Assembly (NCBI GenBank): GCA_039026915.1
Contig: JBCCLJ010000007.1
Location: 3,651-67,650, forward strand
DNA from: Acidobacteriota bacterium
Lineage (GTDB): Bacteria; Acidobacteriota; Thermoanaerobaculia; Multivoradales; Multivoraceae
Direction of reading: 5' to 3'
DNA length: 64,000 nt
In this document: positions 1-64,000 of the stretch, piece by piece
Layout of the letters: the number at the start of each line of letters is the position of its first letter
Position numbering within the stretch: position 1 is the first letter of the stretch
The notes under the pieces: generated by a model
Databases searched by the model: none
What the model saw: only the letters and a program-made list of their open reading frames with translations
What the model was told of the DNA's origin: nothing
Translations under genes and position numbers: made by a program

Positions 1-938
1 TCGTAGACGAAGCCGATGGCGCTGTTGACGGACTTGGAGTCCGCGCCACTCATGCCGAGTGCCTTGTTGAGCGCCGCCTCGGCGCCGGGGTAGTCACCGG
101 TCGAGGTCAGAGCCTGGCCCAGGTAGAACGGTGCGTACCAGTTCGCGCCGCTCATCGCCTCGGCCTTGCGGAAGTCGCCGGCGGCTTCGCTGTACTTCTT
201 GGCACCGAGGCGAACCTCACCGAGACGCAGGGTGTTCTCGTAGTTTGCGCTCTGTGCGACGAGGGCCTTGGCCGAAGCTTCCGCCTTGTTGTAGGCAGAA
301 GTCTTGGCGGCGCCCTGACTCGTGCGGGCCTGGCGGATGAGCGCGGTGACGTGGCTCTTACGGATCTTGGCGTCGTTCGGTGCGAGGCCGACGGCCTTGT
401 CGAGAGCGGAGACGGCTTGCGGCGTCTGGCCATCGTTGTAGGCAGCCATACCGTAGGCGAACCAGGCCTGGGCGTCCTGCGGGGAGGCTTCGGCGAGTTT
501 CTTCATGTCGGGAAGCGAGGCGCCACCGGAGGCCTTGGCCTTGAGTGCGTAGAGCTGCTTCTTCTGCTGGGCGTTGAGCGAGCCCTCGTTGAGCTTGGAA
601 AGGACCGAAGTCGCTTCACGACCCTTGCCGGTCTGCACCAGCGCACTTCCGAGGCTGAGCATGATGCCGGGGTCACCGGGCTTGAGCTCGTTGGCCTTCT
701 TGAGATGTGGGACGGCTTTACTGGCCTGCTTCGAGTAGAGAAGCACAGCGCCCAACATCTGATGGCCTTGGTAGGCGTCAGGGACCGCTTCGACGTACTT
801 GGCGAAGGAGGCTGCCGCCGTAGCCCAATCGCGCTTCTTGAAGGCTTCGAGACCTGCGTTGTAGTCGTCCTGTGCCAGCAGGCCAGCGGGCACCAGAACC
901 GCCAGCATTGTCACGATCAGGAACAGTTTCTTCATCAT
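1..938 (-). CDS. Secreted tetratricopeptide-repeat (TPR) protein. The N-terminus is complete (ATG ATG at 938 on the minus strand); the C-terminus is truncated by the window edge.
   Basis: My own minus-strand translation gives MMKKLFLIVTMLAVLVPAGLLAQDDYNAGLEAFKK..., a signal peptide followed by repeated helical A/K/G-rich TPR-like units with no in-frame stop to position 1. GGAGAC Shine-Dalgarno precedes the ATG. The plus-strand ORF 351..1124 is its shadow. The gene is absent from the ORF track, presumably because no stop falls inside the window. Confidence 0.55.
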   Translation of the reverse strand, partial: MMKKLFLIVTMLAVLVPAGLLAQDDYNAGLEAFKKRDWATAAASFAKYVEAVPDAYQGHQMLGAVLLYSKQASKAVPHLKKANELKPGDPGIMLSLGSALVQTGKGREATSVLSKLNEGSLNAQQKKQLYALKAKASGGASLPDMKKLAEASPQDAQAWFAYGMAAYNDGQTPQAVSALDKAVGLAPNDAKIRKSHVTALIRQARTSQGAAKTSAYNKAEASAKALVAQSANYENTLRLGEVRLGAKKYSEAAGDFRKAEAMSGANWYAPFYLGQALTSTGDYPGAEAALNKALGMSGADSKSVNSAIGFVY

Positions 939-1098
939 TGGAGTGTCTCCTTTGCAGAGCGGCCGTACGAACGGCCGGAGCAGATGGACTCGAGTGGGGG
1001 ATCGAGCCGTGCTGTACTTAGAGTAGAAGCAAGTTACGTGCCGCTGAGAGCTTCTGCGTGTGAACGGACTCTTTCGTGGATCGGGGAGAGTGGCGATT

Positions 1099-1974
1099 CT
1101 AGTCGATGTCGAGCAGAGAACTGAATCGATCCCTGTACTGCTGCACGAAAGCCTCGCCTGCAGACTCACGAATCACGTTCTCGTGAGCGTGAAGCAGGTC
1201 GATCAGAGCGTCGACGTGCTTGCCGGCTCGGATCTGTGCCTGTGCCAACTTGGCCGATCGCCGCAGCGTGGGCGTGGCGGTCTCGAGGTTCGTGAGATCG
1301 AGTACGGCGCGCTCGAGCGCTTCGCCGAGTGCGGCGGCGCCGCCCGCAGAGAGCGAGCGTAGGGAGCGACGTTCTTCCGCGCTGGGAGGAGTGCTCAGAG
1401 CGACCTGTCCTGAAGTCAGCAGTCCGTAGAGGTCCTTGCTGGTGGAGAAGGCGCTCTCACCCAGGGCGAGCGCGATGTCGTCGATCGAGTGCCGACCGTT
1501 GATCTGCTGAGCGATCGCCCATTCGCGCGCGGTGAAAGAGACACCGGCGCTCGACGTCTGGTGCGCGAAGCGTGGGACCAGAGCGGTGGACTCGATCTTC
1601 TTGCGCAGGACCTGCCACTCGTCCATACGCCGAGCCGCCTCCATGAGGAGATTGGTGTTCGGCTTGTCGATCGTCTCGTCCGCACTCTCCTCGCCGGGAG
1701 TAAAGACGAAATCGCCGTCGTTCCAGGTCGCCAACTCGTAGATGGCTTCCTCGCCGGTCAGCTCACTGCCGCGGAGTTCCTGGTCGCCCTCACCGTCCTC
1801 AGAGACCTCGGGCCGGCGGATCGAACTTGCGTGGACGATCTGTCCGCTTCGCAAGTAGATCTGGCCGGCCCGATCGTCGCGGGTCAGCGTGAACCGACCC
1901 GTCTTTCCGGACACCGACACCAATTGAATGATGTCGGGGAGAGGTAGCTCGGCGAGCGACCCCTGAAAAGCCAC
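1099..1974 (-). CDS. DUF4388 (PATAN-like) domain protein
   Basis: The N-terminus MAFQGSLAELPLPDIIQLVSVSGKTGRFTL matches the DUF4388 signature (GSL..F.L.D..Q.L) common in Myxococcota and Acidobacteria. It is 291 aa and sits just downstream of tonB. Confidence 0.55.
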   Translation of the reverse strand: MAFQGSLAELPLPDIIQLVSVSGKTGRFTLTRDDRAGQIYLRSGQIVHASSIRRPEVSEDGEGDQELRGSELTGEEAIYELATWNDGDFVFTPGEESADETIDKPNTNLLMEAARRMDEWQVLRKKIESTALVPRFAHQTSSAGVSFTAREWAIAQQINGRHSIDDIALALGESAFSTSKDLYGLLTSGQVALSTPPSAEERRSLRSLSAGGAAALGEALERAVLDLTNLETATPTLRRSAKLAQAQIRAGKHVDALIDLLHAHENVIRESAGEAFVQQYRDRFSSLLDID

Positions 1975-1977
1975 TCC

Positions 1978-2709
1978 CTATTGCAGCTGGAAGTTGACGG
2001 TGAGGTTGAAGTACACCGCGACAGGCTTGCCGTTGAGGGTCGCCGGCTTGTACTTCCACTGCTTCACGGCTTCCGTCGCTGCTTCCGAGAGACCCATGGG
2101 AAGGCCCTTGAGAACGGAAACATCCGTGACGTTGCCCTGCTCGTCGATGATCGACTGGAGAATGACGACGCCCTGGATGCGCGCCTTTCGAGCGATCTCG
2201 GTGTACTGCGGAGGCACGGAGCTGATCTTCTCGGGCTTCTGCACGTCACCGGTGACGTAGATGGGACCCGTCGGCTCGGGCTCTGGCGGAGCTTCCGGGA
2301 TGCCGATGATGAGATCGTCGACTTCCGGGATGTCGAACTCTTCCGGCTCTTCGATGCGAATCGGTTCCGGCTCATCGGGGGTCGGATCGGGAATCGGAAC
2401 CTTCTTCGCCTTGGGCTTCGGAATCTCTTTCTCTTCCTTCGGCGGCGGTGGCTTGAACCGCACCTGCTGGACGACGTAGACCTTGGGCTTCTCGGCTTCT
2501 TCGGGCTCGTCGGCCAGCAGTTCGGGGAGCTGGACCACGAGAAGGCCGAGATGGAACAGGACCGCAACGACACCGGCAATCCTGAGGGTCTTGTTGTCCT
2601 CGGCCTCTTCCAGCATGTACGTCTGGAGGCGCTCTTCGGAAGCGGTCAGCTTCGCTTTCCCGGCGGCTGCTCCTGCGGCTGCGGGCTTGGCGTCTTTGGC
2701 ATCGCTCAT
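1978..2709 (-). CDS. tonB: TonB energy transducer
   Basis: It has an N-terminal TM helix, a long Pro/Glu/Lys-rich periplasmic spacer (PPPPKEEKEIPKPKAKKVPIPDPTPDEPEP) and a C-terminal TonB domain (VVILQSIIDEQGNVTDVSVLKG...PATLNGKPVAV). It is the last gene of the exbB-exbD-exbD operon. Confidence 0.8.
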   Translation of the reverse strand: MSDAKDAKPAAAGAAAGKAKLTASEERLQTYMLEEAEDNKTLRIAGVVAVLFHLGLLVVQLPELLADEPEEAEKPKVYVVQQVRFKPPPPKEEKEIPKPKAKKVPIPDPTPDEPEPIRIEEPEEFDIPEVDDLIIGIPEAPPEPEPTGPIYVTGDVQKPEKISSVPPQYTEIARKARIQGVVILQSIIDEQGNVTDVSVLKGLPMGLSEAATEAVKQWKYKPATLNGKPVAVYFNLTVNFQLQ

Positions 2710-2866
2710 GACTTGATCCTGCTGCGGTTGTTGAGTGACTGAATGCTATCGAATCTTTGGACGGGTCGACGGTCGTTTCGGTTCCCCGGAAGACCTAACC
2801 GTCTGCGGTCCGCCGAACTCGTTCGGCGGGCACCGACATTTGAGCACTTCGACTCCGTCGAAGTGC

Positions 2867-3310
2867 TCAGAACCAGAGAGCTTCGATCTCGCGTTGGGTG
2901 GGTACGGAGATCCGGATGTCTTCCGTGATCTGGGTACTCTTGTCCGTGGCCTGGCGAAGCTCGTCGAGCACAGAGACCATGTACTTGTAGGGCGAGATGG
3001 GATCGGGGCGGATGATCACCGGTTTCTTCGGGTTGTTGACGAGCTTGGGCTCGAGATACGGGATGATCTCGCTCAGCTGCATCGGCTTCTGATCGACGAC
3101 CAGCTCGCCACTCGGCTGAATCTCGATCAGAACCGAGTCTTCCTTCTCGACGACAGGGGGGTTGTCGTCCTCTTCGGGGAGCGCGAAGTCGAGGCCGCGC
3201 GTCGCCGCGAAGGTGGTGGTCACCATGAAGTAGATGATCAGCAGGAAGGCGATGTCCGCCATCGAGGAAGTAGGGATCTCGTCGTCGACGGGGTCGCGTT
3301 CGATCTTCAT
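2867..3310 (-). CDS. exbD: ExbD/TolR biopolymer transport protein, copy 2
   Basis: It is 147 aa. It has the N-terminal SMADIAFLLIIYFMVTTTF TM helix characteristic of the ExbD/TolR family, followed by a periplasmic domain. Confidence 0.8.
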   Translation of the reverse strand: MKIERDPVDDEIPTSSMADIAFLLIIYFMVTTTFAATRGLDFALPEEDDNPPVVEKEDSVLIEIQPSGELVVDQKPMQLSEIIPYLEPKLVNNPKKPVIIRPDPISPYKYMVSVLDELRQATDKSTQITEDIRISVPTQREIEALWF

Positions 3311-3392
3311 GAGTTTCTCCGCAAGTCTCTGAGTAAATCGGCTCTGAGCAAATCGTCTTCGGGTGACGGACTAGTTGCGAATCGGTTTCAGG

Positions 3393-3812
3393 TCAGCCCT
3401 GCGTCGCAGCGTCGGACAGCAGGTAGATGAGCTTGACCTTGGCGCGCTTCAGCGCGTCCATGACGGCGTCGACCTCGGCGTAGTCGACGTTGCCGTCTGC
3501 TTTGATCACGAACTCCTTGTTGGGGTCCGTGGCGATGACGGTTGCTGCGAAGGACAGCACGTCATCGGCGTTACCGACAGAAGCACTCAGCTCCTCGCCG
3601 TTGCTCACCTTGATCTGACCCTGGACGTCGATGGCGACGTAGGCGGCCTTCTTCGGAATCTCGTAGCGGAGATTCGTCTGAGGCAGCTGGACCTTGGTCT
3701 TGTCGACCTCGAAGGTCATGGTGAGCATGAAGAAGATGATGAGTAGAAAGGCGATGTCCGCCATCGATGCGGTCGGAATCGTCGATTCCAGCTCTCGGGA
3801 TGCGAGTTTCAT
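3393..3812 (-). CDS. exbD: ExbD/TolR biopolymer transport protein, copy 1
   Basis: It is 139 aa with an ASMADIAFLLIIFFMLTMTFE TM motif. It is a paralog of the downstream exbD. Confidence 0.8.
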   Translation of the reverse strand: MKLASRELESTIPTASMADIAFLLIIFFMLTMTFEVDKTKVQLPQTNLRYEIPKKAAYVAIDVQGQIKVSNGEELSASVGNADDVLSFAATVIATDPNKEFVIKADGNVDYAEVDAVMDALKRAKVKLIYLLSDAATQG

Positions 3813-3940
3813 TTCAGTCTCCGGTCTCTTCTTCGAACGGCGAGGTTCTGAGTGTTCTCGGTTCTGTTCAGGTGAAGCCGCGGGCGGAGGCCCGGGAAGG
3901 CTCGAGTCAGAGGGGTCTGCCCGAGCTTCTCAGGCTCTCC

Positions 3941-4615
3941 TTACTTCTTGGCCTCGGGAGCCACACCCTCAGGGGTGATGCCGCTGCGCTCCATTTCACC
4001 GAAGGTCTCGAGCAGCATGTTGGCCGAGGTTTCGATGTCGCGGACGAACTTGTTGATGCGGCTCATGAAGAAGTTGTAGGCGAGCTGCGTCGGGATGGCG
4101 ACAGCAAGGCCGGCGGCCGTGGTGGTCAGCGCCTCCTTGATACCGATGGCGACGAGTGCGGGATTCGACAGACCCGCAGCTGCGAGAGCGTCGAACGACT
4201 TGATCATGCCGGTCACCGTTCCGAAGAAGCCGAGCAGGGGCGCGACGTTGGCGACGGTGGCGAGGAAGACGAGGAAGCGCTCGAGGCGACCCATCTCGAA
4301 GAGGGCGGCGTTCTCGATCGTCTTCTCGACGTCTTCTTTGGGCTGGCCGTACTTGAGAAGGCCGGCCTTCATGATCGATGCGACAGGGCCGCGGTACTGC
4401 TCACAGACCTTGACGGCTTCGCGGATCGAGCGGTTGACGATCAGGGCCTTGCGGACCTTCGCCAGGAACTCGTTGACGTTGATCCGGGCGCGACGCAGAG
4501 CGATGAAGCGCTCGAAGATGACGGCGAGTGCCAGGATGGAGAAGACGAGAAGCACCCACATGACGGGGCCGCCTTCATTCATGTACTTCCAAAAGGTTCC
4601 ACCGATGTTTCCCAA
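3941..4615 (-). CDS. exbB: ExbB/TolQ/MotA-family proton channel
   Basis: It is 224 aa with three TM helices and the family motif FLATVANVAPLLGFFGTVTGMIKSFDAL. It is the first gene of the exbB-exbD-exbD-tonB operon. Confidence 0.85.
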   Translation of the reverse strand: MGNIGGTFWKYMNEGGPVMWVLLVFSILALAVIFERFIALRRARINVNEFLAKVRKALIVNRSIREAVKVCEQYRGPVASIMKAGLLKYGQPKEDVEKTIENAALFEMGRLERFLVFLATVANVAPLLGFFGTVTGMIKSFDALAAAGLSNPALVAIGIKEALTTTAAGLAVAIPTQLAYNFFMSRINKFVRDIETSANMLLETFGEMERSGITPEGVAPEAKK

Positions 4616-4842
4616 CGTAACCTCCTCTAAGCGGACTTAGACCCGCGGAGCGCGGACCGAGTTCCAAGCGACTGCAGAGATCCACCCGGGGGTAGAACAT
4701 CGTCGCTTGGACGTAGTTCTAACTCTGGTGAGCTCGCGAACCGAGCTGACTTCACCTTGAAAACAGAGACGCGAACTCTAGCACAGGGTCCGCTGCGAAG
4801 TGTGTCGTCAGAGTGCAAAGAATGACGAGTGACGAAGGCCGC

Positions 4843-5346
4843 TCAAGTCCTCGCAGCAGCGTCTCGAATGCGCTCGACGCGGAGGCTGTTCGCGAGACAG
4901 ACGGCGACGGCTAGAGCGTCCGTCGCATCCGCACTGAACTTGCCTCCTCGTAAGTTCAACAGCAGCTTGACCATACGGGCGACCTGGTCTTTGTGGGCTC
5001 GGCCGGAGCCGGTCACCGCGCGCTTGACTTCCGAGGGGCTGTACTCGTGGCAGTCGAGCTGACGACGACCGAGCTCGGCGAGAATTGCGCCTCGCGCCTG
5101 AGCAAGAACCACGAGAGATCGGGTGTTGACACCATGAAAAACAGACTCGACGGCGACGGCTGACGGGCACGTCTGGTCGAGAAGGCGGCTCAGGTGCTCG
5201 CTCAACCGCCCGAGTCGCTCGGGCACGGGAGCCTTGCTGGGCAGTGAGAAGCGCCCGTGGTCGACGCAGGTGAGCTTGGAGCCGTCGCGCCGCACCACGC
5301 CGTAGCCGGTGTACTGACTACCCGGGTCGATGCCGACGAGAATCAA
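4843..5346 (-). CDS. ruvC: Crossover junction endodeoxyribonuclease RuvC
   Basis: The sequence MILVGIDPGSQYTGYGVV...KDQVARMVKLLL carries the RuvC catalytic motifs. It is 167 aa. Confidence 0.9.
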   Translation of the reverse strand: MILVGIDPGSQYTGYGVVRRDGSKLTCVDHGRFSLPSKAPVPERLGRLSEHLSRLLDQTCPSAVAVESVFHGVNTRSLVVLAQARGAILAELGRRQLDCHEYSPSEVKRAVTGSGRAHKDQVARMVKLLLNLRGGKFSADATDALAVAVCLANSLRVERIRDAAART

Positions 5347-5398
5347 GGAAGAGTCCCGCCGAGGTCAGCCGGGGAGGTCGAATCGAGGCACGGAGGAG

Positions 5399-6148
5399 TC
5401 AAACGAGTGCCGCGAGAACTTCGTCGCTCACCTCGAGGTTGGCCCAGACGTTCTGGACGTCGTCCTGGTCCTCGATGGCGTCCATGAACTTGAGGGCCTG
5501 CTTGGCCTTCTCTTCGTCCAGGTCGACCGTGTTCTGAGGGATCATCGCGATCTGTCGCGTCGCGACCTTGACCCCGTCCAGGGCGTCGAGCGCTTCGCCG
5601 ACCGTGTGGAAGGCGTCCGCCGCGGTAAAGATCTGAAAAGAGTCGTCTTCTGCCGAGTAGTCCTCCGCCTCGACCTCCAGCGCGACTTCCATCAAGCGAT
5701 CTTCGTCCATGCCTTCGGGGTCCAGGATGAACAGACCCCGTCGGTCGAACATCCAGGCGACGCAGCCGTTCTCGCCGAGGTTGCCGCCGTACCGAGAGAA
5801 GACGTGCCTCACTTCACCGACGGTGCGGTTGCGGTTGTCGGTCATGACTTCGACGAGGACGGCGAGTCCACCGGGGCCATACCCTTCGTAGGTGATCTCT
5901 TCGTAGTCCGCACCTTCGAGCTCGCCGGTACCCTTCTTGATGGCGCGCTCCATGTTGTCGGAGGGCACGTTGTTCGCCTTGCCCTCCTGGATGGCGTTAC
6001 GCAGGCGTGGGTTGCCGTCCGGGTCGCCGCCGCCCATGCGAGCGGCGACGGTGATCTCTTTCAGCACGCGGGTAAAGACCTTGGCTCGCTTCTTGTCCGT
6101 CGCGGCCTTCTTGTGCTGGATGTTGGCCCATTTACTGTGTCCTGCCAT
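5399..6148 (-). CDS. yebC: YebC/PmpR family DNA-binding transcriptional regulator
   Basis: MAGHSKWANIQHKKAATDKKRAKVFTR... is the canonical YebC N-terminus. I trimmed the start from the ORF-track 6226 to the ATG at 6148 (M27), which has an upstream GGAGAG Shine-Dalgarno. The yebC-ruvC arrangement is conserved. Confidence 0.9.
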   Translation of the reverse strand: MAGHSKWANIQHKKAATDKKRAKVFTRVLKEITVAARMGGGDPDGNPRLRNAIQEGKANNVPSDNMERAIKKGTGELEGADYEEITYEGYGPGGLAVLVEVMTDNRNRTVGEVRHVFSRYGGNLGENGCVAWMFDRRGLFILDPEGMDEDRLMEVALEVEAEDYSAEDDSFQIFTAADAFHTVGEALDALDGVKVATRQIAMIPQNTVDLDEEKAKQALKFMDAIEDQDDVQNVWANLEVSDEVLAALV

Positions 6149-6210
6149 CGAACTCTCCATCGAGCGAGCGCGGTGGTGATCACGGGATCTGCTCGCCCTG
6201 TCGATTCTCC

Positions 6211-7707
6211 GTGCCCGAAGGCGCAAGGGAGTCGGTTTCCTTCGCGCGGATTCTATCGGTGCCGTGGGCGCTGGGCTATGCTGCCAGGGCCTTTCCGGCG
6301 GGCTTGCCGCCGCTTCCCGAGCGATTCAAAGTGTCCCCCCCGAGTTCGTCGCCCCCGCGCGCCCACGAGATCCTCGATCGCCTGGTCGTCTGGGGGCAGA
6401 AGCTGGGCCTCGAGCGGATCCGCTCGGTGCTGGCCGATCTCGGAGACCCTCAGCTCGCCGTACCGTGCGTGCTGATCGCTGGTACCAACGGCAAGGGTTC
6501 GACATCGTCGGCGCTTGCGGCAATGCTGCAGGCAAGTGGCTATCGCACCGGTCTCTACAACTCGCCACACCTCGAAACGGTCGAAGAGCGCATCCGGCTG
6601 CAGGGCCGCGCCATCGACTCGCGCACCCTGGGAGGTCTGCTCGAGCGGGTGGTGACGACGGCCGAGCGCCAGAATGAGGACCCGCCGACCTACTTCGAGG
6701 CGCTGACCGCTTCGGCCTTCCTCGCCTTTGCCGAGGCGCCGGTCGACGTCGCTGTCATGGAAGTCGGACTCGGCGGTCGCCTCGACGCGACCAACGTCTG
6801 CGAACCGGTGCTGTCCGTGATCTCGCAGATCGCGCGCGATCACCAGGAGCACCTCGGCGACACGCTCGCCGAGATCGCCGTCGAGAAGGCGGGCATCCTG
6901 CGTCGCGACCGATCTTGCGTCTCCTGGCTGTCGCCGCCGGAGAGCGCCGACGCCATTCGCCGCTGCGCTCGGCAGCTCGATGTGGACCTCGTCGACGCGA
7001 CGCGGGGGGTCGAGATTCGGGCGGAGCCCCGTCTGGAGCTCGATGCGGAAGGACGCTTCGTGGGCGAGCGGCAGGACGTCTCGTTGAGCACGCCAGCGGC
7101 TCGCTACCGGTTCACCACTCGGCTGCGCGGAGCTCATCAGTTGGACAATCTGACCCTCGCCGTTCGATCGGCCGAGAAGCTGCAGAGCCTGGGCTTCGAG
7201 CGGCTCGAGACGAAGACGATGGAGGAGGGGCTGTCGCGGGCTCGCTGGCCGGGTCGGATGGAGTGGGTCTGCTGTGAGACCGTCGACGGGCCACTGCGTG
7301 TCTTGCTCGATGGAGCGCACAACGGTGCTGGAGCGCGAGCGCTGGCGCAGCACGTCGCGACCCTGCCGCTGCACTTCGACCTCCTCTTCGGTGCACTGCG
7401 CCGCAAGAACATCGACGCGGTACTCCCCGAGCTGGCTCAGAGCGCCGAGAACGTCGTGCTGACTGCGCCGCCTTCCGACCGTGCCCAGGATCCCGCGGAG
7501 CTCGGTGCGCTTCTCGATCCGAATCGCTTCGAGGTCGTCGTCGACTGCGACCGCGCTCTCGAGCGCTCCTTGCAGCTCCAGAACGACCGGGCCGAGTCGA
7601 CGGCGCTTCTCGTTTGCGGCTCCCTTTATCTCGTCGGCCACGTGCGCGAGGCGCTCCGACGCCGTTTCGGTGTGCCCGAGGCGACGACCGAAATCGTTCT
7701 CGGCTGA
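6211..7707 (+). CDS. folC: Dihydrofolate synthase / folylpolyglutamate synthase (Mur ligase family)
   Basis: It has a P-loop IAGTNGKGST plus Mur-ligase middle and C-terminal domains (LDGAHNGAGARALA). The true start is probably downstream of 6211, possibly a GTG near 6330. Confidence 0.75.
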   Translation: MPEGARESVSFARILSVPWALGYAARAFPAGLPPLPERFKVSPPSSSPPRAHEILDRLVVWGQKLGLERIRSVLADLGDPQLAVPCVLIAGTNGKGSTSSALAAMLQASGYRTGLYNSPHLETVEERIRLQGRAIDSRTLGGLLERVVTTAERQNEDPPTYFEALTASAFLAFAEAPVDVAVMEVGLGGRLDATNVCEPVLSVISQIARDHQEHLGDTLAEIAVEKAGILRRDRSCVSWLSPPESADAIRRCARQLDVDLVDATRGVEIRAEPRLELDAEGRFVGERQDVSLSTPAARYRFTTRLRGAHQLDNLTLAVRSAEKLQSLGFERLETKTMEEGLSRARWPGRMEWVCCETVDGPLRVLLDGAHNGAGARALAQHVATLPLHFDLLFGALRRKNIDAVLPELAQSAENVVLTAPPSDRAQDPAELGALLDPNRFEVVVDCDRALERSLQLQNDRAESTALLVCGSLYLVGHVREALRRRFGVPEATTEIVLG

Positions 7708-7821
7708 GCGCGTCCAGCGTCAGGAGGCGGGGTCCGAGCCCGTGCCTCAGCGGAGTCAGATGGACGGACGGCTCGCCCGAAGCTGGCCGGTGTCGCGTCG
7801 GCGTTTCTTTCGACGGCGCCT

Positions 7822-8253
7822 TCAGGGAGCTTCGATGAGCCCAACGCGCCGTGCGTGGCGCTCACCGTCGAAGTCCGTCTCCAGATACGCCTCGACGAGC
7901 TCCTTTGCCAGCCCGAGTCCGACGACGCGCGAGCCAAGGGCGAGAACGTTGGCGTCGTTGTGTGCTCGGCACATCTTGGCGGAGAAGGTATCGCTGACGC
8001 TGGCCGCGCGCACTCCAGCCATCTTGTTGGCGGTCATCGCCATGCCGAGTCCGGTGCCGCAGACCAGGACGCCGCGTTCGGCTTGGCCGCTCGTCAGCCT
8101 TTCGCCGACCGCGCGCGCGAAGTCCGGATAGTCGACGCTTTGGGAGCTGTCGGTCCCGAGATCTTCGACCTCGTGACCCAGGGAGCGCATGTGCTCGGCG
8201 AGGGCGTTCTTGAGCTCGAAGCCGGCGTGGTCCGCCGCGATGACGATCTTCAC
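7822..8253 (-). CDS. rpiB: Ribose-5-phosphate isomerase B (RpiB/LacA/LacB family)
   Basis: MKIVIAADHAGFELKNAL...VLVCGTGLGMAMTANK is the RpiB signature. It is 143 aa. Confidence 0.85.
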   Translation of the reverse strand: MKIVIAADHAGFELKNALAEHMRSLGHEVEDLGTDSSQSVDYPDFARAVGERLTSGQAERGVLVCGTGLGMAMTANKMAGVRAASVSDTFSAKMCRAHNDANVLALGSRVVGLGLAKELVEAYLETDFDGERHARRVGLIEAP

Positions 8254-8276
8254 GGAGCGATCCTCTGGGAAAAAGG

Positions 8277-9839
8277 TCAGAGCGGCAGGTTGCCGTGCTT
8301 CTTGGCGGGCATCGTCGCTCGCTTGCCTTCGAGTCGGCGCAGAGCTCGAGCGACCTCGGCGCGCGTGCGGCGCGGCTCGATGACGGCATCGACGAAGCCG
8401 CGTTCGGCAGCCACGTAGGGGTTCGAGAACTTCTCGCGATACTCGTCGGTCTTCTCGGTGCGCAGCGCCTCGACGTCGTCCGAGCTGCCCAGCTCGCGAC
8501 GGTAGAGGATGTTCACGGCACCTTCCGGGCCCATGACGGCGATCTCTGCGGTCGGATACGCGAGGTTGACGTCGGTGCGCAGGTGCTTGCTGGCCATCAC
8601 GCAGTAGGCGCCGCCATATGCCTTGCGCGTGATGACCGTGATCTTCGGCACGGTGGCTTCGGCGAAAGCGTAGAGGAGCTTGGCGCCGTGTTTGATGATG
8701 CCGCCGAACTCCTGCTTGGTGCCGGGCAGGAATCCCGGGACGTCTTCGAAGGTCACCAGCGGGATGTTGAAGGCGTCGCAGAAGCGGACGAACCGAGCAC
8801 CCTTGAGAGAGGCGTCGATGTCGAGCACCCCGGCGAGGTAGGCCGGCTGGTTGGCGACGATCCCGACGGAGCGGCCGCCGATGCGAGCGAACGCGACGAC
8901 GATGTTGCGTGCGTAGTCGGCCTGCACCTCGAGAATCTCACCGTCGTCGACGACACCGCGAATGAGCTCCTTGATGTCGTACGGCTTGTTGGCGTCGACG
9001 GGGACCAGCGTGTCGAGCGCGTCGTCCTCGCGATCCTCCGGGTCGTCCGTCGGCACGAAGGGCGGGTCGTCGAGGTTGTTCGACGGCAGGTAGGAGAGCA
9101 GCTTGCGAATCTCGGCGAGGCAGGCGGCGTCGCTCGGAGTCGTGAAGTGGCTGACACCGCTCTTCGAGGCGTGCGTGGCCGCGCCGCCGAGATCCTCCAT
9201 GGTGACCTCTTCGTGCGTCACCGTCTTGATGACGTCCGGTCCGGTCACGAACATGTAGCTCGTGTTTTCGACCATGAAGATGAAATCGGTGATCGCCGGC
9301 GAATACACGGCCCCGCCAGCGCAAGGTCCCATGATGGCGCTGATCTGCGGCACGACGCCGCTCGAGAGCGTGTTGCGCAGGAAGATGTCGGCGTAGCCAC
9401 CGAGCGCCGCCACGCCCTCTTGAATGCGGGCGCCGCCGCTGTCGTTGAGACCGATGACGGGAGCGCCGTTCTCGACGGCGAGGTCCATCACCTTGCAAAT
9501 CTTGGCGGCGTTGGTCTCGGACAGGGTGCCGCCGAGAACGGTGAAGTCCTGACCGAAGACGTAGACCAGGCGTCCTTCGACGGTTCCGGAGCCGCAGACG
9601 ACGCCGTCTCCCGGCACCTTCTGGTCACCGATGCCGAAGTCCTGGCAGCGGTGCACCACGAGAGCGTCGATCTCCACGAACGAACCGGGGTCGAGCAGCA
9701 TGTCGACGCGCTCGCGCACCGTCAGCTTGCCCGCGGAGTGCTGGCGCTCGATGCGCGCCTCGCCGCCCCCCTCGCGGGCTTTCTGCAGGCGATTCTGCAG
9801 CTCTTCGAGTCTCTCCTGGCGATGGGTCGTGTCGGTCAT
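8277..9839 (-). CDS. Acyl-CoA carboxylase carboxyltransferase beta subunit (propionyl-/methylmalonyl-CoA carboxyltransferase family)
   Basis: It shows strong full-length similarity to PccB/AccD5-type carboxyltransferases ([39 protein letters not shown]). I chose the start at M8 (MTDTTHRQ...) rather than the track start at 9860. Confidence 0.85.
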
Positions 9840-9957
9840 CGATGGCTCCGTTCTAGGCAACGTTCGCGCTCGGGACAGCGTTCTTCGAGGTGTTTGGCGA
9901 AGCGACTTCGGCGTTTCCTATCACACGGAAGGCCGGTCGTGAGAGCTTCCCTGCACC

Positions 9958-11307
9958 GTGCCCGGGGCCGCCGCTACAATGCGGGGCGTGACCTTCCCGC
10001 GCTTCGAGCCGTCTGCGGTTGCTCGCGCGCTCGGATATCTGCCAGAGGGCCCGGGCGAGTTCGCCGACGGGTACTTCGAAACCCTCACGGAGACTCGTCT
10101 CGGAGAGGACGGATACGCCGCGCGGAGTCGCGCCGAAGAGGGCTTCAGTCTGCGTCTGACCTCCTCCGGGTCGACCTACGTCGCAACGCGCGATTCGTGC
10201 AGCGAAGCCGACTTTCGCTCGGCCTACCGACAGGTGGCACGTACCCTGCCGAACACGCCGCTCGTTTGGCGCGAGCGAGAGGGGCGGGAGGTCGGCGGTT
10301 TCGAGGAGGGGGGACTCAGCGAGGAGCTGACGAGCGCGCCCAGGCGATTGCGCCGCCGGCTCGGCGAGCGCGGCTTCGGTCTCCGGTACCGCGCGACGTT
10401 TCTTCGCCACCATCGAGAAGTGCTCGTTGCCGCCTCGGAGTTCTGCGGACGGGTTCAGCGAGAGACCTTCTACAGTGTGGAGCTCGAGCTGCCGGGAGGC
10501 TTCTGGGGAACGCTTCTGCCCTCGCTGGGGGAGGGTGTGACCGAGTCTCTGGCCGATCTTGCCGCGGAGTTCGCGCGCTACGCCGAGTGCCGTCCCGCCG
10601 TCGTGCCGCCGACCACGGTCGTCCTCGGTCCGCAGGCGGCGGCTGTCTTTCTCCACGAGGCGGTCGCTCATACGCTGGAGGTCGACACCCTGGCGGCGAG
10701 CGGCGACCCTCGAGCCGCTCTGGGAATGGCCCTCGCCTCTCCGGCGCTGACCGTCTTCGACGACCCGGAGACCGCACCCCGCGCCGTGCGTCGCACGTCC
10801 GACGACGAGGGTATGCCTGTCGTGCGCCGCTGCCTGCTGCGGCGCGGCGCAGTGGAGCAGCTCATCGCCGACCGCTTCTGGGCTGAGAAGGTCGACGGTC
10901 TGATCCCCGGCGCAGGTCGGCGTGCGGACCGCTCGTATCTCCCAGGACCGCGCTCGTACCATCTCGAAGTGATGCCCGGAGAAGAATCGCCACAGCGTCT
11001 CCTTTCGAGCGTTGCCGAAGGCATCTACGTTCCTCTTTTCGTCAAGGGGCAGCTCGACAGCGTTCGAGGAACCTGCCGCCTGGATGCTCCCGGTGCCCTT
11101 CAGATCCAGAATGGCGAGATCTCTGGCCGGCTCGGTCGCTGTCGTTTCCAAGCGCCCGCTGCCGACCTGCTCGGAGCGGTTGCCGAGGTCGCTTCGGATG
11201 CGCAGGTCACCGGCGCCGGCTGGTGCGCCAAGTCCGATCAACGTCTGCCCGTCTGGGCCACGACGCCGACTCTGCTGCTCGATGCCGTCAGCGCGCGGCC
11301 CTGGTGA
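9958..11307 (+). CDS. tldD: TldD-family metallopeptidase
   Basis: It has a HExxxH zinc motif (FLHEAVAHTLE) and the TldD/PmbA fold. It is paired with a PmbA-like gene immediately downstream. Confidence 0.75.
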   Translation: MPGAAATMRGVTFPRFEPSAVARALGYLPEGPGEFADGYFETLTETRLGEDGYAARSRAEEGFSLRLTSSGSTYVATRDSCSEADFRSAYRQVARTLPNTPLVWREREGREVGGFEEGGLSEELTSAPRRLRRRLGERGFGLRYRATFLRHHREVLVAASEFCGRVQRETFYSVELELPGGFWGTLLPSLGEGVTESLADLAAEFARYAECRPAVVPPTTVVLGPQAAAVFLHEAVAHTLEVDTLAASGDPRAALGMALASPALTVFDDPETAPRAVRRTSDDEGMPVVRRCLLRRGAVEQLIADRFWAEKVDGLIPGAGRRADRSYLPGPRSYHLEVMPGEESPQRLLSSVAEGIYVPLFVKGQLDSVRGTCRLDAPGALQIQNGEISGRLGRCRFQAPAADLLGAVAEVASDAQVTGAGWCAKSDQRLPVWATTPTLLLDAVSARPW

Positions 11308-11312
11308 CCAAC

Positions 11313-12644
11313 ATGGATACTGGCGATCTTCTGGAAGAGGCTGCTGCGGCGACGGCCCGACTGCAGAGTGCCGCGAGTACGACCTCTCGGATCGAGACCT
11401 ATCTCAAGAAGGGGCGCTCGCGCACCTTCTCGCTCGAGCCGGCGGCCTCCGTCGTGCACAGCGACGAGCTCGGCTGGGCGGTGCGTGTTCACGCGGAGCG
11501 CGAGGCCGGCTTCGGATGTGGCTCGGGCACGCCGCGGATGCCCGCCCTCTCAGCGGGAGCCGCTCCCCTCGCACTGCCGACGCTCGAGGAGACGCAGGCC
11601 AGAGTCTCCCTGCCGCCCGTGCGAGACCTCGACGCCCCTTTGCTCAGCGAAGGGGAGGGCCTGGCCTGGTTGAGGAGCGTCGCCGAGCGCCTGAAGGACG
11701 AACTGCCCGGAGCTCGTCTGCTGCGCGGCGTGCTCGAGGACGGAGCTTCCTTGGGAGTCGTGGCTTCGAGCGAAGGCGTCACAGCTTCCTACCGACATCG
11801 GGTCGCGACTCTGAAGCTCGAAGCCGTCGGAGCCGATCCGCAGTACGGCGGTGTGTTCCTCGCGGCTTCCGCGCGCTCCGCGCGGAGCTTCGTGGCGTCG
11901 TCCGTGGCTCGTCGTCTCGCCGACCGGCTGGCCATCGCCGAAAGCGGCATCAGTCCCGAGGCGTCGACCTGCCGCGCGGTTCTCTCTCCTGAGGTCGCTG
12001 CGGCGGTCCTCGAGAGTCTGGCACCGATCTTCGTCGGTCCGGAACACTGGTCGATTGCCAGATCTCTGGCCGGGTCGGAAGCCCGCTGGGGGGTCTCCGA
12101 GCTGTCTCTGATCGACGATCCGCACCTCACGGAAGGGTTGCTACCACAAGCGCGAGACGGCGAAGGGGTTCCAACGCAGCGGACGGTGTTGGTCGATCGC
12201 GGTCGGCTCCGGCAGCCGATCCTGGGACGCGGCGACGAGGAGTTTGCCGAAGTCGATGGCCTTCCTCTCAGCGGCTGTCGCTATCGTCACAGCTATCGAG
12301 CGCTTCCTGAAGCGTCGCCGTCACACCTCTTCCTGCGGCACGAGCGGGCGGCCTCGGTTTCGCAGCTCGTGGGCGAGCTCGGTGGTGGCTACTACTTCAT
12401 CGACGTCACGGGGCCGGTGCGACGCCACTTCTCGGAGGGGTGGCTCGAAGTGCCGGTCTGTGGCTTTCAGGTCCGAGGGCAGCGCGCCACGGCCCAGGTG
12501 CGAGGCGCTCGGCTTCGGCTCGACCTGCGCCACGTCTTCCATTCGATTCTCGGCGCGGGTCGTGATCTACGCTTTCGGCCGCGTCGCGGCTGCATCGGTT
12601 CCCCGAGCCTCCTGGTGGAAGGCGTCGAAGTCGCGCCCGGCTGA
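11313..12644 (+). CDS. PmbA/TldE-family peptidase partner
   Basis: It is a TldD/PmbA family protein lacking the HExxxH motif. I set the start at the ATG at 11313 (MDTGDLLEEAAA), 6 nt after the tldD stop. The long N-terminal extension in the ORF track overlaps tldD and is unlikely to be real. Confidence 0.65.
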   Translation: MDTGDLLEEAAAATARLQSAASTTSRIETYLKKGRSRTFSLEPAASVVHSDELGWAVRVHAEREAGFGCGSGTPRMPALSAGAAPLALPTLEETQARVSLPPVRDLDAPLLSEGEGLAWLRSVAERLKDELPGARLLRGVLEDGASLGVVASSEGVTASYRHRVATLKLEAVGADPQYGGVFLAASARSARSFVASSVARRLADRLAIAESGISPEASTCRAVLSPEVAAAVLESLAPIFVGPEHWSIARSLAGSEARWGVSELSLIDDPHLTEGLLPQARDGEGVPTQRTVLVDRGRLRQPILGRGDEEFAEVDGLPLSGCRYRHSYRALPEASPSHLFLRHERAASVSQLVGELGGGYYFIDVTGPVRRHFSEGWLEVPVCGFQVRGQRATAQVRGARLRLDLRHVFHSILGAGRDLRFRPRRGCIGSPSLLVEGVEVAPG

Positions 12645-12764
12645 AGAAGCTCGACAGGCCGCAGGTCGCAACCCTGGAGTCGGGAGCCCGGCTGTCCAGA
12701 GATCAAGCAACCCGTAGCCGACGACCCGCATCGTCGGTCGAGCTGGACCGGCCCGTTGGCGAGT

Positions 12765-13976
12765 TCAGTCGCGAGCGGGTGCAGGAGCCGTCGTTGCGGG
12801 GCTGGGCTGGGGCACGAGGCGCAGATCGAGCTGCGCCGAGCTGCGGCGACCGGGACGGAAGCGGGTCGGCGAGCTCGACCGCGGCCGGTTCGTGTTGGAG
12901 CCCCGGTTCGTCGAGGGGCGTCGACCGGTGGAGCGCGAAGAACCGCGCGCGTTGGAGCGACGGGAGTTGCCTGCGCCTGCGGTCGGTGCCGCCTGGTTGA
13001 CGCGGGTCGTGCTCAGATCGCGAACGCTGAGAGTGCGTGACGGCGGCGTCTCGGCCTCGGCTTCGGGAGCCGCGCTGCGCTGCGTCGTTGCCTCGGGTTC
13101 GTCGTCGTCGGCTCGAGCCCGGAGATCTGCGCGGCGACCCTCGAGCAGCGCTTCGTCGTCCGGTGCGGGGCTCGGCGTTGGACTCTCCACGCTGCGAGAG
13201 TCCATGGACCTCAGATCGCTCGTGCTCAGTTCCTTCTCATCGGCCTCGACGCCCAGAGAGCGCAGCGTTGCTGCTTCGTCGCTGGCGACGGCGCCCTCAG
13301 CAGGTGCCGTCTCGGCTTCCGCGACTTCCGGCTCGGACGACAACAGGAGAGAGGCGACCCGGGTCGGCTCCGAGTAGATGCGCGGCGCGTCTTGCTGCGC
13401 GTCCGCCTCGACCTCGACGCGCAGGAGCGCCTCGGTGACGAGCTCGTTGTCGGTGATCTGAGGGTTGACGTCGGGCAGGGCGAGAAACGGGTCGAGCTCG
13501 AAGGCGCGCACGTAGGAGCTGATCGCTGCACGGTCGCGGCCCGCTCTCTCGAGTAGCGAACCGACCTGATAGTGCGTGCGCGCGTGGTCCGGGTGAAAGC
13601 CGAGAAGCTCCTGAAAGATGCTGAGGGACTCCTGGTTCTCTCCGGCGCTATCGAGCAGCAGGCCCAGGTTGAAGCCGGCGGCGAGATGTGAAGGATCCAT
13701 GTCCAGCGCTCGACGGTAGGCCTCGATCGCGGCCTGATTCTGCTCGTCGAGAACGAGCAGGTTCCCCAGGTCGTTGAGCGACTCGGCGGTGGCGCCCGGG
13801 CCGTAGGCGCGATTGCGCTGTTCGGCGATCGCGTCGGCGAGCGAAGCGTCCTGACTGGGCCCGGCAAAGAGCGCGGCGGAAAGCGCGATCAGGGTGATCG
13901 CGGAGAAGAGGGTCAGGGAGATCAGGGGGCGGCGCCGGTTCCGGGCGGGAGAGCGGCGACGAGCAGGGTTGCTCAT
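12765..13976 (-). CDS. Membrane-anchored TPR repeat protein with a long disordered Ser/Arg/Pro/Thr-rich C-terminal tail
   Basis: It has an N-terminal signal-anchor (LISLTLFSAITLIALSAALFA), then TPR-like repeats (AIEAYRRALDMDP, AISSYVRAFELDP), then about 180 aa of low-complexity sequence. Confidence 0.5.
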   Translation of the reverse strand: MSNPARRRSPARNRRRPLISLTLFSAITLIALSAALFAGPSQDASLADAIAEQRNRAYGPGATAESLNDLGNLLVLDEQNQAAIEAYRRALDMDPSHLAAGFNLGLLLDSAGENQESLSIFQELLGFHPDHARTHYQVGSLLERAGRDRAAISSYVRAFELDPFLALPDVNPQITDNELVTEALLRVEVEADAQQDAPRIYSEPTRVASLLLSSEPEVAEAETAPAEGAVASDEAATLRSLGVEADEKELSTSDLRSMDSRSVESPTPSPAPDDEALLEGRRADLRARADDDEPEATTQRSAAPEAEAETPPSRTLSVRDLSTTRVNQAAPTAGAGNSRRSNARGSSRSTGRRPSTNRGSNTNRPRSSSPTRFRPGRRSSAQLDLRLVPQPSPATTAPAPARD

Positions 13977-14115
13977 GTGGATTCCTCAGAGGTGTTGCGA
14001 AGCCCGTCAGTGTTGCAGAGCCTCGCCGCCGAGTGAACGGCAGGGTCGGGCGAGTGGAGCGTGTTCCCTCGTCGAGCGCGGCGGTTGCGGTCGCTGGATC
14101 GGTCTCTTCGAGACT

Positions 14116-14811
14116 CTACTTGACCGCCTTGGCTTTGAGTTTGGTCTTGCCGCCTTCTTCCGCGAGACGAAACTGCACCTGCGTGCAACCTGTCTTGGAG
14201 CGGATGGCCGCAGCCTGCTTGTTCAAGTAGCCCTGGAAGCTGCCGAGGTCGACCTTCGATGAGCCTTCGTAGAGCCCTTTGTAGAGCGCTGCCGCTGCGA
14301 TCTCTCCGATCGAGGATTCGACGAGAACGCCGGCATAGGCGTCGGGCCCTGTCCGGATCGGCGCTGCGCGCCGAATGTGCGCACGCCCCTCTTCGACGTC
14401 GCGCACGCGCCGGTTGAACATCTCGTTGTACGAGTTGAACCGCGCTTCGAGGCTGTTGAGCCGGAAGTTGTCGACCGATCCTTTGACCGCGGTCCGCAGG
14501 CGCCGGAGAGCCTGAGAGATGTGCGACTGCAATTCTCCCGGAGGCAGATCGTTGGCGCCGTTGAAGTACTTCTCGAACTCGATGCGCAGCTCTTTGAGCT
14601 GCTGATCGAGACGGTCGAGTTCTTGGTTCGTTCGCACAGGAAAGGGCAGCAAGAAAGGGAAGGGAAGCGAGGCCGGCGTGGGGTCGAAACGAGGCGCCCC
14701 AAGAACCGAATTGTATCTGCTCGTGCGCATTCGTGCACGTTTGAGCGCCGCTGGCAGAGTCTCGCAGGCCACGTTCTGGAAGCGGCGGCCGCTGAGAGAA
14801 GTCAGCGCCAC
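14116..14811 (-). CDS. Hypothetical protein, probably shorter than the ORF; a GTG start near VRTNQELDRLDQQ is plausible. Coiled-coil N-terminus and Lys-rich C-terminus.
   Basis: The frame is open with coiled-coil-like sequence (ELDRLDQQLKELRIEFEKYF) and a basic tail (GGKTKLKAKAVK). I recognise no family. The plus-strand ORF 14377.. overlapping it is the N-terminal shadow extension of selA. Confidence 0.35.
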   Translation of the reverse strand: MALTSLSGRRFQNVACETLPAALKRARMRTSRYNSVLGAPRFDPTPASLPFPFLLPFPVRTNQELDRLDQQLKELRIEFEKYFNGANDLPPGELQSHISQALRRLRTAVKGSVDNFRLNSLEARFNSYNEMFNRRVRDVEEGRAHIRRAAPIRTGPDAYAGVLVESSIGEIAAAALYKGLYEGSSKVDLGSFQGYLNKQAAAIRSKTGCTQVQFRLAEEGGKTKLKAKAVK

Positions 14812-14946
14812 ACCCGGTCTTCGAGGTCGCTCCGCCGATCAGGGATCGGTGGGCGGACTCGCAGCGGCCCGGGAGGCCGCGGAGCAGAAGGCTCGGGGTG
14901 TTCGGACAACGTCGAATCTGCGAGGAAACCTCGTAGACTCTGCAGT

Positions 14947-16389
14947 GTGAAATCGGTCGAATCATCGAAGGCTACGGGCGCCGAGAAAGCCGCCGCGGCG
15001 CAGCTCCTGAGGTCGCTGCCTGCGGTCGGTCAAGTGTTGGAGGCTCAGAAGATTCGAAGCCTCTTTCCTGTCTACGGACGAGAGGCCGTACGGGTCCAAG
15101 TGCGCCTGGAGCTCGACCGCTTGCGTCAGTGGCTCGTCGGCCGGGACGCAGACGCACCGGCGGACGAGTCGCCACCGACGGAGAACTCGCTTCGAGTCCA
15201 GATCGACGCACTGCCCCAGCGTGCAGCCGCCGCGCTCGCCCGGGAACACGGTGCTCCGCTGCGCCGCGTCCTCAATGCGACGGGTGTCTTCCTGCACACG
15301 AATCTCGGTCGCGCCGCGCTGCCTCTGCAGGTCGCTCGAGCGATGCCCGAGTTTCTCGACGCTTCGTGCGACCTCGAGATGAGCCTCGAGAAGGGGCGGC
15401 GTGCCAATCGAAACTCGCGCGTCGAGGGCCTGCTGCGCCTACTGACCGGCGCCGAATCGGCCGTCGTCGTCAACAACAACGCCGCGGCGCTCGTTCTCCT
15501 CCTGCAGCACACGTCGCTGGGCCGTGAGGTGATCGTTTCGCGCGGAGAGCTCGTCGAGATCGGAGGCTCGTTTCGCATTCCCTCGATTCTCGAGACGGCC
15601 GGCACCCGCCTGCGCGAGGTCGGCACGACGAATCGCACACGCATCGACGACTACGCGGCGGCCGTGAGCGAGACCACCGGTGCCTTGCTCAAGGTGCATC
15701 CCAGCAACTACCGGATCTCCGGCTTCACCGAGGGGACTTCTCCGGCGGAGCTCGTCGCCCTGGGGCAGGAGAGGGGAGTTCCGGTTCTGATCGACGAGGG
15801 CAGCGGTCTGCTTCGATGCAGCGATCGCCCTCAACTGCGCGACCACGACTCCCTTTCGAAGTTGGTCGCGGCGGGTGTGGACGCCGCTTGCGGCAGCGGC
15901 GACAAGCTCGTCGGGGGTCCTCAGGCCGGTCTGATCGTCGGCAAGAGCGCCCTCGTCGACGCCGTCAAGAAACACCCTCTCTACCGAGCGCTGCGGCCGA
16001 ATCGAGGCACGCTCTTCGCTCTGGAGTCCGTGCTGCGCCTGCATCTGGCCGAGGAGCCACTGCCGATCGATCGTCTCTGGACGCCAGAGGACCAGCTGCT
16101 CGCGCGGCTGGAACCGCTGGCTCGGGCGATCGACGCGGAGATCGTCGCGAGCGACGCCTTCGTGGGCGGAGGAGCAGCGCCCGAGGCGCCGATCGCAGGC
16201 CACGCTCTGGCGATCGAAGACTCGGGCAGCCTGCTCGAAGCGCTGCGAACCGGCCCGGTTCCCGTCGTCGGCTTCCTTCGCGACGGTCAGCTGATGCTCG
16301 ACCTTCGAACCGTCGATCCCCAGGACGACGAGAGAGTCGTCGCGGCGGTTTGCGATGCGCGCGAGCGGGTTGCGGGAGCCAAGCGGTGA
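14947..16389 (+). CDS. selA: L-seryl-tRNA(Sec) selenium transferase (selenocysteine synthase)
   Basis: It has the PLP-lysine motif CGSGDKLVGGPQAGLIVGK and KKHPLYRALRPNRGTLFALESVLRLHL, and its N-terminus LLRSLPAVGQVL matches SelA. I placed the start at the in-frame GTG at 14947. The track ORF extends upstream into the opposite-strand gene. Confidence 0.8.
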   Translation: MKSVESSKATGAEKAAAAQLLRSLPAVGQVLEAQKIRSLFPVYGREAVRVQVRLELDRLRQWLVGRDADAPADESPPTENSLRVQIDALPQRAAAALAREHGAPLRRVLNATGVFLHTNLGRAALPLQVARAMPEFLDASCDLEMSLEKGRRANRNSRVEGLLRLLTGAESAVVVNNNAAALVLLLQHTSLGREVIVSRGELVEIGGSFRIPSILETAGTRLREVGTTNRTRIDDYAAAVSETTGALLKVHPSNYRISGFTEGTSPAELVALGQERGVPVLIDEGSGLLRCSDRPQLRDHDSLSKLVAAGVDAACGSGDKLVGGPQAGLIVGKSALVDAVKKHPLYRALRPNRGTLFALESVLRLHLAEEPLPIDRLWTPEDQLLARLEPLARAIDAEIVASDAFVGGGAAPEAPIAGHALAIEDSGSLLEALRTGPVPVVGFLRDGQLMLDLRTVDPQDDERVVAAVCDARERVAGAKR

Positions 16390-17702
16390 ATGGCCGCGTC
16401 CTTCTCGTCGAGGACAAGGATTCGCTGCGCCGCCTGCTGAAGCGAGCTCTCGACAGCGAGGGTTTCGCGGTGCAGGCGGTGGGGAGCGCCGAGCAGGCAT
16501 ACGAAAGGCTCGCGGCGGAGCCCTTCGACATCGTTCTGACCGATCTACGTCTTCCGGGCGACTCGGGCCTCGAGGTTCTCCAGCGCTCGAGGGCGACGGC
16601 CTCCGATCGACCGGTGGTGGTGATGACCGCTTATGGCGACGTAGCGACGGCGGTCGAAGCGATGAAGCGAGGTGCTACCGATTTCCTGGAGAAGCCCGTG
16701 GAGATCGACGATCTCCTGGCCGTCGTGCGCTCCCACCTGGGTAAGGGAGACGTCGCCACGCTCGAGGTGGAAGGGGGCCCGACGCTGGTCGGCCGTCATC
16801 CCAAGTTCACGGCCGCGCTGAGGCTGCTCCGGCGCGTTGCCGAGACCGAGAGCACGGTGCTGCTGCTCGGCGAGAGCGGTACCGGCAAGGAGGTCTTCGC
16901 CCGCGCCCTTCATGGTCTGTCGCCACGCGTCGAGGGGCCCTTCGTTGCGCTCAACTGCGCCGCCATTCCGGAGGCGTTGATGGAGAACGAGCTCTTCGGT
17001 CACGAGAAGGGAGCGTTCACGGGGGCCACGTCGAGACAGCCGGGCCGGTTCGAGCAGGCGTCTGGCGGGACCCTCCTCCTCGACGAGATCGGCGAACTGC
17101 CGCTCGGCGTGCAGGCCAAAGTCCTGCGCGTACTGGAAGATCGTTCGTTCGAGCGCGTCGGCGGCGGCGAGACGCTCAAGGCCGACGCGCGGCTCGTCGC
17201 GGCGACGAACCGCGATCTCGGCGCGATGGTCTCAGCCGGAGAGTTTCGGCAGGACCTCTTCTACCGGCTCGACATCTTTCCGATCGAGCTGCCTCCGCTG
17301 CGCGATCGAGCGTCGGACATCGGTGACCTGGCGCGCCATCTGGTCACGCAGCTGACGAGTCGCGCCGGCCGTGCCGGGGCGCCTTCACTCTCCGGCGAGG
17401 CCGTGGAGCTTCTTTCCCAGCAGCCCTGGCCGGGCAACGTGCGTCAGCTCTCCAACGTGCTCGAGCGAGCGTTGATTCTGAGCGACGGCGACGAACTCCA
17501 GCGCTCCGACATCGAGGCGGTCCTCGGAACCGGCGCCGTGGGCCACATCTTGAAGACGAGCGAGCGTGACGAGCTCTGCACTGCGCTCGAGGAGAGCGGC
17601 GGAGACCGGCGTCGAGCCGCCTCGATCCTGGGGATCAGCACCCGCACTCTGCAGCGTCGCGTCAAGAAGCACGGCCTCGAGGGCTACCCCCACTACGGCT
17701 GA
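16386..17702 (+). CDS. Sigma-54-dependent response regulator (NtrC/PilR family): REC domain, AAA+ sigma-54 activator domain and Fis-type HTH
   Basis: It has a GTG start giving (M)NGRVLLVEDKDSLRRL with the REC aspartate in IVLTDLRLPGDSG. The AAA+ domain shows GESGTGKE and the GAFTGA motif, followed by a C-terminal HTH. The start overlaps the selA stop by 4 nt (GTGA). Confidence 0.85.
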   Translation: MNGRVLLVEDKDSLRRLLKRALDSEGFAVQAVGSAEQAYERLAAEPFDIVLTDLRLPGDSGLEVLQRSRATASDRPVVVMTAYGDVATAVEAMKRGATDFLEKPVEIDDLLAVVRSHLGKGDVATLEVEGGPTLVGRHPKFTAALRLLRRVAETESTVLLLGESGTGKEVFARALHGLSPRVEGPFVALNCAAIPEALMENELFGHEKGAFTGATSRQPGRFEQASGGTLLLDEIGELPLGVQAKVLRVLEDRSFERVGGGETLKADARLVAATNRDLGAMVSAGEFRQDLFYRLDIFPIELPPLRDRASDIGDLARHLVTQLTSRAGRAGAPSLSGEAVELLSQQPWPGNVRQLSNVLERALILSDGDELQRSDIEAVLGTGAVGHILKTSERDELCTALEESGGDRRRAASILGISTRTLQRRVKKHGLEGYPHYG

Positions 17703-17718
17703 CGTCGTCGGCGATTTG

Positions 17719-18504
17719 CTACGAGCCCGGAGTCGGCGCCCTGCCAGGGCTGAGCTCGTTGAAGGAGACGATGAACTCGATGTCGTCGTAGAAGATCTCA
17801 CCGTCGAAGTAGGCGCTGAAATTCGCTTTGTCACCGACACCGAGAACGTTGGCCGAGGCGGTCACCTTCTGGTTCGCCAGCAACGTACCGTCGGCGCTGA
17901 CGAGTCGGACCTCGATGACGATGGCGTCGACGGGCAGCGTGCCCGTGTTCTGCAGTGCGCCCCAAATCTCGACGCTTTCTTCGTCGACCTCGTCGGAGAA
18001 CTGGGCGTCGTAGTTGAGCACCTCGACGGCTGCCGGACTGGCGTCGTCAGCGTCGCCCTCGCCGGCTCCACTCGTCGTTCGTGTTTCACTGCCCTTCAGG
18101 TCGGAGCTCGTGGTCGTCTCGCTGCGACGGGGCGTAGCGGGCTTCGGCTCCGGCTTGGCGCGCTCGAAGCGCGTGACGTCTTTGTCTGTCAGCACCAGAA
18201 CCGGCTCCGCGCTCGCTGGCACTTCGACCGTTGTCGGTGGAGGAGCGTCTGCGCGCCGCATCGCTTCGAAGTCGACGGCGTCTCGTGGCAGGGACGTCAG
18301 GCGACCCTGGCGATCGCGAAAGACGATCCGGCTGCCTTTCTCCTCGATGGCTCCGTCGACCTCGATGCGCTGACCGTCCAGCGTGATGACCACCTCGGGC
18401 TCGGAGCTCGCCTCGTCGGCGGTCGCTGCGACCGCCGACCAGGAGAGAAGGAGCCCGACGGCAAGCAGAGCGGTGGCGCCGCGCCGGCACAGCGAGCCGA
18501 TCAC
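17719..18504 (-). CDS. Secreted hypothetical protein. It is a paralog of the 22766..23509 product and lies immediately downstream of pilY1.
   Basis: It has a signal peptide (ALLAVGLLLSWSAVAATA). The N-terminal region GQRIEVDGAIEEKGSRIVFRDRQGRLTSLPRDAVDFEA and the C-terminal ...IEFIVSF align with the protein encoded upstream of pilY1. A GTG start overlaps the pilY1 stop (GTGA). Confidence 0.5.
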   Translation of the reverse strand: MIGSLCRRGATALLAVGLLLSWSAVAATADEASSEPEVVITLDGQRIEVDGAIEEKGSRIVFRDRQGRLTSLPRDAVDFEAMRRADAPPPTTVEVPASAEPVLVLTDKDVTRFERAKPEPKPATPRRSETTTSSDLKGSETRTTSGAGEGDADDASPAAVEVLNYDAQFSDEVDEESVEIWGALQNTGTLPVDAIVIEVRLVSADGTLLANQKVTASANVLGVGDKANFSAYFDGEIFYDDIEFIVSFNELSPGRAPTPGS

Positions 18505-21500
18505 TCGAACGGGCCTTCCTTCCAGTTCTTGCTGATGACGCAGATCGGAACCGGAGCGATGAACTCGATGCCCGTATCGGCGCGCACCGCGTTGATGTTC
18601 ACCGTCTGCGAGGTGAAGCGGCAGTTGTCCGGCAGGAAGCTCTTGAGCTCGTCGCGGATCCGCTCCAGGTCGCTCGTCAGATCACCCGCCGTCGAGCCTG
18701 CGGTCGAGTTGCCGGAGCTGACCTCGGTGAAGGGGTTCGAGAACACCGGCTGGTCGGTCTCGCGGTAGCGAGTCGTCTGACCGGTGAGCGAGTCTTCCTG
18801 GAGGCCGTTGCCGCTCGGAGTGAAGAAGGTGTAGACCTGACCGAAGCCCGAGCGCTGGCAGATGCCGGCTGAGGCCGCAGTGTCCGGAATGAAGGTGCTG
18901 AACGCGGTCACTCCAGAGAGCGCAAAGGCGCGGGTGACGACCTTCTCACCCGGATCCAGCGTGATCACGTAGCCGTTCTGGTTGCCGGTGCTCGGCGTCA
19001 GGAGGACGTTGCCACCGGTGGACGGAGCCTCGGCGTCGATGATCTCGTAGTTGGTCTCGTCGAAGCCCGTCGCCATCGTGAAGCCGTCGTCGAGGAGGAC
19101 GTAGAAGCGGCCTTCCTGAGTGGCCACCGTGGTGTTCCACATGTCCTCGCGATCTCCCGTGCCGAAGGCCAGAGCGTAGCGGCCCAGGTCGCCGACGAAG
19201 AGAACGGAGGGCGGGAAGAAGACCGGGCGGCCGCCGGTGTCGAAGATGGCAAACGGGTCGAGCGAGGGGTCCTGCAGCAGCGGGTCGCCGCCGGGTCCAC
19301 TGGTCAGTGCCGTCGGCGTCGAAAGGTCGACCTTGTACATGAAGCCGCCCACCGTCCCGATGTAGATCGTGTCGATCAGCGCGTCACCGTCGGTGTCGAC
19401 GGCGGCCGGCTCAGAGGGAGCCGCGCTGTCCAGCTGCCGCTTGTAGATGTGCTTGCCCGTTTCGACGTCGACGATGTAGAGGTGTCGTCCCAGACTGGAG
19501 TCATCGGGATCGATGCCACCCCCGAAGACAGCGACGTACTTGACGACCGGGTTGCCGCTCGAGTCGAGGACTTCGATCCGCCCGGTGTTGGGCAGCGACC
19601 ACGTGTTGCCGAGGTCGCTGTCGGTGTACTCCCAGAGCGTACGGCCGTAGCGGTTCGGGCCACAGCTCGTCGTGCTGTAGCTGCCGGTGATGCAGCTCGG
19701 CACGTAGTTGGAGCTCGTCGGAACCTGCTCGCCGTTGATCGTCGTGAGCTGATCGGGCTGCGTGACGTCGAGGGCGTAGTAGCTGTTGCCGCCCTCGCGC
19801 AGTCCACCGATCAGAACCGATCGCCACTCGCGGTCACCGTCGGTCGGCGAGCCCGTGTGGAAGGGATCCATGTAGAAGTCGTCGATGCGCACCGGACCGT
19901 CCACGGAGAACTCGTGGCGGCTCGAATTGAACCTCATGTCGTAGAGGCGCGACAGCTCTTCCCGCGGCACGTACGCGAAGAGCTCGCGCCCCGTGCCGAT
20001 GCCGAAGGTGCCTTCCTGCTGGCCGCCGACGACGCTGCTCTGAAAGCGACCCGCGTCGAAGGCATGCAGCATGCCGTCGTTGGCGCCGGCGAAGACGACC
20101 TGGCGGCGGTAGCGGTGCTTCTCGAAGAAGCAGCGGTAGCCCTGGTCGCTGACCGAACAGTCGGCGTTCGATCCTGCGGGAAGGTTGGAGGCGAGGTACT
20201 CCGGACGCACGGGCTGCCCGAGCTGTACCGGATCACTGTGGAAGAGGTCTCCGAGGATGAACTCGAAGGGCACGCCGGCGGCGTCGGTCGCCATCTTGCG
20301 CACGACGACGTCGCGCATGACCAGGGCCGCTTCGGTGCGGGCGGCGAGCTCGGAGGCGGTGTCATTCGCGGTGAAGGTGATGCCCATGGCCGTCCACAGG
20401 TCGCGCTCCTGGTTGATGTTCGAGTGGGGCAGCAGGCGGCGGTTCGGGTAGCCCACGCGGTCGCCACCGTTGCGCCTGCGGTCGCCGTACAGGATGCGTC
20501 GCTGGTTCTGGCCGTTACCGACGCGCAGCAGGCTGCCGTTGACGACCGTGGGATCGGCTTCGATCGCCATGTCGTTCCAGGAGGCCGTCGACGAGTCGTC
20601 CGGGGGCGCCTGCGGCAGCATGGCAGCACCGGCTTCCCAGGCGAGACAGGAGGTTGGGTCGGAGCCGCTGCAGGTGGCGTTGTAGTTCGGAACGAAGTCG
20701 CCGGCCGAGTTCAGTACGGTCGGCAGCGGCCGGATGAAGTGTGCGAGCTCGCCGGGCCAACGGTTCGTTCCGTCCTGCGGCGTGAAGCTGGTCAGAAAGA
20801 TCGAGTCCTCCGACTCGACCTGAGCTGCCGGAACGGCGGCCGAGGCGAAACTTGCCTGTGCCGACTGCAGCGAGTCGAAGATGTTGGAAAGCACGTTGAC
20901 CAGCTCCGCCTTCGTCTGAGCGATGACGACGCCGTTCGAAGCCGCGGGTGGAGTTCCGGTGATCGTCGCGGGGTCGTATCCCAGGCAGAAGTTGAAGCCG
21001 ACGACGTTGCCGGTCGTCTGGTCGAAGTCGTTGAAGTCGTTGCAGTCAGCGCCGTTCGTTGCGTCGCCCATGTTGGGCAGGCCGCGGCCGGCGAACTTCG
21101 GGTTGGTCGCGGGGGAGAGACCGTCGCGGTCCAGACCGCCGGTGCCGCCGTTGTTGGCGATCGCCTGCAGCGAGCCGGCGGTGACGCCAGCACCGAAGCC
21201 GACGACGAAGGTCTTGACGCCGCGGCCGTAGAGACCGTCGGCGGCGGTCCCGGGGTTGCCACCACAGGTTTCGGCGCCGTCCGAGAGGAGAATGACGAAC
21301 TTCTCGCGACACTGGAAGTCGGAGTCGCCGGTGTTGACGTCAGCGGCGAAGGGCTCCCACTCGTCGAACCAGGCGCTCGTTGCGTTGAGCATGCCGGCGA
21401 GCGGCGTGAAGATGCCGATGAAGACCGGCGGGCTGTCGACGTACGGAGCGCGCAGCGCGAGCGTGCCCGAGACGGGCTCCTGCTCGAAGTAGTAGGCAGC

Positions 21501-22724
21501 GCGGAGAATCGGCAGCGGCTCGCCCGCCTCGAAGCCGGGGTAGAGCCCGGCCGCCTTGTCTGCCGCCGTCACGACGTAGGCCTCGACCGGCTGCCCCGTG
21601 ACCGGGTCCGGTCGCGTGTTCGGTGCCAGGCGATAGAGGATCTCGTTCTTGGAGCTGTGCTCGAAGCCCGCGGTCGGGAAGGGCTGCGGATAGCCCCGCC
21701 AGTCCCAGGGGATGACGTCGCCACGGTCGAAGGCGCCGTCGGTGGGATCGCGGTTGAACGGGTCAGCCTCCGTCGGATAGGCGAACTGGCCTTCGGAGGA
21801 GTTCGTACCGGTCGCGTTATTCTCGTTGGGCTCCCAGAGGACCGACTCACCGCAGTCGGAGAAGCGGGTCCAGTCGAGAATCGTGCCGATGCCGCTGTGG
21901 TTGTAGCGGCTGAAGTAGTCGAAGGCGACCTGATTGCCGGCGGCGTCGAGGAACGGCTTGTTGGCCTGCGGGTCGCCGTCGTCGGTGAACGCGGGCACCA
22001 TGGTGATCGTCGCCGTCTGGTTGCGCGCATTGCCGCCGGTAGCCAGGGTGCAGTCTGCGTTGATCGCTGTGACGTTGATCTGCAGATCGAACGTGGGGTC
22101 GCCGAGCGTGTTCGCCGGCAGGCCCGTGAAGCGAACCCTCAGGCGCTGACCGTTGCCGTTGATGTTGTTCGTGTAGATCGTCGTGGTGACGGTGCCGTCG
22201 TGATCGAGCTTGGGGAACGCGTTGAGGCGACCGCGGTTGTTGGTGGGGTTGTTGCACCAGCGGTAGTCCGCGTTGTCGCCGTCGACGACCCAGCGCCCGA
22301 AGGACACGTTGTCCGTCTCGAGGGGCCACTGCAGGACGTCCCACCAGCCCGGATTCGCCTGTCCCGTCGCCCGTCGGTAGAGATAGTGCTTGCGGTCCGC
22401 TTCCGACCCGGGCTGCGGAAAGTGCGCGAAGCCGAGACGGATGCGGTCGTCGAGCCCTCGGACCACGTCGTAGACCGCGGCCTTCGCCTGATAGAAGCGC
22501 GCTCCCGGGTTTGCCTGATCGCCCAGAGCGATCGTGCCGTTGAGCTGCGCGTTCATGGAGCCGGACGTGTCCAGCAGCATCATCACGTAGGGGCTCTCGG
22601 CAGCGGCCTGGAAGAGGTCGCGGTCGTCGGCTGCGGCTGGTGCAGCGGCGAGCGCCGCGACGCTCAGGGCGAGCGCGGCGCCGAGGACACGGCGGGCGTT
22701 GGAGATGGAGAGTAGGGACTTCAT
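18501..22724 (-). CDS. pilY1: Type IV pilus tip-associated adhesin PilY1-like protein. It is about 1400 aa, with an N-terminal vWA domain and a C-terminal PilY1 beta-propeller domain.
   Basis: It has a signal peptide, a vWA MIDAS motif (VMMLLDTSGSMN) and a C-terminal PilY1 signature (GANDGMLHAFDAGRF...GRELFAYVP, NSYYALDVT). It lies inside the fimT-pilVWX operon. Confidence 0.8.
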   Translation of the reverse strand: MKSLLSISNARRVLGAALALSVAALAAAPAAADDRDLFQAAAESPYVMMLLDTSGSMNAQLNGTIALGDQANPGARFYQAKAAVYDVVRGLDDRIRLGFAHFPQPGSEADRKHYLYRRATGQANPGWWDVLQWPLETDNVSFGRWVVDGDNADYRWCNNPTNNRGRLNAFPKLDHDGTVTTTIYTNNINGNGQRLRVRFTGLPANTLGDPTFDLQINVTAINADCTLATGGNARNQTATITMVPAFTDDGDPQANKPFLDAAGNQVAFDYFSRYNHSGIGTILDWTRFSDCGESVLWEPNENNATGTNSSEGQFAYPTEADPFNRDPTDGAFDRGDVIPWDWRGYPQPFPTAGFEHSSKNEILYRLAPNTRPDPVTGQPVEAYVVTAADKAAGLYPGFEAGEPLPILRAAYYFEQEPVSGTLALRAPYVDSPPVFIGIFTPLAGMLNATSAWFDEWEPFAADVNTGDSDFQCREKFVILLSDGAETCGGNPGTAADGLYGRGVKTFVVGFGAGVTAGSLQAIANNGGTGGLDRDGLSPATNPKFAGRGLPNMGDATNGADCNDFNDFDQTTGNVVGFNFCLGYDPATITGTPPAASNGVVIAQTKAELVNVLSNIFDSLQSAQASFASAAVPAAQVESEDSIFLTSFTPQDGTNRWPGELAHFIRPLPTVLNSAGDFVPNYNATCSGSDPTSCLAWEAGAAMLPQAPPDDSSTASWNDMAIEADPTVVNGSLLRVGNGQNQRRILYGDRRRNGGDRVGYPNRRLLPHSNINQERDLWTAMGITFTANDTASELAARTEAALVMRDVVVRKMATDAAGVPFEFILGDLFHSDPVQLGQPVRPEYLASNLPAGSNADCSVSDQGYRCFFEKHRYRRQVVFAGANDGMLHAFDAGRFQSSVVGGQQEGTFGIGTGRELFAYVPREELSRLYDMRFNSSRHEFSVDGPVRIDDFYMDPFHTGSPTDGDREWRSVLIGGLREGGNSYYALDVTQPDQLTTINGEQVPTSSNYVPSCITGSYSTTSCGPNRYGRTLWEYTDSDLGNTWSLPNTGRIEVLDSSGNPVVKYVAVFGGGIDPDDSSLGRHLYIVDVETGKHIYKRQLDSAAPSEPAAVDTDGDALIDTIYIGTVGGFMYKVDLSTPTALTSGPGGDPLLQDPSLDPFAIFDTGGRPVFFPPSVLFVGDLGRYALAFGTGDREDMWNTTVATQEGRFYVLLDDGFTMATGFDETNYEIIDAEAPSTGGNVLLTPSTGNQNGYVITLDPGEKVVTRAFALSGVTAFSTFIPDTAASAGICQRSGFGQVYTFFTPSGNGLQEDSLTGQTTRYRETDQPVFSNPFTEVSSGNSTAGSTAGDLTSDLERIRDELKSFLPDNCRFTSQTVNINAVRADTGIEFIAPVPICVISKNWKEGPFE

Positions 22725-22765
22725 GGGCTAAACCTCCAGGGCGTGCTGCCCGGGATCAGAGAACT

Positions 22766-23509
22766 TCAGCCGGCGTTCGGCGGAAGGGAATCGGACTCGG
22801 CTTCGGACGACTCTTCGTCGTCGCCGTCAGGACTCGGCGGGGTGTCTTCACCCTCGCCCTTGAGGAACTTGTAGGTCACGTCGAACTCGATGTTCGAATA
22901 GGCGTAGACGTCGGGGAAGGCGACCTCGAAGGTCTGCGTCTCGAGGGGTCCGACCGAAGCGGCGGGCATCTTGCCGCGCGCCGTTTCGAGCAGGCTCCCT
23001 TCGGCGTCGTAGAGCGTCGCCTGCACTTCGACCAGCACCGCAAAATTCTCCGTCGGGTTCTGCAGCGTGCCGCCGAACTTCAGGCCACCGAGGCCGGCTT
23101 CCGTCTCCTGCCACGAAGCGATGCTGAGTTTCTCGGCGGCGGTGACGGCTTCGTCCGAGGTGCCGTCGGTGTCGGCGCTGTCGACGCGTCGGGCTCTGGC
23201 GACGTTCGAGTTGTTCAACACGAGCGCCGGCTCGCGCCGGGGTCGCTCGGCGGCGGGCTCCGGCTTCGCCTGAGGCGGTGCTGGGCGGTTGGCCGCCTCG
23301 CTGGCCTCGACGTCGACCTGCGACAGCCGGATCGAGGACAGGGCGCCGTTGGTTCCGGTGAACAGGACACGCGAGCCTTCGATCTTCCACGCTCCCCGCG
23401 TTTCGATGCGCTCACCGGTCTCGAGCACGATCCAGTCGCCGAAGGCGGAGCTGGGGGCGAGCGCAGCGAGGCCCGAGAGGGTCAGCGCGAGGAGTGTCTT
23501 TCGGTTCAT
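22766..23509 (-). CDS. Secreted hypothetical protein. It is a paralog of the 17719..18504 product and lies immediately upstream of pilY1.
   Basis: It has a signal peptide (LLALTLSGLAALAPSSAFG). GERIETRGAWKIEGSRVLFTGTNGALSSIRLSQVDVEA and ...SNIEFDVTYKF match the other paralog. It has an acidic Asp/Glu/Ser-rich C-terminal tail. Confidence 0.5.
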   Translation of the reverse strand: MNRKTLLALTLSGLAALAPSSAFGDWIVLETGERIETRGAWKIEGSRVLFTGTNGALSSIRLSQVDVEASEAANRPAPPQAKPEPAAERPRREPALVLNNSNVARARRVDSADTDGTSDEAVTAAEKLSIASWQETEAGLGGLKFGGTLQNPTENFAVLVEVQATLYDAEGSLLETARGKMPAASVGPLETQTFEVAFPDVYAYSNIEFDVTYKFLKGEGEDTPPSPDGDDEESSEAESDSLPPNAG

Positions 23510-23520
23510 GGCGAATGACC

Positions 23521-24090
23521 TCAGAACTTGATCTTGGAGACCTGGTTGGCCGCCACGGCGTACTGGTTCGTCGTCTTGCCCCAGGGCTGCATTTCGAGCA
23601 TCACGGTGACGTCCTTGCGGGCGAGCGGAATGTCGTTCGCTCCACCGCCAGCCCCGACGGCCGATGACGTGCGCGTCGCGCGCGCCGTGACCGCGTGGTT
23701 GATCTCGAAGAAGTCCGAGTCCTGGTTGATCTGGCAGAGGTTGCAGGGCGCATCGAGGATGGGGACGAAAGGCGTCGTCTCGATGCGATCGTTGACGTCC
23801 AGCGCGTCGGTACCCTGGACCTGGATCGTGTCGACGAAGCTGAGCGTCTGCTCGCGGTAGTCGCCGTTCGCGAGGACCGCGGCGAGGGCCGCGTTGAGCC
23901 CCGAGTCCGCGGCGTAGAAGTTGCGCTGGATGCTGCGCTCCTGCGAGCCGACGAGCAACTCGGTCTGCGAGACCAGGGAGAGCCCGAGTCCGATGACGGT
24001 GAGAGCAAACATCACCATCAGAGTGATGATGTAGGCGCTGCCTTCTTCGCGGCGAGCGGCTTGCACCGAACGCTGATTTCGAGTCTTCAT
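23521..24090 (-). CDS. pilX: Type IV pilus minor pilin/assembly protein PilX-like
   Basis: I set the start at the ATG at 24090 (MKTRNQRSVQAARREEGSAYIITLMVMFALTVIGL). The PilX_N-like hydrophobic segment lacks the G/F cleavage site, which is typical for PilX. Its position between pilW and pilY1 fits. Confidence 0.6.
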   Translation of the reverse strand: MKTRNQRSVQAARREEGSAYIITLMVMFALTVIGLGLSLVSQTELLVGSQERSIQRNFYAADSGLNAALAAVLANGDYREQTLSFVDTIQVQGTDALDVNDRIETTPFVPILDAPCNLCQINQDSDFFEINHAVTARATRTSSAVGAGGGANDIPLARKDVTVMLEMQPWGKTTNQYAVAANQVSKIKF

Positions 24091-24134
24091 GAAGGTGAAT
24101 CCTTGGGAAGTGCGATGCATGGTTCGGTATCGCT

Positions 24135-25388
24135 TCAGCCGATGTTGCGGAGGTCGACGACGGTCTGCAGAGTCCGGCGACGATGAGCTCGATCGTTCTG
24201 ATCCTGCTCGTTGGTCGGTTCGGCCGGTTCGCTGTAGTCGCGGTTCTCGAGGGTCGTCAGCGGTGCCGACATGTAGCCTGCGTCGGGCCGGTCGGTGCGC
24301 GTCAGCGTGGAGATGCGCGCCGAGAAGAGGCGGTTGGTCGCCCAGCCGGCGGTCGTCAGATCGTCGCCCGGGTCGTTGGCCATCCACTCGTCGGCCGTGA
24401 GGTCGCTCGGGTCCTCGTCGATGTCGCCGTCGTTGTTCAGGTCGATGGCGAGTGCGACCTGGAGATCGAGCACGTTGTCGGCGATATCGACGCGCGTGTT
24501 GGCGTCGTCCGTGGTGTCGATCGGCGTCGTCGTGCTGCTCGGAATCACCGGAAAGAAGGTGTTCGTACCCGGGTAGAATTGTGCCCTCGAGAGCTTGCTG
24601 GAGAGGCCTCCGGTGACCGACTGGTCGTCGCGGATGTAGTAGCGATACTCCTCGACGACGCCCGCGAAACCGACGTTCGTCAGGTTGTTCGGAAAGGTGG
24701 AGCCGGTCGACGACAGCGGAACGTAGTTGCCCGTGTTGATTCCAGCGCCCGTGTTGGCGGTGAAGTTCAGCACGCCCCGAAGGTCTGCCGTTCCGTCGCC
24801 GTTGACGTCGGGGTTCGACCAGGAGGCGCCGGTGATCTCGACCACTCCGTAGATGGCGTCGTTCACCGCGCTGACCAGCATGAGAGCGATCGGCAGATTG
24901 CGGTCGAGCATGTCCTTGAGATCGTCGAGCGGCTGAGGGATGAACATCGACGGGCTCAGGCTGTCGACCTGGAGCGTGCCGGTCTGCGTCGAAGCCGTGT
25001 AGGAGAAGGCCGCCGGATTGGCGGAGTCGATCTGCATGATCGGCGTCGAGAAGACGCCCCGGACCGTCAGAACGTCGGTGTTCTCTGCCACGTCCTGACC
25101 GCCGATCTGAGTGCCGGTCGCCACGTTGTCGGCGATGGCGATCGAGCTGGCGCGGTTGAGTCCTCCGCGGCCCGCCATACGGGTCAGACGTGCAACGGTG
25201 TTCTGCGCTACGCGCTGCGACTGCTGCAGGTCGGCGATTTCCGTCTGCACGCGCGAGACGCGCCCGTTGACGTCGAAGAGAAGGAGAGCGAGAACGAGAA
25301 CTTCCGCCATGATCGCGCTCGCAATGACGAGCTCGACGAGGGTGAAGCCTTCTTCGGAGGCCTGCTGCTGGATCGGTTGTGCGTTCAT
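24135..25388 (-). CDS. pilW: Type IV pilus minor pilin PilW-like
   Basis: I set the start at the ATG at 25388. The prepilin leader is MNAQPIQQQASEEG|FTLVELVIASAIM, with a G-1/F+1 cleavage site and Glu at +5. The mature domain is about 400 aa. Confidence 0.65.
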   Translation of the reverse strand: MNAQPIQQQASEEGFTLVELVIASAIMAEVLVLALLLFDVNGRVSRVQTEIADLQQSQRVAQNTVARLTRMAGRGGLNRASSIAIADNVATGTQIGGQDVAENTDVLTVRGVFSTPIMQIDSANPAAFSYTASTQTGTLQVDSLSPSMFIPQPLDDLKDMLDRNLPIALMLVSAVNDAIYGVVEITGASWSNPDVNGDGTADLRGVLNFTANTGAGINTGNYVPLSSTGSTFPNNLTNVGFAGVVEEYRYYIRDDQSVTGGLSSKLSRAQFYPGTNTFFPVIPSSTTTPIDTTDDANTRVDIADNVLDLQVALAIDLNNDGDIDEDPSDLTADEWMANDPGDDLTTAGWATNRLFSARISTLTRTDRPDAGYMSAPLTTLENRDYSEPAEPTNEQDQNDRAHRRRTLQTVVDLRNIG

Positions 25389-25441
25389 CTTGGCGTTCTC
25401 GGAGTTGTCGTGATTTCGGTCCGGTCGTGCGGTGCCCGTCA

Positions 25442-25999
25442 TCACAGGGCCTTGTACATGCGCAGGGTGACCTGCTTGCCGGGGCTCATGCCCGAGGGGG
25501 GAGCTCCGACCTGGACCTCGATCTCCTTGAGGTGCACGGCCTGCGGATCGGCGCTGGCGTCGAGGAGCTCGGATGCATCCAAGACGCCGTCGGCGAGCGC
25601 GTTCATGCTGAACTGCCGCACCGTGACCGTGCGCTCGAAGGTGTCGATCTCGGTGCTCGGAAAGCTGCTGACGTCGTACCAGCGCTTCGAGTCCTTGGAC
25701 CACTTCTCGTTGCGTACGAGTTCGTTGCCGGCGATCAGTGTCAGGGCCGGGTCATTCGCAGGCAGCTGGATCATGCGCTCGAGCTCGGAGCGGGCGAGGT
25801 TCGTCGCCTCGGTTGCCTGCTTGCCCTGCAGATTGTTGGTGATCGAACGCGTGAACATCGGCAGAATGCCGACGCTGACGATGAGCAGCAGCGCGGCGGC
25901 GATGAGCACCTCGATCAGGGAAAAACCGGAGGGTTCTCGGTCGAAGAGCGGGCTTTCGGAGCGCGGGCGTGTCGGGGATGGAGCGAGCATCAGAACCAC
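25442..25999 (-). CDS. pilV: Type IV pilus minor pilin PilV-like
   Basis: The prepilin N-terminus is ...REPSG|FSLIEVLIAAALLLIVSVG. Start at the GTG at 25999 or the ATG at 25990. It overlaps the upstream fimT-like gene. Confidence 0.65.
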   Translation of the reverse strand: MVLMLAPSPTRPRSESPLFDREPSGFSLIEVLIAAALLLIVSVGILPMFTRSITNNLQGKQATEATNLARSELERMIQLPANDPALTLIAGNELVRNEKWSKDSKRWYDVSSFPSTEIDTFERTVTVRQFSMNALADGVLDASELLDASADPQAVHLKEIEVQVGAPPSGMSPGKQVTLRMYKAL

Positions 26000-26688
26000 T
26001 TCCAGAGGTTGGCGCCCGAGGTCGCGTCCTTGCCGCGCGGATAGAAGCCGCTGGTCCCAGATGCGAAGGGCGGAGTGGGGTAGTACTTGCGAACTTCGAC
26101 GCGCGCCGTGGCGCGAGGCTCGACGCGGATCTCGAAGAAGTTGCCGCGAGCGTCGGCGATACGGAAAGCGCCGGTCTCTCGGACCGATCCATCGGGCTCG
26201 AAGACTGCGACGGGACGGCTCGAGGAGTCCGTATTGAGGCCGTCGGCGATGTCCGTTCCGTTGGGCGCGGCGTCGGCCGGACCCCAGAACTTGATCGAAG
26301 TGGAGTCGTTTCTGCCTTGTGGCAGGCCGCTCTCGGAGACCCGGTAGTCGACGGTCCTGGCGACCGCGGTCGCGTTCGGCTGGTAGAGCAGGCCGGCGTC
26401 GTCGTCGACGTTGGCGAAGGCGAAGAGTCGGTTGTTCGTCGTATCGGCGAGCACGACGACGTCGACGCCTCGGCGGATGGCTTCTTGACGCGCCACCTGG
26501 AGGACGTTGGTCGACTCGCGTAGGGCCGAAGAAACCTTCGAGCGCTCCAGCATGAGCAGCAGGTTCGGGATGCCGACGAGAGCGAGTGTGCCGACGATGA
26601 GGATGACGATGAGGACTTCGATCAGAGTGAAGCCTTCGTCAGGATTCGCGGAGCGCGGCGTGGCGGGAGTGGGCAGGGGCACCTTCAT
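25990..26688 (-). CDS. fimT: FimT/FimU (GspH-like) type IV minor pilin
   Basis: It has the leader MKVPLPTPATPRSANPDEG|FTLIEVLIVILIVGTLALVGIPN with Glu at +5. It is the first gene of the minor-pilin operon. Confidence 0.65.
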   Translation of the reverse strand: MKVPLPTPATPRSANPDEGFTLIEVLIVILIVGTLALVGIPNLLLMLERSKVSSALRESTNVLQVARQEAIRRGVDVVVLADTTNNRLFAFANVDDDAGLLYQPNATAVARTVDYRVSESGLPQGRNDSTSIKFWGPADAAPNGTDIADGLNTDSSSRPVAVFEPDGSVRETGAFRIADARGNFFEIRVEPRATARVEVRKYYPTPPFASGTSGFYPRGKDATSGANLWKWF

Positions 26689-26790
26689 GACAGTCTCCTA
26701 GTAAGCAAGGGCTGTACCACCGATCGAGGGGCACTCTCGAGGCTCAGGAGAGCCCTGTTTTCATTGGGTTCAGGCGGTCTGCAGCAGTCG

Positions 26791-28581
26791 TCAGGCGGAC
26801 GATTGCTGCGCGGCATCGGACAGTGAAGTGTCACGATTGGTAACAAATCGGTCATGCGGTAGATGCAGTCGAGCCAGTGCACCGCCCTCGTCGCGGTTCC
26901 TCAGTTGGACCGTTCCGCCGTGCAGCTCGGCGATGCGTCGGCTCAGTGCGAGCCCGAGTCCGACGCCCTGGGCGCTTCCTGAGGCGAACGGGTGGAAGAG
27001 TCGGTCGCGAACGGCGTCGGCGATCCCGGGGCCACGGTCCTCGATCAGGACGTCGAAGCCTTCGTCGACCGCCACGATGCGCACACGAATCGGCTCGTCG
27101 GCGTGCGCGCCCTCGCGTTGCGCGCGCGCTGCGTTGTGCAGAAGGTTGCGCAGGGCTCTCTCGAGCAGCTGGGGATCACCGGAGACCTCGGCGGTGCCGA
27201 TCTTGCTGCGGACGGCGATCGGGACCTTTGCGAGAACCGGATCGGAAGCGGCGCGGTGCACGAGACGCTCGAGGACGACCGGCTCGACGCGCACCGATCC
27301 GGGGCGGGCGAAGCTCAGGAAGTCTTCGACGACTCTCTGCAGGTGGTCGGCTTCGTGGCGCAGTTCGACGAGATCCTCTTGCAGAGCTTGGGCCTCTACC
27401 GTCGCGCTGCGCTCGATCAACGTGAGATAGCCGCGCAAGGAGGCGAGTCCGTTGCGGAGCTCGTGGGCGAGCCCCGCCGTCAGCGCGCCGATCTGCTCGA
27501 GGCTCTCGCTGAGCCGCTCCTCCTCGTTGCGCTTGCGAATCTCGGTGAGATCGGCGAAGAGTCCGAGCCAGCCGCGCACGGCGCCGTCTTCACGGTGCAG
27601 CGGGTGCACGGTGAGTCCGACAGTGCGCTCGCTCGCTCCGGTCAGATCGCATTCACGTCGCTGAATGCCCGAGCCAGAGGCGACCGCCTCCTCGAGCGTC
27701 TGTCGCAGCGGGTTGTCGGCCGGCAGAAGCTCTTCGAGGTTCGTGCCAGGATCGACCTCCCGTTCGATTTCGAGGAGCTCGCGCCCCGCCGGGTTGATCG
27801 AAAGGACTTCACCGCGCGCATCGAGTACGAGCAGCCCGCTCTCGAGTCCGGTGGCAAGCGTGCGCTGCAGAGCTGCGATGTCCGCCTCGAAGGCGGGTGG
27901 GTCGTCTCCGTCGACCGGACGTTCGAGCGCCGTGACGGCGCGCTCGAAGGTCTCGAGCAGCATCTCGACGTCGTCCTTGTCGCTCGGCTCGGTCCCCTGC
28001 AGGCTCTTGGCTCGATCGAGCAAGGCGTCGAGAGGCCGCAGCAGATGACGAAGATAGAGGATGACCAGAACCAGGAGCCCGGCGTTGACGGAGAGCACCA
28101 GAGCGACCAGCAGCGGAAGCGCGCGGGACTGCCCGAGCAGCACCGGTGCTCGGTAGTCGACGCGGACGAAGGTTGGTTCGCTCGGCGTCGTTGCCATGGG
28201 CGAGAGGCCGACGATCGTGCCCGTCGCGCTCAGCGGGCCGATGCCCACGGGCTCCCTCACGTTCGGCAGTGCGAGGGGGGCCGGAGCGCTGCCGATTCCG
28301 ACCTCGACGATGGGCAGCCCCATCTCGTCGATGATCGCGACAGAGTCGGCGCCGAGGAGCATCCGGCTCAGAGTTGCTTCGTCGGGCATGCTCCGACCGA
28401 GTCGCGACGCGATTGCGGCCGCAGTCGAGGCCGCGCGGCTGCGCTCGTCGTCGACCAGGCGGGAGATGCTGGCTCGGTAAGAGAAGAGCGTGAAGGTCGA
28501 CAGGGCGATGAGGCCGAGCAGCGCCGCCGGCAGCAGGATGCTTGCTTCGCGTCGGAATCCGAGCTTGGGCCAGCTGCTCAC
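26791..28581 (-). CDS. Sensor histidine kinase (2 TM helices, PAS, HisKA, HATPase_c). It is a PilS/NtrB-like candidate partner of the sigma-54 regulator.
   Basis: It has two TM segments flanking a periplasmic loop, a PAS region, an H-box LAHELRNGLASLRGY, and N and G boxes (LLHNAARA, DRGPGI, GVGLGLALSRRIAELHGG). Confidence 0.8.
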   Translation of the reverse strand: MSSWPKLGFRREASILLPAALLGLIALSTFTLFSYRASISRLVDDERSRAASTAAAIASRLGRSMPDEATLSRMLLGADSVAIIDEMGLPIVEVGIGSAPAPLALPNVREPVGIGPLSATGTIVGLSPMATTPSEPTFVRVDYRAPVLLGQSRALPLLVALVLSVNAGLLVLVILYLRHLLRPLDALLDRAKSLQGTEPSDKDDVEMLLETFERAVTALERPVDGDDPPAFEADIAALQRTLATGLESGLLVLDARGEVLSINPAGRELLEIEREVDPGTNLEELLPADNPLRQTLEEAVASGSGIQRRECDLTGASERTVGLTVHPLHREDGAVRGWLGLFADLTEIRKRNEEERLSESLEQIGALTAGLAHELRNGLASLRGYLTLIERSATVEAQALQEDLVELRHEADHLQRVVEDFLSFARPGSVRVEPVVLERLVHRAASDPVLAKVPIAVRSKIGTAEVSGDPQLLERALRNLLHNAARAQREGAHADEPIRVRIVAVDEGFDVLIEDRGPGIADAVRDRLFHPFASGSAQGVGLGLALSRRIAELHGGTVQLRNRDEGGALARLHLPHDRFVTNRDTSLSDAAQQSSA

Positions 28582-28591
28582 GACACGCGAC

Positions 28592-29377
28592 TCAGAGCAG
28601 TTGCAGGTAGCTGCTGACCAGCTGCGGTCCGACGAAGAGCGCGATCAGGCTGGCGACGGCGAGAAAGACACCGAAGGGCAACTTCGATTGGAGGTCGCCG
28701 CTGCCGCGCGCGAGCAGCGCCGCGCCGACGATCGATCCCAGGATCGACGATAGAAAGAGGGTCACGACGACGCCTCCGACTCCGAGGAACGAGCCGATCG
28801 CAGCCAGCATTTTGGGATCGCCCAGGCCCATACCCATCTGACGGCGGATCAGGTACCAGACGCCGATCAGCAGCAGCAGCGATCCCGCTCCGAGCACGAT
28901 GCCGAAGAGCGAGCCGAGCGGCGTCACGAGAGGGGACCAGAAGGAGAGAAGGAGGCCGAGCACCATTCCTGGGTAGGTGAGTCTGTCCGGGAGGATGAAG
29001 TGCTCCGCGTCGATCAGGGCCAGCGACAGCATGAGAAAAACGAAGAGCATGGCGATCGGGGTGGCCAGGGTGAATCCGAAGGTCAGAAAGCAAGCGCCGA
29101 AAAGGACGCCCGTCAGCGCTTCCACCGCCGGATAACGCGCAGAGATTCCGAGGCCGCATTGGCGGCAGCGACCCTTCAGCAACAGGTAGCTCAGCACCGG
29201 AATGTTGTCGCGGGCCAGAACCGGCTCGCCGCAGCCCGGGCAGCGCGAGCGCGGTCGCACCGTCGACATGCCGCGCGGCAGTCGATAGACGACGACGTTC
29301 AGGTAGCTTCCGACGACCAGTCCGACGACGATGGCGTAGGCCATCGCGATCCAGAAAAGCTGAGGACTCGTGCTCAA
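28592..29377 (-). CDS. pilD: Prepilin peptidase (A24 family) PilD/GspO
   Basis: It has a Cys-tetrad zinc motif (CPGCGEPV...CRQCG) and multiple TM helices, including a helix with the GDPKMLAAIG motif. Confidence 0.85.
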   Translation of the reverse strand: MSTSPQLFWIAMAYAIVVGLVVGSYLNVVVYRLPRGMSTVRPRSRCPGCGEPVLARDNIPVLSYLLLKGRCRQCGLGISARYPAVEALTGVLFGACFLTFGFTLATPIAMLFVFLMLSLALIDAEHFILPDRLTYPGMVLGLLLSFWSPLVTPLGSLFGIVLGAGSLLLLIGVWYLIRRQMGMGLGDPKMLAAIGSFLGVGGVVVTLFLSSILGSIVGAALLARGSGDLQSKLPFGVFLAVASLIALFVGPQLVSSYLQLL

Positions 29378-29388
29378 GAGACTCGGTC

Positions 29389-30870
29389 TCAGCGTCGAGA
29401 CTCGGTGAGCGAAGCAAGGATGTGTCGCATGACGTCGACGCCGGCGTCGAAGTCGTCGACTCGGATGTACTCGTCCGGTCCGTGAATGCCCCGGCTATCG
29501 GCCCCTGCGATCGCGAAGGGAGAGAAACCGTAGGCCTCGACGCCGCGCGCTCGGAAGTAGCGACTGTCCGTCGTGCCGGGGATGAGAATCGGCAGGATCG
29601 GAAGCTCGTGGTGTTCCGGCAGAGCGCGAATCGCCCTCTGGAGGTCCTCATAGCCGCCCGCTTCGAGGGTCGGCTCGGCGACCTGAGGCGAACTGACGGT
29701 CACCTCGACGTCGACGTTGGGTCCGACCGCCTCTCGTACGTTCGCGAGGAAGGCCTCGCCGTCGGTGTCGGGCAGCAGGCGCACGTCGACGAGCGCCGAT
29801 GCGTTCGCCGGCACGACGTTCACCGAGCTGTCCCCGTTGTCGATGCGGGTCACCTGGACGGTGTCGAGGAACGCGGTCTGCATTCCGGGCAGCAGAACGC
29901 TGTAGAGACCGCCCTGCTGATCCAGCTCACGCAGCCGATCTTCGATCGCCTGGCGATCCTCTTGTCCGAAGAGAGCCCGGAACTTGGCGCCGTGAAGGGG
30001 TGCGAGTGCCTGGAAGTAGAGATGAGCCGCGGGAGAGACGTGGATCTCACGGCCGCTCGAAGCGAGCAGCTGCGTGAGACCGCGGGTGAGCGTATGGGTC
30101 GCACTGTCCGGATTGAAGCCCGAGCCGTGGCCGCCGCGGCCGCGTGCTGTCAGCCGGAGCCAGAGCGGTCGTTTCTGCGCGAACTCGATGCCCCACCAGA
30201 GCATGCGTCCGTTGACGGTCTTGTTCAGTCCCGCCTCGTTGAGCACGAGATCGGCATCTGCGAAGAGCTCGGGGTACTGGTCCAGGACGAACGCCGCGCC
30301 CTGACCGCCGCCGGCCTCCTCGTCAGCGACGGCGAGATAGATGACGTTGCGGTCGACCGGACCGCCGGCGTCGAGCAGAGTGAGCAGCGCCTCGAGGTGC
30401 GCGATGCCAAGGCTCTTGCTGTCGATGGCGCCGCGACCCCAGATCTTGCCGTCGGCAATGTCTCCGGAGAAGGCGCCGCGCGTCCAGCCGCTGCCTGCGG
30501 GTACGACGTCGATGTGATGGAGCAGGACGATCGACGGTGCGGGCTGCCGCTGAGCTTCGACCTTCGCGTACAGGCTCGTCCGGCCGTCGGGGGTGACGAG
30601 CAGCTGCGTCGTCACGTCGCGTGCGTGAAGGAGGGAGGCGAGGTAGTGAGCGCCCGCGGCTTCAAGGCCTGGAGGGTTCGTCGTATCGATGCGCAGATAC
30701 GCCTGCAGGCGCGAGCGTGGGTCCGGGGCGGCGGTCGAGCCGTCGTCACCTCCGGTGGGCTGACCCAGCAGAAGAGCTGCGCAGAGACAGAGAAGCGTAG
30801 AGAGCCGCCGCCGACGAGTCGAGCCGGGCCACGGCGCTTTCCGGCGGACGCTGTAGGGAGAGCTCTTCAT
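29389..30870 (-). CDS. Secreted M20-family metallopeptidase (ArgE/DapE/CPG2-like), paralog 1
   Basis: It has a signal peptide and M20 motifs (LLHHIDVVPA, GRGAIDSKSLG, ADEEAGG). It is paralogous to the 31806..33248 product, sharing LQAYLRIDTTNPPG against LQALLRIDTTEQTG. Confidence 0.7.
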   Translation of the reverse strand: MKSSPYSVRRKAPWPGSTRRRRLSTLLCLCAALLLGQPTGGDDGSTAAPDPRSRLQAYLRIDTTNPPGLEAAGAHYLASLLHARDVTTQLLVTPDGRTSLYAKVEAQRQPAPSIVLLHHIDVVPAGSGWTRGAFSGDIADGKIWGRGAIDSKSLGIAHLEALLTLLDAGGPVDRNVIYLAVADEEAGGGQGAAFVLDQYPELFADADLVLNEAGLNKTVNGRMLWWGIEFAQKRPLWLRLTARGRGGHGSGFNPDSATHTLTRGLTQLLASSGREIHVSPAAHLYFQALAPLHGAKFRALFGQEDRQAIEDRLRELDQQGGLYSVLLPGMQTAFLDTVQVTRIDNGDSSVNVVPANASALVDVRLLPDTDGEAFLANVREAVGPNVDVEVTVSSPQVAEPTLEAGGYEDLQRAIRALPEHHELPILPILIPGTTDSRYFRARGVEAYGFSPFAIAGADSRGIHGPDEYIRVDDFDAGVDVMRHILASLTESRR

Positions 30871-30936
30871 CGCGGGGCACCTTCGGTGCGCTGGTTTCAG
30901 TCTATGAGAGCGATGGCTGCCGTGGTCGAGGTCGGC

Positions 30937-30971
30937 AGAAAAGAAAAAGGCGCCGTGCTCAGCACGGCGCC
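30937..30971 (-). terminator. Intrinsic (Rho-independent) terminator downstream of the pilin gene
   Basis: A perfect 10-bp GC-rich inverted repeat (GGCGCCGTGC tca GCACGGCGCC) reads on the minus strand as a hairpin followed by a TTTTTCTTTTCT tract. It lies about 30 nt after the pilin stop at 31001. Coordinates are +/-2 nt. Confidence 0.6.
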
Positions 30972-31000
30972 CATCGCATCGGATTGGATCTCAGTCTGAC

Positions 31001-31564
31001 TTAGGAGCCGGCGCCCGAGGCGGCCGCGGAACCGCTGGGGTAGCGGACGAAGTAGCCGTCAGCCCAGACGATGTCCTGGTCGTAGTCGGTGGCGATGAAC
31101 GGACCCGGCGTGTAGGTGCCGGCGGAAGCCGTCAGGTCGCGGCCGAGGCTGCGGATGGCCATGACGTTCGAGCCGGAGAGGAGGTTGGCGTCGGTGCCGA
31201 TGAAGCCGAAGCCGTAGTTGTTGCCCCAGCCGTCGACGCGGGGAACTTCCTGCATGTAGAAGAAGGTGTCCGACGGGCGCAGGAGAGCCTGCAGGTCAGA
31301 GTGGTCGTAGCTGCTCGCGAGCCAGGTGTAGGTGGCGGCGGAGCCAGCGGCCGAGGAGCCGGCGGCGTCGGTGAGCCAGGACATCCAGGCGGTACCGATG
31401 GTGCGGACGTCCGCGACCGAGCGCTTCTGCTTGGCCTTCTGCAGGGCGTCGATGAGGTTGGGGATGAGGATTGCGGCGATGATGCCGATGATAGCGACGA
31501 CGATGAGGAGCTCGATGAGGGTGAAACCACCCTGGCTCTTCCGGTTCCGGATTCGATTCATCAT
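31001..31564 (-). CDS. pilA: Type IV pilin (PilA-like major pilin candidate). It lacks cysteines and has a Ser/Ala/Gly-rich C-terminus ending in Ser.
   Basis: I set the start at the ATG ATG at 31564 with a strong AAGGAGAAG Shine-Dalgarno. The leader is MMNRIRNRKSQGG|FTLIELLIVVAIIGIIAAILIPNL with Glu at +5. It has its own sigma-54-like promoter and a terminator. The track ORF start at 31666 is too far upstream. Confidence 0.7.
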   Translation of the reverse strand: MMNRIRNRKSQGGFTLIELLIVVAIIGIIAAILIPNLIDALQKAKQKRSVADVRTIGTAWMSWLTDAAGSSAAGSAATYTWLASSYDHSDLQALLRPSDTFFYMQEVPRVDGWGNNYGFGFIGTDANLLSGSNVMAIRSLGRDLTASAGTYTPGPFIATDYDQDIVWADGYFVRYPSGSAAASGAGS

Positions 31565-31622
31565 TTGGGTCTTCTCCTTGGTTAAGTCATGGCCCGGTCG
31601 GGCTTGATTCGAGGAGCTAGAA

Positions 31623-31638
31623 AGCAGGATGCGTGCCA
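31623..31638 (-). promoter_or_regulatory. Sigma-54 (-24/-12) promoter candidate for the pilin gene
   Basis: The minus-strand sequence TGGCACGcatcCTGCT matches the consensus TGGCACG-N4-TTGCW, with GG and GC at the correct spacing. It lies about 60 nt upstream of the pilin ATG. Coordinates are +/-1 nt. Confidence 0.5.
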
Positions 31639-31805
31639 GCCCTGCCAAGGGTCGTATTCCCTTCAAAAACTAGTAAATGCTAAGGCTACCCAAGTTCGTC
31701 TGACAATATGTGACACCAACTCCTGTCACTGGATGAGGTTTGCAGCGGGAAAGGACTCCCCGCACCGCGCGGCTGATCCGTTGCGGTGCACCCGGTCTCG
31801 ACGCA

Positions 31806-33248
31806 TCAGCGCTTCAGGAGCGCGTCGACGAGCTCGACGTAGAGATCGACGCCGCCGACGAAGGCGGGGAGTGCGATGCGCTCGTCTGGACCGTTGATCG
31901 TCGCCGCATCGGTCGCCAGGGCCAGGAACGGAGAGAAGCCGTAGCTCGGCACGCCCGCACCGCGAAAGAAACGTGAGTCGTTGGCGTAGAGCGTCAGAAA
32001 GAAGGGGCCCGTTGCTTCCGTCTCGAAGCGTTCTCTCAGTAGCTCCTGGATGCCCTCATAGGCTGGATGATCGAGCGGACTGGACGCGGCAGCCCCGAAC
32101 GGACCTTCGACGGTCATGCCGAGTCCGTGCGTCATCCACTCGGGCAGCAGTCGCTTCATCGCTCGATTCAGATCCTGCCCTGGACGCAGATGGACCATGA
32201 GACGCATGCGGAAGCCCTGGGTGCCGGGGTCCTTCTCGATCGGAAAGGCGTGGACCTCGTCGCGAAAGAGCGCCTGCATGTACGCCGGCAGGAAGAGGAA
32301 GTCTTCGATGTTCTCCAGAGCCGAGTCAGGATCCGAGAGGATTCGTGCGAAGGAGGTCTCTTCGCGTGACGGCGCGTAGGAGCGCAGGAATTCCCGTGCC
32401 GGCTCCGTCAGAGAGAGGTCGTCGATGAGGTGTCCGCGGGTCGAGAGGTCCTCGTAGAGATCCTCCAGGCGCTGCCGGGTGCGGGTACAGACCCAGACCT
32501 CGGCGAAGTGCTTCTGGGCGAACGCCGTCCCCCAGTACTTGATCGTCTCGCGGTCCGTTGCCTCGACGACGCCGCCTTCGGTCAAGAGCGCCCAGGTGCG
32601 ATCGACGAGCTCCGGGTACATCCGCACGATCCACTGGGCTCCCAGATGGCTTCCCGTTTCTTCGCTGCTCGTCGCGAGCAGGATCAGAGAGCGCTCCGGG
32701 ATCTCGCCCGTCGTTTCGATCTTCTCTCGAACCCGAAGAAAGGCCTCGAGCTGTGCCGACGCCACCGACTTCATGTCGAAGGCGCCGCGTCCGTAGATCC
32801 ACGGCCCCTCGATCTCGCCGCTGAAGGGACCGAACTCCCAACGGTCGGGTTGGCGGATCGGGTCGGTGTCGAGATGGCTGTGCAGAACGAGGGCCTCTGA
32901 AGACTGTCCTTCGATGATCGCCCAGAAGTTGGCGCGGTCTTCGATCAGAGCCTCGACCGTCGGTTCGATGCCGGCCTCGCGCACGACGTCGGCGAGGTAG
33001 TTGGCGGCCTGAAGCTCGCTGCCCGTCTGCTCGGTGGTATCGATGCGCAGGAGCGCCTGCAGGTGTTGGACGCTGCGCTCGGCGGCAAAGTCGAAGGTGC
33101 TCCACTCGGTGTCGATGCCGAGATTCAGTGCGCGCTGAACCCACGGGCTGAGCAGCAGAAAGAGGCCGGTCGTGACGGCGAAGCTGCCCCAGAGCCCGAA
33201 ACGGGCTGAGGATCTCAGAGTCTTCTGCACGGGTGTTCGCTCGGCCAT
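31806..33248 (-). CDS. Secreted/membrane-anchored M20-family metallopeptidase, paralog 2
   Basis: I set the start at the ATG at 33248 (MAERTPVQKTLRSSARFGLWGSFAVTTGLFLLLSP), which gives a signal-anchor. M20 motifs are present (LHSHLDTDP, GRGAFDMKSVASAQLEAF, SSEETGS). The upstream part of the track ORF is low-complexity Arg-rich junk. Confidence 0.7.
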   Translation of the reverse strand: MAERTPVQKTLRSSARFGLWGSFAVTTGLFLLLSPWVQRALNLGIDTEWSTFDFAAERSVQHLQALLRIDTTEQTGSELQAANYLADVVREAGIEPTVEALIEDRANFWAIIEGQSSEALVLHSHLDTDPIRQPDRWEFGPFSGEIEGPWIYGRGAFDMKSVASAQLEAFLRVREKIETTGEIPERSLILLATSSEETGSHLGAQWIVRMYPELVDRTWALLTEGGVVEATDRETIKYWGTAFAQKHFAEVWVCTRTRQRLEDLYEDLSTRGHLIDDLSLTEPAREFLRSYAPSREETSFARILSDPDSALENIEDFLFLPAYMQALFRDEVHAFPIEKDPGTQGFRMRLMVHLRPGQDLNRAMKRLLPEWMTHGLGMTVEGPFGAAASSPLDHPAYEGIQELLRERFETEATGPFFLTLYANDSRFFRGAGVPSYGFSPFLALATDAATINGPDERIALPAFVGGVDLYVELVDALLKR

Positions 33249-33317
33249 GACGCGGGAGTCTAGCTTGGAGATCGCCCGTATGTTCCTCGGACGCACCCGC
33301 GGCCATAGAGTGCGGCC

Positions 33318-34916
33318 ATGAGGGTGACGAAGGAGAGCCTGGTGCGGTCCTGGCTGACCGGGGATGCACTCATCCCCCTGTCGGTCGCCGTCGTTCTCTG
33401 CGTCGGTTTCCTCGCCGCGGAGCGCTCTGTCCTCGGCGAGTTCGGCTTCCCGCTCGACGACGCCTGGATGCACCTGCAGTACGCGCGCAGTCTGGCGACG
33501 GGCGACGGCTTCAGCTTCCAGGGCGACGGGACCGGAGCGGGGGCGGCCGCACCTCTGTGGACGGCCATGCTGGCTCCGGGCGCCTGGGCGACGCCCGTCG
33601 GCGTCTTGTGGGCGAAGGCGCTCGGCATCGCGCTGCACCTTCTGGGAGTTGCCGTCCTGCTGAGTCTGGCGTCGCTCTGGGGTCTCGGTCGTTGGGCGTC
33701 ACTGCTGGCCGTCACTCTCTATCTACTGACGCGATGGACGCTCTGGTCGGCGCTTTCGGGAATGGAGATCTCGCTCTTCGTCCTCCTCTGTCTGCTGGGC
33801 GTGCGCCAGCACGTCCTCGACGTGCAGGCGTCGGCAGAGCGCTCCCGCTTTCCCTGGTCGACGCTCTGGCTGTCGCTGGCGACCCTGGCGCGTCCGGAGG
33901 GTCTGCTCCTCATCGTGCTGTGTTGGGCGGAGAGGTTGCTGAGCCTGAGCCGGCAGGGAGAGCAGAGCTCGATCGGCCTGCGCTCGACGCCCAACCGGCT
34001 GGGGCTTCACGCCGGACTTGCTCTGCTGCTTCTGACGCCGACGGCGCTCTACAACCTCGGCACCTCGGGCAGCGCACTGCCGATGGGGCTGGCCGCGACG
34101 TCGGACACTTCGCTGGGCCTGCCGAGGCTGAGAGATCTTTGGGAGATGGGCCTCGTCCTCTTCCCGGCACAGCCCTGGCTGACGCTCCTCCTAGGTGCCG
34201 GCGTCGTGGCGGCGCTGCGGACGCCGGAACGATCCCTGGTGCCCGCCGCGTGGCCGATCCTGCTGCCGATCGTCTATTCGGTGCTCGGCGGTGGCCTCCA
34301 TCAGGTGCACCACGGCCGCTACCTCTTCCCTCTCTTTCCCTTTTTCTGCCTGCTGGGCGGCCGGGCGCTGGCAGAGCTCGCGGCCGTCATGGCAGAGCGC
34401 CGGTTGTTCGGCATCCGGCTCCGCCACGCCGTTGCCGCCCTGCTGCTGATCACGGCCGTCGGTTCCTTGCGCGACGGACTCGATCACTATCTCGGCAACG
34501 TCACCGACGTCACCGACTCGGACGTGGCCATGGCGCGGTGGGCAGCGGCCAACCTGCCGCGCGACGCCGTGCTGGCCGTGCAGGACGTCGGCGCCTTCGG
34601 CTATCTGGCGCCCCAGCGTCTCGTCGACATGGGCGGCATCGTGACGCCCGAGATCCTGCCCTACCTTCGCGGTGAGCTGCGCGGCGCCCATCCGAGCGGC
34701 CTCGAAGGCTGGGCGACGTTCCTGCAGCAGCGGGACGTCGATTTCGTCGTGCTCTTCCCGGCGTCCTTTCGCGGTGGACTGCGCGACATCGACGCGGTCC
34801 TGCCCGGGGCCCGCATGGTGCATCGAGCAACGCTCGAGAACAACATCACGATGGCAGGGCCGGATCTCGTCGTGCTCGCCACGCCCTGGGGCCGGGGCGG
34901 CGGCAATCGTCCCTAG
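33318..34916 (+). CDS. Polytopic membrane protein, putative GT-C-fold glycosyltransferase (ArnT/PMT-like architecture); paralog of 36643..38253
   Basis: It has about 11 TM helices. An acidic motif in the first extracytoplasmic loop (FPLDDAWMHLQYARSLATGDG) resembles the DD/DE motifs of GT-C enzymes. It has a C-terminal soluble domain (NVTDVTDSDVAMARWAAANLP...). The family assignment is inferred, not proven. Confidence 0.5.
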   Translation: MRVTKESLVRSWLTGDALIPLSVAVVLCVGFLAAERSVLGEFGFPLDDAWMHLQYARSLATGDGFSFQGDGTGAGAAAPLWTAMLAPGAWATPVGVLWAKALGIALHLLGVAVLLSLASLWGLGRWASLLAVTLYLLTRWTLWSALSGMEISLFVLLCLLGVRQHVLDVQASAERSRFPWSTLWLSLATLARPEGLLLIVLCWAERLLSLSRQGEQSSIGLRSTPNRLGLHAGLALLLLTPTALYNLGTSGSALPMGLAATSDTSLGLPRLRDLWEMGLVLFPAQPWLTLLLGAGVVAALRTPERSLVPAAWPILLPIVYSVLGGGLHQVHHGRYLFPLFPFFCLLGGRALAELAAVMAERRLFGIRLRHAVAALLLITAVGSLRDGLDHYLGNVTDVTDSDVAMARWAAANLPRDAVLAVQDVGAFGYLAPQRLVDMGGIVTPEILPYLRGELRGAHPSGLEGWATFLQQRDVDFVVLFPASFRGGLRDIDAVLPGARMVHRATLENNITMAGPDLVVLATPWGRGGGNRP

Positions 34917-34999
34917 CAGCCTGCGGTAGAAGCCCGTGCAGAGGGGCCTACGCTGCGGGATCCCCACGCTCAGTTACACGCGACTCTCATCACGGGCCG

Positions 35000-36541
35000 C
35001 TACGGCCCTTTAGCAGGGGACGGACAGCCGTCGAAAGCGGCGGTGTCCTGCACGGGCCGCAGAGGCGTGCCCTGTGGGTTGTCATAGGTCCTCACCGCTC
35101 CCGTCACCGTGTCGGTGACCGTGATGCGGACTTCGACGTCTGTCAGGCCGGCGGCGAACACCCAGAAGCGCTGAGAGAACGAGCAGGCGTCGAGGACCTT
35201 GACGATCACCTCGACGTTGTCGGCCTCGAAGAACCAGAAGGTCGCCGTGTCCGTGGTCAGTTCGACGCTCCGCCCAGCGCCGGAGTCCCCCGAGCGCGTC
35301 CGATAGGTGACGTCGACCCGGAAGCGCTCGCTCGAGAGGCAGGCCGCCGTAGCGCTCGACGAGCAGCCTTCCGTCAACGCCGGTGTCGTCGCCGAGGCCA
35401 CGTTGCTGGGCGCGGATTCTCCCAGGCCGTTGCGAGCGCGCACGCGAAACCGATGATCGCTCGCAGCACGCAGCCCGGACACCGTAGCCTCGGACGCGTC
35501 GAGGCCTTCCGAGGCGGCCTCGAGCCAGGGGCCGCCGTTCGTCTGGACCTCGACGAGGAAGCCGTTCTCGTTGGAGCTCGCGTCCGTCCAGCGCAGTGCG
35601 ACGGTCGTCGCCGAGACGGCGGTCGCCGTCAGTCCGACGGGAGGGTCCGGCGGACCGAGCTCCTCGACTTCGGACGGGCCGGCGAGGAGCCAGACGGCGG
35701 TGCGGCGGGCGAAATCGAGCTGAAAGTCCGGCACGTGGTCCTCCTCTCGGAGGGTCCACAGCTCCGTCTCACCGCCGGGAGGGCAGTCTTGAAGGAACTG
35801 CAGGACCCGCGTCTCCTGGCCGGCGACCTCGGCCGAAAGGTCCATGCGGTCGCCGCGCTCGGTGACGCCGGTACAGCCGTGCAGGAGCGCTCTCTGTTCG
35901 ACGGACTCGAAGGCTCCCGGGTAGGGGCCGCCCCCGGGCACGATGCCGCCCTCGTAGAGCACGACGAGGTCGCGATCGCCGTGGATCTGCAGAGAGCGCA
36001 CGGGATGCGTCGCCTGGCAGTCCTGCGGCCGGTTGAAGTTCGCGCCGGCCAGGCTGGCGATGGCGCGCACGACATCCCCGTGCTCGCAGGCCATGCGGTT
36101 GGCCATGAAGCCGCCGTTGGAGTGACCGAAGAGGGCGGCGTGAGAGATGCGCCAGCGGGCCGCGACCTCCTCGTAGATGCGCCTCAGGTACTCCGCGTCG
36201 CCTGGTGACTGCCCGTAGAACTCGCAGCAGGCGGGAGTCGCGTCCCAATAGGTCTGTCCCACCGGGTTGCGGGTGCCGGTCGGCGCGACGAGGAAGAAAC
36301 CGAGCTCGTCGACGAAGCGTTGAAAGCCGAGGTAGAGCTCGGCTTCGTCACCGTTCGAGGTGAAGCCGTGCAGGTTGTAGAGGAGCGGCCACGCCCGATC
36401 CGGCGTGTAGTCGTCCGGAATGAAGACGACGAGGTTGCCCCGGCCGTAGTCGACGAGCACCGTGTCGAAAGCAGCGAGATGGCTGGGCGCGAGCAGGAGC
36501 AGTGCCGTGATGAGGAGAGCCGCTGGACGAAGCAGGTTCAT
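35000..36541 (-). CDS. Secreted esterase of the PHB-depolymerase/feruloyl-esterase type alpha/beta-hydrolase family, fused to an Fn3 domain and a Cys-containing C-terminal beta domain
   Basis: It has a signal peptide, the LYNLHGFTSNG motif and the nucleophile elbow GHSNGGFM. Its Fn3-like segment is PPVGLTATAVSATTVALRWTDASSNENGFLVEVQ. The C-terminal domain reads ...FWFFEADNVEVIVKVLDACSFSQRFWVFAAGLTDVEVRITVTD.... Confidence 0.65.
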   Translation of the reverse strand: MNLLRPAALLITALLLLAPSHLAAFDTVLVDYGRGNLVVFIPDDYTPDRAWPLLYNLHGFTSNGDEAELYLGFQRFVDELGFFLVAPTGTRNPVGQTYWDATPACCEFYGQSPGDAEYLRRIYEEVAARWRISHAALFGHSNGGFMANRMACEHGDVVRAIASLAGANFNRPQDCQATHPVRSLQIHGDRDLVVLYEGGIVPGGGPYPGAFESVEQRALLHGCTGVTERGDRMDLSAEVAGQETRVLQFLQDCPPGGETELWTLREEDHVPDFQLDFARRTAVWLLAGPSEVEELGPPDPPVGLTATAVSATTVALRWTDASSNENGFLVEVQTNGGPWLEAASEGLDASEATVSGLRAASDHRFRVRARNGLGESAPSNVASATTPALTEGCSSSATAACLSSERFRVDVTYRTRSGDSGAGRSVELTTDTATFWFFEADNVEVIVKVLDACSFSQRFWVFAAGLTDVEVRITVTDTVTGAVRTYDNPQGTPLRPVQDTAAFDGCPSPAKGP

Positions 36542-36642
36542 CGAGAGGCAGTCTAGCCGGCTGGATCGGCGTTCGTGTGCCCTGTGCTGCAGGGCCTGCT
36601 ACCATTTCGACGACGGCCAGCGCCGCCCGCTCTCATCCCCTT

Positions 36643-38253
36643 ATGTCCATTGAAATGAAGACTTACGGCGACCGCCGGTGGCTGTATTCGGCGCTGGCCG
36701 TCGCTGCGCTCTCGACGATCCTTCACTTCGGAGCCGAGCTCTATCTGCTGGAGGAGCCGGCCTTCCCGCTGGACGACTCGTGGATCCACCTTCAATTCGC
36801 GCGCAATCTGGCGGCGGGTGAGGGAATGAGCTTTCATCCCGGACGAGCGGTCGCCGGCTCGACGGCGCCGCTTTGGACGGGGCTGCTGGCTCTCGGAGCG
36901 TGGTCTCCGAGCCTGGCGATCGTCTGGAGCAAGCTCCTGGGAATCGTCTTTCATCTGATCGCGACTGCGGCGCTCTTCTCCGCGGCTCGGAGCTGGGGCC
37001 TCTCGGCTCTGTGGAGTGGTCTGGCGCTCCTTCTTTTCGTCTTGACCGATTGGGTGCAGTGGTCGGCGCTCTCCGGGATGGAGATCTCGCTCTTCCTGGC
37101 GCTCAGCACCGTCGGTCTGGCCGTGCATCTGCGCTGGGTGGGCGCGGATCCGGCCGAGCGCGGCACCCTGCCTTGGGCAACGCTCTGGTTCGCTCTGGCG
37201 GCTCTGGCGCGTCCTGAGGGCCTGCTGCTCCTCGTTCTCTCCTGGGCGGACGCTGCGCTGCGCTGGGAGACCGATCAGGACGATCTGCGGCCTCGACTGC
37301 AGGTGGGCCTGCCGTGGGCCCTGCGTCAGGCACTCTGCGCCACGATCGTGCTGGCGCCCGTCGGTCTCTACTACCTTTCGATCAGCGGCTCTCCACTGCC
37401 GACCACCTTCGGCATCAAATCGGCCGGCGATGGCGGGGTCGGGTTGCCCAATCTGCGCGACCTGTGGTTGATGGTTCGAGTCGTCTTTCAGCCGCAGCCG
37501 TGGATGGTCCTCTTCCTCGGCGCCGGCCTCGTCGCTTCGTTGCGCCAGGCACGGCGCGGGCTGCTGCCGGTTCTCTGGCTCTTCGCCCTGCCGATCGCGT
37601 TCTCCGTCCTGGCCGGCGGTGCGCGGCCCAATCTCGGCAACTTCGGCCGCTACCTCTTCCCGCTCTTTCCGGTCCTGCTCCTCGTTGGCTGTAGGGGGCT
37701 GGACGCGGCGACGCAGAGGCTGCCGGAGACGCTGCGCTTCGGTGCTGTCCGTCTGCGGCTGCGCCCGCTTTTGGCGCTCGCCGTGTTGGCACCGACGGCG
37801 CTGGGAGTCCTGCCCGGCCTGCAGCGCTACCTCACCAACGTCGCCAACGTCACGGACTCGGACGTCGCCGCGGGCCGTTGGATTGCGGAGAATCTGCCTC
37901 CGGACGCGCGCCTCGCCGTCCAGGACATCGGGGCGATCGCCTACTTCGCTCCGAACCCTCTCGTCGACATGGTCGGGATCGTCAATCCTGAGATCCTGCC
38001 CTACGTCCGCGGCGACAAGATGGGCGACCATCCGACACGCCTCGGCGGCTGGGCCGACTTTCTGCGCCAGTCCTCGGTCGACTACCTCGTGCTCTTCCCG
38101 CGGTCCTACGGCGGACTCGCCGCGATCGGCGAAGTGATGCCGGGGCTCGTTCCCGTGCACAGCATCCGGCTCGAACGCAACATCACCATGGCGGCCGACG
38201 AACTTCTGGTGCTGGCGGTCAGCCGCTCGCGCGAGGCACCAGGTAGAGAATGA
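36643..38253 (+). CDS. Polytopic membrane protein, putative GT-C-fold glycosyltransferase; paralog of 33318..34916
   Basis: FPLDDSWIHLQFARNLAAGEG, NVANVTDSDVAAGRWIAENLP and the shared TM topology match its paralog. I set the start at the ATG at 36643 (MSIEMKTYGDRRW). The track ORF start at 36577 is less likely. Confidence 0.5.
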   Translation: MSIEMKTYGDRRWLYSALAVAALSTILHFGAELYLLEEPAFPLDDSWIHLQFARNLAAGEGMSFHPGRAVAGSTAPLWTGLLALGAWSPSLAIVWSKLLGIVFHLIATAALFSAARSWGLSALWSGLALLLFVLTDWVQWSALSGMEISLFLALSTVGLAVHLRWVGADPAERGTLPWATLWFALAALARPEGLLLLVLSWADAALRWETDQDDLRPRLQVGLPWALRQALCATIVLAPVGLYYLSISGSPLPTTFGIKSAGDGGVGLPNLRDLWLMVRVVFQPQPWMVLFLGAGLVASLRQARRGLLPVLWLFALPIAFSVLAGGARPNLGNFGRYLFPLFPVLLLVGCRGLDAATQRLPETLRFGAVRLRLRPLLALAVLAPTALGVLPGLQRYLTNVANVTDSDVAAGRWIAENLPPDARLAVQDIGAIAYFAPNPLVDMVGIVNPEILPYVRGDKMGDHPTRLGGWADFLRQSSVDYLVLFPRSYGGLAAIGEVMPGLVPVHSIRLERNITMAADELLVLAVSRSREAPGRE

Positions 38254-39100
38254 GCAGGACCGCGACCCCCCAGAGGGCCAGGTTGAGCAGGAACGGCAGA
38301 TCCGAGAGCATCGACTCCGTCGGGTTGCGCTCGTCGTTCACCTGGTAGGTCAGATAGAGATAGCGGAAGATGCCGAAGAGCACGAAGGGCACCGTGTACA
38401 CCAGCGTGGCGCCGCCGAACTTGGCGGTCGTCTCCGGCGCGGTCGTCCACAGCGCGTACGACATCAGCGTCGACGCGGTGACGACGTTCATCATCTGGTC
38501 GAGAAAGGCCGGGCTGTAGTGGCCGAGCACTTCACGCTGGGCGGCCGCCGACTCGTCGAGCAGGACGAGCTCGTGACGCCGTTTGGAGAAGGTCAGGAAG
38601 AGCGCCATGAAGATGGTGCACAGCAGCAGCCAGGACGACACTTCGACGTCGATCGCCATGCCGCCGGCAAGGACCCTGAGTACGTACCCCATGCCGACGA
38701 TCAGGACGTCGATGATGACCACCTTCTTGAGCCCCGTCGAGTACAGGAGGTTGATCACCAGATAGACGGCCGCGACGATCAGAAAGTCGAGGCCGAGATA
38801 CCAGGATCCCGCGAGTGCGGTGAGCGCGACGACGATCATCGCGACGACGGCGGTGCCGACCTTGAGCTCGCCGGAGGCGATCGGACGGAACTTCTTCAGC
38901 GGATGCAGGCGGTCGCGCTCGCGATCCATGATGTCGTTCAGCAGGTAGATCGAGCTCGCCAGCGCGCAGAAGACGACGAAGGCGATTCCGGCCTGCAGGA
39001 GCATCTGCGGATCGCGCAGAGACTGCGCGAAGATCAGCGGGGGCAGAACGAAGAGGTTCTTCACCCACTGCTTGGGGCGCATGGTTCGGAGAAGCGGCAC
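38219..39100 (-). CDS. UbiA-family polyprenyl-phosphate phosphoribosyltransferase (decaprenyl-phosphate 5-phosphoribosyltransferase, Rv3806c/UbiA-like)
   Basis: MRPKQWVKNLFVLPPLIFA and the Asp-rich motif NDIMDRERDRLHPLKKFRPIASG match DPPR synthases, and it has about 8 TM helices. It is 293 aa. Confidence 0.7.
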   Translation of the reverse strand: MPLLRTMRPKQWVKNLFVLPPLIFAQSLRDPQMLLQAGIAFVVFCALASSIYLLNDIMDRERDRLHPLKKFRPIASGELKVGTAVVAMIVVALTALAGSWYLGLDFLIVAAVYLVINLLYSTGLKKVVIIDVLIVGMGYVLRVLAGGMAIDVEVSSWLLLCTIFMALFLTFSKRRHELVLLDESAAAQREVLGHYSPAFLDQMMNVVTASTLMSYALWTTAPETTAKFGGATLVYTVPFVLFGIFRYLYLTYQVNDERNPTESMLSDLPFLLNLALWGVAVLLILYLVPRASG

Positions 39101-39135
39101 GCGCGGATTATAGGAGCGAGCGGCCCGGTGGGCGA

Positions 39136-41531
39136 GTGTGGGCTCTGGTGGAGCGCAGCGCCTTGATGCGCAGCTTTCTGCAGCGCAACGGCTGGATGCT
39201 GCCGTCGATAGGGCTCCTGACGGTCGCGTTCTGGCCGCTGATCTCCGGCGCCAGGACGCTGTTTCTGAGAGACGTCTTCAACCTGCACCTGCCGCTCAAG
39301 ATCGCGCAGGTGCAGAGCTGGGCCGAGGGTCGCCTCCCGCTGATCGATCTGTCGCGCGCCGGCGGACAGCCGCTGCTGGCGAATCCCAACGCGGTCGCCC
39401 TCTACCCAGACAATCTCCTCTACGCGGTCGCGCCTCTGTACTGGGCGTTCAACGCACACTTCTGGCTCCACGCCCTGCTGGCGCCGCTGGCCGCCTACTG
39501 GCTCGCGCGCGAGGCGCAGCTCGATCGAGGGCCGGCCTGGCTCGCCGGAGTCTCCTACGGCGTGTCCGGCTTCTTCCTCTCGCAGCTCAACTTCTACAAC
39601 CTCGTCGCGGGTGTGGCCCTCGCTCCGGCGATCGTGGCGGCGCTGCTGCGCGCGCAGCGGTTCGAATCGGCGGGGGAGTCGCCTCGTTACGGCTGGGTCG
39701 TCGCGTCCGCGCTGACGGCGCTGCTGCTCTTTGCCGGGGATCCCATCGTTCTGGTGCTGACCCTGGTCGCCGCGGCGGTCGTGGCGGCCGCGCTCTCCGG
39801 TTGGAGCGACGCGCCCAACGTTCGCAGTCTCGTTCCGATCGCGGTGGCGATGCTGGCGGCCGCGCTCCTGTCGGCGGTCCAGTGGGTTCCGTTCCTCGAG
39901 ACGCTGCAGCTCTCGTTTCGCGGCCACCAGGGCTACGGTGCGGCCGGAGCACTGGCGGCGAGCTGGGATCCTCGAACTCTGATCGAGTGGTTCGTGCCGC
40001 TCGCCTTCGGCCATCCGAACCTGGGCTTCTGGGGTCAGGCGTTTCACGGCGGCGATCTGCCGCTCTTCTTCTCCCTCTACCCGGGAGCGCTGGCTCTGAC
40101 TCTGGTGCTCTGCTCGGGTCTGCCGGGGCGCGAACAGGGTCTGCCGCGCGTTCGCTGCGTCGGATGGTTACTCGTCTTCGCAGGGCTCTTCGTCGCCTTG
40201 GGAAGCGCGAACCCGGTCGTACGCTGGGCGACACAGCTTCCCGGCAGCGGTCTGCTTCGGTTTCCGGTCAAGGCCTGGCTCTGGGTGGCGCTCGGTGGCA
40301 GCCTTCTCGTCGGCTGCGGGGCCCAGCGGGCCCTGGTCGACCGCCAGCTGCGCGACCTGGCCCGCGCGGTCGGTGTGTCGCGTTGCTCTTCCTGGCACTG
40401 GCGGCGGGTGCGCTTCAGTTCAGCGCGGGATTCGACGGCTGGCTCGAAGCGCAGGGAGTCGGGGGGAGAGCGCCCGAGATTCGGCCACGCTGGATCGGCC
40501 TCAGTCTGCTGGGAGCGCTGATCGCCGGGCTCGTCGGGTGCCTCGCGCGGTGGACGCGACCCCGGGTCGCAGCATCGAGCCTCGCAGCGCTGCACGTCGC
40601 CTCGCAGCTCCTGCTGCTGCAGCCGCTCTTCGAGAGTGACGCGGTCGATGCCTATTCGGAGGAGCCCAAGGCGCTTGCCTACACACAGGCCGGTGAACGG
40701 CTCGTGCAGGGCGGCGTCTTCGAGCTGTTCGGTCCCCACAGCGCTTCGGTGGCCTTTCCTTCACGCTCTCTGCGCTGGGTCCAGCGCCGCGGCTGGGAGG
40801 AGCTCTACCCGTTCGCCGGGATCCAGTTCGATCGGCACTACGACCTCAACGTTTCCCCCGAGGGTCTCGACGCCTTCCTGACGCAGATGACCGCCCAGGC
40901 GGCGAGGTCCTGGAATGACGCACGTCGCATCAAGCTGCTCCAGGTGCTCGGCGTCGACGCCCTGATCGTCGATCGCCCTCTGGAGCCGGAGGGGCTGGCC
41001 TCACTGCGAGGTGAAGTCGAGAACTTCGGTGCCGTGGCCTACGTCTACGGCCTCGATCCCTTGCCCGAAGTGCAGCTTCTCGAGGAGATCGTGCGGGCGC
41101 CGCATCTCAACGCATCGTTCGAGGCTCTGCTGAACCCTGCGTTCGACCCGCGCCGCGCCGTCGTCGTACCCGGCGCTGGCGCTCGCGCCGTCGTCGAGAG
41201 GGCGGAAGGGGAGAGGCCTCGAGGCTCGGTGATCGATGTCCGGGAGTCGGGTGACCGGCTCGAAGCGACGGTGCGTGCCGAAGCCCCTTCCGTTCTGCTC
41301 GTGCAGCGAGCCCACCTGGGCCAGTATCGAGCGTCGCTCGACGGGGATCCGGTTCCGGTGGTCGCAGGCAACGTCAGCCGCGTCGCCGTCGAGGTCCCGC
41401 CCGGAGTGCACGAGATCGTGCTCTGGGTGCCCCGCACCACCGTGGCGCTCGGCGCCGCGGGGCTGCCTCTCGGAGCTCTCCTGTGCCTGTGGCTCGTGCG
41501 TCGCACCGAGCCGTCGAGAAGCGTGGCATGA
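39136..41531 (+). pseudogene. YfhO-like (GT-C) large membrane protein, copy 1. The reading frame is interrupted by a single-base frameshift near 40380, either a pseudogene or a sequencing error.
   Basis: Track ORFs 39136..40521 (frame 1) and 39138..41531 (frame 3) each carry half of a protein colinear with the two intact downstream paralogs. Homology switches frame between ...RDLARAVGV and LLFLALAAGALQF. Confidence 0.5.
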
Positions 41532-43900
41532 CGAACGAGGCGCAGAGTCCCGGACCCGAGCTGGAGGCGCAGAATCCGTCGAGCGCGAAGGAGCCTCGCG
41601 CTGCGGTTCTCCTCCTGCCGGTCACTGCGTCGCTGCTGCTCTCCATGCTGCCGCTGATCCTCGGCACGCAGACGCTCTTCCTGCGCGACCTCACGTCTTT
41701 CCACCTGCCGGTCAAGCACGTTCAGGCCGAAAGCCTGAGGGATGGGAGGGTCCCGCTCCTCGATCCGACGCGCGGTGGCGGCCAGCCGATGGTCGGCAAC
41801 CCGAACACCGTGCCGCTCTATCCGGACAATGCTCTCTATCTGCTGGCTCCGACGCTGTGGGCGTTCAACGCCCACTTCTGGATTCACCTGCTGATCGCGC
41901 CGTTCGGCATGTTCTGGCTGGCGCGGCGATGGGGCCTGTCCGTCACGGGCGCCGCGGGCGCCGCGACTTTCTGGGGCACGAGCGGCTTTCTCCTCTCCCA
42001 GATGAACTTCTACAACCTGATCGCGGGAACCGCTCTGGTTCCCGCGTTTCTCGCGGCCGTGCTCGCGCTGCTCGAAGATCGGCCGAAGGCGTGGCGAATG
42101 CCGACGGTCGCCGTGCTCTGGTCGCTGCTCATCCTCGGTGGAGATCCGATCCTGGCGGCGCAGGCCGGCCTCCTGTTGGTCGTGCTCGTCGCGCTTCGCC
42201 TCGGAGGCTCGCTGCCTCTGCGACGTCTCGGCGCGGTCGTGGTGGCGCTCGGTCTCGGAGTCCTGCTGGCTCTTCCGCAGATCGTCGAGTTCTTCCGCAT
42301 CCTGCCTCTCTCGTACCGCGGCTACTGGGGCTACGACGCGGAGACGATCCTCGTTGCGAGCCTGCACCCGCTTTCGCTCTGGGAGTGGCTGCTCCCCTTT
42401 GCGTTCGGTCGCCCGTCGTTGGGCTTCTGGGGAGCCCCGCTCTTGGGCGGCTCCGGCGCCGCCCTCTTCTGGAGTCTCTTTGCGGGCGTCCTGGCGGTGA
42501 TCAGTCTCTTCGCCAGCGGTGTGCCGAGAGACCGACGTCGACTCGGTCTCTGGGTTCTCCTCCTCTTCGGTCTCTTTCTCGCCCTGGGCGGCTACAACCC
42601 GGTGGTTCGTGCGTTGGCAGCCGTGCCGGGCTTCTCGCTCGCTCGCTATCCGGTGAAGTTCGTTCTGCTCGTCGCGGTGGCCGCGAGCCTGCTCGCGGGG
42701 CGTGGATTCGAGCGCCTGCGTGAAGCCGGAGCGCTACGCGGTTTCGTACGCGCCGCGTCGGCACTGACGCTCGTCTACGTGGCGACGGCGGCGCTCGCTC
42801 TCCAGCCCGAGAGCTGGCTCGCCGCGGTCATCGGACGAGCCACCAACAACCCTCTGCGCGCTCAGCAGGTGCTGCAGAACTGGCTGGCGATGTCGGTCTT
42901 CCTGATCGTCCTCCTCTGGGGTGGGATCGGCTGCCTGTCACTCGCCCGACGTCGCCCGACGCTCGCCGCGCTTCTGTTTCTGATGCTGCATGCCAGCTCG
43001 CAGCTCTTTCTCCTCGAGTCGCTGCTGCAGATGGACGATGCTTCCTTCTTCGCGCAGCCGCCGGCTCTTGCGACGGAGCTTTCCGAACGGCGCGTCGTGC
43101 ACGAAGAATCCGGTGCCTTCGGGAGCCGGCGTGCCCCTCGGCAGCTGCCGAACGGCGAGCTGCAGTGGCTCGCTCGTCGTCTTTGGGGCGAGTCGCGATA
43201 CGCGTCCGGCGCCTTGGCGGGCTTGCGGTTCGAGCTCAATCGGTCGCCGGAGGGGCTCGATTCTTTCCTGGATCGCATGGCCGCTGACGCCTTGCGCGCG
43301 CGGCCCGACGCGGACCGGATCGTGCTCGCGCGGGCTCTCGGTGCCGAGGTCCTCTTGCTGGATCGGCCTCTGCCAGCGAGCGAGGTGTTGACGTTGCGCA
43401 AGACGGTGCCCAGTTTCGGAGCGACGCTCCATGCGTACGACGTACGGGACGCTCTTCCTGCGGCCTCCCTGCTGACGGAAGAGTGGCCCGCCCCGCATCT
43501 CAACGCTGCGATCGACATCCTCTCGAACCCCGAGTTCGATCCGCTGCGCGCAGTGGTCGTTCCGGGCGAGGGGCCGATCGCGCGTCGCGGTGAAGGCACG
43601 GTGGAACTGCTCGAGGACTCGCCGGAGCGTGTCGCACTGGACGTCGACAGCCCGGAAGGCGGCGTCCTGTTGCTGCAGAGGTCTTTTCAGCCGCTCTACC
43701 GGGCGACGATCGAGGGCGATGAAGTCGAGGTTTTCGCCGCCAACCTGAGCCGGCTCGGCGTCCGTGTCCCCGGCGGCCGGCATCGCGTCGTGGTCGAGGC
43801 GGATCGCAGGCCGTTTCGACGTTCGGTCTCGGTCGCTCTGTGGACGCTCGTTCTGCTGCCGTGGCTCGGCAGGCGCAGCGCTGGAGTGCTCGAGGCTTGA
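41528..43900 (+). CDS. YfhO-like large polytopic membrane protein (putative GT-C glycosyltransferase), copy 2
   Basis: It has the N-terminal motif QTLFLRDLTSFHLPVKHVQAESLRDGRVPLLDPTRGGGQPMVGNPNTVPLYPDNALY, about 13 TM helices and a C-terminal soluble domain of about 330 aa. An ATGA overlap joins it to copy 1. Confidence 0.6.
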   Translation: MTNEAQSPGPELEAQNPSSAKEPRAAVLLLPVTASLLLSMLPLILGTQTLFLRDLTSFHLPVKHVQAESLRDGRVPLLDPTRGGGQPMVGNPNTVPLYPDNALYLLAPTLWAFNAHFWIHLLIAPFGMFWLARRWGLSVTGAAGAATFWGTSGFLLSQMNFYNLIAGTALVPAFLAAVLALLEDRPKAWRMPTVAVLWSLLILGGDPILAAQAGLLLVVLVALRLGGSLPLRRLGAVVVALGLGVLLALPQIVEFFRILPLSYRGYWGYDAETILVASLHPLSLWEWLLPFAFGRPSLGFWGAPLLGGSGAALFWSLFAGVLAVISLFASGVPRDRRRLGLWVLLLFGLFLALGGYNPVVRALAAVPGFSLARYPVKFVLLVAVAASLLAGRGFERLREAGALRGFVRAASALTLVYVATAALALQPESWLAAVIGRATNNPLRAQQVLQNWLAMSVFLIVLLWGGIGCLSLARRRPTLAALLFLMLHASSQLFLLESLLQMDDASFFAQPPALATELSERRVVHEESGAFGSRRAPRQLPNGELQWLARRLWGESRYASGALAGLRFELNRSPEGLDSFLDRMAADALRARPDADRIVLARALGAEVLLLDRPLPASEVLTLRKTVPSFGATLHAYDVRDALPAASLLTEEWPAPHLNAAIDILSNPEFDPLRAVVVPGEGPIARRGEGTVELLEDSPERVALDVDSPEGGVLLLQRSFQPLYRATIEGDEVEVFAANLSRLGVRVPGGRHRVVVEADRRPFRRSVSVALWTLVLLPWLGRRSAGVLEA

Positions 43901-53076: not shown

Positions 53077-53823
53077 ATGATGTTTTCGGTTTCGAGATCC
53101 GTGCGTCCGGCGGTCCAGACGCTCCTCCTGTTGCTGACGTTCTGCCTTGGTGCGAGCGCGGCGGCTCAGGAAGAGGTCGAGACGCTGGTCCGGCTGGACT
53201 TCCAGCTTCGGCATCAGCCGGCTGATGACGTCATGACCGTGCTCCAGCCGCTGCTCTCCGGGCAGGGACGGGTCGAGATCGATCGTCAGACCCGGCGTGT
53301 CGTCGTTCGAGACCACCGCTCGAACATCGAACGTATCGTCGAGGGGCTCGAAGGATTCGACCATCCGGTGAGGTCGCTCGGATTCGACGTCATCCTGTTG
53401 CGGGCGACCCGATCGACCGACCCGGATCTGCGCAAGATCAACGAGCGCGTTCTGCCGAGCACCGTGGTCGAGAGCCTCGGTTTCATGCTGACGCAGAACC
53501 TGTACAGCCTGGTGGCGCGAACCGAGCTCGAAGGTCGCGAAGGCGAGCGCGTCACCACGCCTCTCGGTGAAGAGCGCGTCGTGCGCATCGCGGTGGGCAC
53601 CGTGCTCGAAGACGGCTATGTTGCGCGACTGCCGGTTCACTTTCAGCTTCATCGCAAGGAGCGCCCGGAGGCGAGTGGCTTCAATCAGGCCCTCAATCTG
53701 CACCTCGACAAGACCGTGGTCATCGCTCTGGCTTCAGACGCCGACGCCCAGAGCGGCTGGGCGATCGCCGTCACGTCACGGCAGCTCTCGGAGCTGACGC
53801 TGCCGCGGCCGGGCGAGGAGTAG
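53077..53823 (+). CDS. Secreted periplasmic protein with secretin-N/BON-like beta domains, putatively associated with the secretion cluster
   Basis: It has a signal peptide (MMFSVSRSVRPAVQTLLLLLTFCLGASAAAQ). TLVRLDFQLRHQPADDVMTVLQPLLSGQGRVEIDRQTRRVVVRDHRSNIERIVEGLEGFD resembles a secretin N-domain fold. It is the first gene of the gspF-gspE block. Confidence 0.4.
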   Translation: MMFSVSRSVRPAVQTLLLLLTFCLGASAAAQEEVETLVRLDFQLRHQPADDVMTVLQPLLSGQGRVEIDRQTRRVVVRDHRSNIERIVEGLEGFDHPVRSLGFDVILLRATRSTDPDLRKINERVLPSTVVESLGFMLTQNLYSLVARTELEGREGERVTTPLGEERVVRIAVGTVLEDGYVARLPVHFQLHRKERPEASGFNQALNLHLDKTVVIALASDADAQSGWAIAVTSRQLSELTLPRPGEE

Positions 53824-53827
53824 CCGA

Positions 53828-55039
53828 GTGGAGTTCGTCTGCCGTGTCGGTACGCCGGACGGCCGTGTCGTCGAGCAGGTCCTGGAAGCCCCGCACGAAG
53901 GCGCTGCGCGCGGCGACCTCGAGGGGCGTGGGCTGCACGTCTTCGAGGTGAGGCAGCGTGGCTGGTCGCTCGCTTCGCTGCTCGAGCGTGACGGCCGGCG
54001 TCGACCCATCAAGGACGTCGACTTCATGCTCTTCAACCAGGAGCTCGCGAGTCTGCTGAAAGCCGGTCTGCCTCTCCTGCAGGCTCTCGACATGATGCTC
54101 GAGCGTCAGCGTGACCCGAGCTTCCGCAAGGTGCTCGAAGAGATCCGGGATCGAGTGCGTAGTGGTGAGGAGCTGTCGACGGCCTTTCGTGCCTTTCCCG
54201 ACGTCTTTCCGCCCCTCTATGCGCCGACGCTGATGGCGGGCGAGCGTAGCGGCGACCTCGAGCAGGTGATTCGCCGTTTCGTGCGCTACCTGCAGCTCGT
54301 CATCGACACGCGGAAGAAGGTCGTCTCGGCGCTCACCTACCCGGTCTTTCTGATTCTCCTGGCGCTCGTCATGCTCGTCGTCATGGCCGTCGTCGTGATC
54401 CCGAAGTTCGAGGTCTTCTACGAAGCGATGGACGTCGAGCTGCCGACGCCGACGGCGATCCTCCTGTCGACGTCGATCTTTCTGCAGAACAACTTCTGGC
54501 TCCTGGCCGTCGGCTTGGTGATCGGCTACCTTGCGGCGCGACGCTGGCTGCGGACGGAAGTGGGCCGCCGGCTCTACGACCGGTGGCGACTCAGGATCCC
54601 CGTGGCCGGCGCCATCCTGCATCGCTTCTCCGTCTCCGAGTTCTGTCGATCGCTCGGTACGCTGCTGGCCGGAGGCATGCCGCTCGTTCCCTCGTTGGAG
54701 GTCGCGGTCGACGCCATCTCGAACGCGCATCTGCGCGAGCGTATGGCGCCCGTCGTGCCGGCAGTTCGCGAGGGCGCGCCTTTTCACCACTCGCTGGACC
54801 AGACCGGAGTGTTCGACGACCTGGCGATCGATCTGGTGAAGGTCGGCGAGGCGACCGGCGCGCTCGACGAGATGCTCGTCAATGTCTCGGACTTCTTTGA
54901 CGAGGAAGTCGAGACCCGCACCCAGCGCATGCTGTCGCTCCTCGAGCCGATCATGCTCGTCATCATGGGCGTCACCGTCTGCCTGCTGCTGATGGCGATG
55001 TATCTACCGCTCTTCTCGGTCCTGGGGAGACTGGAATGA
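53828..55039 (+). CDS. gspF: Type II secretion / type IV pilus platform protein (GspF/PilC family)
   Basis: It has two T2SSF domains and 3 TM helices, with the motif GLPLLQALDMM, ...GERSGDLEQV... and ...GEATGALDEML.... A GTG start at 53828 is preceded by GGCGAGGAG. Confidence 0.85.
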   Translation: MEFVCRVGTPDGRVVEQVLEAPHEGAARGDLEGRGLHVFEVRQRGWSLASLLERDGRRRPIKDVDFMLFNQELASLLKAGLPLLQALDMMLERQRDPSFRKVLEEIRDRVRSGEELSTAFRAFPDVFPPLYAPTLMAGERSGDLEQVIRRFVRYLQLVIDTRKKVVSALTYPVFLILLALVMLVVMAVVVIPKFEVFYEAMDVELPTPTAILLSTSIFLQNNFWLLAVGLVIGYLAARRWLRTEVGRRLYDRWRLRIPVAGAILHRFSVSEFCRSLGTLLAGGMPLVPSLEVAVDAISNAHLRERMAPVVPAVREGAPFHHSLDQTGVFDDLAIDLVKVGEATGALDEMLVNVSDFFDEEVETRTQRMLSLLEPIMLVIMGVTVCLLLMAMYLPLFSVLGRLE

Positions 55040-55112
55040 GTCTCGCTCGTGGACGAGATGCGGCGTGCCACCGTAGGCTTCAGTACGGGCCGAGCGCCCG
55101 GGAGCCGCAACG

Positions 55113-56765
55113 ATGACGACCGAAGAACCGACGACCGAAGTCCTCCAACCGCTTGCCGACGGCGAGTTCGATCCGTCTCTGGGCACGGACGAAGAGCGTC
55201 GTCAGAGCCAGCAGCTCGCCGAACGCTTCGGCTTCGAGTGGGTCGACCTTCGTCACTACCGCATCGACAACGACCTCTTCCATGGAGTGCCGTTCGATCT
55301 GATGCTCCGCTACCTCTTCTTGCCGGATCAGCAGCTCGACGGGCGCATGCGCGTCGTCATGGCGGACCCGTCCGACGTCGTGCGTCTCGACGAGCTCGAG
55401 CTGCAGATGGGCCAGCCGCTCGAGGCCCAGGTCGGCGAGGCGGCGCTCATTCGAGAGATCCTGCAGAAGTCGGAGAGCGCGCAGCGCGTCCTCGACGAGG
55501 CGACGGAAGATTTCCGTATCCAGCTCGTTCAGGAGGACGACGACGGTGACGAGGTCCTCTCGATCGATCGCATCAGTTCGGATCAGAGTCCGATCATCAA
55601 GCTCGTCGACTCGACGCTCTTCAACGCGATTCAGCGCCGCGCATCGGATATCCACATCGAGACGCGCGAGGCCGAAGTGGTCATCAAGTACCGCATCGAC
55701 GGCGTGCTCTACCAGGCGATGGAGCCGATCGACAAACGCCATCACCAGACGATCATCTCCCGCATCAAGGTCATGTCCGAGCTCGACATCGCCGAGAAGC
55801 GCATTCCGCAGGACGGTCGATTCAAGCTGCGACTCGCGGGACGAACCATCGACTTCCGCGTGTCGATCATGCCTTCGGTCCACGGCGAGGACTGCGTCAT
55901 CCGAATCCTCGACAAGGAGTCGATGAACGACGAGTTCAAGAACCTGCGCCTCGACGTCCTCGGCATGAACGAAAACACCTTGCGCAAGCTGCGGAAGTTC
56001 ATCCGTGAGCCCTACGGCATGGTGCTCGTCACCGGGCCGACGGGTTCCGGTAAGACGACGACGCTCTACGCATGCCTCTCCGAGATCCAGAGCTCGGAAG
56101 ACAAGATCATCACCATCGAAGATCCGGTGGAGTACCAGCTGCGCGGCATCACGCAGATTCCGGTCAACGAGAAGAAGGGGTTGACCTTCGCGCGTGGGCT
56201 GCGTTCGATCCTGCGTCACGATCCGGACAAGATCATGGTCGGTGAGATCCGAGACGAGGAGACGGCGCAGATCGCCATCCAGTCGGCGCTGACCGGTCAC
56301 CTCGTCTTCACCACGGTTCACGCCAACAACGTGATCGATGTTCTCGGTCGCTTTCTGAACATGAACGTCGACCTGTACAACTTCGTTTCGGCGCTCAACT
56401 GCGTGCTGGCACAGAGACTCGTGCGGCGCATCTGCGAGTCGTGCCGTCGGGAAGCCATCGTCGACGACGAGCTCTTCGAGGAGAGCGGGCTCGACCCTGC
56501 GCAGTACCGCGACGTGACTTTCTATGAAGGTGCCGGATGCATGGAATGCAACGGCACCGGTTTCCGCGGCAGGTTGGCGGTTTCGGAGCTGCTCGATCTG
56601 TCAGACAATATCCGCGAGCTGATTCTCGACCGTCGTCCCGCTTCCGAGATCAAGCGCGCTGCGCACGAAGAGGGCATGTCCTTCCTGCGCGAATCGGCAC
56701 TCGAGAAGGCACTCGAGGGAGCTACCACTCTCCGTGAAATCAACAAGGTCACTTTCGTGGATTGA
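55113..56765 (+). CDS. gspE: Type II secretion / type IV pilus assembly ATPase (GspE/PilB family) with N-terminal T2SSE_N domain and C4 zinc finger
   Basis: It has Walker A GPTGSGKTT, Asp and His boxes, and a tetracysteine motif CESCRRE...CMECNGTG. The N1E-like N-terminal domain reads RVVMADPSDVVRLDELELQMG. Confidence 0.9.
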   Translation: MTTEEPTTEVLQPLADGEFDPSLGTDEERRQSQQLAERFGFEWVDLRHYRIDNDLFHGVPFDLMLRYLFLPDQQLDGRMRVVMADPSDVVRLDELELQMGQPLEAQVGEAALIREILQKSESAQRVLDEATEDFRIQLVQEDDDGDEVLSIDRISSDQSPIIKLVDSTLFNAIQRRASDIHIETREAEVVIKYRIDGVLYQAMEPIDKRHHQTIISRIKVMSELDIAEKRIPQDGRFKLRLAGRTIDFRVSIMPSVHGEDCVIRILDKESMNDEFKNLRLDVLGMNENTLRKLRKFIREPYGMVLVTGPTGSGKTTTLYACLSEIQSSEDKIITIEDPVEYQLRGITQIPVNEKKGLTFARGLRSILRHDPDKIMVGEIRDEETAQIAIQSALTGHLVFTTVHANNVIDVLGRFLNMNVDLYNFVSALNCVLAQRLVRRICESCRREAIVDDELFEESGLDPAQYRDVTFYEGAGCMECNGTGFRGRLAVSELLDLSDNIRELILDRRPASEIKRAAHEEGMSFLRESALEKALEGATTLREINKVTFVD

Positions 56766-57681
56766 GCGCGCGCTCGGTGCCGAGCCTCTTTCGGTACCGC
56801 CGCACGTCTTCTATCTCGGTCCGGACGCCCTGCTGTACGCGCAGGTCGACACGGCCGAGGGCGTCAGCGTGGGGCCGTCACGCGTTGCCGAGCTCGAGCC
56901 GGAGACCTTTCTGCCGGGGCAGCTCGGCGGCCCCCTGAAGGAGCCAGAAGCCTTCACCGGGCTGCTGCGCGGACTCGTCTCCGAAATCGGCGAGATCGAC
57001 TCGGCTTCGCTCGTGCTCCCCGACGCCTGGTACAGGCTGGTCTTCGCCGAGGTCGACCAGCTGCCTTCGGCTGCGGCGGCGCGCGACGAAGCGCTGCGTT
57101 GGAAGCTCAAGCGCCTGGTTCCCTTCCGCGTGGAAGATCTGCGGCTCGACGCCGTGAACGCCGTGCCGCTAGCGGGTCAAGAAGATCCCGGGCGCGTCAT
57201 GATCGGCTTCGCTGCGCAAGCGCTCCTCGAGCAGTGTGAAGCCGCCTTCGCTGCTGCCGGAATTCGCCTCGGCGCGATCACCAACGTGACGCTCTCGGTA
57301 GCCCACCTGATCGAGCCGGTCGCAGCAAACGAGATCGGCCTGCTGCTGGTTGCTCAGGACGATGGATACTCGCTGCTCGCCAGCCTCGGAGAGGCGCCGG
57401 TCCTGTACCGGTACAAGCCGCTCGACGCGGGCGCCGGCGCCGGCCGCGCTCAACGCGAAATGCTGCTGACGTCGCGCTTTCTGGAAGAGCGGCTGGCGCA
57501 CTACGAACTGTCACGGGTCGTCGTCGTCGGCTCCGATCGCTGGTCTTCGGTCGTTGGCGAGTCGCTCGGTATCGAGCCCCAGGTCCTGGAGGCCGAAGAC
57601 TGGCGCGATCTGCTGTCGTCCCAAGCCGACTCCGTGCTTCGAGCGGCACTCGTCGGGGCCGCGCACGTGGAGGTCGCCTGA
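56734..57681 (+). CDS. PilM / GspL-cytoplasmic-domain-like assembly protein
   Basis: It is 315 aa and soluble, and occupies the position of pilM/gspL immediately after the ATPase gene. It has conserved-looking segments (SLVLPDAWYRLVFAEVDQLP, ALRWKLKRLVPF). The start is uncertain; the GTG at 56734 overlaps gspE by 32 nt. Confidence 0.45.
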   Translation: MKSTRSLSWIERALGAEPLSVPPHVFYLGPDALLYAQVDTAEGVSVGPSRVAELEPETFLPGQLGGPLKEPEAFTGLLRGLVSEIGEIDSASLVLPDAWYRLVFAEVDQLPSAAAARDEALRWKLKRLVPFRVEDLRLDAVNAVPLAGQEDPGRVMIGFAAQALLEQCEAAFAAAGIRLGAITNVTLSVAHLIEPVAANEIGLLLVAQDDGYSLLASLGEAPVLYRYKPLDAGAGAGRAQREMLLTSRFLEERLAHYELSRVVVVGSDRWSSVVGESLGIEPQVLEAEDWRDLLSSQADSVLRAALVGAAHVEVA

Positions 57682-57683
57682 TC

Positions 57684-58652
57684 GTGAGGAACCTCCCGAA
57701 TCTGGCGGCTCGACCGTTCGTCAACGACCGCCCCGTACGGCGCCTCATCGGCGTACTCTGGGGTGTCGCGGTCCTGCTGTTGCTCTTCAACGCCTACCGC
57801 TACTGGCGCTACGCCACGACCAACGTCGAAGGTCGCGATCAGCTTCAGTCGATCCGCGACGAGACCGACCAGGAGCTCGAGACAATCGACGAGCTGCGGA
57901 CTCGGCTCGCGGGCTTCGATCTGCGCTCCCAGAACGACGAGATCGACTTCCTCAACCGCCGCATCGCCGAGCGCTCGTTCCCATGGAGCGAGCTCTTCGA
58001 ACAGCTCGGAGATGTGCTGCCGCGCGGCGTGCGTGTGCGCTCCCTCGCTCCGCAGCTGCCGGAGCCACAGCGTCAGCGTCGCCGTCGTCGCCCAGCGGAA
58101 GAGACGCGGGTCACTCTGGCGATCGACGGCACGGCCGAGGACGGTGAAGCGCTCCTCGATTTCGTCGATCGTCTCTTTGCCCACCCTGCCTTTGCCCAGC
58201 CGCTGCTCGAGAGAGAGTCGCGTCAGAACGACTCGCTGATCAACTTCAATCTCGAGACCTACTACCGACCCCGCCTCGAGGCGCCGGAGGAGGAGGCAGA
58301 GGCGCCGGAGGAGCTCGTCGCGGAGACAGCCTCGGACGCCGACGAGGTCGCTGCCGGCGCCGCGACCTCCGTGGCGTCCAGCCGCGTCGAGTCCGCTGAG
58401 CCCGCTCTCGACACTGCAGACGACGCGCCTCGCGACACCGCTGACGACCCGAGCCCGAACGCTTCGACGGTCGCTGGCCGGGACGCGGAGGTCAGGCAGG
58501 GTCGACGCACACCTGAAGCTGCCGCCGAGAGCCGTTCTGGTGTGCGGAGTCTGAGCCCCGGCTCGAGAGACCTGCCGACGCCACGAGAAGATGCCGCGGT
58601 ACCGCGCCGAAGTCGCTCCAACGCCAGCTCGCCGCCGGGAGGAGCACGATGA
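57684..58652 (+). CDS. PilN / GspL-periplasmic-domain-like protein with a long disordered acidic C-terminal tail
   Basis: The N-terminus (M)RNLPNLAARPF resembles the PilN INLLP motif. It has a single TM helix (LIGVLWGVAVLLLLF), a coiled-coil, then about 120 aa of Ala/Glu/Asp/Pro/Ser-rich low complexity. Confidence 0.45.
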   Translation: MRNLPNLAARPFVNDRPVRRLIGVLWGVAVLLLLFNAYRYWRYATTNVEGRDQLQSIRDETDQELETIDELRTRLAGFDLRSQNDEIDFLNRRIAERSFPWSELFEQLGDVLPRGVRVRSLAPQLPEPQRQRRRRRPAEETRVTLAIDGTAEDGEALLDFVDRLFAHPAFAQPLLERESRQNDSLINFNLETYYRPRLEAPEEEAEAPEELVAETASDADEVAAGAATSVASSRVESAEPALDTADDAPRDTADDPSPNASTVAGRDAEVRQGRRTPEAAAESRSGVRSLSPGSRDLPTPREDAAVPRRSRSNASSPPGGAR

Positions 58653-59260
58653 ATCCGTCATCTCTCCTGCGTTCGCTCCGCTCCCTCCCGTGGTGGGTGT
58701 GGGCCGTCCCCGCGGTTCTCGTAGTGGTCAACCTCGGTGCGCTGATCTACTACCAGATCGGCTACGCCGGACAGTTCGGTCAGATGCAGGGTCAGTTGGA
58801 CTCTGCCAAGAACGAACGTTCGTTGGTCATGGCGCAGCGCCAGGCACTCGAAGAGCTCGTCGGTCGTGCGAACACGGGCCGCGAAGGCATCGAGTCGCTC
58901 TACGTCGACAGTTTTTCGACAGAGAGTGAGCGCCTGACGCGGATGATCCGAGAGGTGAAGGATCTCGCCGAAAAGGCAGGTCTGCAGCCCGCCGAGACGA
59001 TCAGCTACCCCGAAGAGTCGATCGACGACTACGGGCTGCTGAAGCGCTCGCTCGTCTTCACGGTGAACGGAACCTACCCTCAGCTGCGACAGTTCGTGAA
59101 CTTTCTGGAGCTCTCCGACACCTTCGTCGTGCTCGAGAAGGTCAACGTCTCCGGGGTCTCGCCGAGCCTCGCCGTTTCCTTCGACATCTCGACGCTCTTC
59201 TCGGGTCGTGACAGTGCCGAAGAGCGGATCGACCGTCGCCGCCGTCGGAGGAACGCGTGA
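58649..59260 (+). CDS. PilO / GspM-like protein
   Basis: It has one N-terminal TM helix (WWVWAVPAVLVVVNLGALIYY), a coiled-coil and a C-terminal alpha/beta domain. Size and position fit PilO/GspM. Confidence 0.45.
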   Translation: MNPSSLLRSLRSLPWWVWAVPAVLVVVNLGALIYYQIGYAGQFGQMQGQLDSAKNERSLVMAQRQALEELVGRANTGREGIESLYVDSFSTESERLTRMIREVKDLAEKAGLQPAETISYPEESIDDYGLLKRSLVFTVNGTYPQLRQFVNFLELSDTFVVLEKVNVSGVSPSLAVSFDISTLFSGRDSAEERIDRRRRRRNA

Positions 59261-59829
59261 GCGAGTCTCAGCAGCGGATCGTTCTGGCGGTACTCGGCCT
59301 GATCCTCGTCGTCATCGTGGGGCTGCGCGTCCTTCCCGCCCTGCGCGGCTCCGGCGGCGAGCGCTGGTGGCAGCAGGGCGGCTCGCGAGCGGTCTTCGAC
59401 GACGAGCTCGACGTGGAGGTTCTGGAACTGCAGACGCGGTTGCTGCGCGCAGAGCCACGCGAGTTCGCCGTCGGCCGAGACCCCTGGCGCTTCGGTGAGG
59501 CACCCAAGCCTCCGGCGCCGAAGCCGAAGCCTCCTGCTCCCAAGCCCAAGAAACAACCGAAACCCAAGCCCCCGAAGCCGGTCGAAACGGGACCGGTGGA
59601 GCCCCCCAAGCCGAAGCCGCCGGAGGTCGACGTGACCTTCCTCGGTACCTTCGGCCCTGCGGATCGCAAGATCGCCGTCTTCTTCGACGGTAGCGCGATC
59701 TACAACGCAGGCCGCGGTGACGTACTCAACGAGAAGTTCCAGGTGGTGGAGATCGGCCTCGAGTCGGTCGATCTCGGCTTCGTGGGATTCCCAGACGAAC
59801 CGCCGGCGCGCCTGGCGATAGGTGGATAG
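59257..59829 (+). CDS. PilP / GspC-like protein with a proline/lysine-rich linker
   Basis: It has a TM helix, a (PKPKPPAPKPK)n linker and a C-terminal beta domain (VTFLGTFGPADRKIAVFFDGSAIYNAGRGDVLNEKFQVVEI). It lies immediately upstream of the secretin. Confidence 0.45.
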   Translation: MSESQQRIVLAVLGLILVVIVGLRVLPALRGSGGERWWQQGGSRAVFDDELDVEVLELQTRLLRAEPREFAVGRDPWRFGEAPKPPAPKPKPPAPKPKKQPKPKPPKPVETGPVEPPKPKPPEVDVTFLGTFGPADRKIAVFFDGSAIYNAGRGDVLNEKFQVVEIGLESVDLGFVGFPDEPPARLAIGG

Positions 59830-59847
59830 ATGACGCATTTGCAGACA

Positions 59848-62334
59848 ATGAACCGCAGCGCACGAGCCGATCGCCGGCCCCGGCGTCTTTCCGCCGCGCT
59901 CTGCCTCGCGGCTCTGATGCTGGCCGGCTGCAGCGGCTACAGCAGCTTCCGTCGCGCTCAGGTTGCCGAGCAGATGGGCGACTGGGACCAGGCCGTGCTC
60001 GAGTACATCGAGCTCTCGCGCCAGAACCCGGGTGATCTGCGCTACCGCGCAGCTCTGATGCGCGCCAAGATCAACGCCTCCGTCTTTCACTTCGGAAAGG
60101 CGAAGGACTACCGCGAGGCAGGGCTGCTGACGCCGGCGATGGTCGAACTGCGCAAGGCCGTGGAGCTGGATCCGACGAACCAGTACGCTCGCGCCGAGCT
60201 CGAAAAGGTGCGCGATCAGATCGAGGCGCAGCGTGCCGGTACCGAGTCGCAGACCCTGGCCGAGGCCAAGGAAAAGACGCGAGGCGCCATGCCGCAGCCT
60301 CCTGAGCTGAGCCCGCGGTCGCCCGAGCCGATCGGACTGAACTTCCCCGAGGCCACCTCGGTGATGCAGATCTACCAGGCTCTCGGCAAGGCCTTTGGAA
60401 TCAACGTGCTGTTCGACCCGAAGCTGCGCGACCAGGAGATCAGCATCACCCTGACCGACGTGACGGCGCAGGACGCTCTCGAGATCCTGATGCGCACGGC
60501 AGGCCACTTCTACAAGGTGCTCGACGAGCACTCGATCATCGTCGTCGCCGACACGCCGCAGAATCGCCGCAACTACGAGGACCTCATCATCCAGACCTTC
60601 TTTCTCTCCAATTCGGATGTGAAAGACGTGATGACGATGCTGCGGAGCCTCGTCGACTCTCGCAAGATCGCGTCGAACGAGCAGCTGAACGCCATCGTCC
60701 TGCGCGACACCGCCGACAAGGTCAAAGTCGCGGAGCGCATCATCCAGGCCAATGACAAAGCGAAGGCCGAGGTCGTCGTCGACGTCGAGCTCCTGCAGCT
60801 CAATACGAACCTGCTACAGGATCTAGGTCTCTCACTGAGCGCTTACCAGATCGGCTCGGAGCTCGACAACGGCGGCGCCGACGTGCCGCTTCGCTTCAGC
60901 GACCTCGAGTTCATCGACGGCAACAACTGGGTGCTGTCGATTCCCAGCTTCATGTTCGACTTCGTGAAGCAGAACACGGAGGCGCAAACGCTGGCTCAGC
61001 CGAAGTTGCGGATCAGCGAGGGTGAACGCGCTACGTTGACGATCGGCGACCAGGTGCCGATTCCCGTGGTCAGCTTCAACACCGCCAACACCGTCGGCAG
61101 CAACGTCGTGCCGTTGACCTCCTTCCAGTACCAGGACGTGGGCATTCAGATCGAGATCGAGCCTCGGGTGCACCACAACGAAGAGGTCTCGCTCCAGCTC
61201 CGCGTCGAGGTCAGCAACATCTCTGGAGAACGCGACGGTCAGCCGATCATCGGCACGCGCAACATCGAGACGACGATCCGTCTGAAGGACGGCGAGACCA
61301 ACTTCCTGGCCGGTCTCATCCGTACCGACGAGACCAACAGCGAAGAGGGCATACCCGGCCTCGCCGAGATTCCGGTGCTCGGTCGACTCTTCTCGAAGAA
61401 GCGCTCGCAGAACCAGCGCACCGACATCGTCCTGACGATGACCCCGCACATCATTCGCAAGGCCAACATCACCGAAGAAGATCTGATGCCGATCTGGGTT
61501 GGTACCGAGTCGAACATCACCTTCCGCGGCGGCAGCCCGAGAGTGGAGTCCGAGGTCGACGGTCCCTTCGACGAGTCGAGCGGTGGCGAGGATGGAGATC
61601 TGCGTCGCCAGATTCGTCAGCTGCCGCGCGGTCTGCGCGAATCGGCCGCGGAGGAGCCCGAGGAGGGCGACGACAACGCGCCGCCGCCGGGCGTCGACCT
61701 CGTACCGGTCACTCGTCCGCCGCGCGACGTGAGCTTCGAGGTGCCACCGGCTCTACGCGACATGGGCTTTGCTCCGGTGCGCGGTCTGCCGTTGTCGGCG
61801 CCCTGGGCGCAGCTCATGACCGCCCAGTCGGCGAGCGATCCGAGCGACCGGCTGGCGATCCCCGGCGCGGCTGCGGTGCGCGCTCGCCTGGCGCCGCGCC
61901 GCGTCCAGGCGCAGCCGGGCGGCCTCTTCGCCATTACCCTCGACCTCGACGCCAAGGGAGAGGTCTCCCACGTCCCCGCTCGCCTCCGCTATGACACGTC
62001 GGCGCTCGAGCTCGTACAAGTGTCACAGGGAGACCTGTTGGACCGCGATGCTACCGAGACGATGAGCTTCGATGAAGGAGGAGAGATCATCCTGGGCGTG
62101 AGTCAGTTCGGCGATCTGGCCGGACGCAGCGGCAGCGGCAGCGCTGCCGTGCTCGTCTTCCGGGCTCTCGGTCAGGAGAGCCAGACGCTCGTCGAGCTGC
62201 TGGAGGTCGAGGCGATCGGCCGTGACCTCCGCCCGCTGACGACCGGCGTCGGGCGTCGCGCCATTCCGGTGAGCGTCTCCTCCTTCCCCGATGGCGGGCC
62301 GATGGGAGGCGACCGCCGAAGGACGATCGAGTGA
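59848..62334 (+). CDS. gspD: Secretin (GspD/PilQ family) lipoprotein with N-terminal TPR region and a roughly 250-aa C-terminal cohesin-like extension
   Basis: It has a lipobox (LMLAGCSG) and a canonical secretin C-domain (GETNFLAGLIRTDETNSEEGIPGLAEIPVLGRLF...RTDIVLTMTPHII). I set the start at M7 (59848). Confidence 0.85.
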   Translation: MNRSARADRRPRRLSAALCLAALMLAGCSGYSSFRRAQVAEQMGDWDQAVLEYIELSRQNPGDLRYRAALMRAKINASVFHFGKAKDYREAGLLTPAMVELRKAVELDPTNQYARAELEKVRDQIEAQRAGTESQTLAEAKEKTRGAMPQPPELSPRSPEPIGLNFPEATSVMQIYQALGKAFGINVLFDPKLRDQEISITLTDVTAQDALEILMRTAGHFYKVLDEHSIIVVADTPQNRRNYEDLIIQTFFLSNSDVKDVMTMLRSLVDSRKIASNEQLNAIVLRDTADKVKVAERIIQANDKAKAEVVVDVELLQLNTNLLQDLGLSLSAYQIGSELDNGGADVPLRFSDLEFIDGNNWVLSIPSFMFDFVKQNTEAQTLAQPKLRISEGERATLTIGDQVPIPVVSFNTANTVGSNVVPLTSFQYQDVGIQIEIEPRVHHNEEVSLQLRVEVSNISGERDGQPIIGTRNIETTIRLKDGETNFLAGLIRTDETNSEEGIPGLAEIPVLGRLFSKKRSQNQRTDIVLTMTPHIIRKANITEEDLMPIWVGTESNITFRGGSPRVESEVDGPFDESSGGEDGDLRRQIRQLPRGLRESAAEEPEEGDDNAPPPGVDLVPVTRPPRDVSFEVPPALRDMGFAPVRGLPLSAPWAQLMTAQSASDPSDRLAIPGAAAVRARLAPRRVQAQPGGLFAITLDLDAKGEVSHVPARLRYDTSALELVQVSQGDLLDRDATETMSFDEGGEIILGVSQFGDLAGRSGSGSAAVLVFRALGQESQTLVELLEVEAIGRDLRPLTTGVGRRAIPVSVSSFPDGGPMGGDRRRTIE

Positions 62335-62831
62335 GCTGGCGCGCGCATCTTCGGCAGCGCCGCGCGTCTGGAGGTGCCGTGGCCTCGGCCGGCTACACGC
62401 TGGCCGAGCTGATGATGGTGTGCGCCATTCTGGTCACGCTGGCCGCGGTGACCTTCCCGGTGGCCAAGTTCACCCAGAAGCGCATCAAAGAAGCGGAGCT
62501 CAGGGCTCATCTACGCACGATGCGCAACGCGATCGACGAGTACAAGCGCTTCAGCGACGCCGGTCTCATCCCTTTGACGCTCGGCTCCGACGGCTATCCG
62601 AAGGACATGGAGACGTTGCTCGAGCCTCAGGACATCGTCGGTCAGATCGACCGCCAGATCCGTTTTCTGCGTCGTGTTCCTGTCGATCCGATGACCGGCG
62701 AGGCTGAGTGGGGGATGCGCTCGACGCAGGACGAGCCGGACTCCGAGAGCTGGGGCGGGGAGAATCTCTACGACGTCTACTCTCTGAGCGGCAGCGTCGG
62801 TCTGAACCGAGTGCCCTACTTCGAATGGTGA
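62331..62831 (+). CDS. GspG-like pseudopilin (second copy)
   Basis: It has the prepilin N-terminus ASAG|YTLAELMMVCAILVTLAAV and GspG-like core motifs (RFLRRVPVDPMTG, NLYDVYSLSG). A GTG start overlaps the secretin stop. Confidence 0.6.
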   Translation: MSWRAHLRQRRASGGAVASAGYTLAELMMVCAILVTLAAVTFPVAKFTQKRIKEAELRAHLRTMRNAIDEYKRFSDAGLIPLTLGSDGYPKDMETLLEPQDIVGQIDRQIRFLRRVPVDPMTGEAEWGMRSTQDEPDSESWGGENLYDVYSLSGSVGLNRVPYFEW

Positions 62832-62866
62832 CGGCGCCCTCTCGGCGAACGAATGGAGAGCTTTCG

Positions 62867-63316
62867 ATGAACCCGACCCCGTCACGCACGATCCGCGTCC
62901 AGACCACGGCGCAGAGCGGCTTCACACTGCTCGAGCTGATCATCGTGGTCTCGCTGATCGGCATTCTTGCGGCGATCGTGCTGCCGAACCTGATCGACAA
63001 GCCGACGCGAGCCAAGGAGGCCGTGCTCAAGCAGAACCTGCGGACGATGCGCGACGCGTTGGACCAGTTCTACGCCGACAAGGGCAAGTATCCAGGCGAT
63101 CTCCAGGAGCTGGTCGAGTCCAACTACCTGCGCTCGATGCCGCTCGACCCGATCACCGGCAGCCAGGAGACCTGGATCGCGGTCTACGAAGAAGCGGGCG
63201 AGGAAGAGAGCGAAGACTTCTACGAAGAAGGCGAGAGCGAGCCCGGAATTGTCGACGTGAAGTCGGGATCCGAGCTGGCCACCCTCAACGGTGAGGGTTT
63301 CTACAGCGAATGGTGA
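62867..63316 (+). CDS. gspG: Type II secretion major pseudopilin GspG
   Basis: AQSG|FTLLELIIVVSLIGILAAIVLPNL plus AKEAVLKQNLRTMRDALDQFYADKGKYP and YLRSMPLDPITG are GspG hallmarks. I set the start at the ATG at 62867, preceded by a GGAGAG Shine-Dalgarno. Confidence 0.8.
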   Translation: MNPTPSRTIRVQTTAQSGFTLLELIIVVSLIGILAAIVLPNLIDKPTRAKEAVLKQNLRTMRDALDQFYADKGKYPGDLQELVESNYLRSMPLDPITGSQETWIAVYEEAGEEESEDFYEEGESEPGIVDVKSGSELATLNGEGFYSEW

Positions 63317-64000
63317 CCCCCGCAGGCGGGCCGCGACGTCGCGTGGGAGAGGAGGGCTACAACCTCGTCGTCCTGACGCTGATCGTGCTCTTGATGAGCG
63401 TCGCTCTCTCGCTGGCGTTGCCGGCGTGGTCGGCTCAGGCCAAGCGCGAGAAGGAGCAGGAGCTGATCTTTCGCGGCCTGCAGTACGCGGAGGCGGTGCG
63501 GGTCTTTCAGGCTCGCCACGGTCGACTGCCGACGACGCTCGAAGAGCTGGTCGAGGTCGAGCCCCGCAGCATCCGTCAGCTCTTCCCAGAGCCGATGTCG
63601 GAGAACGGCAAGTGGGGACTGCTCGTGCAGTCTCAGACGCCGCGAGGCCAGGGGCGCGGCCGCCGCGGACGCGGGCGCGGTCAGCAGCCGAATCAGCAGG
63701 GGCAGGAGGGCGCCGCCCCTGGAGGAGGGGCGAACGCCGGTGCTGGCGGAGGAGAAGCTGGCGAGGCGGGTGCTCCCGGCGAGGGCGCACAGCCCGACGG
63801 GGGCGGCGCGCAAGCCGGCGGCCAGCAGTCCGGTGGGTCACAGGCCTTTCCCGAAGGCAATGCAGCGGTCAATCCCTTGCTCGGCGGTGGCGGTGGCAAC
63901 CGGATGAACGTCGTCAAAGTTCCGCCGAGTCAGGGCACCGAGGAAGGCTTCGGTCGGCGCAGCAACGTGACCGCTGGCCCGATCGTCGGCGTCTACAGCG
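63313..64000 (+). CDS. Minor pseudopilin (GspH/I/J/K-like) with a Gly/Gln/Ala-rich low-complexity region; 3' end truncated by the window
   Basis: My own translation from the GTG at 63313 (overlapping the gspG stop, GTGA) gives ...GEEG|YNLVVLTLIVLLMSVALSLALPAW..., a prepilin-type N-terminus. It continues open to the window end and is not in the ORF track because no stop is present. Confidence 0.5.
   Translation, partial: MTPAGGPRRRVGEEGYNLVVLTLIVLLMSVALSLALPAWSAQAKREKEQELIFRGLQYAEAVRVFQARHGRLPTTLEELVEVEPRSIRQLFPEPMSENGKWGLLVQSQTPRGQGRGRRGRGRGQQPNQQGQEGAAPGGGANAGAGGGEAGEAGAPGEGAQPDGGGAQAGGQQSGGSQAFPEGNAAVNPLLGGGGGNRMNVVKVPPSQGTEEGFGRRSNVTAGPIVGVYS

Follow-up and report, generated by a model that had tools for sequence, protein, structure and literature searches.

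The M20A metallohydrolases, among them carboxypeptidase G2 (CPG2), DapE, ArgE, aminoacylase-1 and Sso-CP2, are built from the same two domains, catalytic and lid/dimerisation, as the two M20 proteins described here. Exopeptidases and amidohydrolases of this kind require a free alpha-carboxylate beside the scissile amide, as seen with carboxypeptidases and aminoacylases. CPG2 is periplasmic and has a 22-residue leader, and the p-aminobenzoyl-glutamate hydrolase of E. coli is one heteromeric enzyme made from the neighbouring, diverged M20 paralogs AbgA and AbgB, one of which has imperfect metal ligands (PMC5082436). In regards to pili, the tfpO, tfpW/tfpX, tfpY and tfpZ genes of Pseudomonas aeruginosa lie beside the major pilin gene and function in pilin modification or help with assembly. 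TfpW, a GT-C enzyme encoded beside pilA, glycosylates pilin (10.1101/2020.04.19.049825), adding D-arabinofuranose supplied by a UbiA-type, DprE1/DprE2 pathway (10.1101/2020.04.19.049825; see also PMC11841053). In the YfhO/CsbB system, by which Firmicutes glycosylate lipoteichoic acid, the lipid-linked sugar comes from a GT2 enzyme and is then transferred, outside the membrane, by a YfhO-family GT-C enzyme (PMC5836110). That system is Gram-positive, has a teichoic acid target and contains no M20 component. Finally, gamma-secretase combines presenilin, a GxGD intramembrane aspartyl protease, with nicastrin, a single-pass protein whose ectodomain has a clan-MH aminopeptidase fold with an impaired active site; the bacterial GxGD protease is the prepilin peptidase PilD.

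The locus described here is located in a 64,000-nucleotide stretch of Acidobacteriota DNA, the whole of which is called the window. The M20 genes and their pilus neighbours are arranged as follows:

18501..26688, minus strand: minor-pilin/tip module (Pfam matches), with the next four genes
18501-22724, minus strand: PilY1 (Pfam)
23521-24387, minus strand: PilX (Pfam)
24135-25703, minus strand: PilW (Pfam)
25990-26688, minus strand: GspH/FimU-like minor pilin (Pfam)
26791..28581, minus strand: PAS sensor histidine kinase, PilS-like, 10 nt downstream of PilD, a position kept in orthologous loci
28592..29377, minus strand: prepilin peptidase PilD (A24; Pfam A24_N_bact and Peptidase_A24)
29389..30870, minus strand: M20-1, 493 aa (Pfam Peptidase_M20, E 1.5e-29, and M20_dimer)
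30948..30972, minus strand: terminator-like hairpin, 11-bp stem with 9 G-C pairs and a T-run (consensus match only)
31001..31564, minus strand: major prepilin, GspG-like (N_methyl E 2.8e-9; NCBIfam GspG/PilA N-terminal matches; ortholog comparison)
31806..33248, minus strand: M20-2, 480 aa (Pfam Peptidase_M20, E 1.5e-20)

Genes for the platform protein, ATPase, PilN and secretin are located at a distance of 20 kb (53-62 kb for the secretin/alignment genes), and the whole makes up a full type IV pilus (T4P) locus. The gene bracketed by M20-1 and M20-2 (31001-31564) does code for a pilin, as the preliminary description had proposed, since it has an N_methyl prepilin motif; its leader, MMNRIRNRKSQGG, is followed by FTLIELL. 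The hairpin is in the gap that separates the pilin stop from the start of M20-1, and the M20-1 stop is followed after 11 nt by the start of PilD, a gap that in orthologous loci is 4-12 nt or is replaced by a 4-nt overlap.

The two M20 genes are real paralogs, as first claimed, with Pfam M20 matches in both and 30% identity over their full length (E 9e-37, pairwise alignment). The common segments quoted for them, LQAYLRIDTTNPPG/LQALLRIDTTEQTG and GRGAIDSKSLG/GRGAFDMKSVAS, are likewise present. The M20-2 start was taken at MAERTP, which gives 480 aa (the mechanical ORF extends to 33638), and the NCBI annotation of an Acidobacteriota MAG has identical proteins, 493 and 480 aa long (P0001, P0121). 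A Pfam search of M20-2 gave no M20_dimer match. M20-1 belongs to a large wider family, which at E<=1e-10 counts 4362 proteins. Sequence and fold searches with the pair returned generic M20 neighbours alone, with 21% identity or less to any solved structure, so that specificity is not readable from homology. All NCBIfam equivalog and subfamily models also scored under cutoff (the best, PRK07906, at 229 vs 382), with the DapE and ArgE equivalog scores both far under theirs. Two further differences from known M20A metallohydrolases are an extra helical insert of ~55 residues in the lid and a location among pilus and GT-C genes instead of genes for amino-acid biosynthesis.

M20-1 and its orthologs have classical Sec-type signal peptides with n-, h- and c-regions. 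As in the M20A metallohydrolases, M20-1 contains the His/Asp/Glu/Glu/His metal ligands, the catalytic Glu, the lid His (GRGGHGSG) and the lid Arg (DVRLLPD). A ligand census found the metal ligands, including the fifth His, and the catalytic Glu in 88/88 M20-1 sequences and the lid His in 86/88. Profile alignment, which also extended to the ACY1 structure, placed the lid His, lid Arg and C-terminal His on the GH, R and H of solved DapE and ArgE-like structures, and the AF2 model has an M20 fold (pLDDT 89.9). The prediction for M20-1 is a di-zinc exopeptidase or amidohydrolase that is soluble, periplasmic and catalytically complete. A periplasmic location is a likeness to CPG2, the family reference structure, and the earlier statement that M20 enzymes are normally cytoplasmic was therefore overstated (PMC5082436). 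AbgAB, in contrast to the predicted exported pair, is cytoplasmic and lacks a leader.

M20-2 and its orthologs start with a sequence-conserved hydrophobic stretch of ~20 residues (R..AAR.ALY.S..LT...), and the AF2 model (pLDDT 91.1, two-domain M20 fold with the lid domain kept) has a long N-terminal helix at residues 6-44. This N-terminus resembles an uncleaved signal anchor and not a signal peptide that is removed. Signal sequences had been assigned to both proteins, and both are predicted from sequence features to be exported, but a classical signal peptide is found in M20-1 only. The proposed check of metal ligands also divides the two, with all five intact in M20-1 but not in M20-2. Specifically, 49-50/50 M20-2 sequences keep the His, Asp, Glu-Glu and Glu residues, which retains one full metal site and the general-base/catalytic Glu. 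The C-terminal His that supplies the fifth ligand is present in only 1/50 (it is Asn in the window copy), the lid His motif is present in 0/50 with a 10-residue deletion at that site, and the lid Arg is changed to His in 47/50. Having lost these three catalytic features, M20-2 is, by its sequence, not a canonical di-zinc M20 enzyme. With just the first metal site and the general-base Glu left, it would either work as a mono-metal enzyme whose specificity has changed or be a partner that is mainly non-catalytic. The family is still well conserved (mean column identity 48%).

Gene order was analysed by a synteny scan of ~54 species-level genomes that have close M20-1 orthologs; nearly all the syntenic loci are from one class-level group of Acidobacteriota MAGs, so that the counts are not phylogenetically independent. 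In this close group M20-2 is upstream of M20-1 in 38/39 cases, a prepilin is within 2.5 kb of M20-1 in 42/45, PilD is downstream of M20-1 in 34/39 and a GT-C glycosyltransferase or UbiA gene is upstream in 32/35. The same order was observed in 6/6 contigs looked up independently, at 50-73% identity, and in 2/3 loci looked up from the M20-2 side. Synteny with pilins, whose lack had been named as grounds for rejecting the link, is therefore strongly conserved and is not a matter of chance. The layout recurs in dozens of Acidobacteriota genomes beside PilD and sugar-transfer genes, and this suggests that pilus-subunit maturation includes a step not yet described; a literature search found no paper tying M20 enzymes to pili. 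In Multivorans/Holophagales-type MAGs the order runs M20-2, M20-1, PilD and then a minor prepilin, and the paralogs are not separated by a pilin, which indicates that the M20 pair stays with PilD. One genome (L087) retains the GT-C gene, M20-2, pilin and PilD with no M20-1 at the locus.

Upstream of M20-2 the window contains several genes related to sugar transfer:

33318..34916, plus strand: polytopic GT-C-like membrane protein (weak NCBIfam LA3751 glycosyltransferase match)
36577..38253, plus strand: second GT-C-like protein (weak beta-arabinofuranosyltransferase match)
38219..39100, minus strand: UbiA-family decaprenyl-phosphate phosphoribosyltransferase (NCBIfam NF008977 equivalog, 306.5 bits vs cutoff 234)
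39138..46311, plus strand: three paralogous YfhO-like membrane proteins, ~800 aa each (own HMM, 956-1318 bits), at 39138-41531, 41483-43900 and 43840-46311

The first GT-C-like gene is divergent from M20-2 across a 70-bp spacer and occupies this position in 22/35 close loci. Its family profile matched only AftB in the PDB (E 0.02), its L088 ortholog has a faint PMT_2 match, and it is 48% identical to its paralog at 36577-38253. The decaprenyl-phosphate phosphoribosyltransferase product is a lipid-linked pentose donor, and the UbiA-family gene is kept upstream of the M20 pair in orthologous loci. The YfhO-like proteins have a sub-threshold Pfam YfhO match (E 0.011), and in their C-terminus they share 29% identity with a Pfam-positive YfhO protein of L072 (E 1e-9). 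With five GT-C-like genes and a DPPR-synthase equivalog near the pilin, the window may be compared by analogy with the P. aeruginosa tfpW locus; no DprE1/DprE2 was seen within the window, and none of the Pseudomonas accessory proteins is a metallopeptidase, unlike the M20 pair. Among distant relatives, 17/23 loci have a YfhO-type GT-C gene immediately after the M20 gene, often without a pilin (in L065 the two genes overlap by 4 nt), whereas a prepilin is adjacent in only 7/21; the most distant M20-1 relatives stand alone. The deeper conserved partner of the M20 clade is thus the GT-C/YfhO-type glycosyltransferase and not the pilin itself. In L072 the M20 and pilin genes have YfhO and GT2 genes on their flanks, a likeness to YfhO/CsbB, and the neighbours of the module in L072 and L088 include GT2, Wzx-like, sulfatase-family and Asn-synthase-like genes.

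Our tentative reading, regarded as possible rather than probable, is that M20-1 and M20-2 are a pair of pilin-accessory hydrolases with a link to periplasmic glycosylation. The exported clan-MH pair would be a conserved accessory module of the pilin/prepilin-peptidase locus in Thermoanaerobaculia-like Acidobacteriota, linked to GT-C glycosyltransferases that use lipid-linked sugars, with M20-1 probably co-transcribed with PilD and M20-2 tethered to the inner membrane through its N-terminal helix. The sequences themselves show the paralogy, the predicted export signals, the state of the active sites and the linkage of the genes across genomes, whereas enzymatic activity, substrate and any physical complex are inferred. 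The most likely job would be periplasmic pilin maturation in step with glycosylation, and the two proteins may form one heteromeric enzyme for which AbgA/AbgB is a possible model. However, L087 keeps M20-2 without an adjacent M20-1, which indicates that an obligate heterodimer is not general and that M20-1 is dispensable there. Gamma-secretase is an analogy only, in which PilD would be the GxGD protease and M20-2 the single-pass clan-MH protein with a degraded site; unlike nicastrin, M20-2 keeps most catalytic residues and is anchored N-terminally, PilD is abutted by M20-1 rather than M20-2, and the association of the M20 clade with GT-C genes is closer than that with PilD.

As the M20 clade is tied more consistently to GT-C genes than to pilins, its real substrate could be another glycoconjugate. 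The M20 proteins might thus belong to a GT-C pathway unrelated to pilin, with some other periplasmic glycoconjugate, or the lipid-linked donor for it, as the substrate; they could, for instance, strip off an amino-acid or acyl decoration, and the pilin and PilD genes would have joined secondarily. This has a real but lesser chance of being correct. M20 followed by YfhO is the most widespread pairing, also where there is no prepilin, and both the five GT-C-like genes with DPPR synthase and the L072 and L088 neighbours are in line with such a pathway. However, the paralogs bracket the major pilin and abut PilD in ~90% of close-group genomes, the pair stays with PilD even where the major pilin is elsewhere, and we know of no M20 enzyme that acts on glycans or lipid-linked sugars. 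It is rather unlikely that the proteins are secreted or periplasmic nutritional peptidases, either cargo of a T4P/T2SS-like system or co-regulated via the PilS-like kinase. The M20-1 signal peptide, the resemblance of the pilin to the T2SS pseudopilin GspG, and the large M20-1 family with its solitary distant members would suit a scavenger, and T2SS/T4P substrates are often encoded beside their machinery. A membrane-anchored, catalytically degenerate M20-2 would be odd for this role, though, the locus has T4aP-type PilW/PilX/PilY1 and not T2SS minor pseudopilins, and GT-C adjacency or overlap in 17/23 distant loci would be unexpected.

That the genes are conserved neighbours without shared function, in an order inherited within one lineage that says nothing on mechanism, is improbable. 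The restriction of nearly all syntenic loci to one class-level MAG group favors it, but orthologs have diverged to 44-50% identity with rearranged flanks while the M20 pair, pilin/PilD and GT-C genes remained together, and the tight or overlapping gene junctions argue for co-expression. Very improbable is a role in cell-wall remodelling, with periplasmic M20 peptidases trimming peptidoglycan stem peptides locally for pilus assembly. Dedicated wall-remodelling enzymes are common in trans-envelope machines, and M20 relatives such as DapE handle diaminopimelate derivatives; however, the M20 genes are found with pilin, PilD and GT-C genes and not with the secretin/alignment genes, the DapE/ArgE scores are low, and a precedent for an M20 peptidoglycan hydrolase was not found.

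For a pilin-accessory hydrolase pair, one option would be trimming of the variable C-terminal pilin tail past the conserved W/Y-P motif, which in the window is the conserved DIVWADGYFVRYP followed by the tail SGSAAASGAGS. Many orthologous pilins stop at, or a few residues past, the conserved W-P-Q-K with almost no tail left, which disfavors trimming. The other option is that an amino-acid or acyl group may be taken off a pilin-linked substituent. The layout varies among relatives, with two layouts, 1-3 pilin copies and 0-4 YfhO copies.

The window contains each component by which we define a type IV pilus locus, namely a prepilin with a G|F-x-x-x-E leader, an A24 peptidase, minor pilins plus PilY1, an ATPase, a platform protein and a secretin (Pfam N_methyl, A24_N_bact plus Peptidase_A24, GspH, PilW, PilX_N, T4P_PilY1, T2SSF, T2SSE, PilN and Secretin). 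Two genes coding for M20 proteins with predicted export signals, M20-1 and M20-2, lie on either side of the major prepilin gene, and next to them are genes coding for polytopic glycosyltransferase-like (GT-C) membrane proteins, as follows.

Pilus, M20 and glycosyltransferase-like genes of the window
18501-22724, minus strand, PilY1 (Pfam)
23521-24387, minus strand, PilX (Pfam)
24135-25703, minus strand, PilW (Pfam)
25990-26688, minus strand, GspH/FimU-like minor pilin (Pfam)
26791-28581, minus strand, PAS histidine kinase (Pfam)
28592-29377, minus strand, PilD, the A24 prepilin peptidase (Pfam)
29389-30870, minus strand, M20-1, 493 aa (Pfam M20)
31001-31564, minus strand, major GspG-like prepilin (Pfam N_methyl)
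31806-33248, minus strand, M20-2, 480 aa (Pfam M20)
33318-34916, plus strand, GT-C-like protein, 532 aa, divergent from M20-2
36577-38253, plus strand, paralog of the preceding GT-C-like protein
38219-39100, minus strand, UbiA protein, over the NCBIfam equivalog cutoff for decaprenyl-phosphate phosphoribosyltransferase
39138-46311, plus strand, three YfhO-like GT-C proteins of ~800 aa each
53.8-62.3 kb, T2SSF platform protein, T2SSE/MshEN ATPase, PilN and secretin

The pilus genes at 18501-33248 together with the platform, ATPase, PilN and secretin genes at 53.8-62.3 kb therefore constitute a complete type IV pilus system. The G+C content of the window is ~66%, and proteins identical to its two M20 proteins have been annotated by NCBI in an Acidobacteriota MAG.

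Both proteins score above the cutoff of 24.6 bits for PF01546 (Pfam Peptidase_M20, MEROPS clan MH), with 103.8 bits for M20-1 and 74.5 bits for M20-2, and they share 30% identity over their full lengths (E 9e-37). The account of two paralogous M20 genes bracketing the pilin given in the preliminary description thus stands, and the motifs that it quoted are present. AlphaFold2 models of both proteins match M20 structures (Foldseek, E≤1e-26), the PDB matches being DapE, Sso-CP2, carnosinases, ArgE and CPG2 at no more than 21% identity; these are generic M20 neighbors that give no clue to specificity. Every NCBIfam score of the two proteins also falls under its cutoff, with no match to a characterized subfamily. 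Identity as DapE or ArgE, for which we asked for a score over the equivalog cutoff and a cytoplasmic location, was rejected given that the best models reach no more than 111 bits versus cutoffs of 217-381 and that both proteins carry N-terminal export signals. M20-1 and M20-2 are new, uncharacterized members of a well-known family.

After alignment of seven ortholog pairs, ligand conservation was scored in the window and in the ORFs of 86 related loci translated in six frames, taking as canonical di-metal M20 enzymes those with His, bridging Asp, Glu, Glu/Asp and His ligands and a catalytic Glu beside the ligand Glu. The first His, bridging Asp, Glu-Glu pair, fourth Glu and C-terminal His are present in 88 of 88 M20-1-type proteins, as are the motifs HHID, GRGAIDSK, ADEE, LNEAG and GIHGPDE, and M20-1 carries all five ligands plus the catalytic Glu of a canonical di-metal site. 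It also has the features of the dimeric M20A subfamily (a PF07687 lid, a G-H-x-S/G His and a carboxylate-binding Arg). Specifically, the lid/dimerization domain matches PF07687 at E 2.3e-10 and the lid His motif GRGGHGSG is found in 86 of the 88 proteins. In profile alignments to solved structures, the lid His matches the GH of 3ct9; the lid Arg (DVRLLPD) corresponds to the Arg found in H. influenzae DapE (FNLRY), 7uoi and 2pok; and the C-terminal His lines up with the His of the DapE segment TIHKVNE (structures 3ic1 and 7uoi). Judged by these residues, M20-1 lacks none of the features of those M20 enzymes, such as carboxypeptidases and aminoacylases, that recognize a free alpha-carboxylate.

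M20-2-type proteins (n=50) retain the His, Asp, Glu-Glu and Glu residues in 49-50 of 50 cases. The fifth ligand is His in only one of them, the others having Asp (23), Ala (13), Asn (6), Gly (4), Ser (2) or Thr (1), and it is Asn in the window protein. Another 50 homologs taken from the database, a set that overlaps the first in origin, agree with this picture, again with the fifth His only once, and 47 of them have a conserved His in place of the lid Arg. All 50 M20-2-type proteins have lost the lid His motif by deletion, and PF07687 has no match in window M20-2 or its 120 best homologs; the lid fold is still present in the AlphaFold2 model. M20-2 consequently lacks the fifth His of the canonical di-metal site as well as the His motif and Arg of the M20A dimeric subfamily. 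The preliminary description had tied its processing proposal to conservation of the metal ligands in the paralogs, which holds in full for M20-1 and fails for M20-2 at this fifth position. By the established assignment of these residues in DapE, those kept in M20-2 constitute a complete first metal site plus the general base, whereas the lost His is a ligand of the second, which sets M20-2 apart from the canonical di-zinc M20 enzymes. We also considered that M20-2 might be a decaying pseudogene, a reading rejected on the basis of 899 homologs (E≤1e-10) with 48% mean column identity, a two-domain model with a pLDDT of 91, and the near invariance of four ligands and the catalytic Glu. In a neighbor-joining tree, where long-branch artifacts are possible, M20-2 is monophyletic and groups with the upstream M20 copies of two related loci, L062 (5399-6877) and L072 (7644-9203), which likewise flank a pilin. 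These copies keep the fifth His and have already lost the lid His motif, and so look like intermediates in the degeneration of M20-2, which suggests an old duplication followed by stepwise loss of its motifs.

Regarding export, M20-1 and its orthologs have a basic start, 10-27 uncharged hydrophobic residues and small-residue cleavage-type sites (ACA|AE, GARA|NE), and M20-1 is predicted to leave the cytoplasm via a Sec-type signal peptide. Lipoprotein or Tat export, prompted by 'RRRRLSTLLCLC', was rejected as the orthologs have no conserved lipobox or twin-arginine consensus and exhibit only ordinary Sec-type n-h-c regions. M20-2 and its orthologs have a conserved R..AAR.ALY.S..LT motif followed by ~20 hydrophobic residues, and residues 6-44 form one long helix in the AlphaFold2 model. 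Sequence conservation within this hydrophobic segment argues for a retained membrane anchor and not a cleaved signal peptide. M20-2 is thus predicted to be a membrane-tethered protein with one metal site only and an altered lid. The preliminary description took the family to be normally cytoplasmic and called exported copies flanking a pilin gene unusual; export as such is not exceptional among M20 enzymes, carboxypeptidase G2 being a periplasmic member with a leader of 22 residues (PMC5082436).

Conservation of the neighborhood was analyzed by scanning one genome per GTDB species for M20-1 alignments, which yielded at least 527 relatives. The best 80 of 527 loci were annotated by means of HMMs trained on the window together with the six loci examined first, and were divided into a close group (44-71% identity, n=54) and a distant group (36-43% identity).

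Neighbors of M20-1 in related loci (only loci with enough flanking sequence are counted; the counts, all from a single broad lineage, lack phylogenetic independence)
M20-2 or second M20 copy ≤4 kb upstream: close 38/39, distant 2/20
Prepilin within 2.5 kb of M20-1: close 42/45, distant 7/21
PilD ≤9 kb downstream: close 34/39, distant 0/17
GT-C-like or UbiA gene upstream: close 32/35, distant 0/19

All six contigs with M20-1 orthologs of 50-73% identity have the order UbiA or GT-C-like gene, M20-2, prepilin, M20-1, PilD and PAS kinase. The synteny with pilins on which the preliminary description also depended is thus conserved, and the M20 pair has the position expected of pilin accessory genes, which is beside the major pilin across genomes. 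Two layouts were observed. In the window type, one to three pilin copies lie between the paralogs, often with another pilin after M20-1; in Multivorans- and Holophagales-labelled MAGs, M20-2, M20-1, PilD and a minor-pilin-like gene are consecutive. The last of these was rejected as a major pilin, being minor-pilin-like with a mature length of ~130 aa. In the window, 11 nt separate the M20-1 stop from the PilD start; orthologs have 4-12 nt at this junction or an overlap of 4 nt. A strong terminator-like hairpin (30948-30972, minus strand; 11-bp stem, 9 G-C pairs and a T-run, by consensus match) lies right after the pilin stop, which suggests that the pilin gene may be transcribed at a high level as a unit of its own, with read-through reaching M20-1, PilD and the kinase.

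When analyzed from the M20-2 side, the same layout is present in two of three long contigs. The third, L087 (8001-11220 of a 4.7-Mb contig), keeps the GT-C gene, M20-2, pilin, PilD, kinase and PilY1 and has no M20-1 in the 258-bp gap between pilin and PilD. This locus is the one counter-example to the co-occurrence of the paralogs. A heteromeric M20-1/M20-2 enzyme, in which the two paralogs would bind each other and both be needed for activity, is plausible by analogy with AbgA/AbgB; given L087, it cannot be obligatory at the locus.

The window UbiA gene stands among five GT-C-like membrane proteins beside the pilin. Its product, as a decaprenyl-phosphate phosphoribosyltransferase, would catalyze the opening reaction of the D-arabinofuranose donor pathway of the mycobacterial type. 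A Pfam scan of window ORFs revealed neither DprE1 nor DprE2, so that either ribose or arabinose could be the source of the sugar. A profile of the GT-C family matched only AftB in the PDB, at E 0.02, and its Pfam matches are sub-threshold. In 24 of 49 close loci, the 4 kb downstream of M20-1 contain one to four YfhO-like genes, located between the second pilin and PilD where both are present. YfhO enzymes move sugars from lipid carriers outside the membrane (PMC5836110), and TfpW of P. aeruginosa is a GT-C enzyme, encoded beside pilA, that arabinosylates pilin from a UbiA/DprE-derived donor (10.1101/2020.04.19.049825). By analogy with these precedents, and given the GT-C and UbiA genes beside it, the M20 pair sits in what looks like a pilin-glycosylation neighborhood.

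As the best-supported reading we tentatively propose, at somewhat under an even chance, that the exported M20 pair are accessory hydrolases for periplasmic pilin maturation coupled to GT-C glycosylation. M20-1, with its predicted export and predicted co-expression with PilD, would act on a substrate with a free alpha-carboxylate, and M20-2 would be its membrane-tethered partner with one metal site and an altered lid. The C-terminus is the only free alpha-carboxylate of the pilin, and the specific version, trimming of this terminus, is perhaps half as probable as the umbrella proposal; the substrate may alternatively be a glycan substituent bearing an amino acid. The pilin C-terminal motif DIVWADG(F/Y)FV(R)(W/Y)P is strongly conserved and is followed by a variable tail that is often rich in Ser/Thr/Gly/Ala, reading ...FVRYPSGSAAASGAGS in the window. 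Comparison of pilin C-termini for a common processed end gave tails of 0 to ~15 residues with no terminal residue in common. We regard as a long shot a more elaborate version in which M20-2 would be a clan-MH 'half-enzyme' serving as periplasmic-side receptor or gatekeeper for PilD, the neighboring GT-C or both, with M20-1 as a trimming exopeptidase. M20-2 with the GxGD intramembrane protease PilD would then be a bacterial counterpart of nicastrin-presenilin, and pilin maturation would have previously unknown multiple steps of leader cleavage, glycosylation and C-terminal or substituent trimming.

Several other readings were weighed against accessory pilin maturation. The distant relatives have a YfhO-family GT-C gene (Pfam E values 1e-12) directly 3' of the M20 gene in 17 of 23 loci, many without a prepilin. 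Examples come from loci L062-L083, including L065 (10016-13263), where the M20 and YfhO genes overlap by 4 nt, and L072 (4692-13638), where a second YfhO gene and a GT2 gene are also present; the six loci without this arrangement come from Myxococcales, Vicinamibacterales, K189A and Gammaproteobacteria MAGs. Such a pairing of M20 with GT-C genes does not seem to have been described. A role of the M20 proteins in a GT-C pathway unrelated to the pilin is in our estimation unlikely. We give a low probability to nutritional or cargo peptidases, and peptidoglycan remodelling seems highly improbable. Finally, the neighborhood might simply be inherited without shared function, as is favored by the single broad lineage from which the counts come; however, the flanks have undergone rearrangement and protein identity has fallen to about 45-50% despite that shared lineage, and we think this explanation improbable.

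Type IV pilins are cleaved by PilD, N-methylated and sometimes glycosylated, and we know of no metallopeptidase step in the accepted maturation scheme. A search of the full-text literature found no paper tying M20 enzymes to pilins, PilD or the pili of this clade, and the conserved pairing of intact and degenerate exported M20 paralogs with pilin, PilD and GT-C genes appears to be new. The pair is locked to these genes across dozens of divergent genomes of the Acidobacteriota, a major and little-studied soil and sediment phylum. This linkage, together with the systematically dismantled second metal site of one paralog, points to an accessory activity, hitherto undescribed, in the biogenesis of pili or the glycosylation of pilin, and gives specialists in these fields a solid lead that can be tested. 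If the GT-C link is functional it would be the first role of M20 hydrolases in extracytoplasmic glycoconjugate assembly, and the natural pairing of an enzyme with a degenerate paralog lends itself to the study of how M20 active sites are repurposed.

Additional features were observed around these genes. A secreted-looking esterase/alpha-beta hydrolase (35000-36541, minus strand), with a fibronectin type III domain and a C-terminal domain that has no family match, lies between the two GT-C paralogs. The second pilus block (53023-63316, plus strand) codes for a small Secretin_N protein, T2SSF, the T2SSE ATPase with its MshEN domain, a PilN-like protein, two small unassigned proteins, an 834-aa secretin with TPR and cohesin-like regions, and another prepilin. 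The pilus region is flanked at 46214-51866 and 8277-9860 by envelope and lipid housekeeping genes (biotin carboxylase, carboxyltransferase, lipid A acyltransferase, LpxK and Kdo transferase), and the biotin carboxylase and acyltransferase neighbors are seen again in L087. Seven loci (L009, L011, L038, L040, L043, L045 and L057) have two or three near-identical tandem major pilins between M20-2 and M20-1, with identical last 34 residues, which suggests that the pilin gene may have undergone recent amplification or gene conversion in these loci.

Follow-up and report, generated by a model that had tools for sequence, protein, structure and literature searches.

The control of a major type IV pilin gene by RpoN together with an enhancer-binding protein has precedents at pilA in Geobacter (PMC2725144), P. 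aeruginosa (PMC6058289) and M. xanthus (PMC6211767), and the activation of pilA by PilR has been experimentally shown in Geobacter and M. xanthus (PMC2725144, PMC6211767). In P. aeruginosa the kinase PilS carries six N-terminal transmembrane segments, which contact PilA (PMC6058289). A related arrangement is found in commensal Neisseria, where pilE depends on RpoN and the enhancer-binding response regulator Npa, with IHF between them (PMC6528607). Moreover, M. xanthus encodes, within its pil locus, a second NtrC-type two-component system, PilS2-PilR2, which, as summarised in a later paper, affects type IV pili (T4P) by a route other than PilSR (PMC6211767, citing Bretl 2016).

Sigma-54 with an upstream activator site is a well-known mode of pilin control, previously undescribed in Acidobacteriota. 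The present work deals with a pilin locus in a stretch of 64,000 nucleotides (the window) from an uncultured member of the class Thermoanaerobaculia of this phylum. Sequence comparison with related loci supports the reading of the -24/-12 element before the pilin gene as a genuine, conserved promoter of the sigma-54 type, which serves a monocistronic gene with its own terminator.

The pilin gene and its product

31001..31564, minus strand: gene for a 187-aa prepilin (leader of 13 aa, G-1/F+1/E+5, hydrophobic alpha-1 helix, globular domain without cysteine, tail of Ser/Ala/Gly)

An earlier note on this DNA had placed here a cysteine-free pilin ending in serine, and such a gene is indeed present, on the minus strand. 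The product has a class III signal peptide (MMNRIRNRKSQGG followed by FTLIELLIVVAIIGIIAAILIP) with a short basic leader, Gly-1, Phe+1 and Glu+5, the leader MMNRIRNRKSQGG joining the mature FTLIELLIV... segment; it contains no cysteine and its C-terminal residue is Ser. At 36.9 bits for Pfam N_methyl and 32.1 bits for TIGR02532 it exceeds both cutoffs. Its homologs number more than 7,598, mostly from Acidobacteriota/Thermoanaerobaculia, the exact sequence being present in a single 9-kb contig among the public ones. The gene is flanked by two M20 peptidase genes, and its upstream intergenic region measures 240 nt.

The N-terminal 65 residues match the Geobacter and Myxococcus PilA sequences in the PDB, to which this segment is closest; the family profile matched PDB sequences over these 65 residues only, the globular domain having no sequence-detectable solved homolog, so that a GspG-like character of this domain found no confirmation there. 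The AlphaFold model (pLDDT 70.9) shows a long N-terminal helix and then strands, and a Foldseek search with it against the PDB gave only a weak match to PAK pilin (E = 0.73). The C-terminal disulfide-bonded D-region, typical of many T4a pilins, is absent from this cysteine-free protein, and the family alignment shows a conserved ATDYDQDIVWADG in its place. Some accepted T4a pilins, such as Geobacter PilA-N, likewise have no disulfide, so that this bond was not treated as obligatory for a T4a pilin.

The predicted sigma-54 promoter, upstream activator site and terminator

31638..31623, minus strand: sigma-54 -24/-12 element TGGCACGCATCCTGCT (GG at 31637-31636, GC at 31625-31624), 58 nt before the ATG
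31701..31728, minus strand: candidate UAS (upstream activator site) for the pilin promoter (TGACA at 31728..31724, TGTCA at 31715..31711, TGTCA at 31705..31701)
31639..31700, minus strand: AT-rich spacer from UAS to promoter, a possible bend or IHF-like region, which holds a sigma-70-like TAGCAT
31565..31612, minus strand: predicted 5'UTR of about 48 nt, its start near 31612 being placed from the -12 position
31603..31592, minus strand: GCCCGACCGGGC in the 5'UTR, lying in conserved alignment columns
31579..31574, minus strand: Shine-Dalgarno AAGGAG, a strong ribosome-binding site, 9 nt before the ATG
30939..30972, minus strand: intrinsic terminator, GGGCGCCGTGC-TGA-GCACGGCGCC(T) and then TTTTTCTTTT, 28 nt after the stop codon

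The near-consensus -24/-12 element reported about 60 nt upstream of the pilin gene was found again, 58 nt before the ATG. Taking TGGCAC-N5-TTGCW as consensus, with GG and GC doublets exactly 10 bp apart, TGGCACGCATCCTGCT has this doublet spacing and a single mismatch, a C at -14 that is a recurrent variant (12 of 59 orthologous promoters). The number of sigma-54 matches within the window is, taken alone, not significantly above chance: three sites with at most one mismatch occur in 64 kb where 0.95 are expected, and as many are attained in 9 of 100 shuffles. It is the position and conservation of the sites, rather than their count, that exceed chance. All three are intergenic and correctly oriented in a window of which about 6.8% is intergenic, and in the 42 loci with full-length pilin homologs 27 sites with at most one mismatch lie within 150 nt upstream of a homolog, against 0.086 expected (P~1.5e-57). 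Such a site is usually the sole one in about 16 kb, several of the remaining ones in the 42-locus scan standing before tandem pilin paralogs; about a third of the homologous loci have no good site. The 16-mer is identical in three loci (L001, L085 and L086) and differs by one spacer base in a fourth (L087). Furthermore, in a five-way alignment of relatives with 81-85% pilin protein identity, the 16-mer, the UAS, the 5'UTR block and the Shine-Dalgarno sequence are all kept, while the remaining intergenic sequence diverges.

The candidate UAS lies about 65-90 nt upstream of the -24 element, in keeping with the enhancer distance of an AAA+ activator (roughly 70-150 bp). It forms a conserved block with diverged flanks in the five-way alignment and has the same position in L001. 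Among the 59-61 sigma-54-preceded prepilin genes used for promoter features, GACA-N4-7-TGTC (the TGACA-N5/6-TGTCA type) is present in 26 of 61 promoters, against 0.65 in random windows, and its loose form in 41 of 61, against 2.3, the median position being about -106 from the -24 T. Only two matches to TG[AT]CA-N4-7-TGTC occur in the whole 64 kb, both upstream of pilus sigma-54 sites. The site of the window is a variant, a TGTCA-N5-TGTC direct repeat with an upstream TGACA; the perfect palindrome is seen in other loci. The motif upstream of the pilin promoter is the same as where an activator gene adjoins pilA, and differs from the palindrome of the minor-pilin promoter. Between UAS and promoter, the -60..-1 region is AT-richer than its own locus in 51 of 59 orthologous promoters, and an IHF-like WATCAANNNNTTR with at most one mismatch is found in 16 of 59 (1.4 expected); the spacer of the window itself holds no good match to the IHF consensus.

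Downstream of the promoter, the fold of the predicted 5'UTR is a small hairpin, no different from shuffles (z = -0.01), and an Rfam scan of 30700..32000 for riboswitches or leader RNAs returned no family, the one match being a sub-threshold snoRNA. The GC hairpin with T-tract that had been described some 30 nt beyond the gene is present 28 nt after the stop codon; the stem-loop (30972..30948) has 11 pairs, 9 of them G-C, and a loop of 3, with the T-tract TTTTTCTTTT next to it. It is kept in relatives, the closest of which differ by a compensatory change, C:G to G:C, at the upper end of the stem, and terminator-like sites follow 36 of 59 sigma-54-preceded prepilin genes, against 1.5 in random windows. 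The transcription start, RpoN dependence and termination of the pilin gene are predicted from these features. No rpoN gene was found in the window or within about 10 kb beyond its ends; its existence is implied by the GAFTGA-bearing activator that the window encodes.

Neighbouring pilus genes and regulators

28592..29377, minus strand: prepilin peptidase PilD (A24; Pfam A24_N_bact 111.8 bits, Peptidase_A24 67.4 bits)
26791..28581, minus strand: histidine kinase with two transmembrane segments, periplasmic domain, PAS, HisKA and HATPase (Pfam, hydropathy)
26830..26844, minus strand: GTTACCAATCGTGAC, a degenerate GTTAC-N4-6-GTAAC palindrome inside the 3' end of the kinase gene, upstream of the minor-pilin promoter
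26704..26719, minus strand: second sigma-54 -24/-12 element TGGTACAGCCCTTGCT, 15 nt before the fimU-like ATG (26688)
17719..26688, minus strand: minor-pilin/PilY1 operon (Pfam and NCBIfam)
16386..17702, plus strand: NtrC-family sigma-54 activator (REC, AAA+ with GAFTGA, HTH_8; Pfam Response_reg, Sigma54_activat, HTH_8)

Within 5 kb of the pilin gene the window contains PilD and FimU-PilVWX-PilY1, which link it to T4aP machinery. In this lineage the pilin gene is syntenic with both PilD and FimU...PilY1, the synteny with PilD being observed in L001, L005-L007, L009, L010, L035, L085, L092 and L093. Distant members of the family, in other Acidobacteriota, occupy the pilA slot at the end of pilB-pilT-pilC-kinase-activator-pilin clusters; in one of these (L012), PilB and PilT exceed their NCBIfam cutoffs (733.8 against 675.65 and 465.9 against 319.1, respectively). 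On this position the family is taken to be the major type IVa pilin family of Acidobacteriota, and the suggestion that the window pilin is the major T4P subunit is thereby supported.

The adjacent operon comprises genes for a FimU/GspH-like protein, a PilV-like protein, PilW, PilX, an FxLYD-domain protein, PilY1 with a VWA domain and a second FxLYD-domain protein. Equivalent positions in other loci carry sigma-54 sites with no mismatch (L085, L006, L084), one (L001/L082) or two (L093), and in four genomes this promoter lies 12-17 nt from the start codon, so near that the transcript would be essentially leaderless. The palindrome GTTACCAATCGTGAC is the only GTTAC-N4-6-GTAAC match in the 64 kb and is absent from the pilin promoter. 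Perfect copies occupy the equivalent position in L001/L082, L006, L007 (which has two) and L093 and are found nowhere else in these loci; the copy of L085 has one mismatch. A TGACAC/TGTC element is also found beside the palindrome, so that one activator could serve both promoters.

As had been noted, an NtrC-family activator and a PAS histidine kinase exist in the window and flank FimU-PilV-PilW-PilX-PilY1. The position of the kinase gene, between PilD and the minor-pilin operon, is conserved. The start of the regulator gene overlaps the selA stop codon, and the gene is convergent with the operon; from this layout the regulator is predicted to be translationally coupled to, or co-transcribed with, selA. 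Its orthologs (63-72% identity) keep the order selA, regulator, convergent PilY1...FimU operon, kinase; in at least three other genomes the minor-pilin/PilY1 operon likewise stands between the two genes, and the selA adjacency and convergence are seen in four genomes. The regulator has GAFTGA at residue 209, a Walker A at 162 and a Fis-type HTH after its REC and AAA+ domains. A REC-AAA+-HTH architecture is generic to the NtrC family.

Alternative explanations

The earlier note had also read the PAS kinase and the NtrC-type regulator as PilS/PilR-like regulators of the pilin gene; on this model the pair might act on the minor-pilin promoter too. The regulator, with its GAFTGA, Walker A and HTH_8, is a true sigma-54 activator; the window encodes no other, and 13 kb separate it from the pilin gene. 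Furthermore, the sole two TGACA-N6-TGTC matches of the 64 kb stand upstream of the two pilus sigma-54 sites, and in none of the Thermoanaerobaculia-type loci was another activator gene found at 10 kb or less from the pilin. Against this, the kinase has two hydrophobic segments (about residues 15-33 and 157-175, by a crude Kyte-Doolittle profile) around an extracytoplasmic, periplasmic domain of about 120 aa, a topology shared by its orthologs in L001, L006, L007 and L009, and not the six segments that define PilS (PMC6058289) and that are found in pilA-adjacent Acidobacteriota kinases (about 5-6 in most of those in L012-L033, again by crude Kyte-Doolittle). The HTH of the regulator, LGISTRTLQRRVKK, has neither the LGxx[YF]RS[LF]RY signature nor the linker of about 20 aa which are common to 14 pilA-adjacent activators, and its identity to these (38/45/34% for REC/AAA/HTH) is below theirs to each other (51/63/45%), which speaks against orthology. 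No PilR-specific NCBIfam model matched it, and its best matches, NtrC and AtoC, fell short of the cutoff. The two genes keep their places on either side of the minor-pilin operon in other genomes, the regulator being apparently coupled to selA, and the GTTAC palindrome of the minor-pilin promoter is missing from the pilin promoter. The assignment as the PilS/PilR pair of this pilin was therefore not upheld and is considered unlikely; most likely, the kinase and regulator control the minor-pilin operon, and the activator of the pilin promoter is probably encoded outside the window. In no Thermoanaerobaculia-type locus was a PilR-type regulator gene found in the +-8-10 kb around the pilin, nor did one turn up immediately past the window ends in assemblies that share these genes.

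The identity of the pilin and of its promoter could also be questioned. The protein might be the major pseudopilin, GspG-like, of a type II secretion system (T2SS), serving the GspF/GspE/secretin cluster at 53-63 kb rather than forming a T4P filament. Its best NCBIfam match is indeed GspG (TIGR01710, residues 13-121), it has no cysteines, some family members match Pfam T2SSG, and the sole extension ATPase and platform protein of the window, which score as well for T2SS as for T4P, are slightly better as GspE/GspF than as PilB/PilC, no PilT being encoded in the window. The GspG score, at 47.2 bits, is nevertheless far under the cutoff of 88.85, the pilin itself has no match to Pfam T2SSG, and its family stands downstream of PilB and PilT (both above cutoffs) and PilC in other Acidobacteriota. 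Linkage in the window is with T4aP-type minor pilins and PilY1, not with GspH-K, the cluster at 53-63 kb includes a small pilin-like gene of its own, and tandem arrays of paralogs, with a sigma-54 promoter for each copy, are a typical trait of major pilins, all of which makes a pseudopilin improbable. Least credible is a fortuitous -24/-12 match, with transcription of the pilin gene from the sigma-70-type promoter TTGTCA-18-TAGCAT at 31706..31677: one sigma-70-like site was found against 0.3 expected, and the number of sigma-54 matches in the window is by itself not significant, but the sigma-54 element is kept across dozens of diverged loci (P~1.5e-57). This candidate was rejected since its -35 hexamer, TTGTCA, is a conserved UAS half-site and its -10, TAGCAT, is not conserved even in the closest relatives.

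Proposed model

The preferred reading, which is held to be very probable on sequence and comparative grounds, is that the locus would be an independent transcription unit encoding the PilA of a type IVa pilus in Thermoanaerobaculia-class Acidobacteriota, driven by RpoN and an upstream-bound enhancer-binding protein, with an adjacent, separately regulated minor-pilin operon. RpoN-RNA polymerase would sit on the -24/-12 element as a closed complex, and a PilR-type NtrC-family enhancer-binding protein would occupy the upstream TGACA/TGTCA repeat. Looping of the DNA over the AT-rich spacer may then allow the activator to touch the polymerase and to spend ATP on promoter opening. A monocistronic mRNA of about 670 nt would begin near 31612 and end at the hairpin close to 30945. 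The PilD whose gene lies 1.6 kb downstream would cleave the prepilin after Gly13 and N-methylate it, and the pilin may be polymerised on a FimU-PilVWX-PilY1 priming complex. The genes of this complex make up the adjacent operon, which has a sigma-54 promoter of its own and, unlike the pilin promoter, the palindrome GTTAC-N4-6-GTAAC.

A broader proposal, tentative and plausible at somewhat short of even chances, is that pilus biogenesis in Thermoanaerobaculia is split into two sigma-54 enhancer circuits: a PilR-type activator encoded elsewhere, acting through TGACA-TGTCA on the major pilin, and the bracketing kinase and regulator, acting through GTTAC-N4-6-GTAAC on the minor-pilin/PilY1 operon with its near-leaderless transcript. 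If this were true, different signals would gate pilus initiation and filament supply.

The result on the pilin promoter does not overturn current understanding. Regulation of the major pilin by RpoN/PilR, hitherto known from Proteobacteria, Myxococcota and Geobacter, is extended by it, with strong comparative support, to a very large, mostly uncultured Acidobacteriota pilin family. Moreover, it provides annotation rules for Acidobacteriota MAGs (the promoter T-GG-C-A-(C/T)-N5-(T/C)-T-GC-(T/A), the candidate enhancer motif and the terminator), corrects a tempting regulator assignment as probably wrong and points to a separately regulated minor-pilin operon.

Comparison with known systems

The minor-pilin operon of P. 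aeruginosa is controlled by FimS-AlgR and Vfr and is not known to depend on sigma-54; unlike it, that of the window has its own sigma-54 promoter. The PilS-PilR system of P. aeruginosa follows the same logic as the pilin locus described here, with a sigma-54 promoter, an upstream-bound NtrC-family activator and a monocistronic pilin gene (PMC6058289), whereas the six-segment PilS-type kinase is absent from the window. The UAS of the TGACA-N5/6-TGTCA type also shows no literal match to the hallmarks TGT-N11-AGA and GTCT quoted for the P. aeruginosa PilR (PMC6058289).

The pilE gene of commensal Neisseria is alike in its sigma-54 promoter, and AT-rich spacers and IHF-like sites are enriched in the family of the window pilin; unlike in Neisseria, a good IHF consensus is missing from the spacer of the window, and the two belong to different phyla and pilin classes. 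The PilS2-PilR2 system of M. xanthus is comparable by analogy with the kinase and regulator of the window, as a second such pair among pilus genes. Unlike PilS2-PilR2, the pair of the window is split by a 9-kb operon, and its regulator would be co-transcribed with selA.

Finally, the closest parallels are found in Geobacter sulfurreducens and Myxococcus xanthus. Unlike there, the pilin gene of the window lineage lies outside any pilBTC-pilSR cluster, between M20 genes, with PilD, a kinase not of the PilS type and the minor-pilin operon as neighbours. The distant members of its family nevertheless share the gene order pilB-pilT-pilC-pilS-pilR-pilA of both genera, in which a -24/-12 promoter likewise precedes a monocistronic major pilin gene. 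Their PilA proteins are the most similar to the window pilin in the leader and alpha-1 helix, and in Geobacter-type loci (L049, L068) a motif of the TGACA...GTCA type is found upstream of pilA too.

The probable sigma-54 promoter of the pilin gene

The window (66% GC) carries the pilin gene on its minus strand, between upstream promoter elements and a downstream hairpin. The elements of this unit, and the other sigma-54 sites found, are the following:

Features of the pilin transcription unit and sigma-54 sites in the window
31564..31001, minus strand: pilin ORF, 187 aa, MMNRIRNRKSQGG/FTLIELLIVVAIIGIIAAILIPNL...
31638..31623, minus strand: sigma-54 site (-24/-12 element) before the pilin gene, TGGCACGCATCCTGCT, one mismatch to TGGCAC-N5-TTGCW, 58 nt 5' of the ATG
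31728..31724, 31715..31711 and 31705..31701, minus strand: TGACA, TGTCA and TGTCA elements of the candidate upstream activator site (UAS)
9 nt before the pilin ATG: AAGGAG Shine-Dalgarno sequence
30972..30939, minus strand: predicted intrinsic terminator, 11-bp stem with 9 G-C pairs, loop of 3, then TTTTTCTTTT, 28 nt past the stop codon
26719..26704: sigma-54 site before the first gene of the minor-pilin operon
1043..1028, minus strand: third sigma-54-like site, CGGCACGTAACTTGCT, one mismatch, intergenic, before a secreted TPR-repeat protein

An earlier note had placed a -24/-12 element about 60 nt upstream of the pilin gene and a GC hairpin with a T-tract about 30 nt downstream, and both are present. 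The three sites with at most one mismatch in the window compare with 0.95 expected, and three were reached in 9 of 100 dinucleotide shuffles; by count alone they are compatible with chance. All three are intergenic and face a start codon, intergenic DNA making up some 6.8% of the window.

It is the comparative evidence that is decisive for the predicted promoter. Across 42 genomic loci whose homolog is full-length, the 150 nt ahead of the gene contain 27 sigma-54 sites with at most one mismatch, where the remainder of these loci would predict 0.086 (Poisson P~1.5e-57). For most loci this upstream site is the sole one in about 16 kb, both strands considered, and several of the 15 other sites lie on the same strand, 630-730 nt away, preceding tandem paralogs. 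Furthermore, among five relatives with 81-85% protein identity, whose intergenic regions average 66% identity, the promoter 16-mer is identical in four and differs by one spacer base in the fifth. The lone mismatch of the window's pilin element, a C at -14, recurs in 12 of 59 orthologous promoters.

With the -24 element as anchor, the comparison of 61 prepilin genes that follow a sigma-54 site brings out an inverted repeat further upstream, TGACA-N5/6-TGTCA; some lineages carry a TGACG...CGTCA version of it. In the stretch from -150 to -20 relative to the -24 T, GACA-N4-7-TGTC is present in 26 of the 61 promoters, where random windows from these loci give 0.65, and a looser form in 41, where they give 2.3. 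The window blocks are kept in a five-way alignment while their surroundings diverge, and the copy in the related locus L001 has an identical offset. The spacer between UAS and promoter is richer in AT than its locus in 51 of 59 cases, and an IHF-like WATCAANNNNTTR (at most one mismatch) is found in 16 of 59, against 1.4; the window pilin spacer holds no good IHF match. A sigma-70-like candidate, TTGTCA-18-TAGCAT, was rejected: its -35 is a UAS half-site and its -10 is unconserved.

Transcription would start near 31612, 12 nt past the -12 C, giving a 48-nt leader. This predicted leader holds the Shine-Dalgarno sequence and a 12-nt block, GCCCGACCGGGC (31592..31603, minus strand), invariant among relatives while other leader positions vary; L001 has a 3-nt insertion in the loop. 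The small hairpin predicted there is thermodynamically ordinary (z = -0.01), and no Rfam family matched the leader.

At the other end of the gene, a terminator-like hairpin with T-tract follows 36 of 59 sigma-54-preceded prepilin genes, against 1.5 in random windows, and in the closest relatives the stem is kept, with C:G turned into G:C by a compensatory change; the monocistronic architecture thus appears conserved.

The pilin as probable major type IVa subunit

The protein has a prepilin N-methylation motif (Pfam N_methyl, 36.9 bits) and, as the earlier note had it, no cysteine and a C-terminal Ser. The nearest solved structures to its N-terminal 65 residues, leader included, are Geobacter PilA-N and Myxococcus PilA; for the globular part (window 31001..31400, residues ~55-187) no solved homolog was detectable by sequence. 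The AlphaFold model (pLDDT 70.9) has one long helix, one short helix and four strands, and Foldseek returned with it only a weak match, PAK pilin. In the globular domain of the family the DGWG, RSxGRD and ATDYDQDIVWADG motifs are conserved and cysteines are absent; the Asp-rich motif might, by analogy with GspG, bind metal in place of a disulfide. Ser/Ala/Gly-rich segments occupy loop and tail.

The family counts more than 7,598 matches, mainly in Acidobacteriota/Thermoanaerobaculia, the closest genome being a 'Ca. Multivoraceae' MAG (82% identity). GspG is the best NCBIfam match of the pilin, which would favour a pseudopilin of a type II secretion system (T2SS); however, its 47.2 bits fall far under the cutoff of 88.85, Pfam T2SSG gives no match, and in other Acidobacteriota the family sits after true pilB and pilT and after pilC, so that a pseudopilin is quite improbable. 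In loci L012-L027 and L033 (Aminicenantes, Holophagae and other Acidobacteriota) members of the family come directly after pilB, pilT, pilC and the genes for a histidine kinase and a sigma-54 activator, the canonical T4aP order pilBTC-pilSR-pilA of Myxococcus and Geobacter. In L012, PilB (733.8 bits, cutoff 675.65) and PilT (465.9, cutoff 319.1) exceed curated thresholds, and PilC best matches the Myxococcus PilC model. Because this gene context settles the question, the pilin is in all likelihood the major type IVa pilin, as had been proposed; promoter, terminator and this assignment are, taken together, well supported.

In the window lineage the order is UbiA, GT-C membrane proteins, M20 peptidase, pilin(s), M20 peptidase, PilD, kinase and FimU...PilY1, kept in L001, L005-L007, L009, L010, L035, L085, L092 and L093.

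The minor-pilin operon and its probable regulators

The features concerned are:

16386..17702, plus strand: NtrC-family activator
28581..26791, minus strand: PAS histidine kinase
Between them, the minor-pilin operon: FimU/GspH-like, PilV-like, PilW, PilX, PilY1-VWA
26844..26830, minus strand: window copy of a GTTAC-N4-6-GTAAC palindrome, GTTACCAATCGTGAC

A separate sigma-54 site precedes this operon, and its position is shared by the window, L001/L082, L085, L006, L084 and L093. Also ahead of the operon, in the 3'-terminal part of the kinase gene, stands the palindrome (examples: GTTACCGAAGGTAAC, GTTACGATGGGTAAC, GTTACTGTTCGTAAC, GTTACCGACGGTAAC), unique in every locus carrying one. The start codons are all ATG, and the element ends 12-17 nt before it in four genomes (window 26688..26719; L082, L085, L006) and 33 nt before it in L084. 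A near-leaderless mRNA is therefore predicted: the spacing suggests a leader of 2-7 nt without the AGGAG, which lies between -12 and +1 and would perhaps serve only transcripts that read through from the kinase gene. Two FxLYD-domain proteins (NCBIfam NF038353, just above cutoff), not standard T4aP components, are encoded within the operon, before and after PilY1 (22766..23509 and 17719..18504, minus strand).

The kinase and regulator flanking the operon are genuine, and the regulator, with GAFTGA, Walker A and HTH_8, has every mark of a genuine enhancer-binding protein. Their proposed role as PilS/PilR of the pilin promoter is probably wrong. PilS is defined by six transmembrane segments contacting PilA (PMC6058289); by crude hydropathy, the first ~180 residues of most pilA-adjacent kinases in L012-L033 show about 5-6 hydrophobic segments, whereas two, enclosing an extracytoplasmic domain of ~120 aa, are seen in the window kinase and in its orthologs. 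Fourteen pilA-adjacent activators share the HTH signature LG(I/M)x(Y/F)RS(L/F)RY and a ~20-aa linker; the window regulator lacks both, reads LGISTRTLQRRVKK there, and is 38/45/34% identical to them in REC/AAA/HTH, against 51/63/45% among themselves. Moreover, in three other genomes its orthologs (63-72% identity) stand in the order selA, regulator, convergent PilY1...FimU operon, kinase, and the operon has its separate palindrome. A TGACAC...TGTC element does abut the GTTAC palindrome in the window, making shared control possible, but action of this pair on the pilin promoter is unlikely.

Most simply, kinase and regulator would act on the minor-pilin operon, and the pilin promoter, because it bears the motif seen beside PilR-type genes, would depend on an activator whose gene lies outside the window. 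In no related locus was a PilR-type activator gene found in the 8-10 kb around the pilin, nor was one found just past the window ends.

The regulator starts with GTG, overlapping the stop of selA (selenocysteine synthase; 16386..16389); the pairing is kept in four genomes (incl. L082, L083, L084), without overlap in L084.

Neighbouring genes

Beside the pilin, region 33318..39100 contains GT-C-like genes (33318..34916 and 36577..38253, plus strand) and a UbiA-family gene (38219..39100, minus strand), syntenic with the pilin across Thermoanaerobaculia. The latter matches NCBIfam decaprenyl-phosphate phosphoribosyltransferase (306.5, cutoff 234), the first step toward the D-arabinofuranose lipid donor, and two multi-TM proteins weakly match a putative glycosyltransferase family and an arabinofuranosyltransferase. 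L093 (1..8311) additionally has PAP2, PMT_2, STT3 and DegT genes. The region is a probable glycosylation island, and recalls the D-Araf glycosylation of P. aeruginosa group IV pilins via TfpW.

Two paralogous M20-family metallopeptidase genes (29389..30870 and 31806..33230, minus strand) flank the pilin. At least 10 related loci keep this sandwich, and in some of them the M20 genes have 2-3 pilin paralogs in tandem between or next to them; M20 peptidases are not known to have a functional link to pili.

The third sigma-54-like site follows an ExbB-ExbD-ExbD-TonB-DUF4388 cluster and stands about 90 nt ahead of the TPR-protein ATG near 937 (the gene runs off the window). An inverted repeat, CTCACGA-N9-TCGTGAG (1165..1187), is found about 125 nt upstream of the site.

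A second compact pilus/secretion-like machine is encoded at 51856..63316 (plus strand, continued in L090 to ~15651). Its parts are an ECF sigma factor, an unknown gene, a Secretin_N protein, proteins resembling GspF/PilC and GspE/PilB (the latter with an MshEN domain), four genes of PilMNOP type, a secretin of 834 aa in which some regions are TPR-like and others cohesin-like, and a single small gene for a pilin-like protein; PilT and a GspH-K set are absent. It may either assemble the pilin encoded at 31 kb or be a separate T2SS-like system.

Proposed mechanism and comparison with known systems

The elements, their conservation and enrichment and the genomic association of the family with T4aP genes can be read directly from the sequences. 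From established sigma-54 knowledge, RpoN holoenzyme would form a closed complex at -24/-12, which an AAA+ activator on the upstream repeat, reaching polymerase by looping, would open with ATP. The monocistronic mRNA, ~670 nt, would end at the hairpin; PilD would cut the prepilin after Gly13 and methylate the Phe, and the pilin would polymerise on a FimU-PilVWX-PilY1 tip complex.

That sigma-54 and an enhancer-binding protein control the major pilin gene is already textbook knowledge for P. aeruginosa (PMC6058289), M. xanthus (PMC6211767), Xanthomonas (PMC7170775) and, with IHF in addition, commensal Neisseria (PMC6528607), while in G. sulfurreducens the driving of pilA by PilR and an RpoN promoter has been demonstrated (PMC2725144). 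A full-text literature search found no account of sigma-54 pilin control in Acidobacteria. Less ordinary, as secondary aspects, are the displacement of pilA away from pilSR in Thermoanaerobaculia, the minor-pilin operon with its own putative enhancer and a sigma-54 promoter that in four genomes lies only 12-17 nt from the ATG, and the glycosylation-like island adjoining the pilin.

Follow-up and report, generated by a model that had tools for sequence, protein, structure and literature searches.

The gene at 59830..62334 on the forward strand of the window, the whole 64,000-nucleotide stretch of DNA from an uncultured acidobacterium analysed here, codes for a secretin, the outer-membrane pore of a machine that resembles type II secretion systems (type IV filament class), is divergent and is encoded in an operon. 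The product of 834 amino acids carries three modules on one polypeptide: a lipoprotein signal followed by a TPR module, a secretin core, and a post-secretin segment that is joined via a tether to a C-terminal cohesin domain. In a Foldseek search the full-length model matched secretins and cohesins only. The frame and the end of the original prediction were correct, whereas its start at 59848 is Met7 of the open reading frame, which begins at 59830.

The pore domain (residues 379-543, 60964..61458, forward strand) is recognised by Pfam PF00263 with an E-value of 4.6e-42 and 143.9 bits against a cut-off of 27.5, which places the protein in the secretin superfamily. Its end had been put inside TMTPHIIRKANI (residues 536-547), in agreement with the Pfam match ending at residue 543. 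As in other secretins there is an upstream N domain, a Secretin_N domain of the N1/N3 type (residues 255-313, 60592..60768, forward strand; PF03958, E 1.4e-9, 38.4 bits against a cut-off of 28.2). Before this lies a putative N0-like domain (residues 168-240, 60331..60549, forward strand), assigned by its position and fold pattern; it is modelled by AF2 as a beta-alpha-beta fold with a pLDDT of about 90 and has a weak STN match at residues 191-237. Pfam gave no AMIN domain match in the 834 residues. The closest solved relatives of the pore domain are GspD/XcpQ of type II secretion systems (T2SS; 5wln, E 3.8e-21), and the secretin core matches InvG, PilQ and GspD by fold. The GspD equivalog TIGR02517 is the top-scoring NCBIfam model, matching the pore region only, with 159.8 bits against a cut-off of 351.35; the PilQ model TIGR02515 reaches 111.1 bits against 284.35.

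The protein starts with a signal peptide with the lipobox L-A-G-C (59830..59931, forward strand), in which Cys34, encoded by 59929-59931, is the predicted site of lipidation. This cysteine is invariant in 120/120 homologues, which have G, A or S at position -1 and S, T or A at position +2, and it thus constitutes the conserved cysteine at the signal-peptide cleavage site by which liposecretins are recognised. The TPR module (residues 38-135, 59941..60234, forward strand) is short, about 100 residues or roughly three repeats, and is followed by a 32-residue linker. Pfam TPR matches are weak in this region; the family profile matches consensus TPR proteins with an E-value of 8e-21, and the helices are modelled with pLDDT above 90. 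The profile fits generic TPRs, and PilF, PilW, Tgl and TadD are absent among the best 60 matches. Residues 12-150 are similar to the N-terminus of Myxococcus xanthus TraC (NCBIfam, E 1.1e-10). The lipobox and TPR region originally noted are thus real and conserved, which makes it reasonable to infer that the secretin is self-piloting via its lipidated N-terminus. The analogy is with HxcQ, a liposecretin described as self-piloted through its own lipid anchor in 2009 work cited in PMC12475490. Reading through the operon gene calls, we saw no gene for a small lipoprotein (pilotin).

The extension after the secretin domain, estimated earlier at about 250 residues, is indeed present and comprises 291. 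It begins with a conserved segment (residues 544-626, 61459..61707, forward strand) that we propose as a counterpart of the S domain. In 98 sequences D551, L552, I555, W556, V557, G558, T559 and F565 are invariant, as are G578, P579, F580, L598, P599 and P626, and identity over residues 541-580 is about 81% in the family alignment. Residues 520-640 gave no match among PDB sequences, solved S domains included, and the S-domain role is thus suggested by analogy only. AF2 predicts short helices at residues 549-559 and 588-596 with low confidence elsewhere in the segment, and the monomer model has no confident structure for residues 560-680; how the segment might pack on the barrel is therefore a guess. 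The segment is followed by a variable, disordered linker rich in Pro, Ala and Glu (residues 627-682, 61708..61875, forward strand; pLDDT below 50), which is sparsely occupied and low in identity when the family is aligned. In the 49 ORFs having both motifs, the spacer between the LPRGL motif (near residue 602) and the cohesin start is 56-138 amino acids long, with a median of 95, and consists of 19% P, 13% A, 11% E and 10% G.

The cohesin domain (residues 683-816, 61876..62277, forward strand) is identified by Pfam, by a profile search of the PDB, by AF2 and by Foldseek. Pfam PF00963 scores 22.8 bits on the full protein, slightly below the gathering score of 24.1, and 26.6-26.8 bits (E about 7e-6) on the isolated C-terminus, above it; the same family is found in 28 of 30 family members with a best E-value of 8.1e-13. 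The family profile matched only cohesins among PDB sequences. Residues 676-834 modelled alone fold into a jelly roll with nine main strands, as is characteristic of cohesins (pLDDT 90.6, pTM 0.83), and the region has pLDDT above 94 in the full-length AF2 model. All of the best 50 Foldseek matches in the PDB are cohesins, with E-values down to 5e-10 and TM scores of 0.7-0.8. The extension thus has a defined fold and is not the disordered tail that had been considered. Residues invariant in the family, H714 and P716 in strand 3 and G751, G756 and S758 in strands 5-6, map to strands of the 8-3-6-5 sheet when strands are taken from the model; in cellulosomal cohesins this sheet is the dockerin-binding face. 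Cohesin homologues were collected with a profile made from an alignment and by searching exhaustively with HMMER, and a word-index search with the C-terminal 155 residues returned nothing. The top matches of the cohesin profile are multi-cohesin, scaffoldin-like proteins with T9SS sorting tails, one of them with a dockerin. We considered these as partners and took them to be generic family members, as nothing links them to the genomes studied here.

The beta-rich block first described as a cohesin or carbohydrate-binding-type module corresponds to residues 697-797, inside the Pfam cohesin match. Could the beta-sandwich be a carbohydrate-binding module (CBM) whose ligand is not a protein but a glycan, for instance peptidoglycan, LPS or exopolysaccharide? 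The jelly-roll fold is common to CBMs, and the original prediction had suggested this option. GspD-type secretins have also been linked to export of slime polysaccharide (PMC12475490). However, cohesins account for every significant match by sequence or fold, and neither Pfam nor the PDB returned a CBM family, so the cohesin half of the description holds and we regard glycan binding as very unlikely.

An appended module of this kind is unusual for a secretin, as was first supposed: fold and sequence searches of the PDB gave plain secretins and stand-alone cohesins, never the two fused, and we found no description of a secretin-cohesin fusion in literature on secretins or the T2SS combined with cohesin or the taxon. 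One paper contained both GspD and cohesin; it concerns giant genes of Omnitrophota and is unrelated. A misassembly or mis-call joining a secretin gene to a downstream cohesin gene, to which the rise in GC content across the junction from about 0.60 to 0.72 might point, has a practically negligible probability. The ORF is single and uninterrupted, the identical 834-residue ORF is found both in a MAG contig at NCBI and in a Logan assembly made independently, and the fusion recurs in 76 of 80 species-level genomes, closed chromosomes among them (closed genomes with the fusion include OY969474.1, OZ250177.1 and OZ242222.1); the higher GC content is the expected product of Pro, Ala and Gly codons in the linker. 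The agreement of two assemblies and the recurrence across species thus rule out the misassembled fusion raised at the outset.

Homologues of the secretin are widespread in genomes labelled Thermoanaerobaculia or Acidobacteriota, and relatives were found in at least 512 matched stretches of a collection of species-representative genomes. Most of the loci with the cohesin carry one of these two labels, and Ca. Multivorans is included. Three lineages have a secretin that ends just before the linker. These variants keep everything up to residue 626, the post-secretin segment included, and lack only the linker and the cohesin, which indicates that the cohesin is a detachable accessory module and not a part of the pore. 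A presence/absence profile of all operon genes in the cohesin-less lineages revealed no gene lost together with the cohesin. Some family members are named "cohesin domain-containing protein" by NCBI; since the cohesin fold is already annotated in databases, the advance lies in its context and in the hypothesis below, not in a new fold.

The secretin gene is part of a syntenic 13-gene T2SS-like operon, which in the related loci is strictly co-conserved with the secretin as a whole. All genes are on the forward strand. The first encodes an ECF sigma factor (51856..52488; Pfam Sigma70_r2, Sigma70_r4_2 and Sigma70_ECF), which is syntenic, and is followed by a putative anti-sigma factor (52485..53057; weak NCBIfam match, E 1e-3, position conserved) and a conserved periplasmic protein with a Secretin_N domain only (53077..53823; Pfam, E 3e-9). 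Next are a GspF/PilC-type platform protein (53828..55039; Pfam T2SSF, E 6e-60; NCBIfam GspF at 328 bits, below the cut-off of 424) and a GspE-type ATPase with an N-terminal MshEN domain (55113..56765; T2SSE, E 2.5e-131; MshEN, E 2e-13; NCBIfam GspE at 541.7 bits, under the cut-off). Four assembly-platform genes occupy 56734..59829. In brief, these encode a putative PilM-like protein (56734-57681), a PilN-like protein (57684-58652; Pfam PilN, E 3e-5), a GspM/PilO-like protein (58649-59260; weak T2SSM_b and GspM matches) and a putative PilP/GspC-HR-like, Pro-rich protein with a TM segment (59257-59829), the PilM-like and PilP/GspC-HR-like labels being based on position and sequence pattern. Downstream of the secretin gene are three pseudopilin-like genes (62331..64000; gene calls from L001): the first (62331-62831) matches GspG best with an E-value of 9e-7, the second (62867-63316) likewise matches GspG (E 6e-16) and has a prepilin N-methylation motif, and the third (from 63310 onward, running past the end of the window) starts like a pilin and contains a Gly-rich region. 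The best matches of the neighbours are thus GspE, GspF, GspG (twice) and GspM, all below cut-offs, with a PilM/N/O/P-like platform. Among the operon neighbours we recognised no minor pseudopilins of the GspH-K type, and the operon gene calls include no PilT-type retraction ATPase. A separate PilY1/PilW-like cluster is located elsewhere in the window.

A dockerin-bearing partner, which the original prediction proposed to look for, was not found in the window or in 83 related loci. We searched these 84 sequences (1.63 Mb, neighbourhoods only) with a calcium-loop regular expression and a small HMM, a crude one made from three dockerin sequences, one of them the dockerin of P0122, and found none; the single match of the regular expression in the six-frame translated window is in an unlikely frame and is not credible. 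With neither a dockerin nor a further cohesin ORF found in the 84 sequences, the loci show no sign of a cellulosome-type system.

We suggest that the protein is a liposecretin that pilots itself and is surrounded by a ring of cohesins, tethered in the periplasm, to which a partner docks; we give this reading about an even chance. The lipidated TPR module would do the work of PilF, PilW and Tgl, which are TPR lipoprotein pilotins encoded separately, or of a lipid anchor of the HxcQ kind, and the segment at residues 544-626 may pack against the barrel exterior in the fashion of an S domain. As the C-termini of secretins face the periplasm, the tethered cohesin of each subunit would hang there; one cohesin per subunit, about 12-15 subunits and long periplasmic tethers would form a crown of docking sites round the channel. 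The cohesins may recognise a peptide ligand, helical and dockerin-type or of another sort, on a partner whose gene lies elsewhere in the genome; this partner could be cargo that is concentrated at the machine entrance, or a protein of the envelope by which the machine is positioned or stabilised.

The module had been called extracellular. This is unlikely, and a periplasmic position is most likely by analogy, because the pilotins that bind S domains face the periplasm in pilotin-secretin structures and because the post-secretin sequence, read directly, is hydrophilic with no obvious membrane-crossing element. Against this, every characterised cohesin known to us is extracellular. If the cohesin were displayed outside the cell, it could hold dockerin-bearing secreted enzymes or adhesins at the secretin mouth in the style of an anchoring scaffoldin, which would fit the extracellular systems from which all matched cohesin structures come, the Pro-rich linker typical of scaffoldins, and the abundance of the Pfam family in multi-cohesin proteins with T9SS tails, one with a dockerin. 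However, GspD has a C-terminal S domain to which a Lol-sorted pilotin lipoprotein binds (PMC10329019), which places this part of the chain on the periplasmic side; twelve to fifteen tethers passing through the channel would presumably block the gate, and the neighbourhoods scanned contain no dockerin. In addition to the hydrophilic character of the extension, these points make surface display improbable.

The cohesin may instead act in cis, binding a component of its own machine, the cell wall or the outer membrane, so that a peripheral ring steadies or positions the multimer; it might contact an adjacent subunit, the TPR module, the protein with only a Secretin_N domain or the PilP/GspC-like protein. 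AMIN domains, TsaP and GspAB stabilise or position other secretins. The strict co-conservation of the operon, the additional protein with only a Secretin_N domain and the lack of an external dockerin in the neighbourhoods scanned are in line with such a role, as are the peripheral rings or belts round secretins of other bacteria (abstract of PMC10828601; PDB 6ve2, PilQ with TsaP). Yet the three cohesin-less lineages retain every operon partner unchanged, AF2 models the linker of the full-length protein with very low confidence and so offers no hint of the cohesin packing against another part of its own chain, and a tether of about 95 residues exceeds the need of a fixed ring; we consider this possible, though clearly the weaker account. 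We further speculate, as a rather long shot, that the crown of tethered cohesins is a tag receptor capturing cargo or surface proteins by a short helical tag, dockerin-like or of another type; capture would take place where the channel opens to the periplasm, or at the cell surface if the topology is unorthodox.

How the T2SS recognises folded cargo and how secretins are targeted and assembled without pilotins are still poorly understood. Here, one chain holds a pilotin-like, putatively lipidated TPR module, a pore and a dedicated protein-docking module, and the three cohesin-less lineages are natural controls. If the ligand of the cohesin is cargo, no modular targeting tag would have been described before for a machine of the T2SS type; if it is an envelope component, a new mode of secretin anchoring would result. 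The tag-receptor reading, if true, would imply a modular, sequence-encoded recognition or retention signal for a type II-like system, and we know of no such signal for the T2SS. Cohesin biology would also extend to a diderm bacterium in which the domain is anchored by a secretin and probably lies in the periplasm.

Compared with known systems, the pore is closest in sequence and fold to T2SS GspD (XcpQ 5wln; E. coli and Vibrio GspD 5wq7 and 5wq8), the post-secretin segment sits where GspD has its S domain, and GspE, F, G and M are the top matches for the operon partners. GspD has domains N0-N3, whereas the secretin described here has an N0-like and one further N domain. Unlike GspD, it begins with a putatively lipidated TPR module and ends with a linker and cohesin, its post-secretin segment has no similarity to any solved S domain, and the platform is split into PilM-, PilN-, PilO- and PilP-like genes. 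Like HxcQ, the protein has a lipoprotein signal of its own, and no pilotin gene was seen among the gene calls of its operon. To our knowledge HxcQ has neither a TPR module nor a C-terminal cohesin, both of which are present in the predicted liposecretin.

PilF, PilW and Tgl of type IVa pili and TadD of Tad pili likewise have an outer-membrane lipoprotein signal followed by TPRs and are associated with secretins; unlike these, the TPR module is covalently joined to the secretin, short, and generic in its profile. TraC of M. xanthus is an outer-membrane lipoprotein with three TPRs, thought to assist surface proteins (PMC8546572); its N-terminus shares the lipobox and TPRs, and TraC itself is not a secretin and has an unrelated C-terminal domain. 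The cohesins 4ums (P. cellulosolvens ScaB Coh7), 4dh2 (C. thermocellum OlpC) and 2xdh (Archaeoglobus fulgidus) have the same jelly roll at the TM scores given above, and as in anchoring scaffoldins a Pro-rich linker joins the cohesin to an envelope anchor. Unlike known cohesins, to which it is 12-20% identical, the domain is anchored by a secretin in a diderm, is probably periplasmic and occurs in one copy per chain.

The gene located at 59830-62334 (+) encodes an 834 residue secretin. The start in the original prediction, 59848, is Met7 of this ORF and lies in the identical frame. Pfam places Secretin (PF00263) at residues 379-543 (E 4.6e-42) and Secretin_N at residues 255-313, with several weak TPR matches at residues 40-120. 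The secretin domain therefore ends where it was originally placed, leaving 291 residues downstream. In the full-length AlphaFold2 (AF2) model an N0-like domain (168-240) is followed by the Secretin_N domain and then the pore domain, and Foldseek matches of this model are of two kinds only, secretins and cohesins.

The predicted lipobox and TPR N-terminus is borne out. The signal peptide terminates in L-A-G-C34, and Cys34 is invariant in all 120 of 120 homologues, flanked by G/A/S on its N-terminal side and S/T/A on its C-terminal side. Residues 38-135 are TPR, as judged from the family profile compared with consensus TPR proteins (E 8e-21), and form confident helical hairpins in the AF2 model. 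Residues 12-150 (window 59830-60280) align to the N-terminus of Myxococcus TraC (NCBIfam, E 1.1e-10). TraC of Myxococcus xanthus, an accessory protein of outer-membrane exchange, is a lipoprotein of the outer membrane that has three TPRs (PMC8546572); the alignment hints at an outer-membrane associated TPR module common to both proteins.

The beta-rich C-terminal block had been read as either a cohesin or a carbohydrate-binding module (CBM), and the first of these is correct. In the full-length protein, Pfam reports Cohesin (PF00963) as borderline at residues 691-786; the isolated C-terminus scores 26.6-26.8 bits, above the gathering score of 24.1. When the equivalent segments of 30 homologues were aligned, Cohesin was matched in 28 of them (best E 8.1e-13), and a profile of this alignment searched against all PDB sequences recovered cohesins only, including the non-cellulosomal cohesin of Archaeoglobus fulgidus. 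Residues 676-834 are modelled as a confident nine-strand jelly roll (AF2, pLDDT 90.6, pTM 0.83), which rules out a disordered or unfolded tail, and in the full-length model the cohesin (683-816) has a pLDDT above 94. The best 50 Foldseek PDB matches of the C-terminal model are cohesins throughout (E down to 5e-10, TM 0.7-0.8). No CBM family was found in the Pfam, PDB profile or Foldseek searches of this domain. By sequence and predicted fold, the module is a member of the cohesin family.

The cohesin family is large: an exhaustive profile search reached 14,964 representatives with E no higher than 0.001. The strongest single-domain matches, among those compared with Pfam, are fragments or full copies of this secretin family, and the multi-domain matches, scaffoldin-like proteins bearing T9SS tails, are unrelated. 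The top scorers (protein representatives P0121-P0130) carry 4-10 tandem cohesins each. In several a CarboxypepD_reg domain is combined with a C-terminal T9SS sorting domain, and one, P0122 (2276 aa), has a dockerin at its C-terminus; the group represents cellulosome-like scaffoldins of T9SS-bearing bacteria.

Two independent assemblies encode an identical 834 residue protein: the NCBI Acidobacteriota MAG GCA_038748275.1 and a Logan assembly. When one genome per species was scanned, at least 512 matched stretches were found to encode a relative of the secretin. The best 80 of these come mostly under the labels Thermoanaerobaculia or Acidobacteriota (Candidatus Multivorans, Multivoraceae and Multivoradales among them), and a few are MAGs labelled Holophagales, Vicinamibacteraceae, Deltaproteobacteria or Polyangiaceae. 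The C-terminal cohesin is present in 76 of these 80 loci, and together with its occurrence in two independent assemblies this rules out a misassembled fusion. Among the four lacking it, one is truncated by the contig end. The remaining three, from Ca. Multivoradales MAGs and an uncultured bacterium (L074:9929-11881, L075:9533-11890 and L079:9908-11914, each in the coordinates of its own locus), encode orthologous secretins that terminate directly after a conserved GV[DE]L[AV]P motif. What is missing from them is the linker and the cohesin alone; the lipobox, TPR, pore and post-secretin segment are all retained, and the operon is otherwise intact. These loci serve as natural deletion controls and show that the cohesin is modular and detachable from the secretin. 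The secretin-cohesin architecture is firmly established.

Conservation is among the highest in the protein over the approximately 80 residues following the secretin domain (window 61459-61707), where 14 positions are invariant in 98 sequences (D551, L552, I555, W556, V557, G558, T559, F565, G578, P579, F580, L598, P599 and P626). In the full-length AF2 monomer model short helices are found at 549-559 and 588-596, and residues 560 to approximately 680 have very low confidence. A PDB sequence search with this segment gave no matches; one possibility is that it forms an S domain of a new type, another that it is a clasp between subunits. The linker after it varies in sequence and length: in the 49 ORFs having both motifs, the spacer from the LPRGL motif to the cohesin is 56-138 residues (median 95), with Pro at 19%, Ala at 13% and Glu at 11%.

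The secretin gene is one of 13 in an operon flanked by LpxK/KdtA and dUTPase, and the synteny of this operon is kept in essentially all loci. In order, the operon encodes an ECF sigma factor, a putative anti-sigma factor, a periplasmic Secretin_N-only protein, GspF, a GspE-type ATPase with an MshEN domain, PilM-like, PilN-like, GspM/PilO-like and PilP/GspC-like proteins, the secretin, and three pseudopilin-like proteins, two of them GspG-like. The best NCBIfam match is a T2SS component in every case, all below equivalog cut-offs, and judged by these matches the machine belongs to the type IV filament superfamily, as a divergent T2SS-like system. At every related locus the operon opens with the sigma and putative anti-sigma factor genes (window 51856-53057), suggesting that expression of the machine depends on a signal. 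The third gene (53077-53823) encodes a conserved signal-peptide protein in which a single Secretin_N is the sole recognisable domain, without a pore domain. The ATPase (55113-56765) carries its MshEN domain at the N-terminus (E 2e-13); since this type of domain binds c-di-GMP in MshE, it may be a regulatory input. The PilN-like gene (57684-58652) is 16 codons (48 nt) shorter than in the same organism's NCBI MAG contig (L001:7807-8823); the difference sits in a low-complexity Ala/Glu/Pro-rich region and could be assembly or strain variation. Elsewhere in the window, the minus strand encodes a PilY1-like protein of 1407 residues that contains a VWA domain (18501-22724), as well as a PilW-like minor pilin (24135-25703). 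The two seem to belong to a tip/minor-pilin cluster of a type IVa pilus, separate from this operon, suggesting that the type IV pilus of this organism is a different system from the T2SS-like machine.

We suggest that the secretin is self-piloting, the lipobox and TPR representing a pilotin-like TPR lipoprotein module fused to its own client; no separate small lipoprotein was seen among the operon gene calls. The location, ligand and function of the cohesin we infer. S-domain pilotins are seated on the outer membrane's inner leaflet, so that the C-terminus of such secretins faces the periplasm. The sequence past the pore domain of our secretin is hydrophilic, as judged by direct reading. A pilotin of the Lol pathway binds the C-terminal S domain in those secretins that have been characterised (PMC10329019). 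Because of this topology and the hydrophilic sequence, we propose that segment 544-626 would lie on the barrel exterior as an S-domain counterpart, and that the tethered cohesins would be periplasmic, one per subunit, forming a crown surrounding the channel. The same observations contradict the extracellular cohesin of the original prediction: surface display would match the roles of cohesins elsewhere and the scaffoldin-like linker, but it is at odds with secretin topology and we consider it unlikely. It is possible, at a somewhat higher though still low probability, that the cohesins act in cis as a structural ring; the long tether and the cohesin-less lineages that retain all partners fit this poorly. 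That the cohesin fold binds a glycan is supported by neither sequence nor fold and is highly improbable.

The cohesin residues invariant in the family are H714 and P716 in strand 3 and G751, G756 and S758 around strands 5-6, and in the AF2 model they fall in strands of the 8-3-6-5 sheet. Cellulosomal cohesins bind dockerins through this sheet, and by analogy the tethered cohesin would bind a partner via the same strands. No dockerin was detected in the window, and neither a dockerin nor a second cohesin was found in the neighbourhoods of 83 related loci (1.63 Mb). Across related loci, none of the operon genes disappears along with the cohesin. The partner is therefore probably encoded elsewhere in the genome. 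Candidates are cargo that would be fly-cast at the machine entrance, or an envelope protein that would position the machine.

Several other genes are found in the window. A 513 residue protein (35000-36541, -) with esterase/alpha-beta hydrolase and fibronectin type III domains, in which no dockerin was seen, is possibly exported. Three consecutive putative ORFs of approximately 800 residues (39138-41531, 41483-43900 and 43840-46311, +) have no Pfam match, as is the case for long ORFs on the opposite strand of 39138-46311. The ORFs of the SelA selenocysteine synthase and a sigma-54-dependent response regulator (14377-17702, +) overlap by approximately 570 nt, so the latter probably starts further downstream than listed. 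At 26791-28581 (-) lies a gene for a PAS histidine kinase.

No description of a secretin-cohesin fusion was found in the literature searched; some family members are already annotated in databases as "cohesin domain-containing protein". The secretin would function in the manner of the GspD type, yet it fails the GspD equivalog test, and it also fails that for PilQ. GspD of M. xanthus is at least 863 residues long (PMC12475490). HxcQ is the sole secretin reported to be pilotin-independent, self-piloting by its own lipid anchor (PMC12475490). The liposecretin principle is common to HxcQ and our secretin, and the TPR-lipoprotein principle is that of PilF, PilW and Tgl, here in the form of a fusion. 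As originally predicted, a secretin with an appended binding module is unusual; this one, in which a pilotin-like module is fused to the secretin and a cohesin hangs on a tether, is real and conserved.
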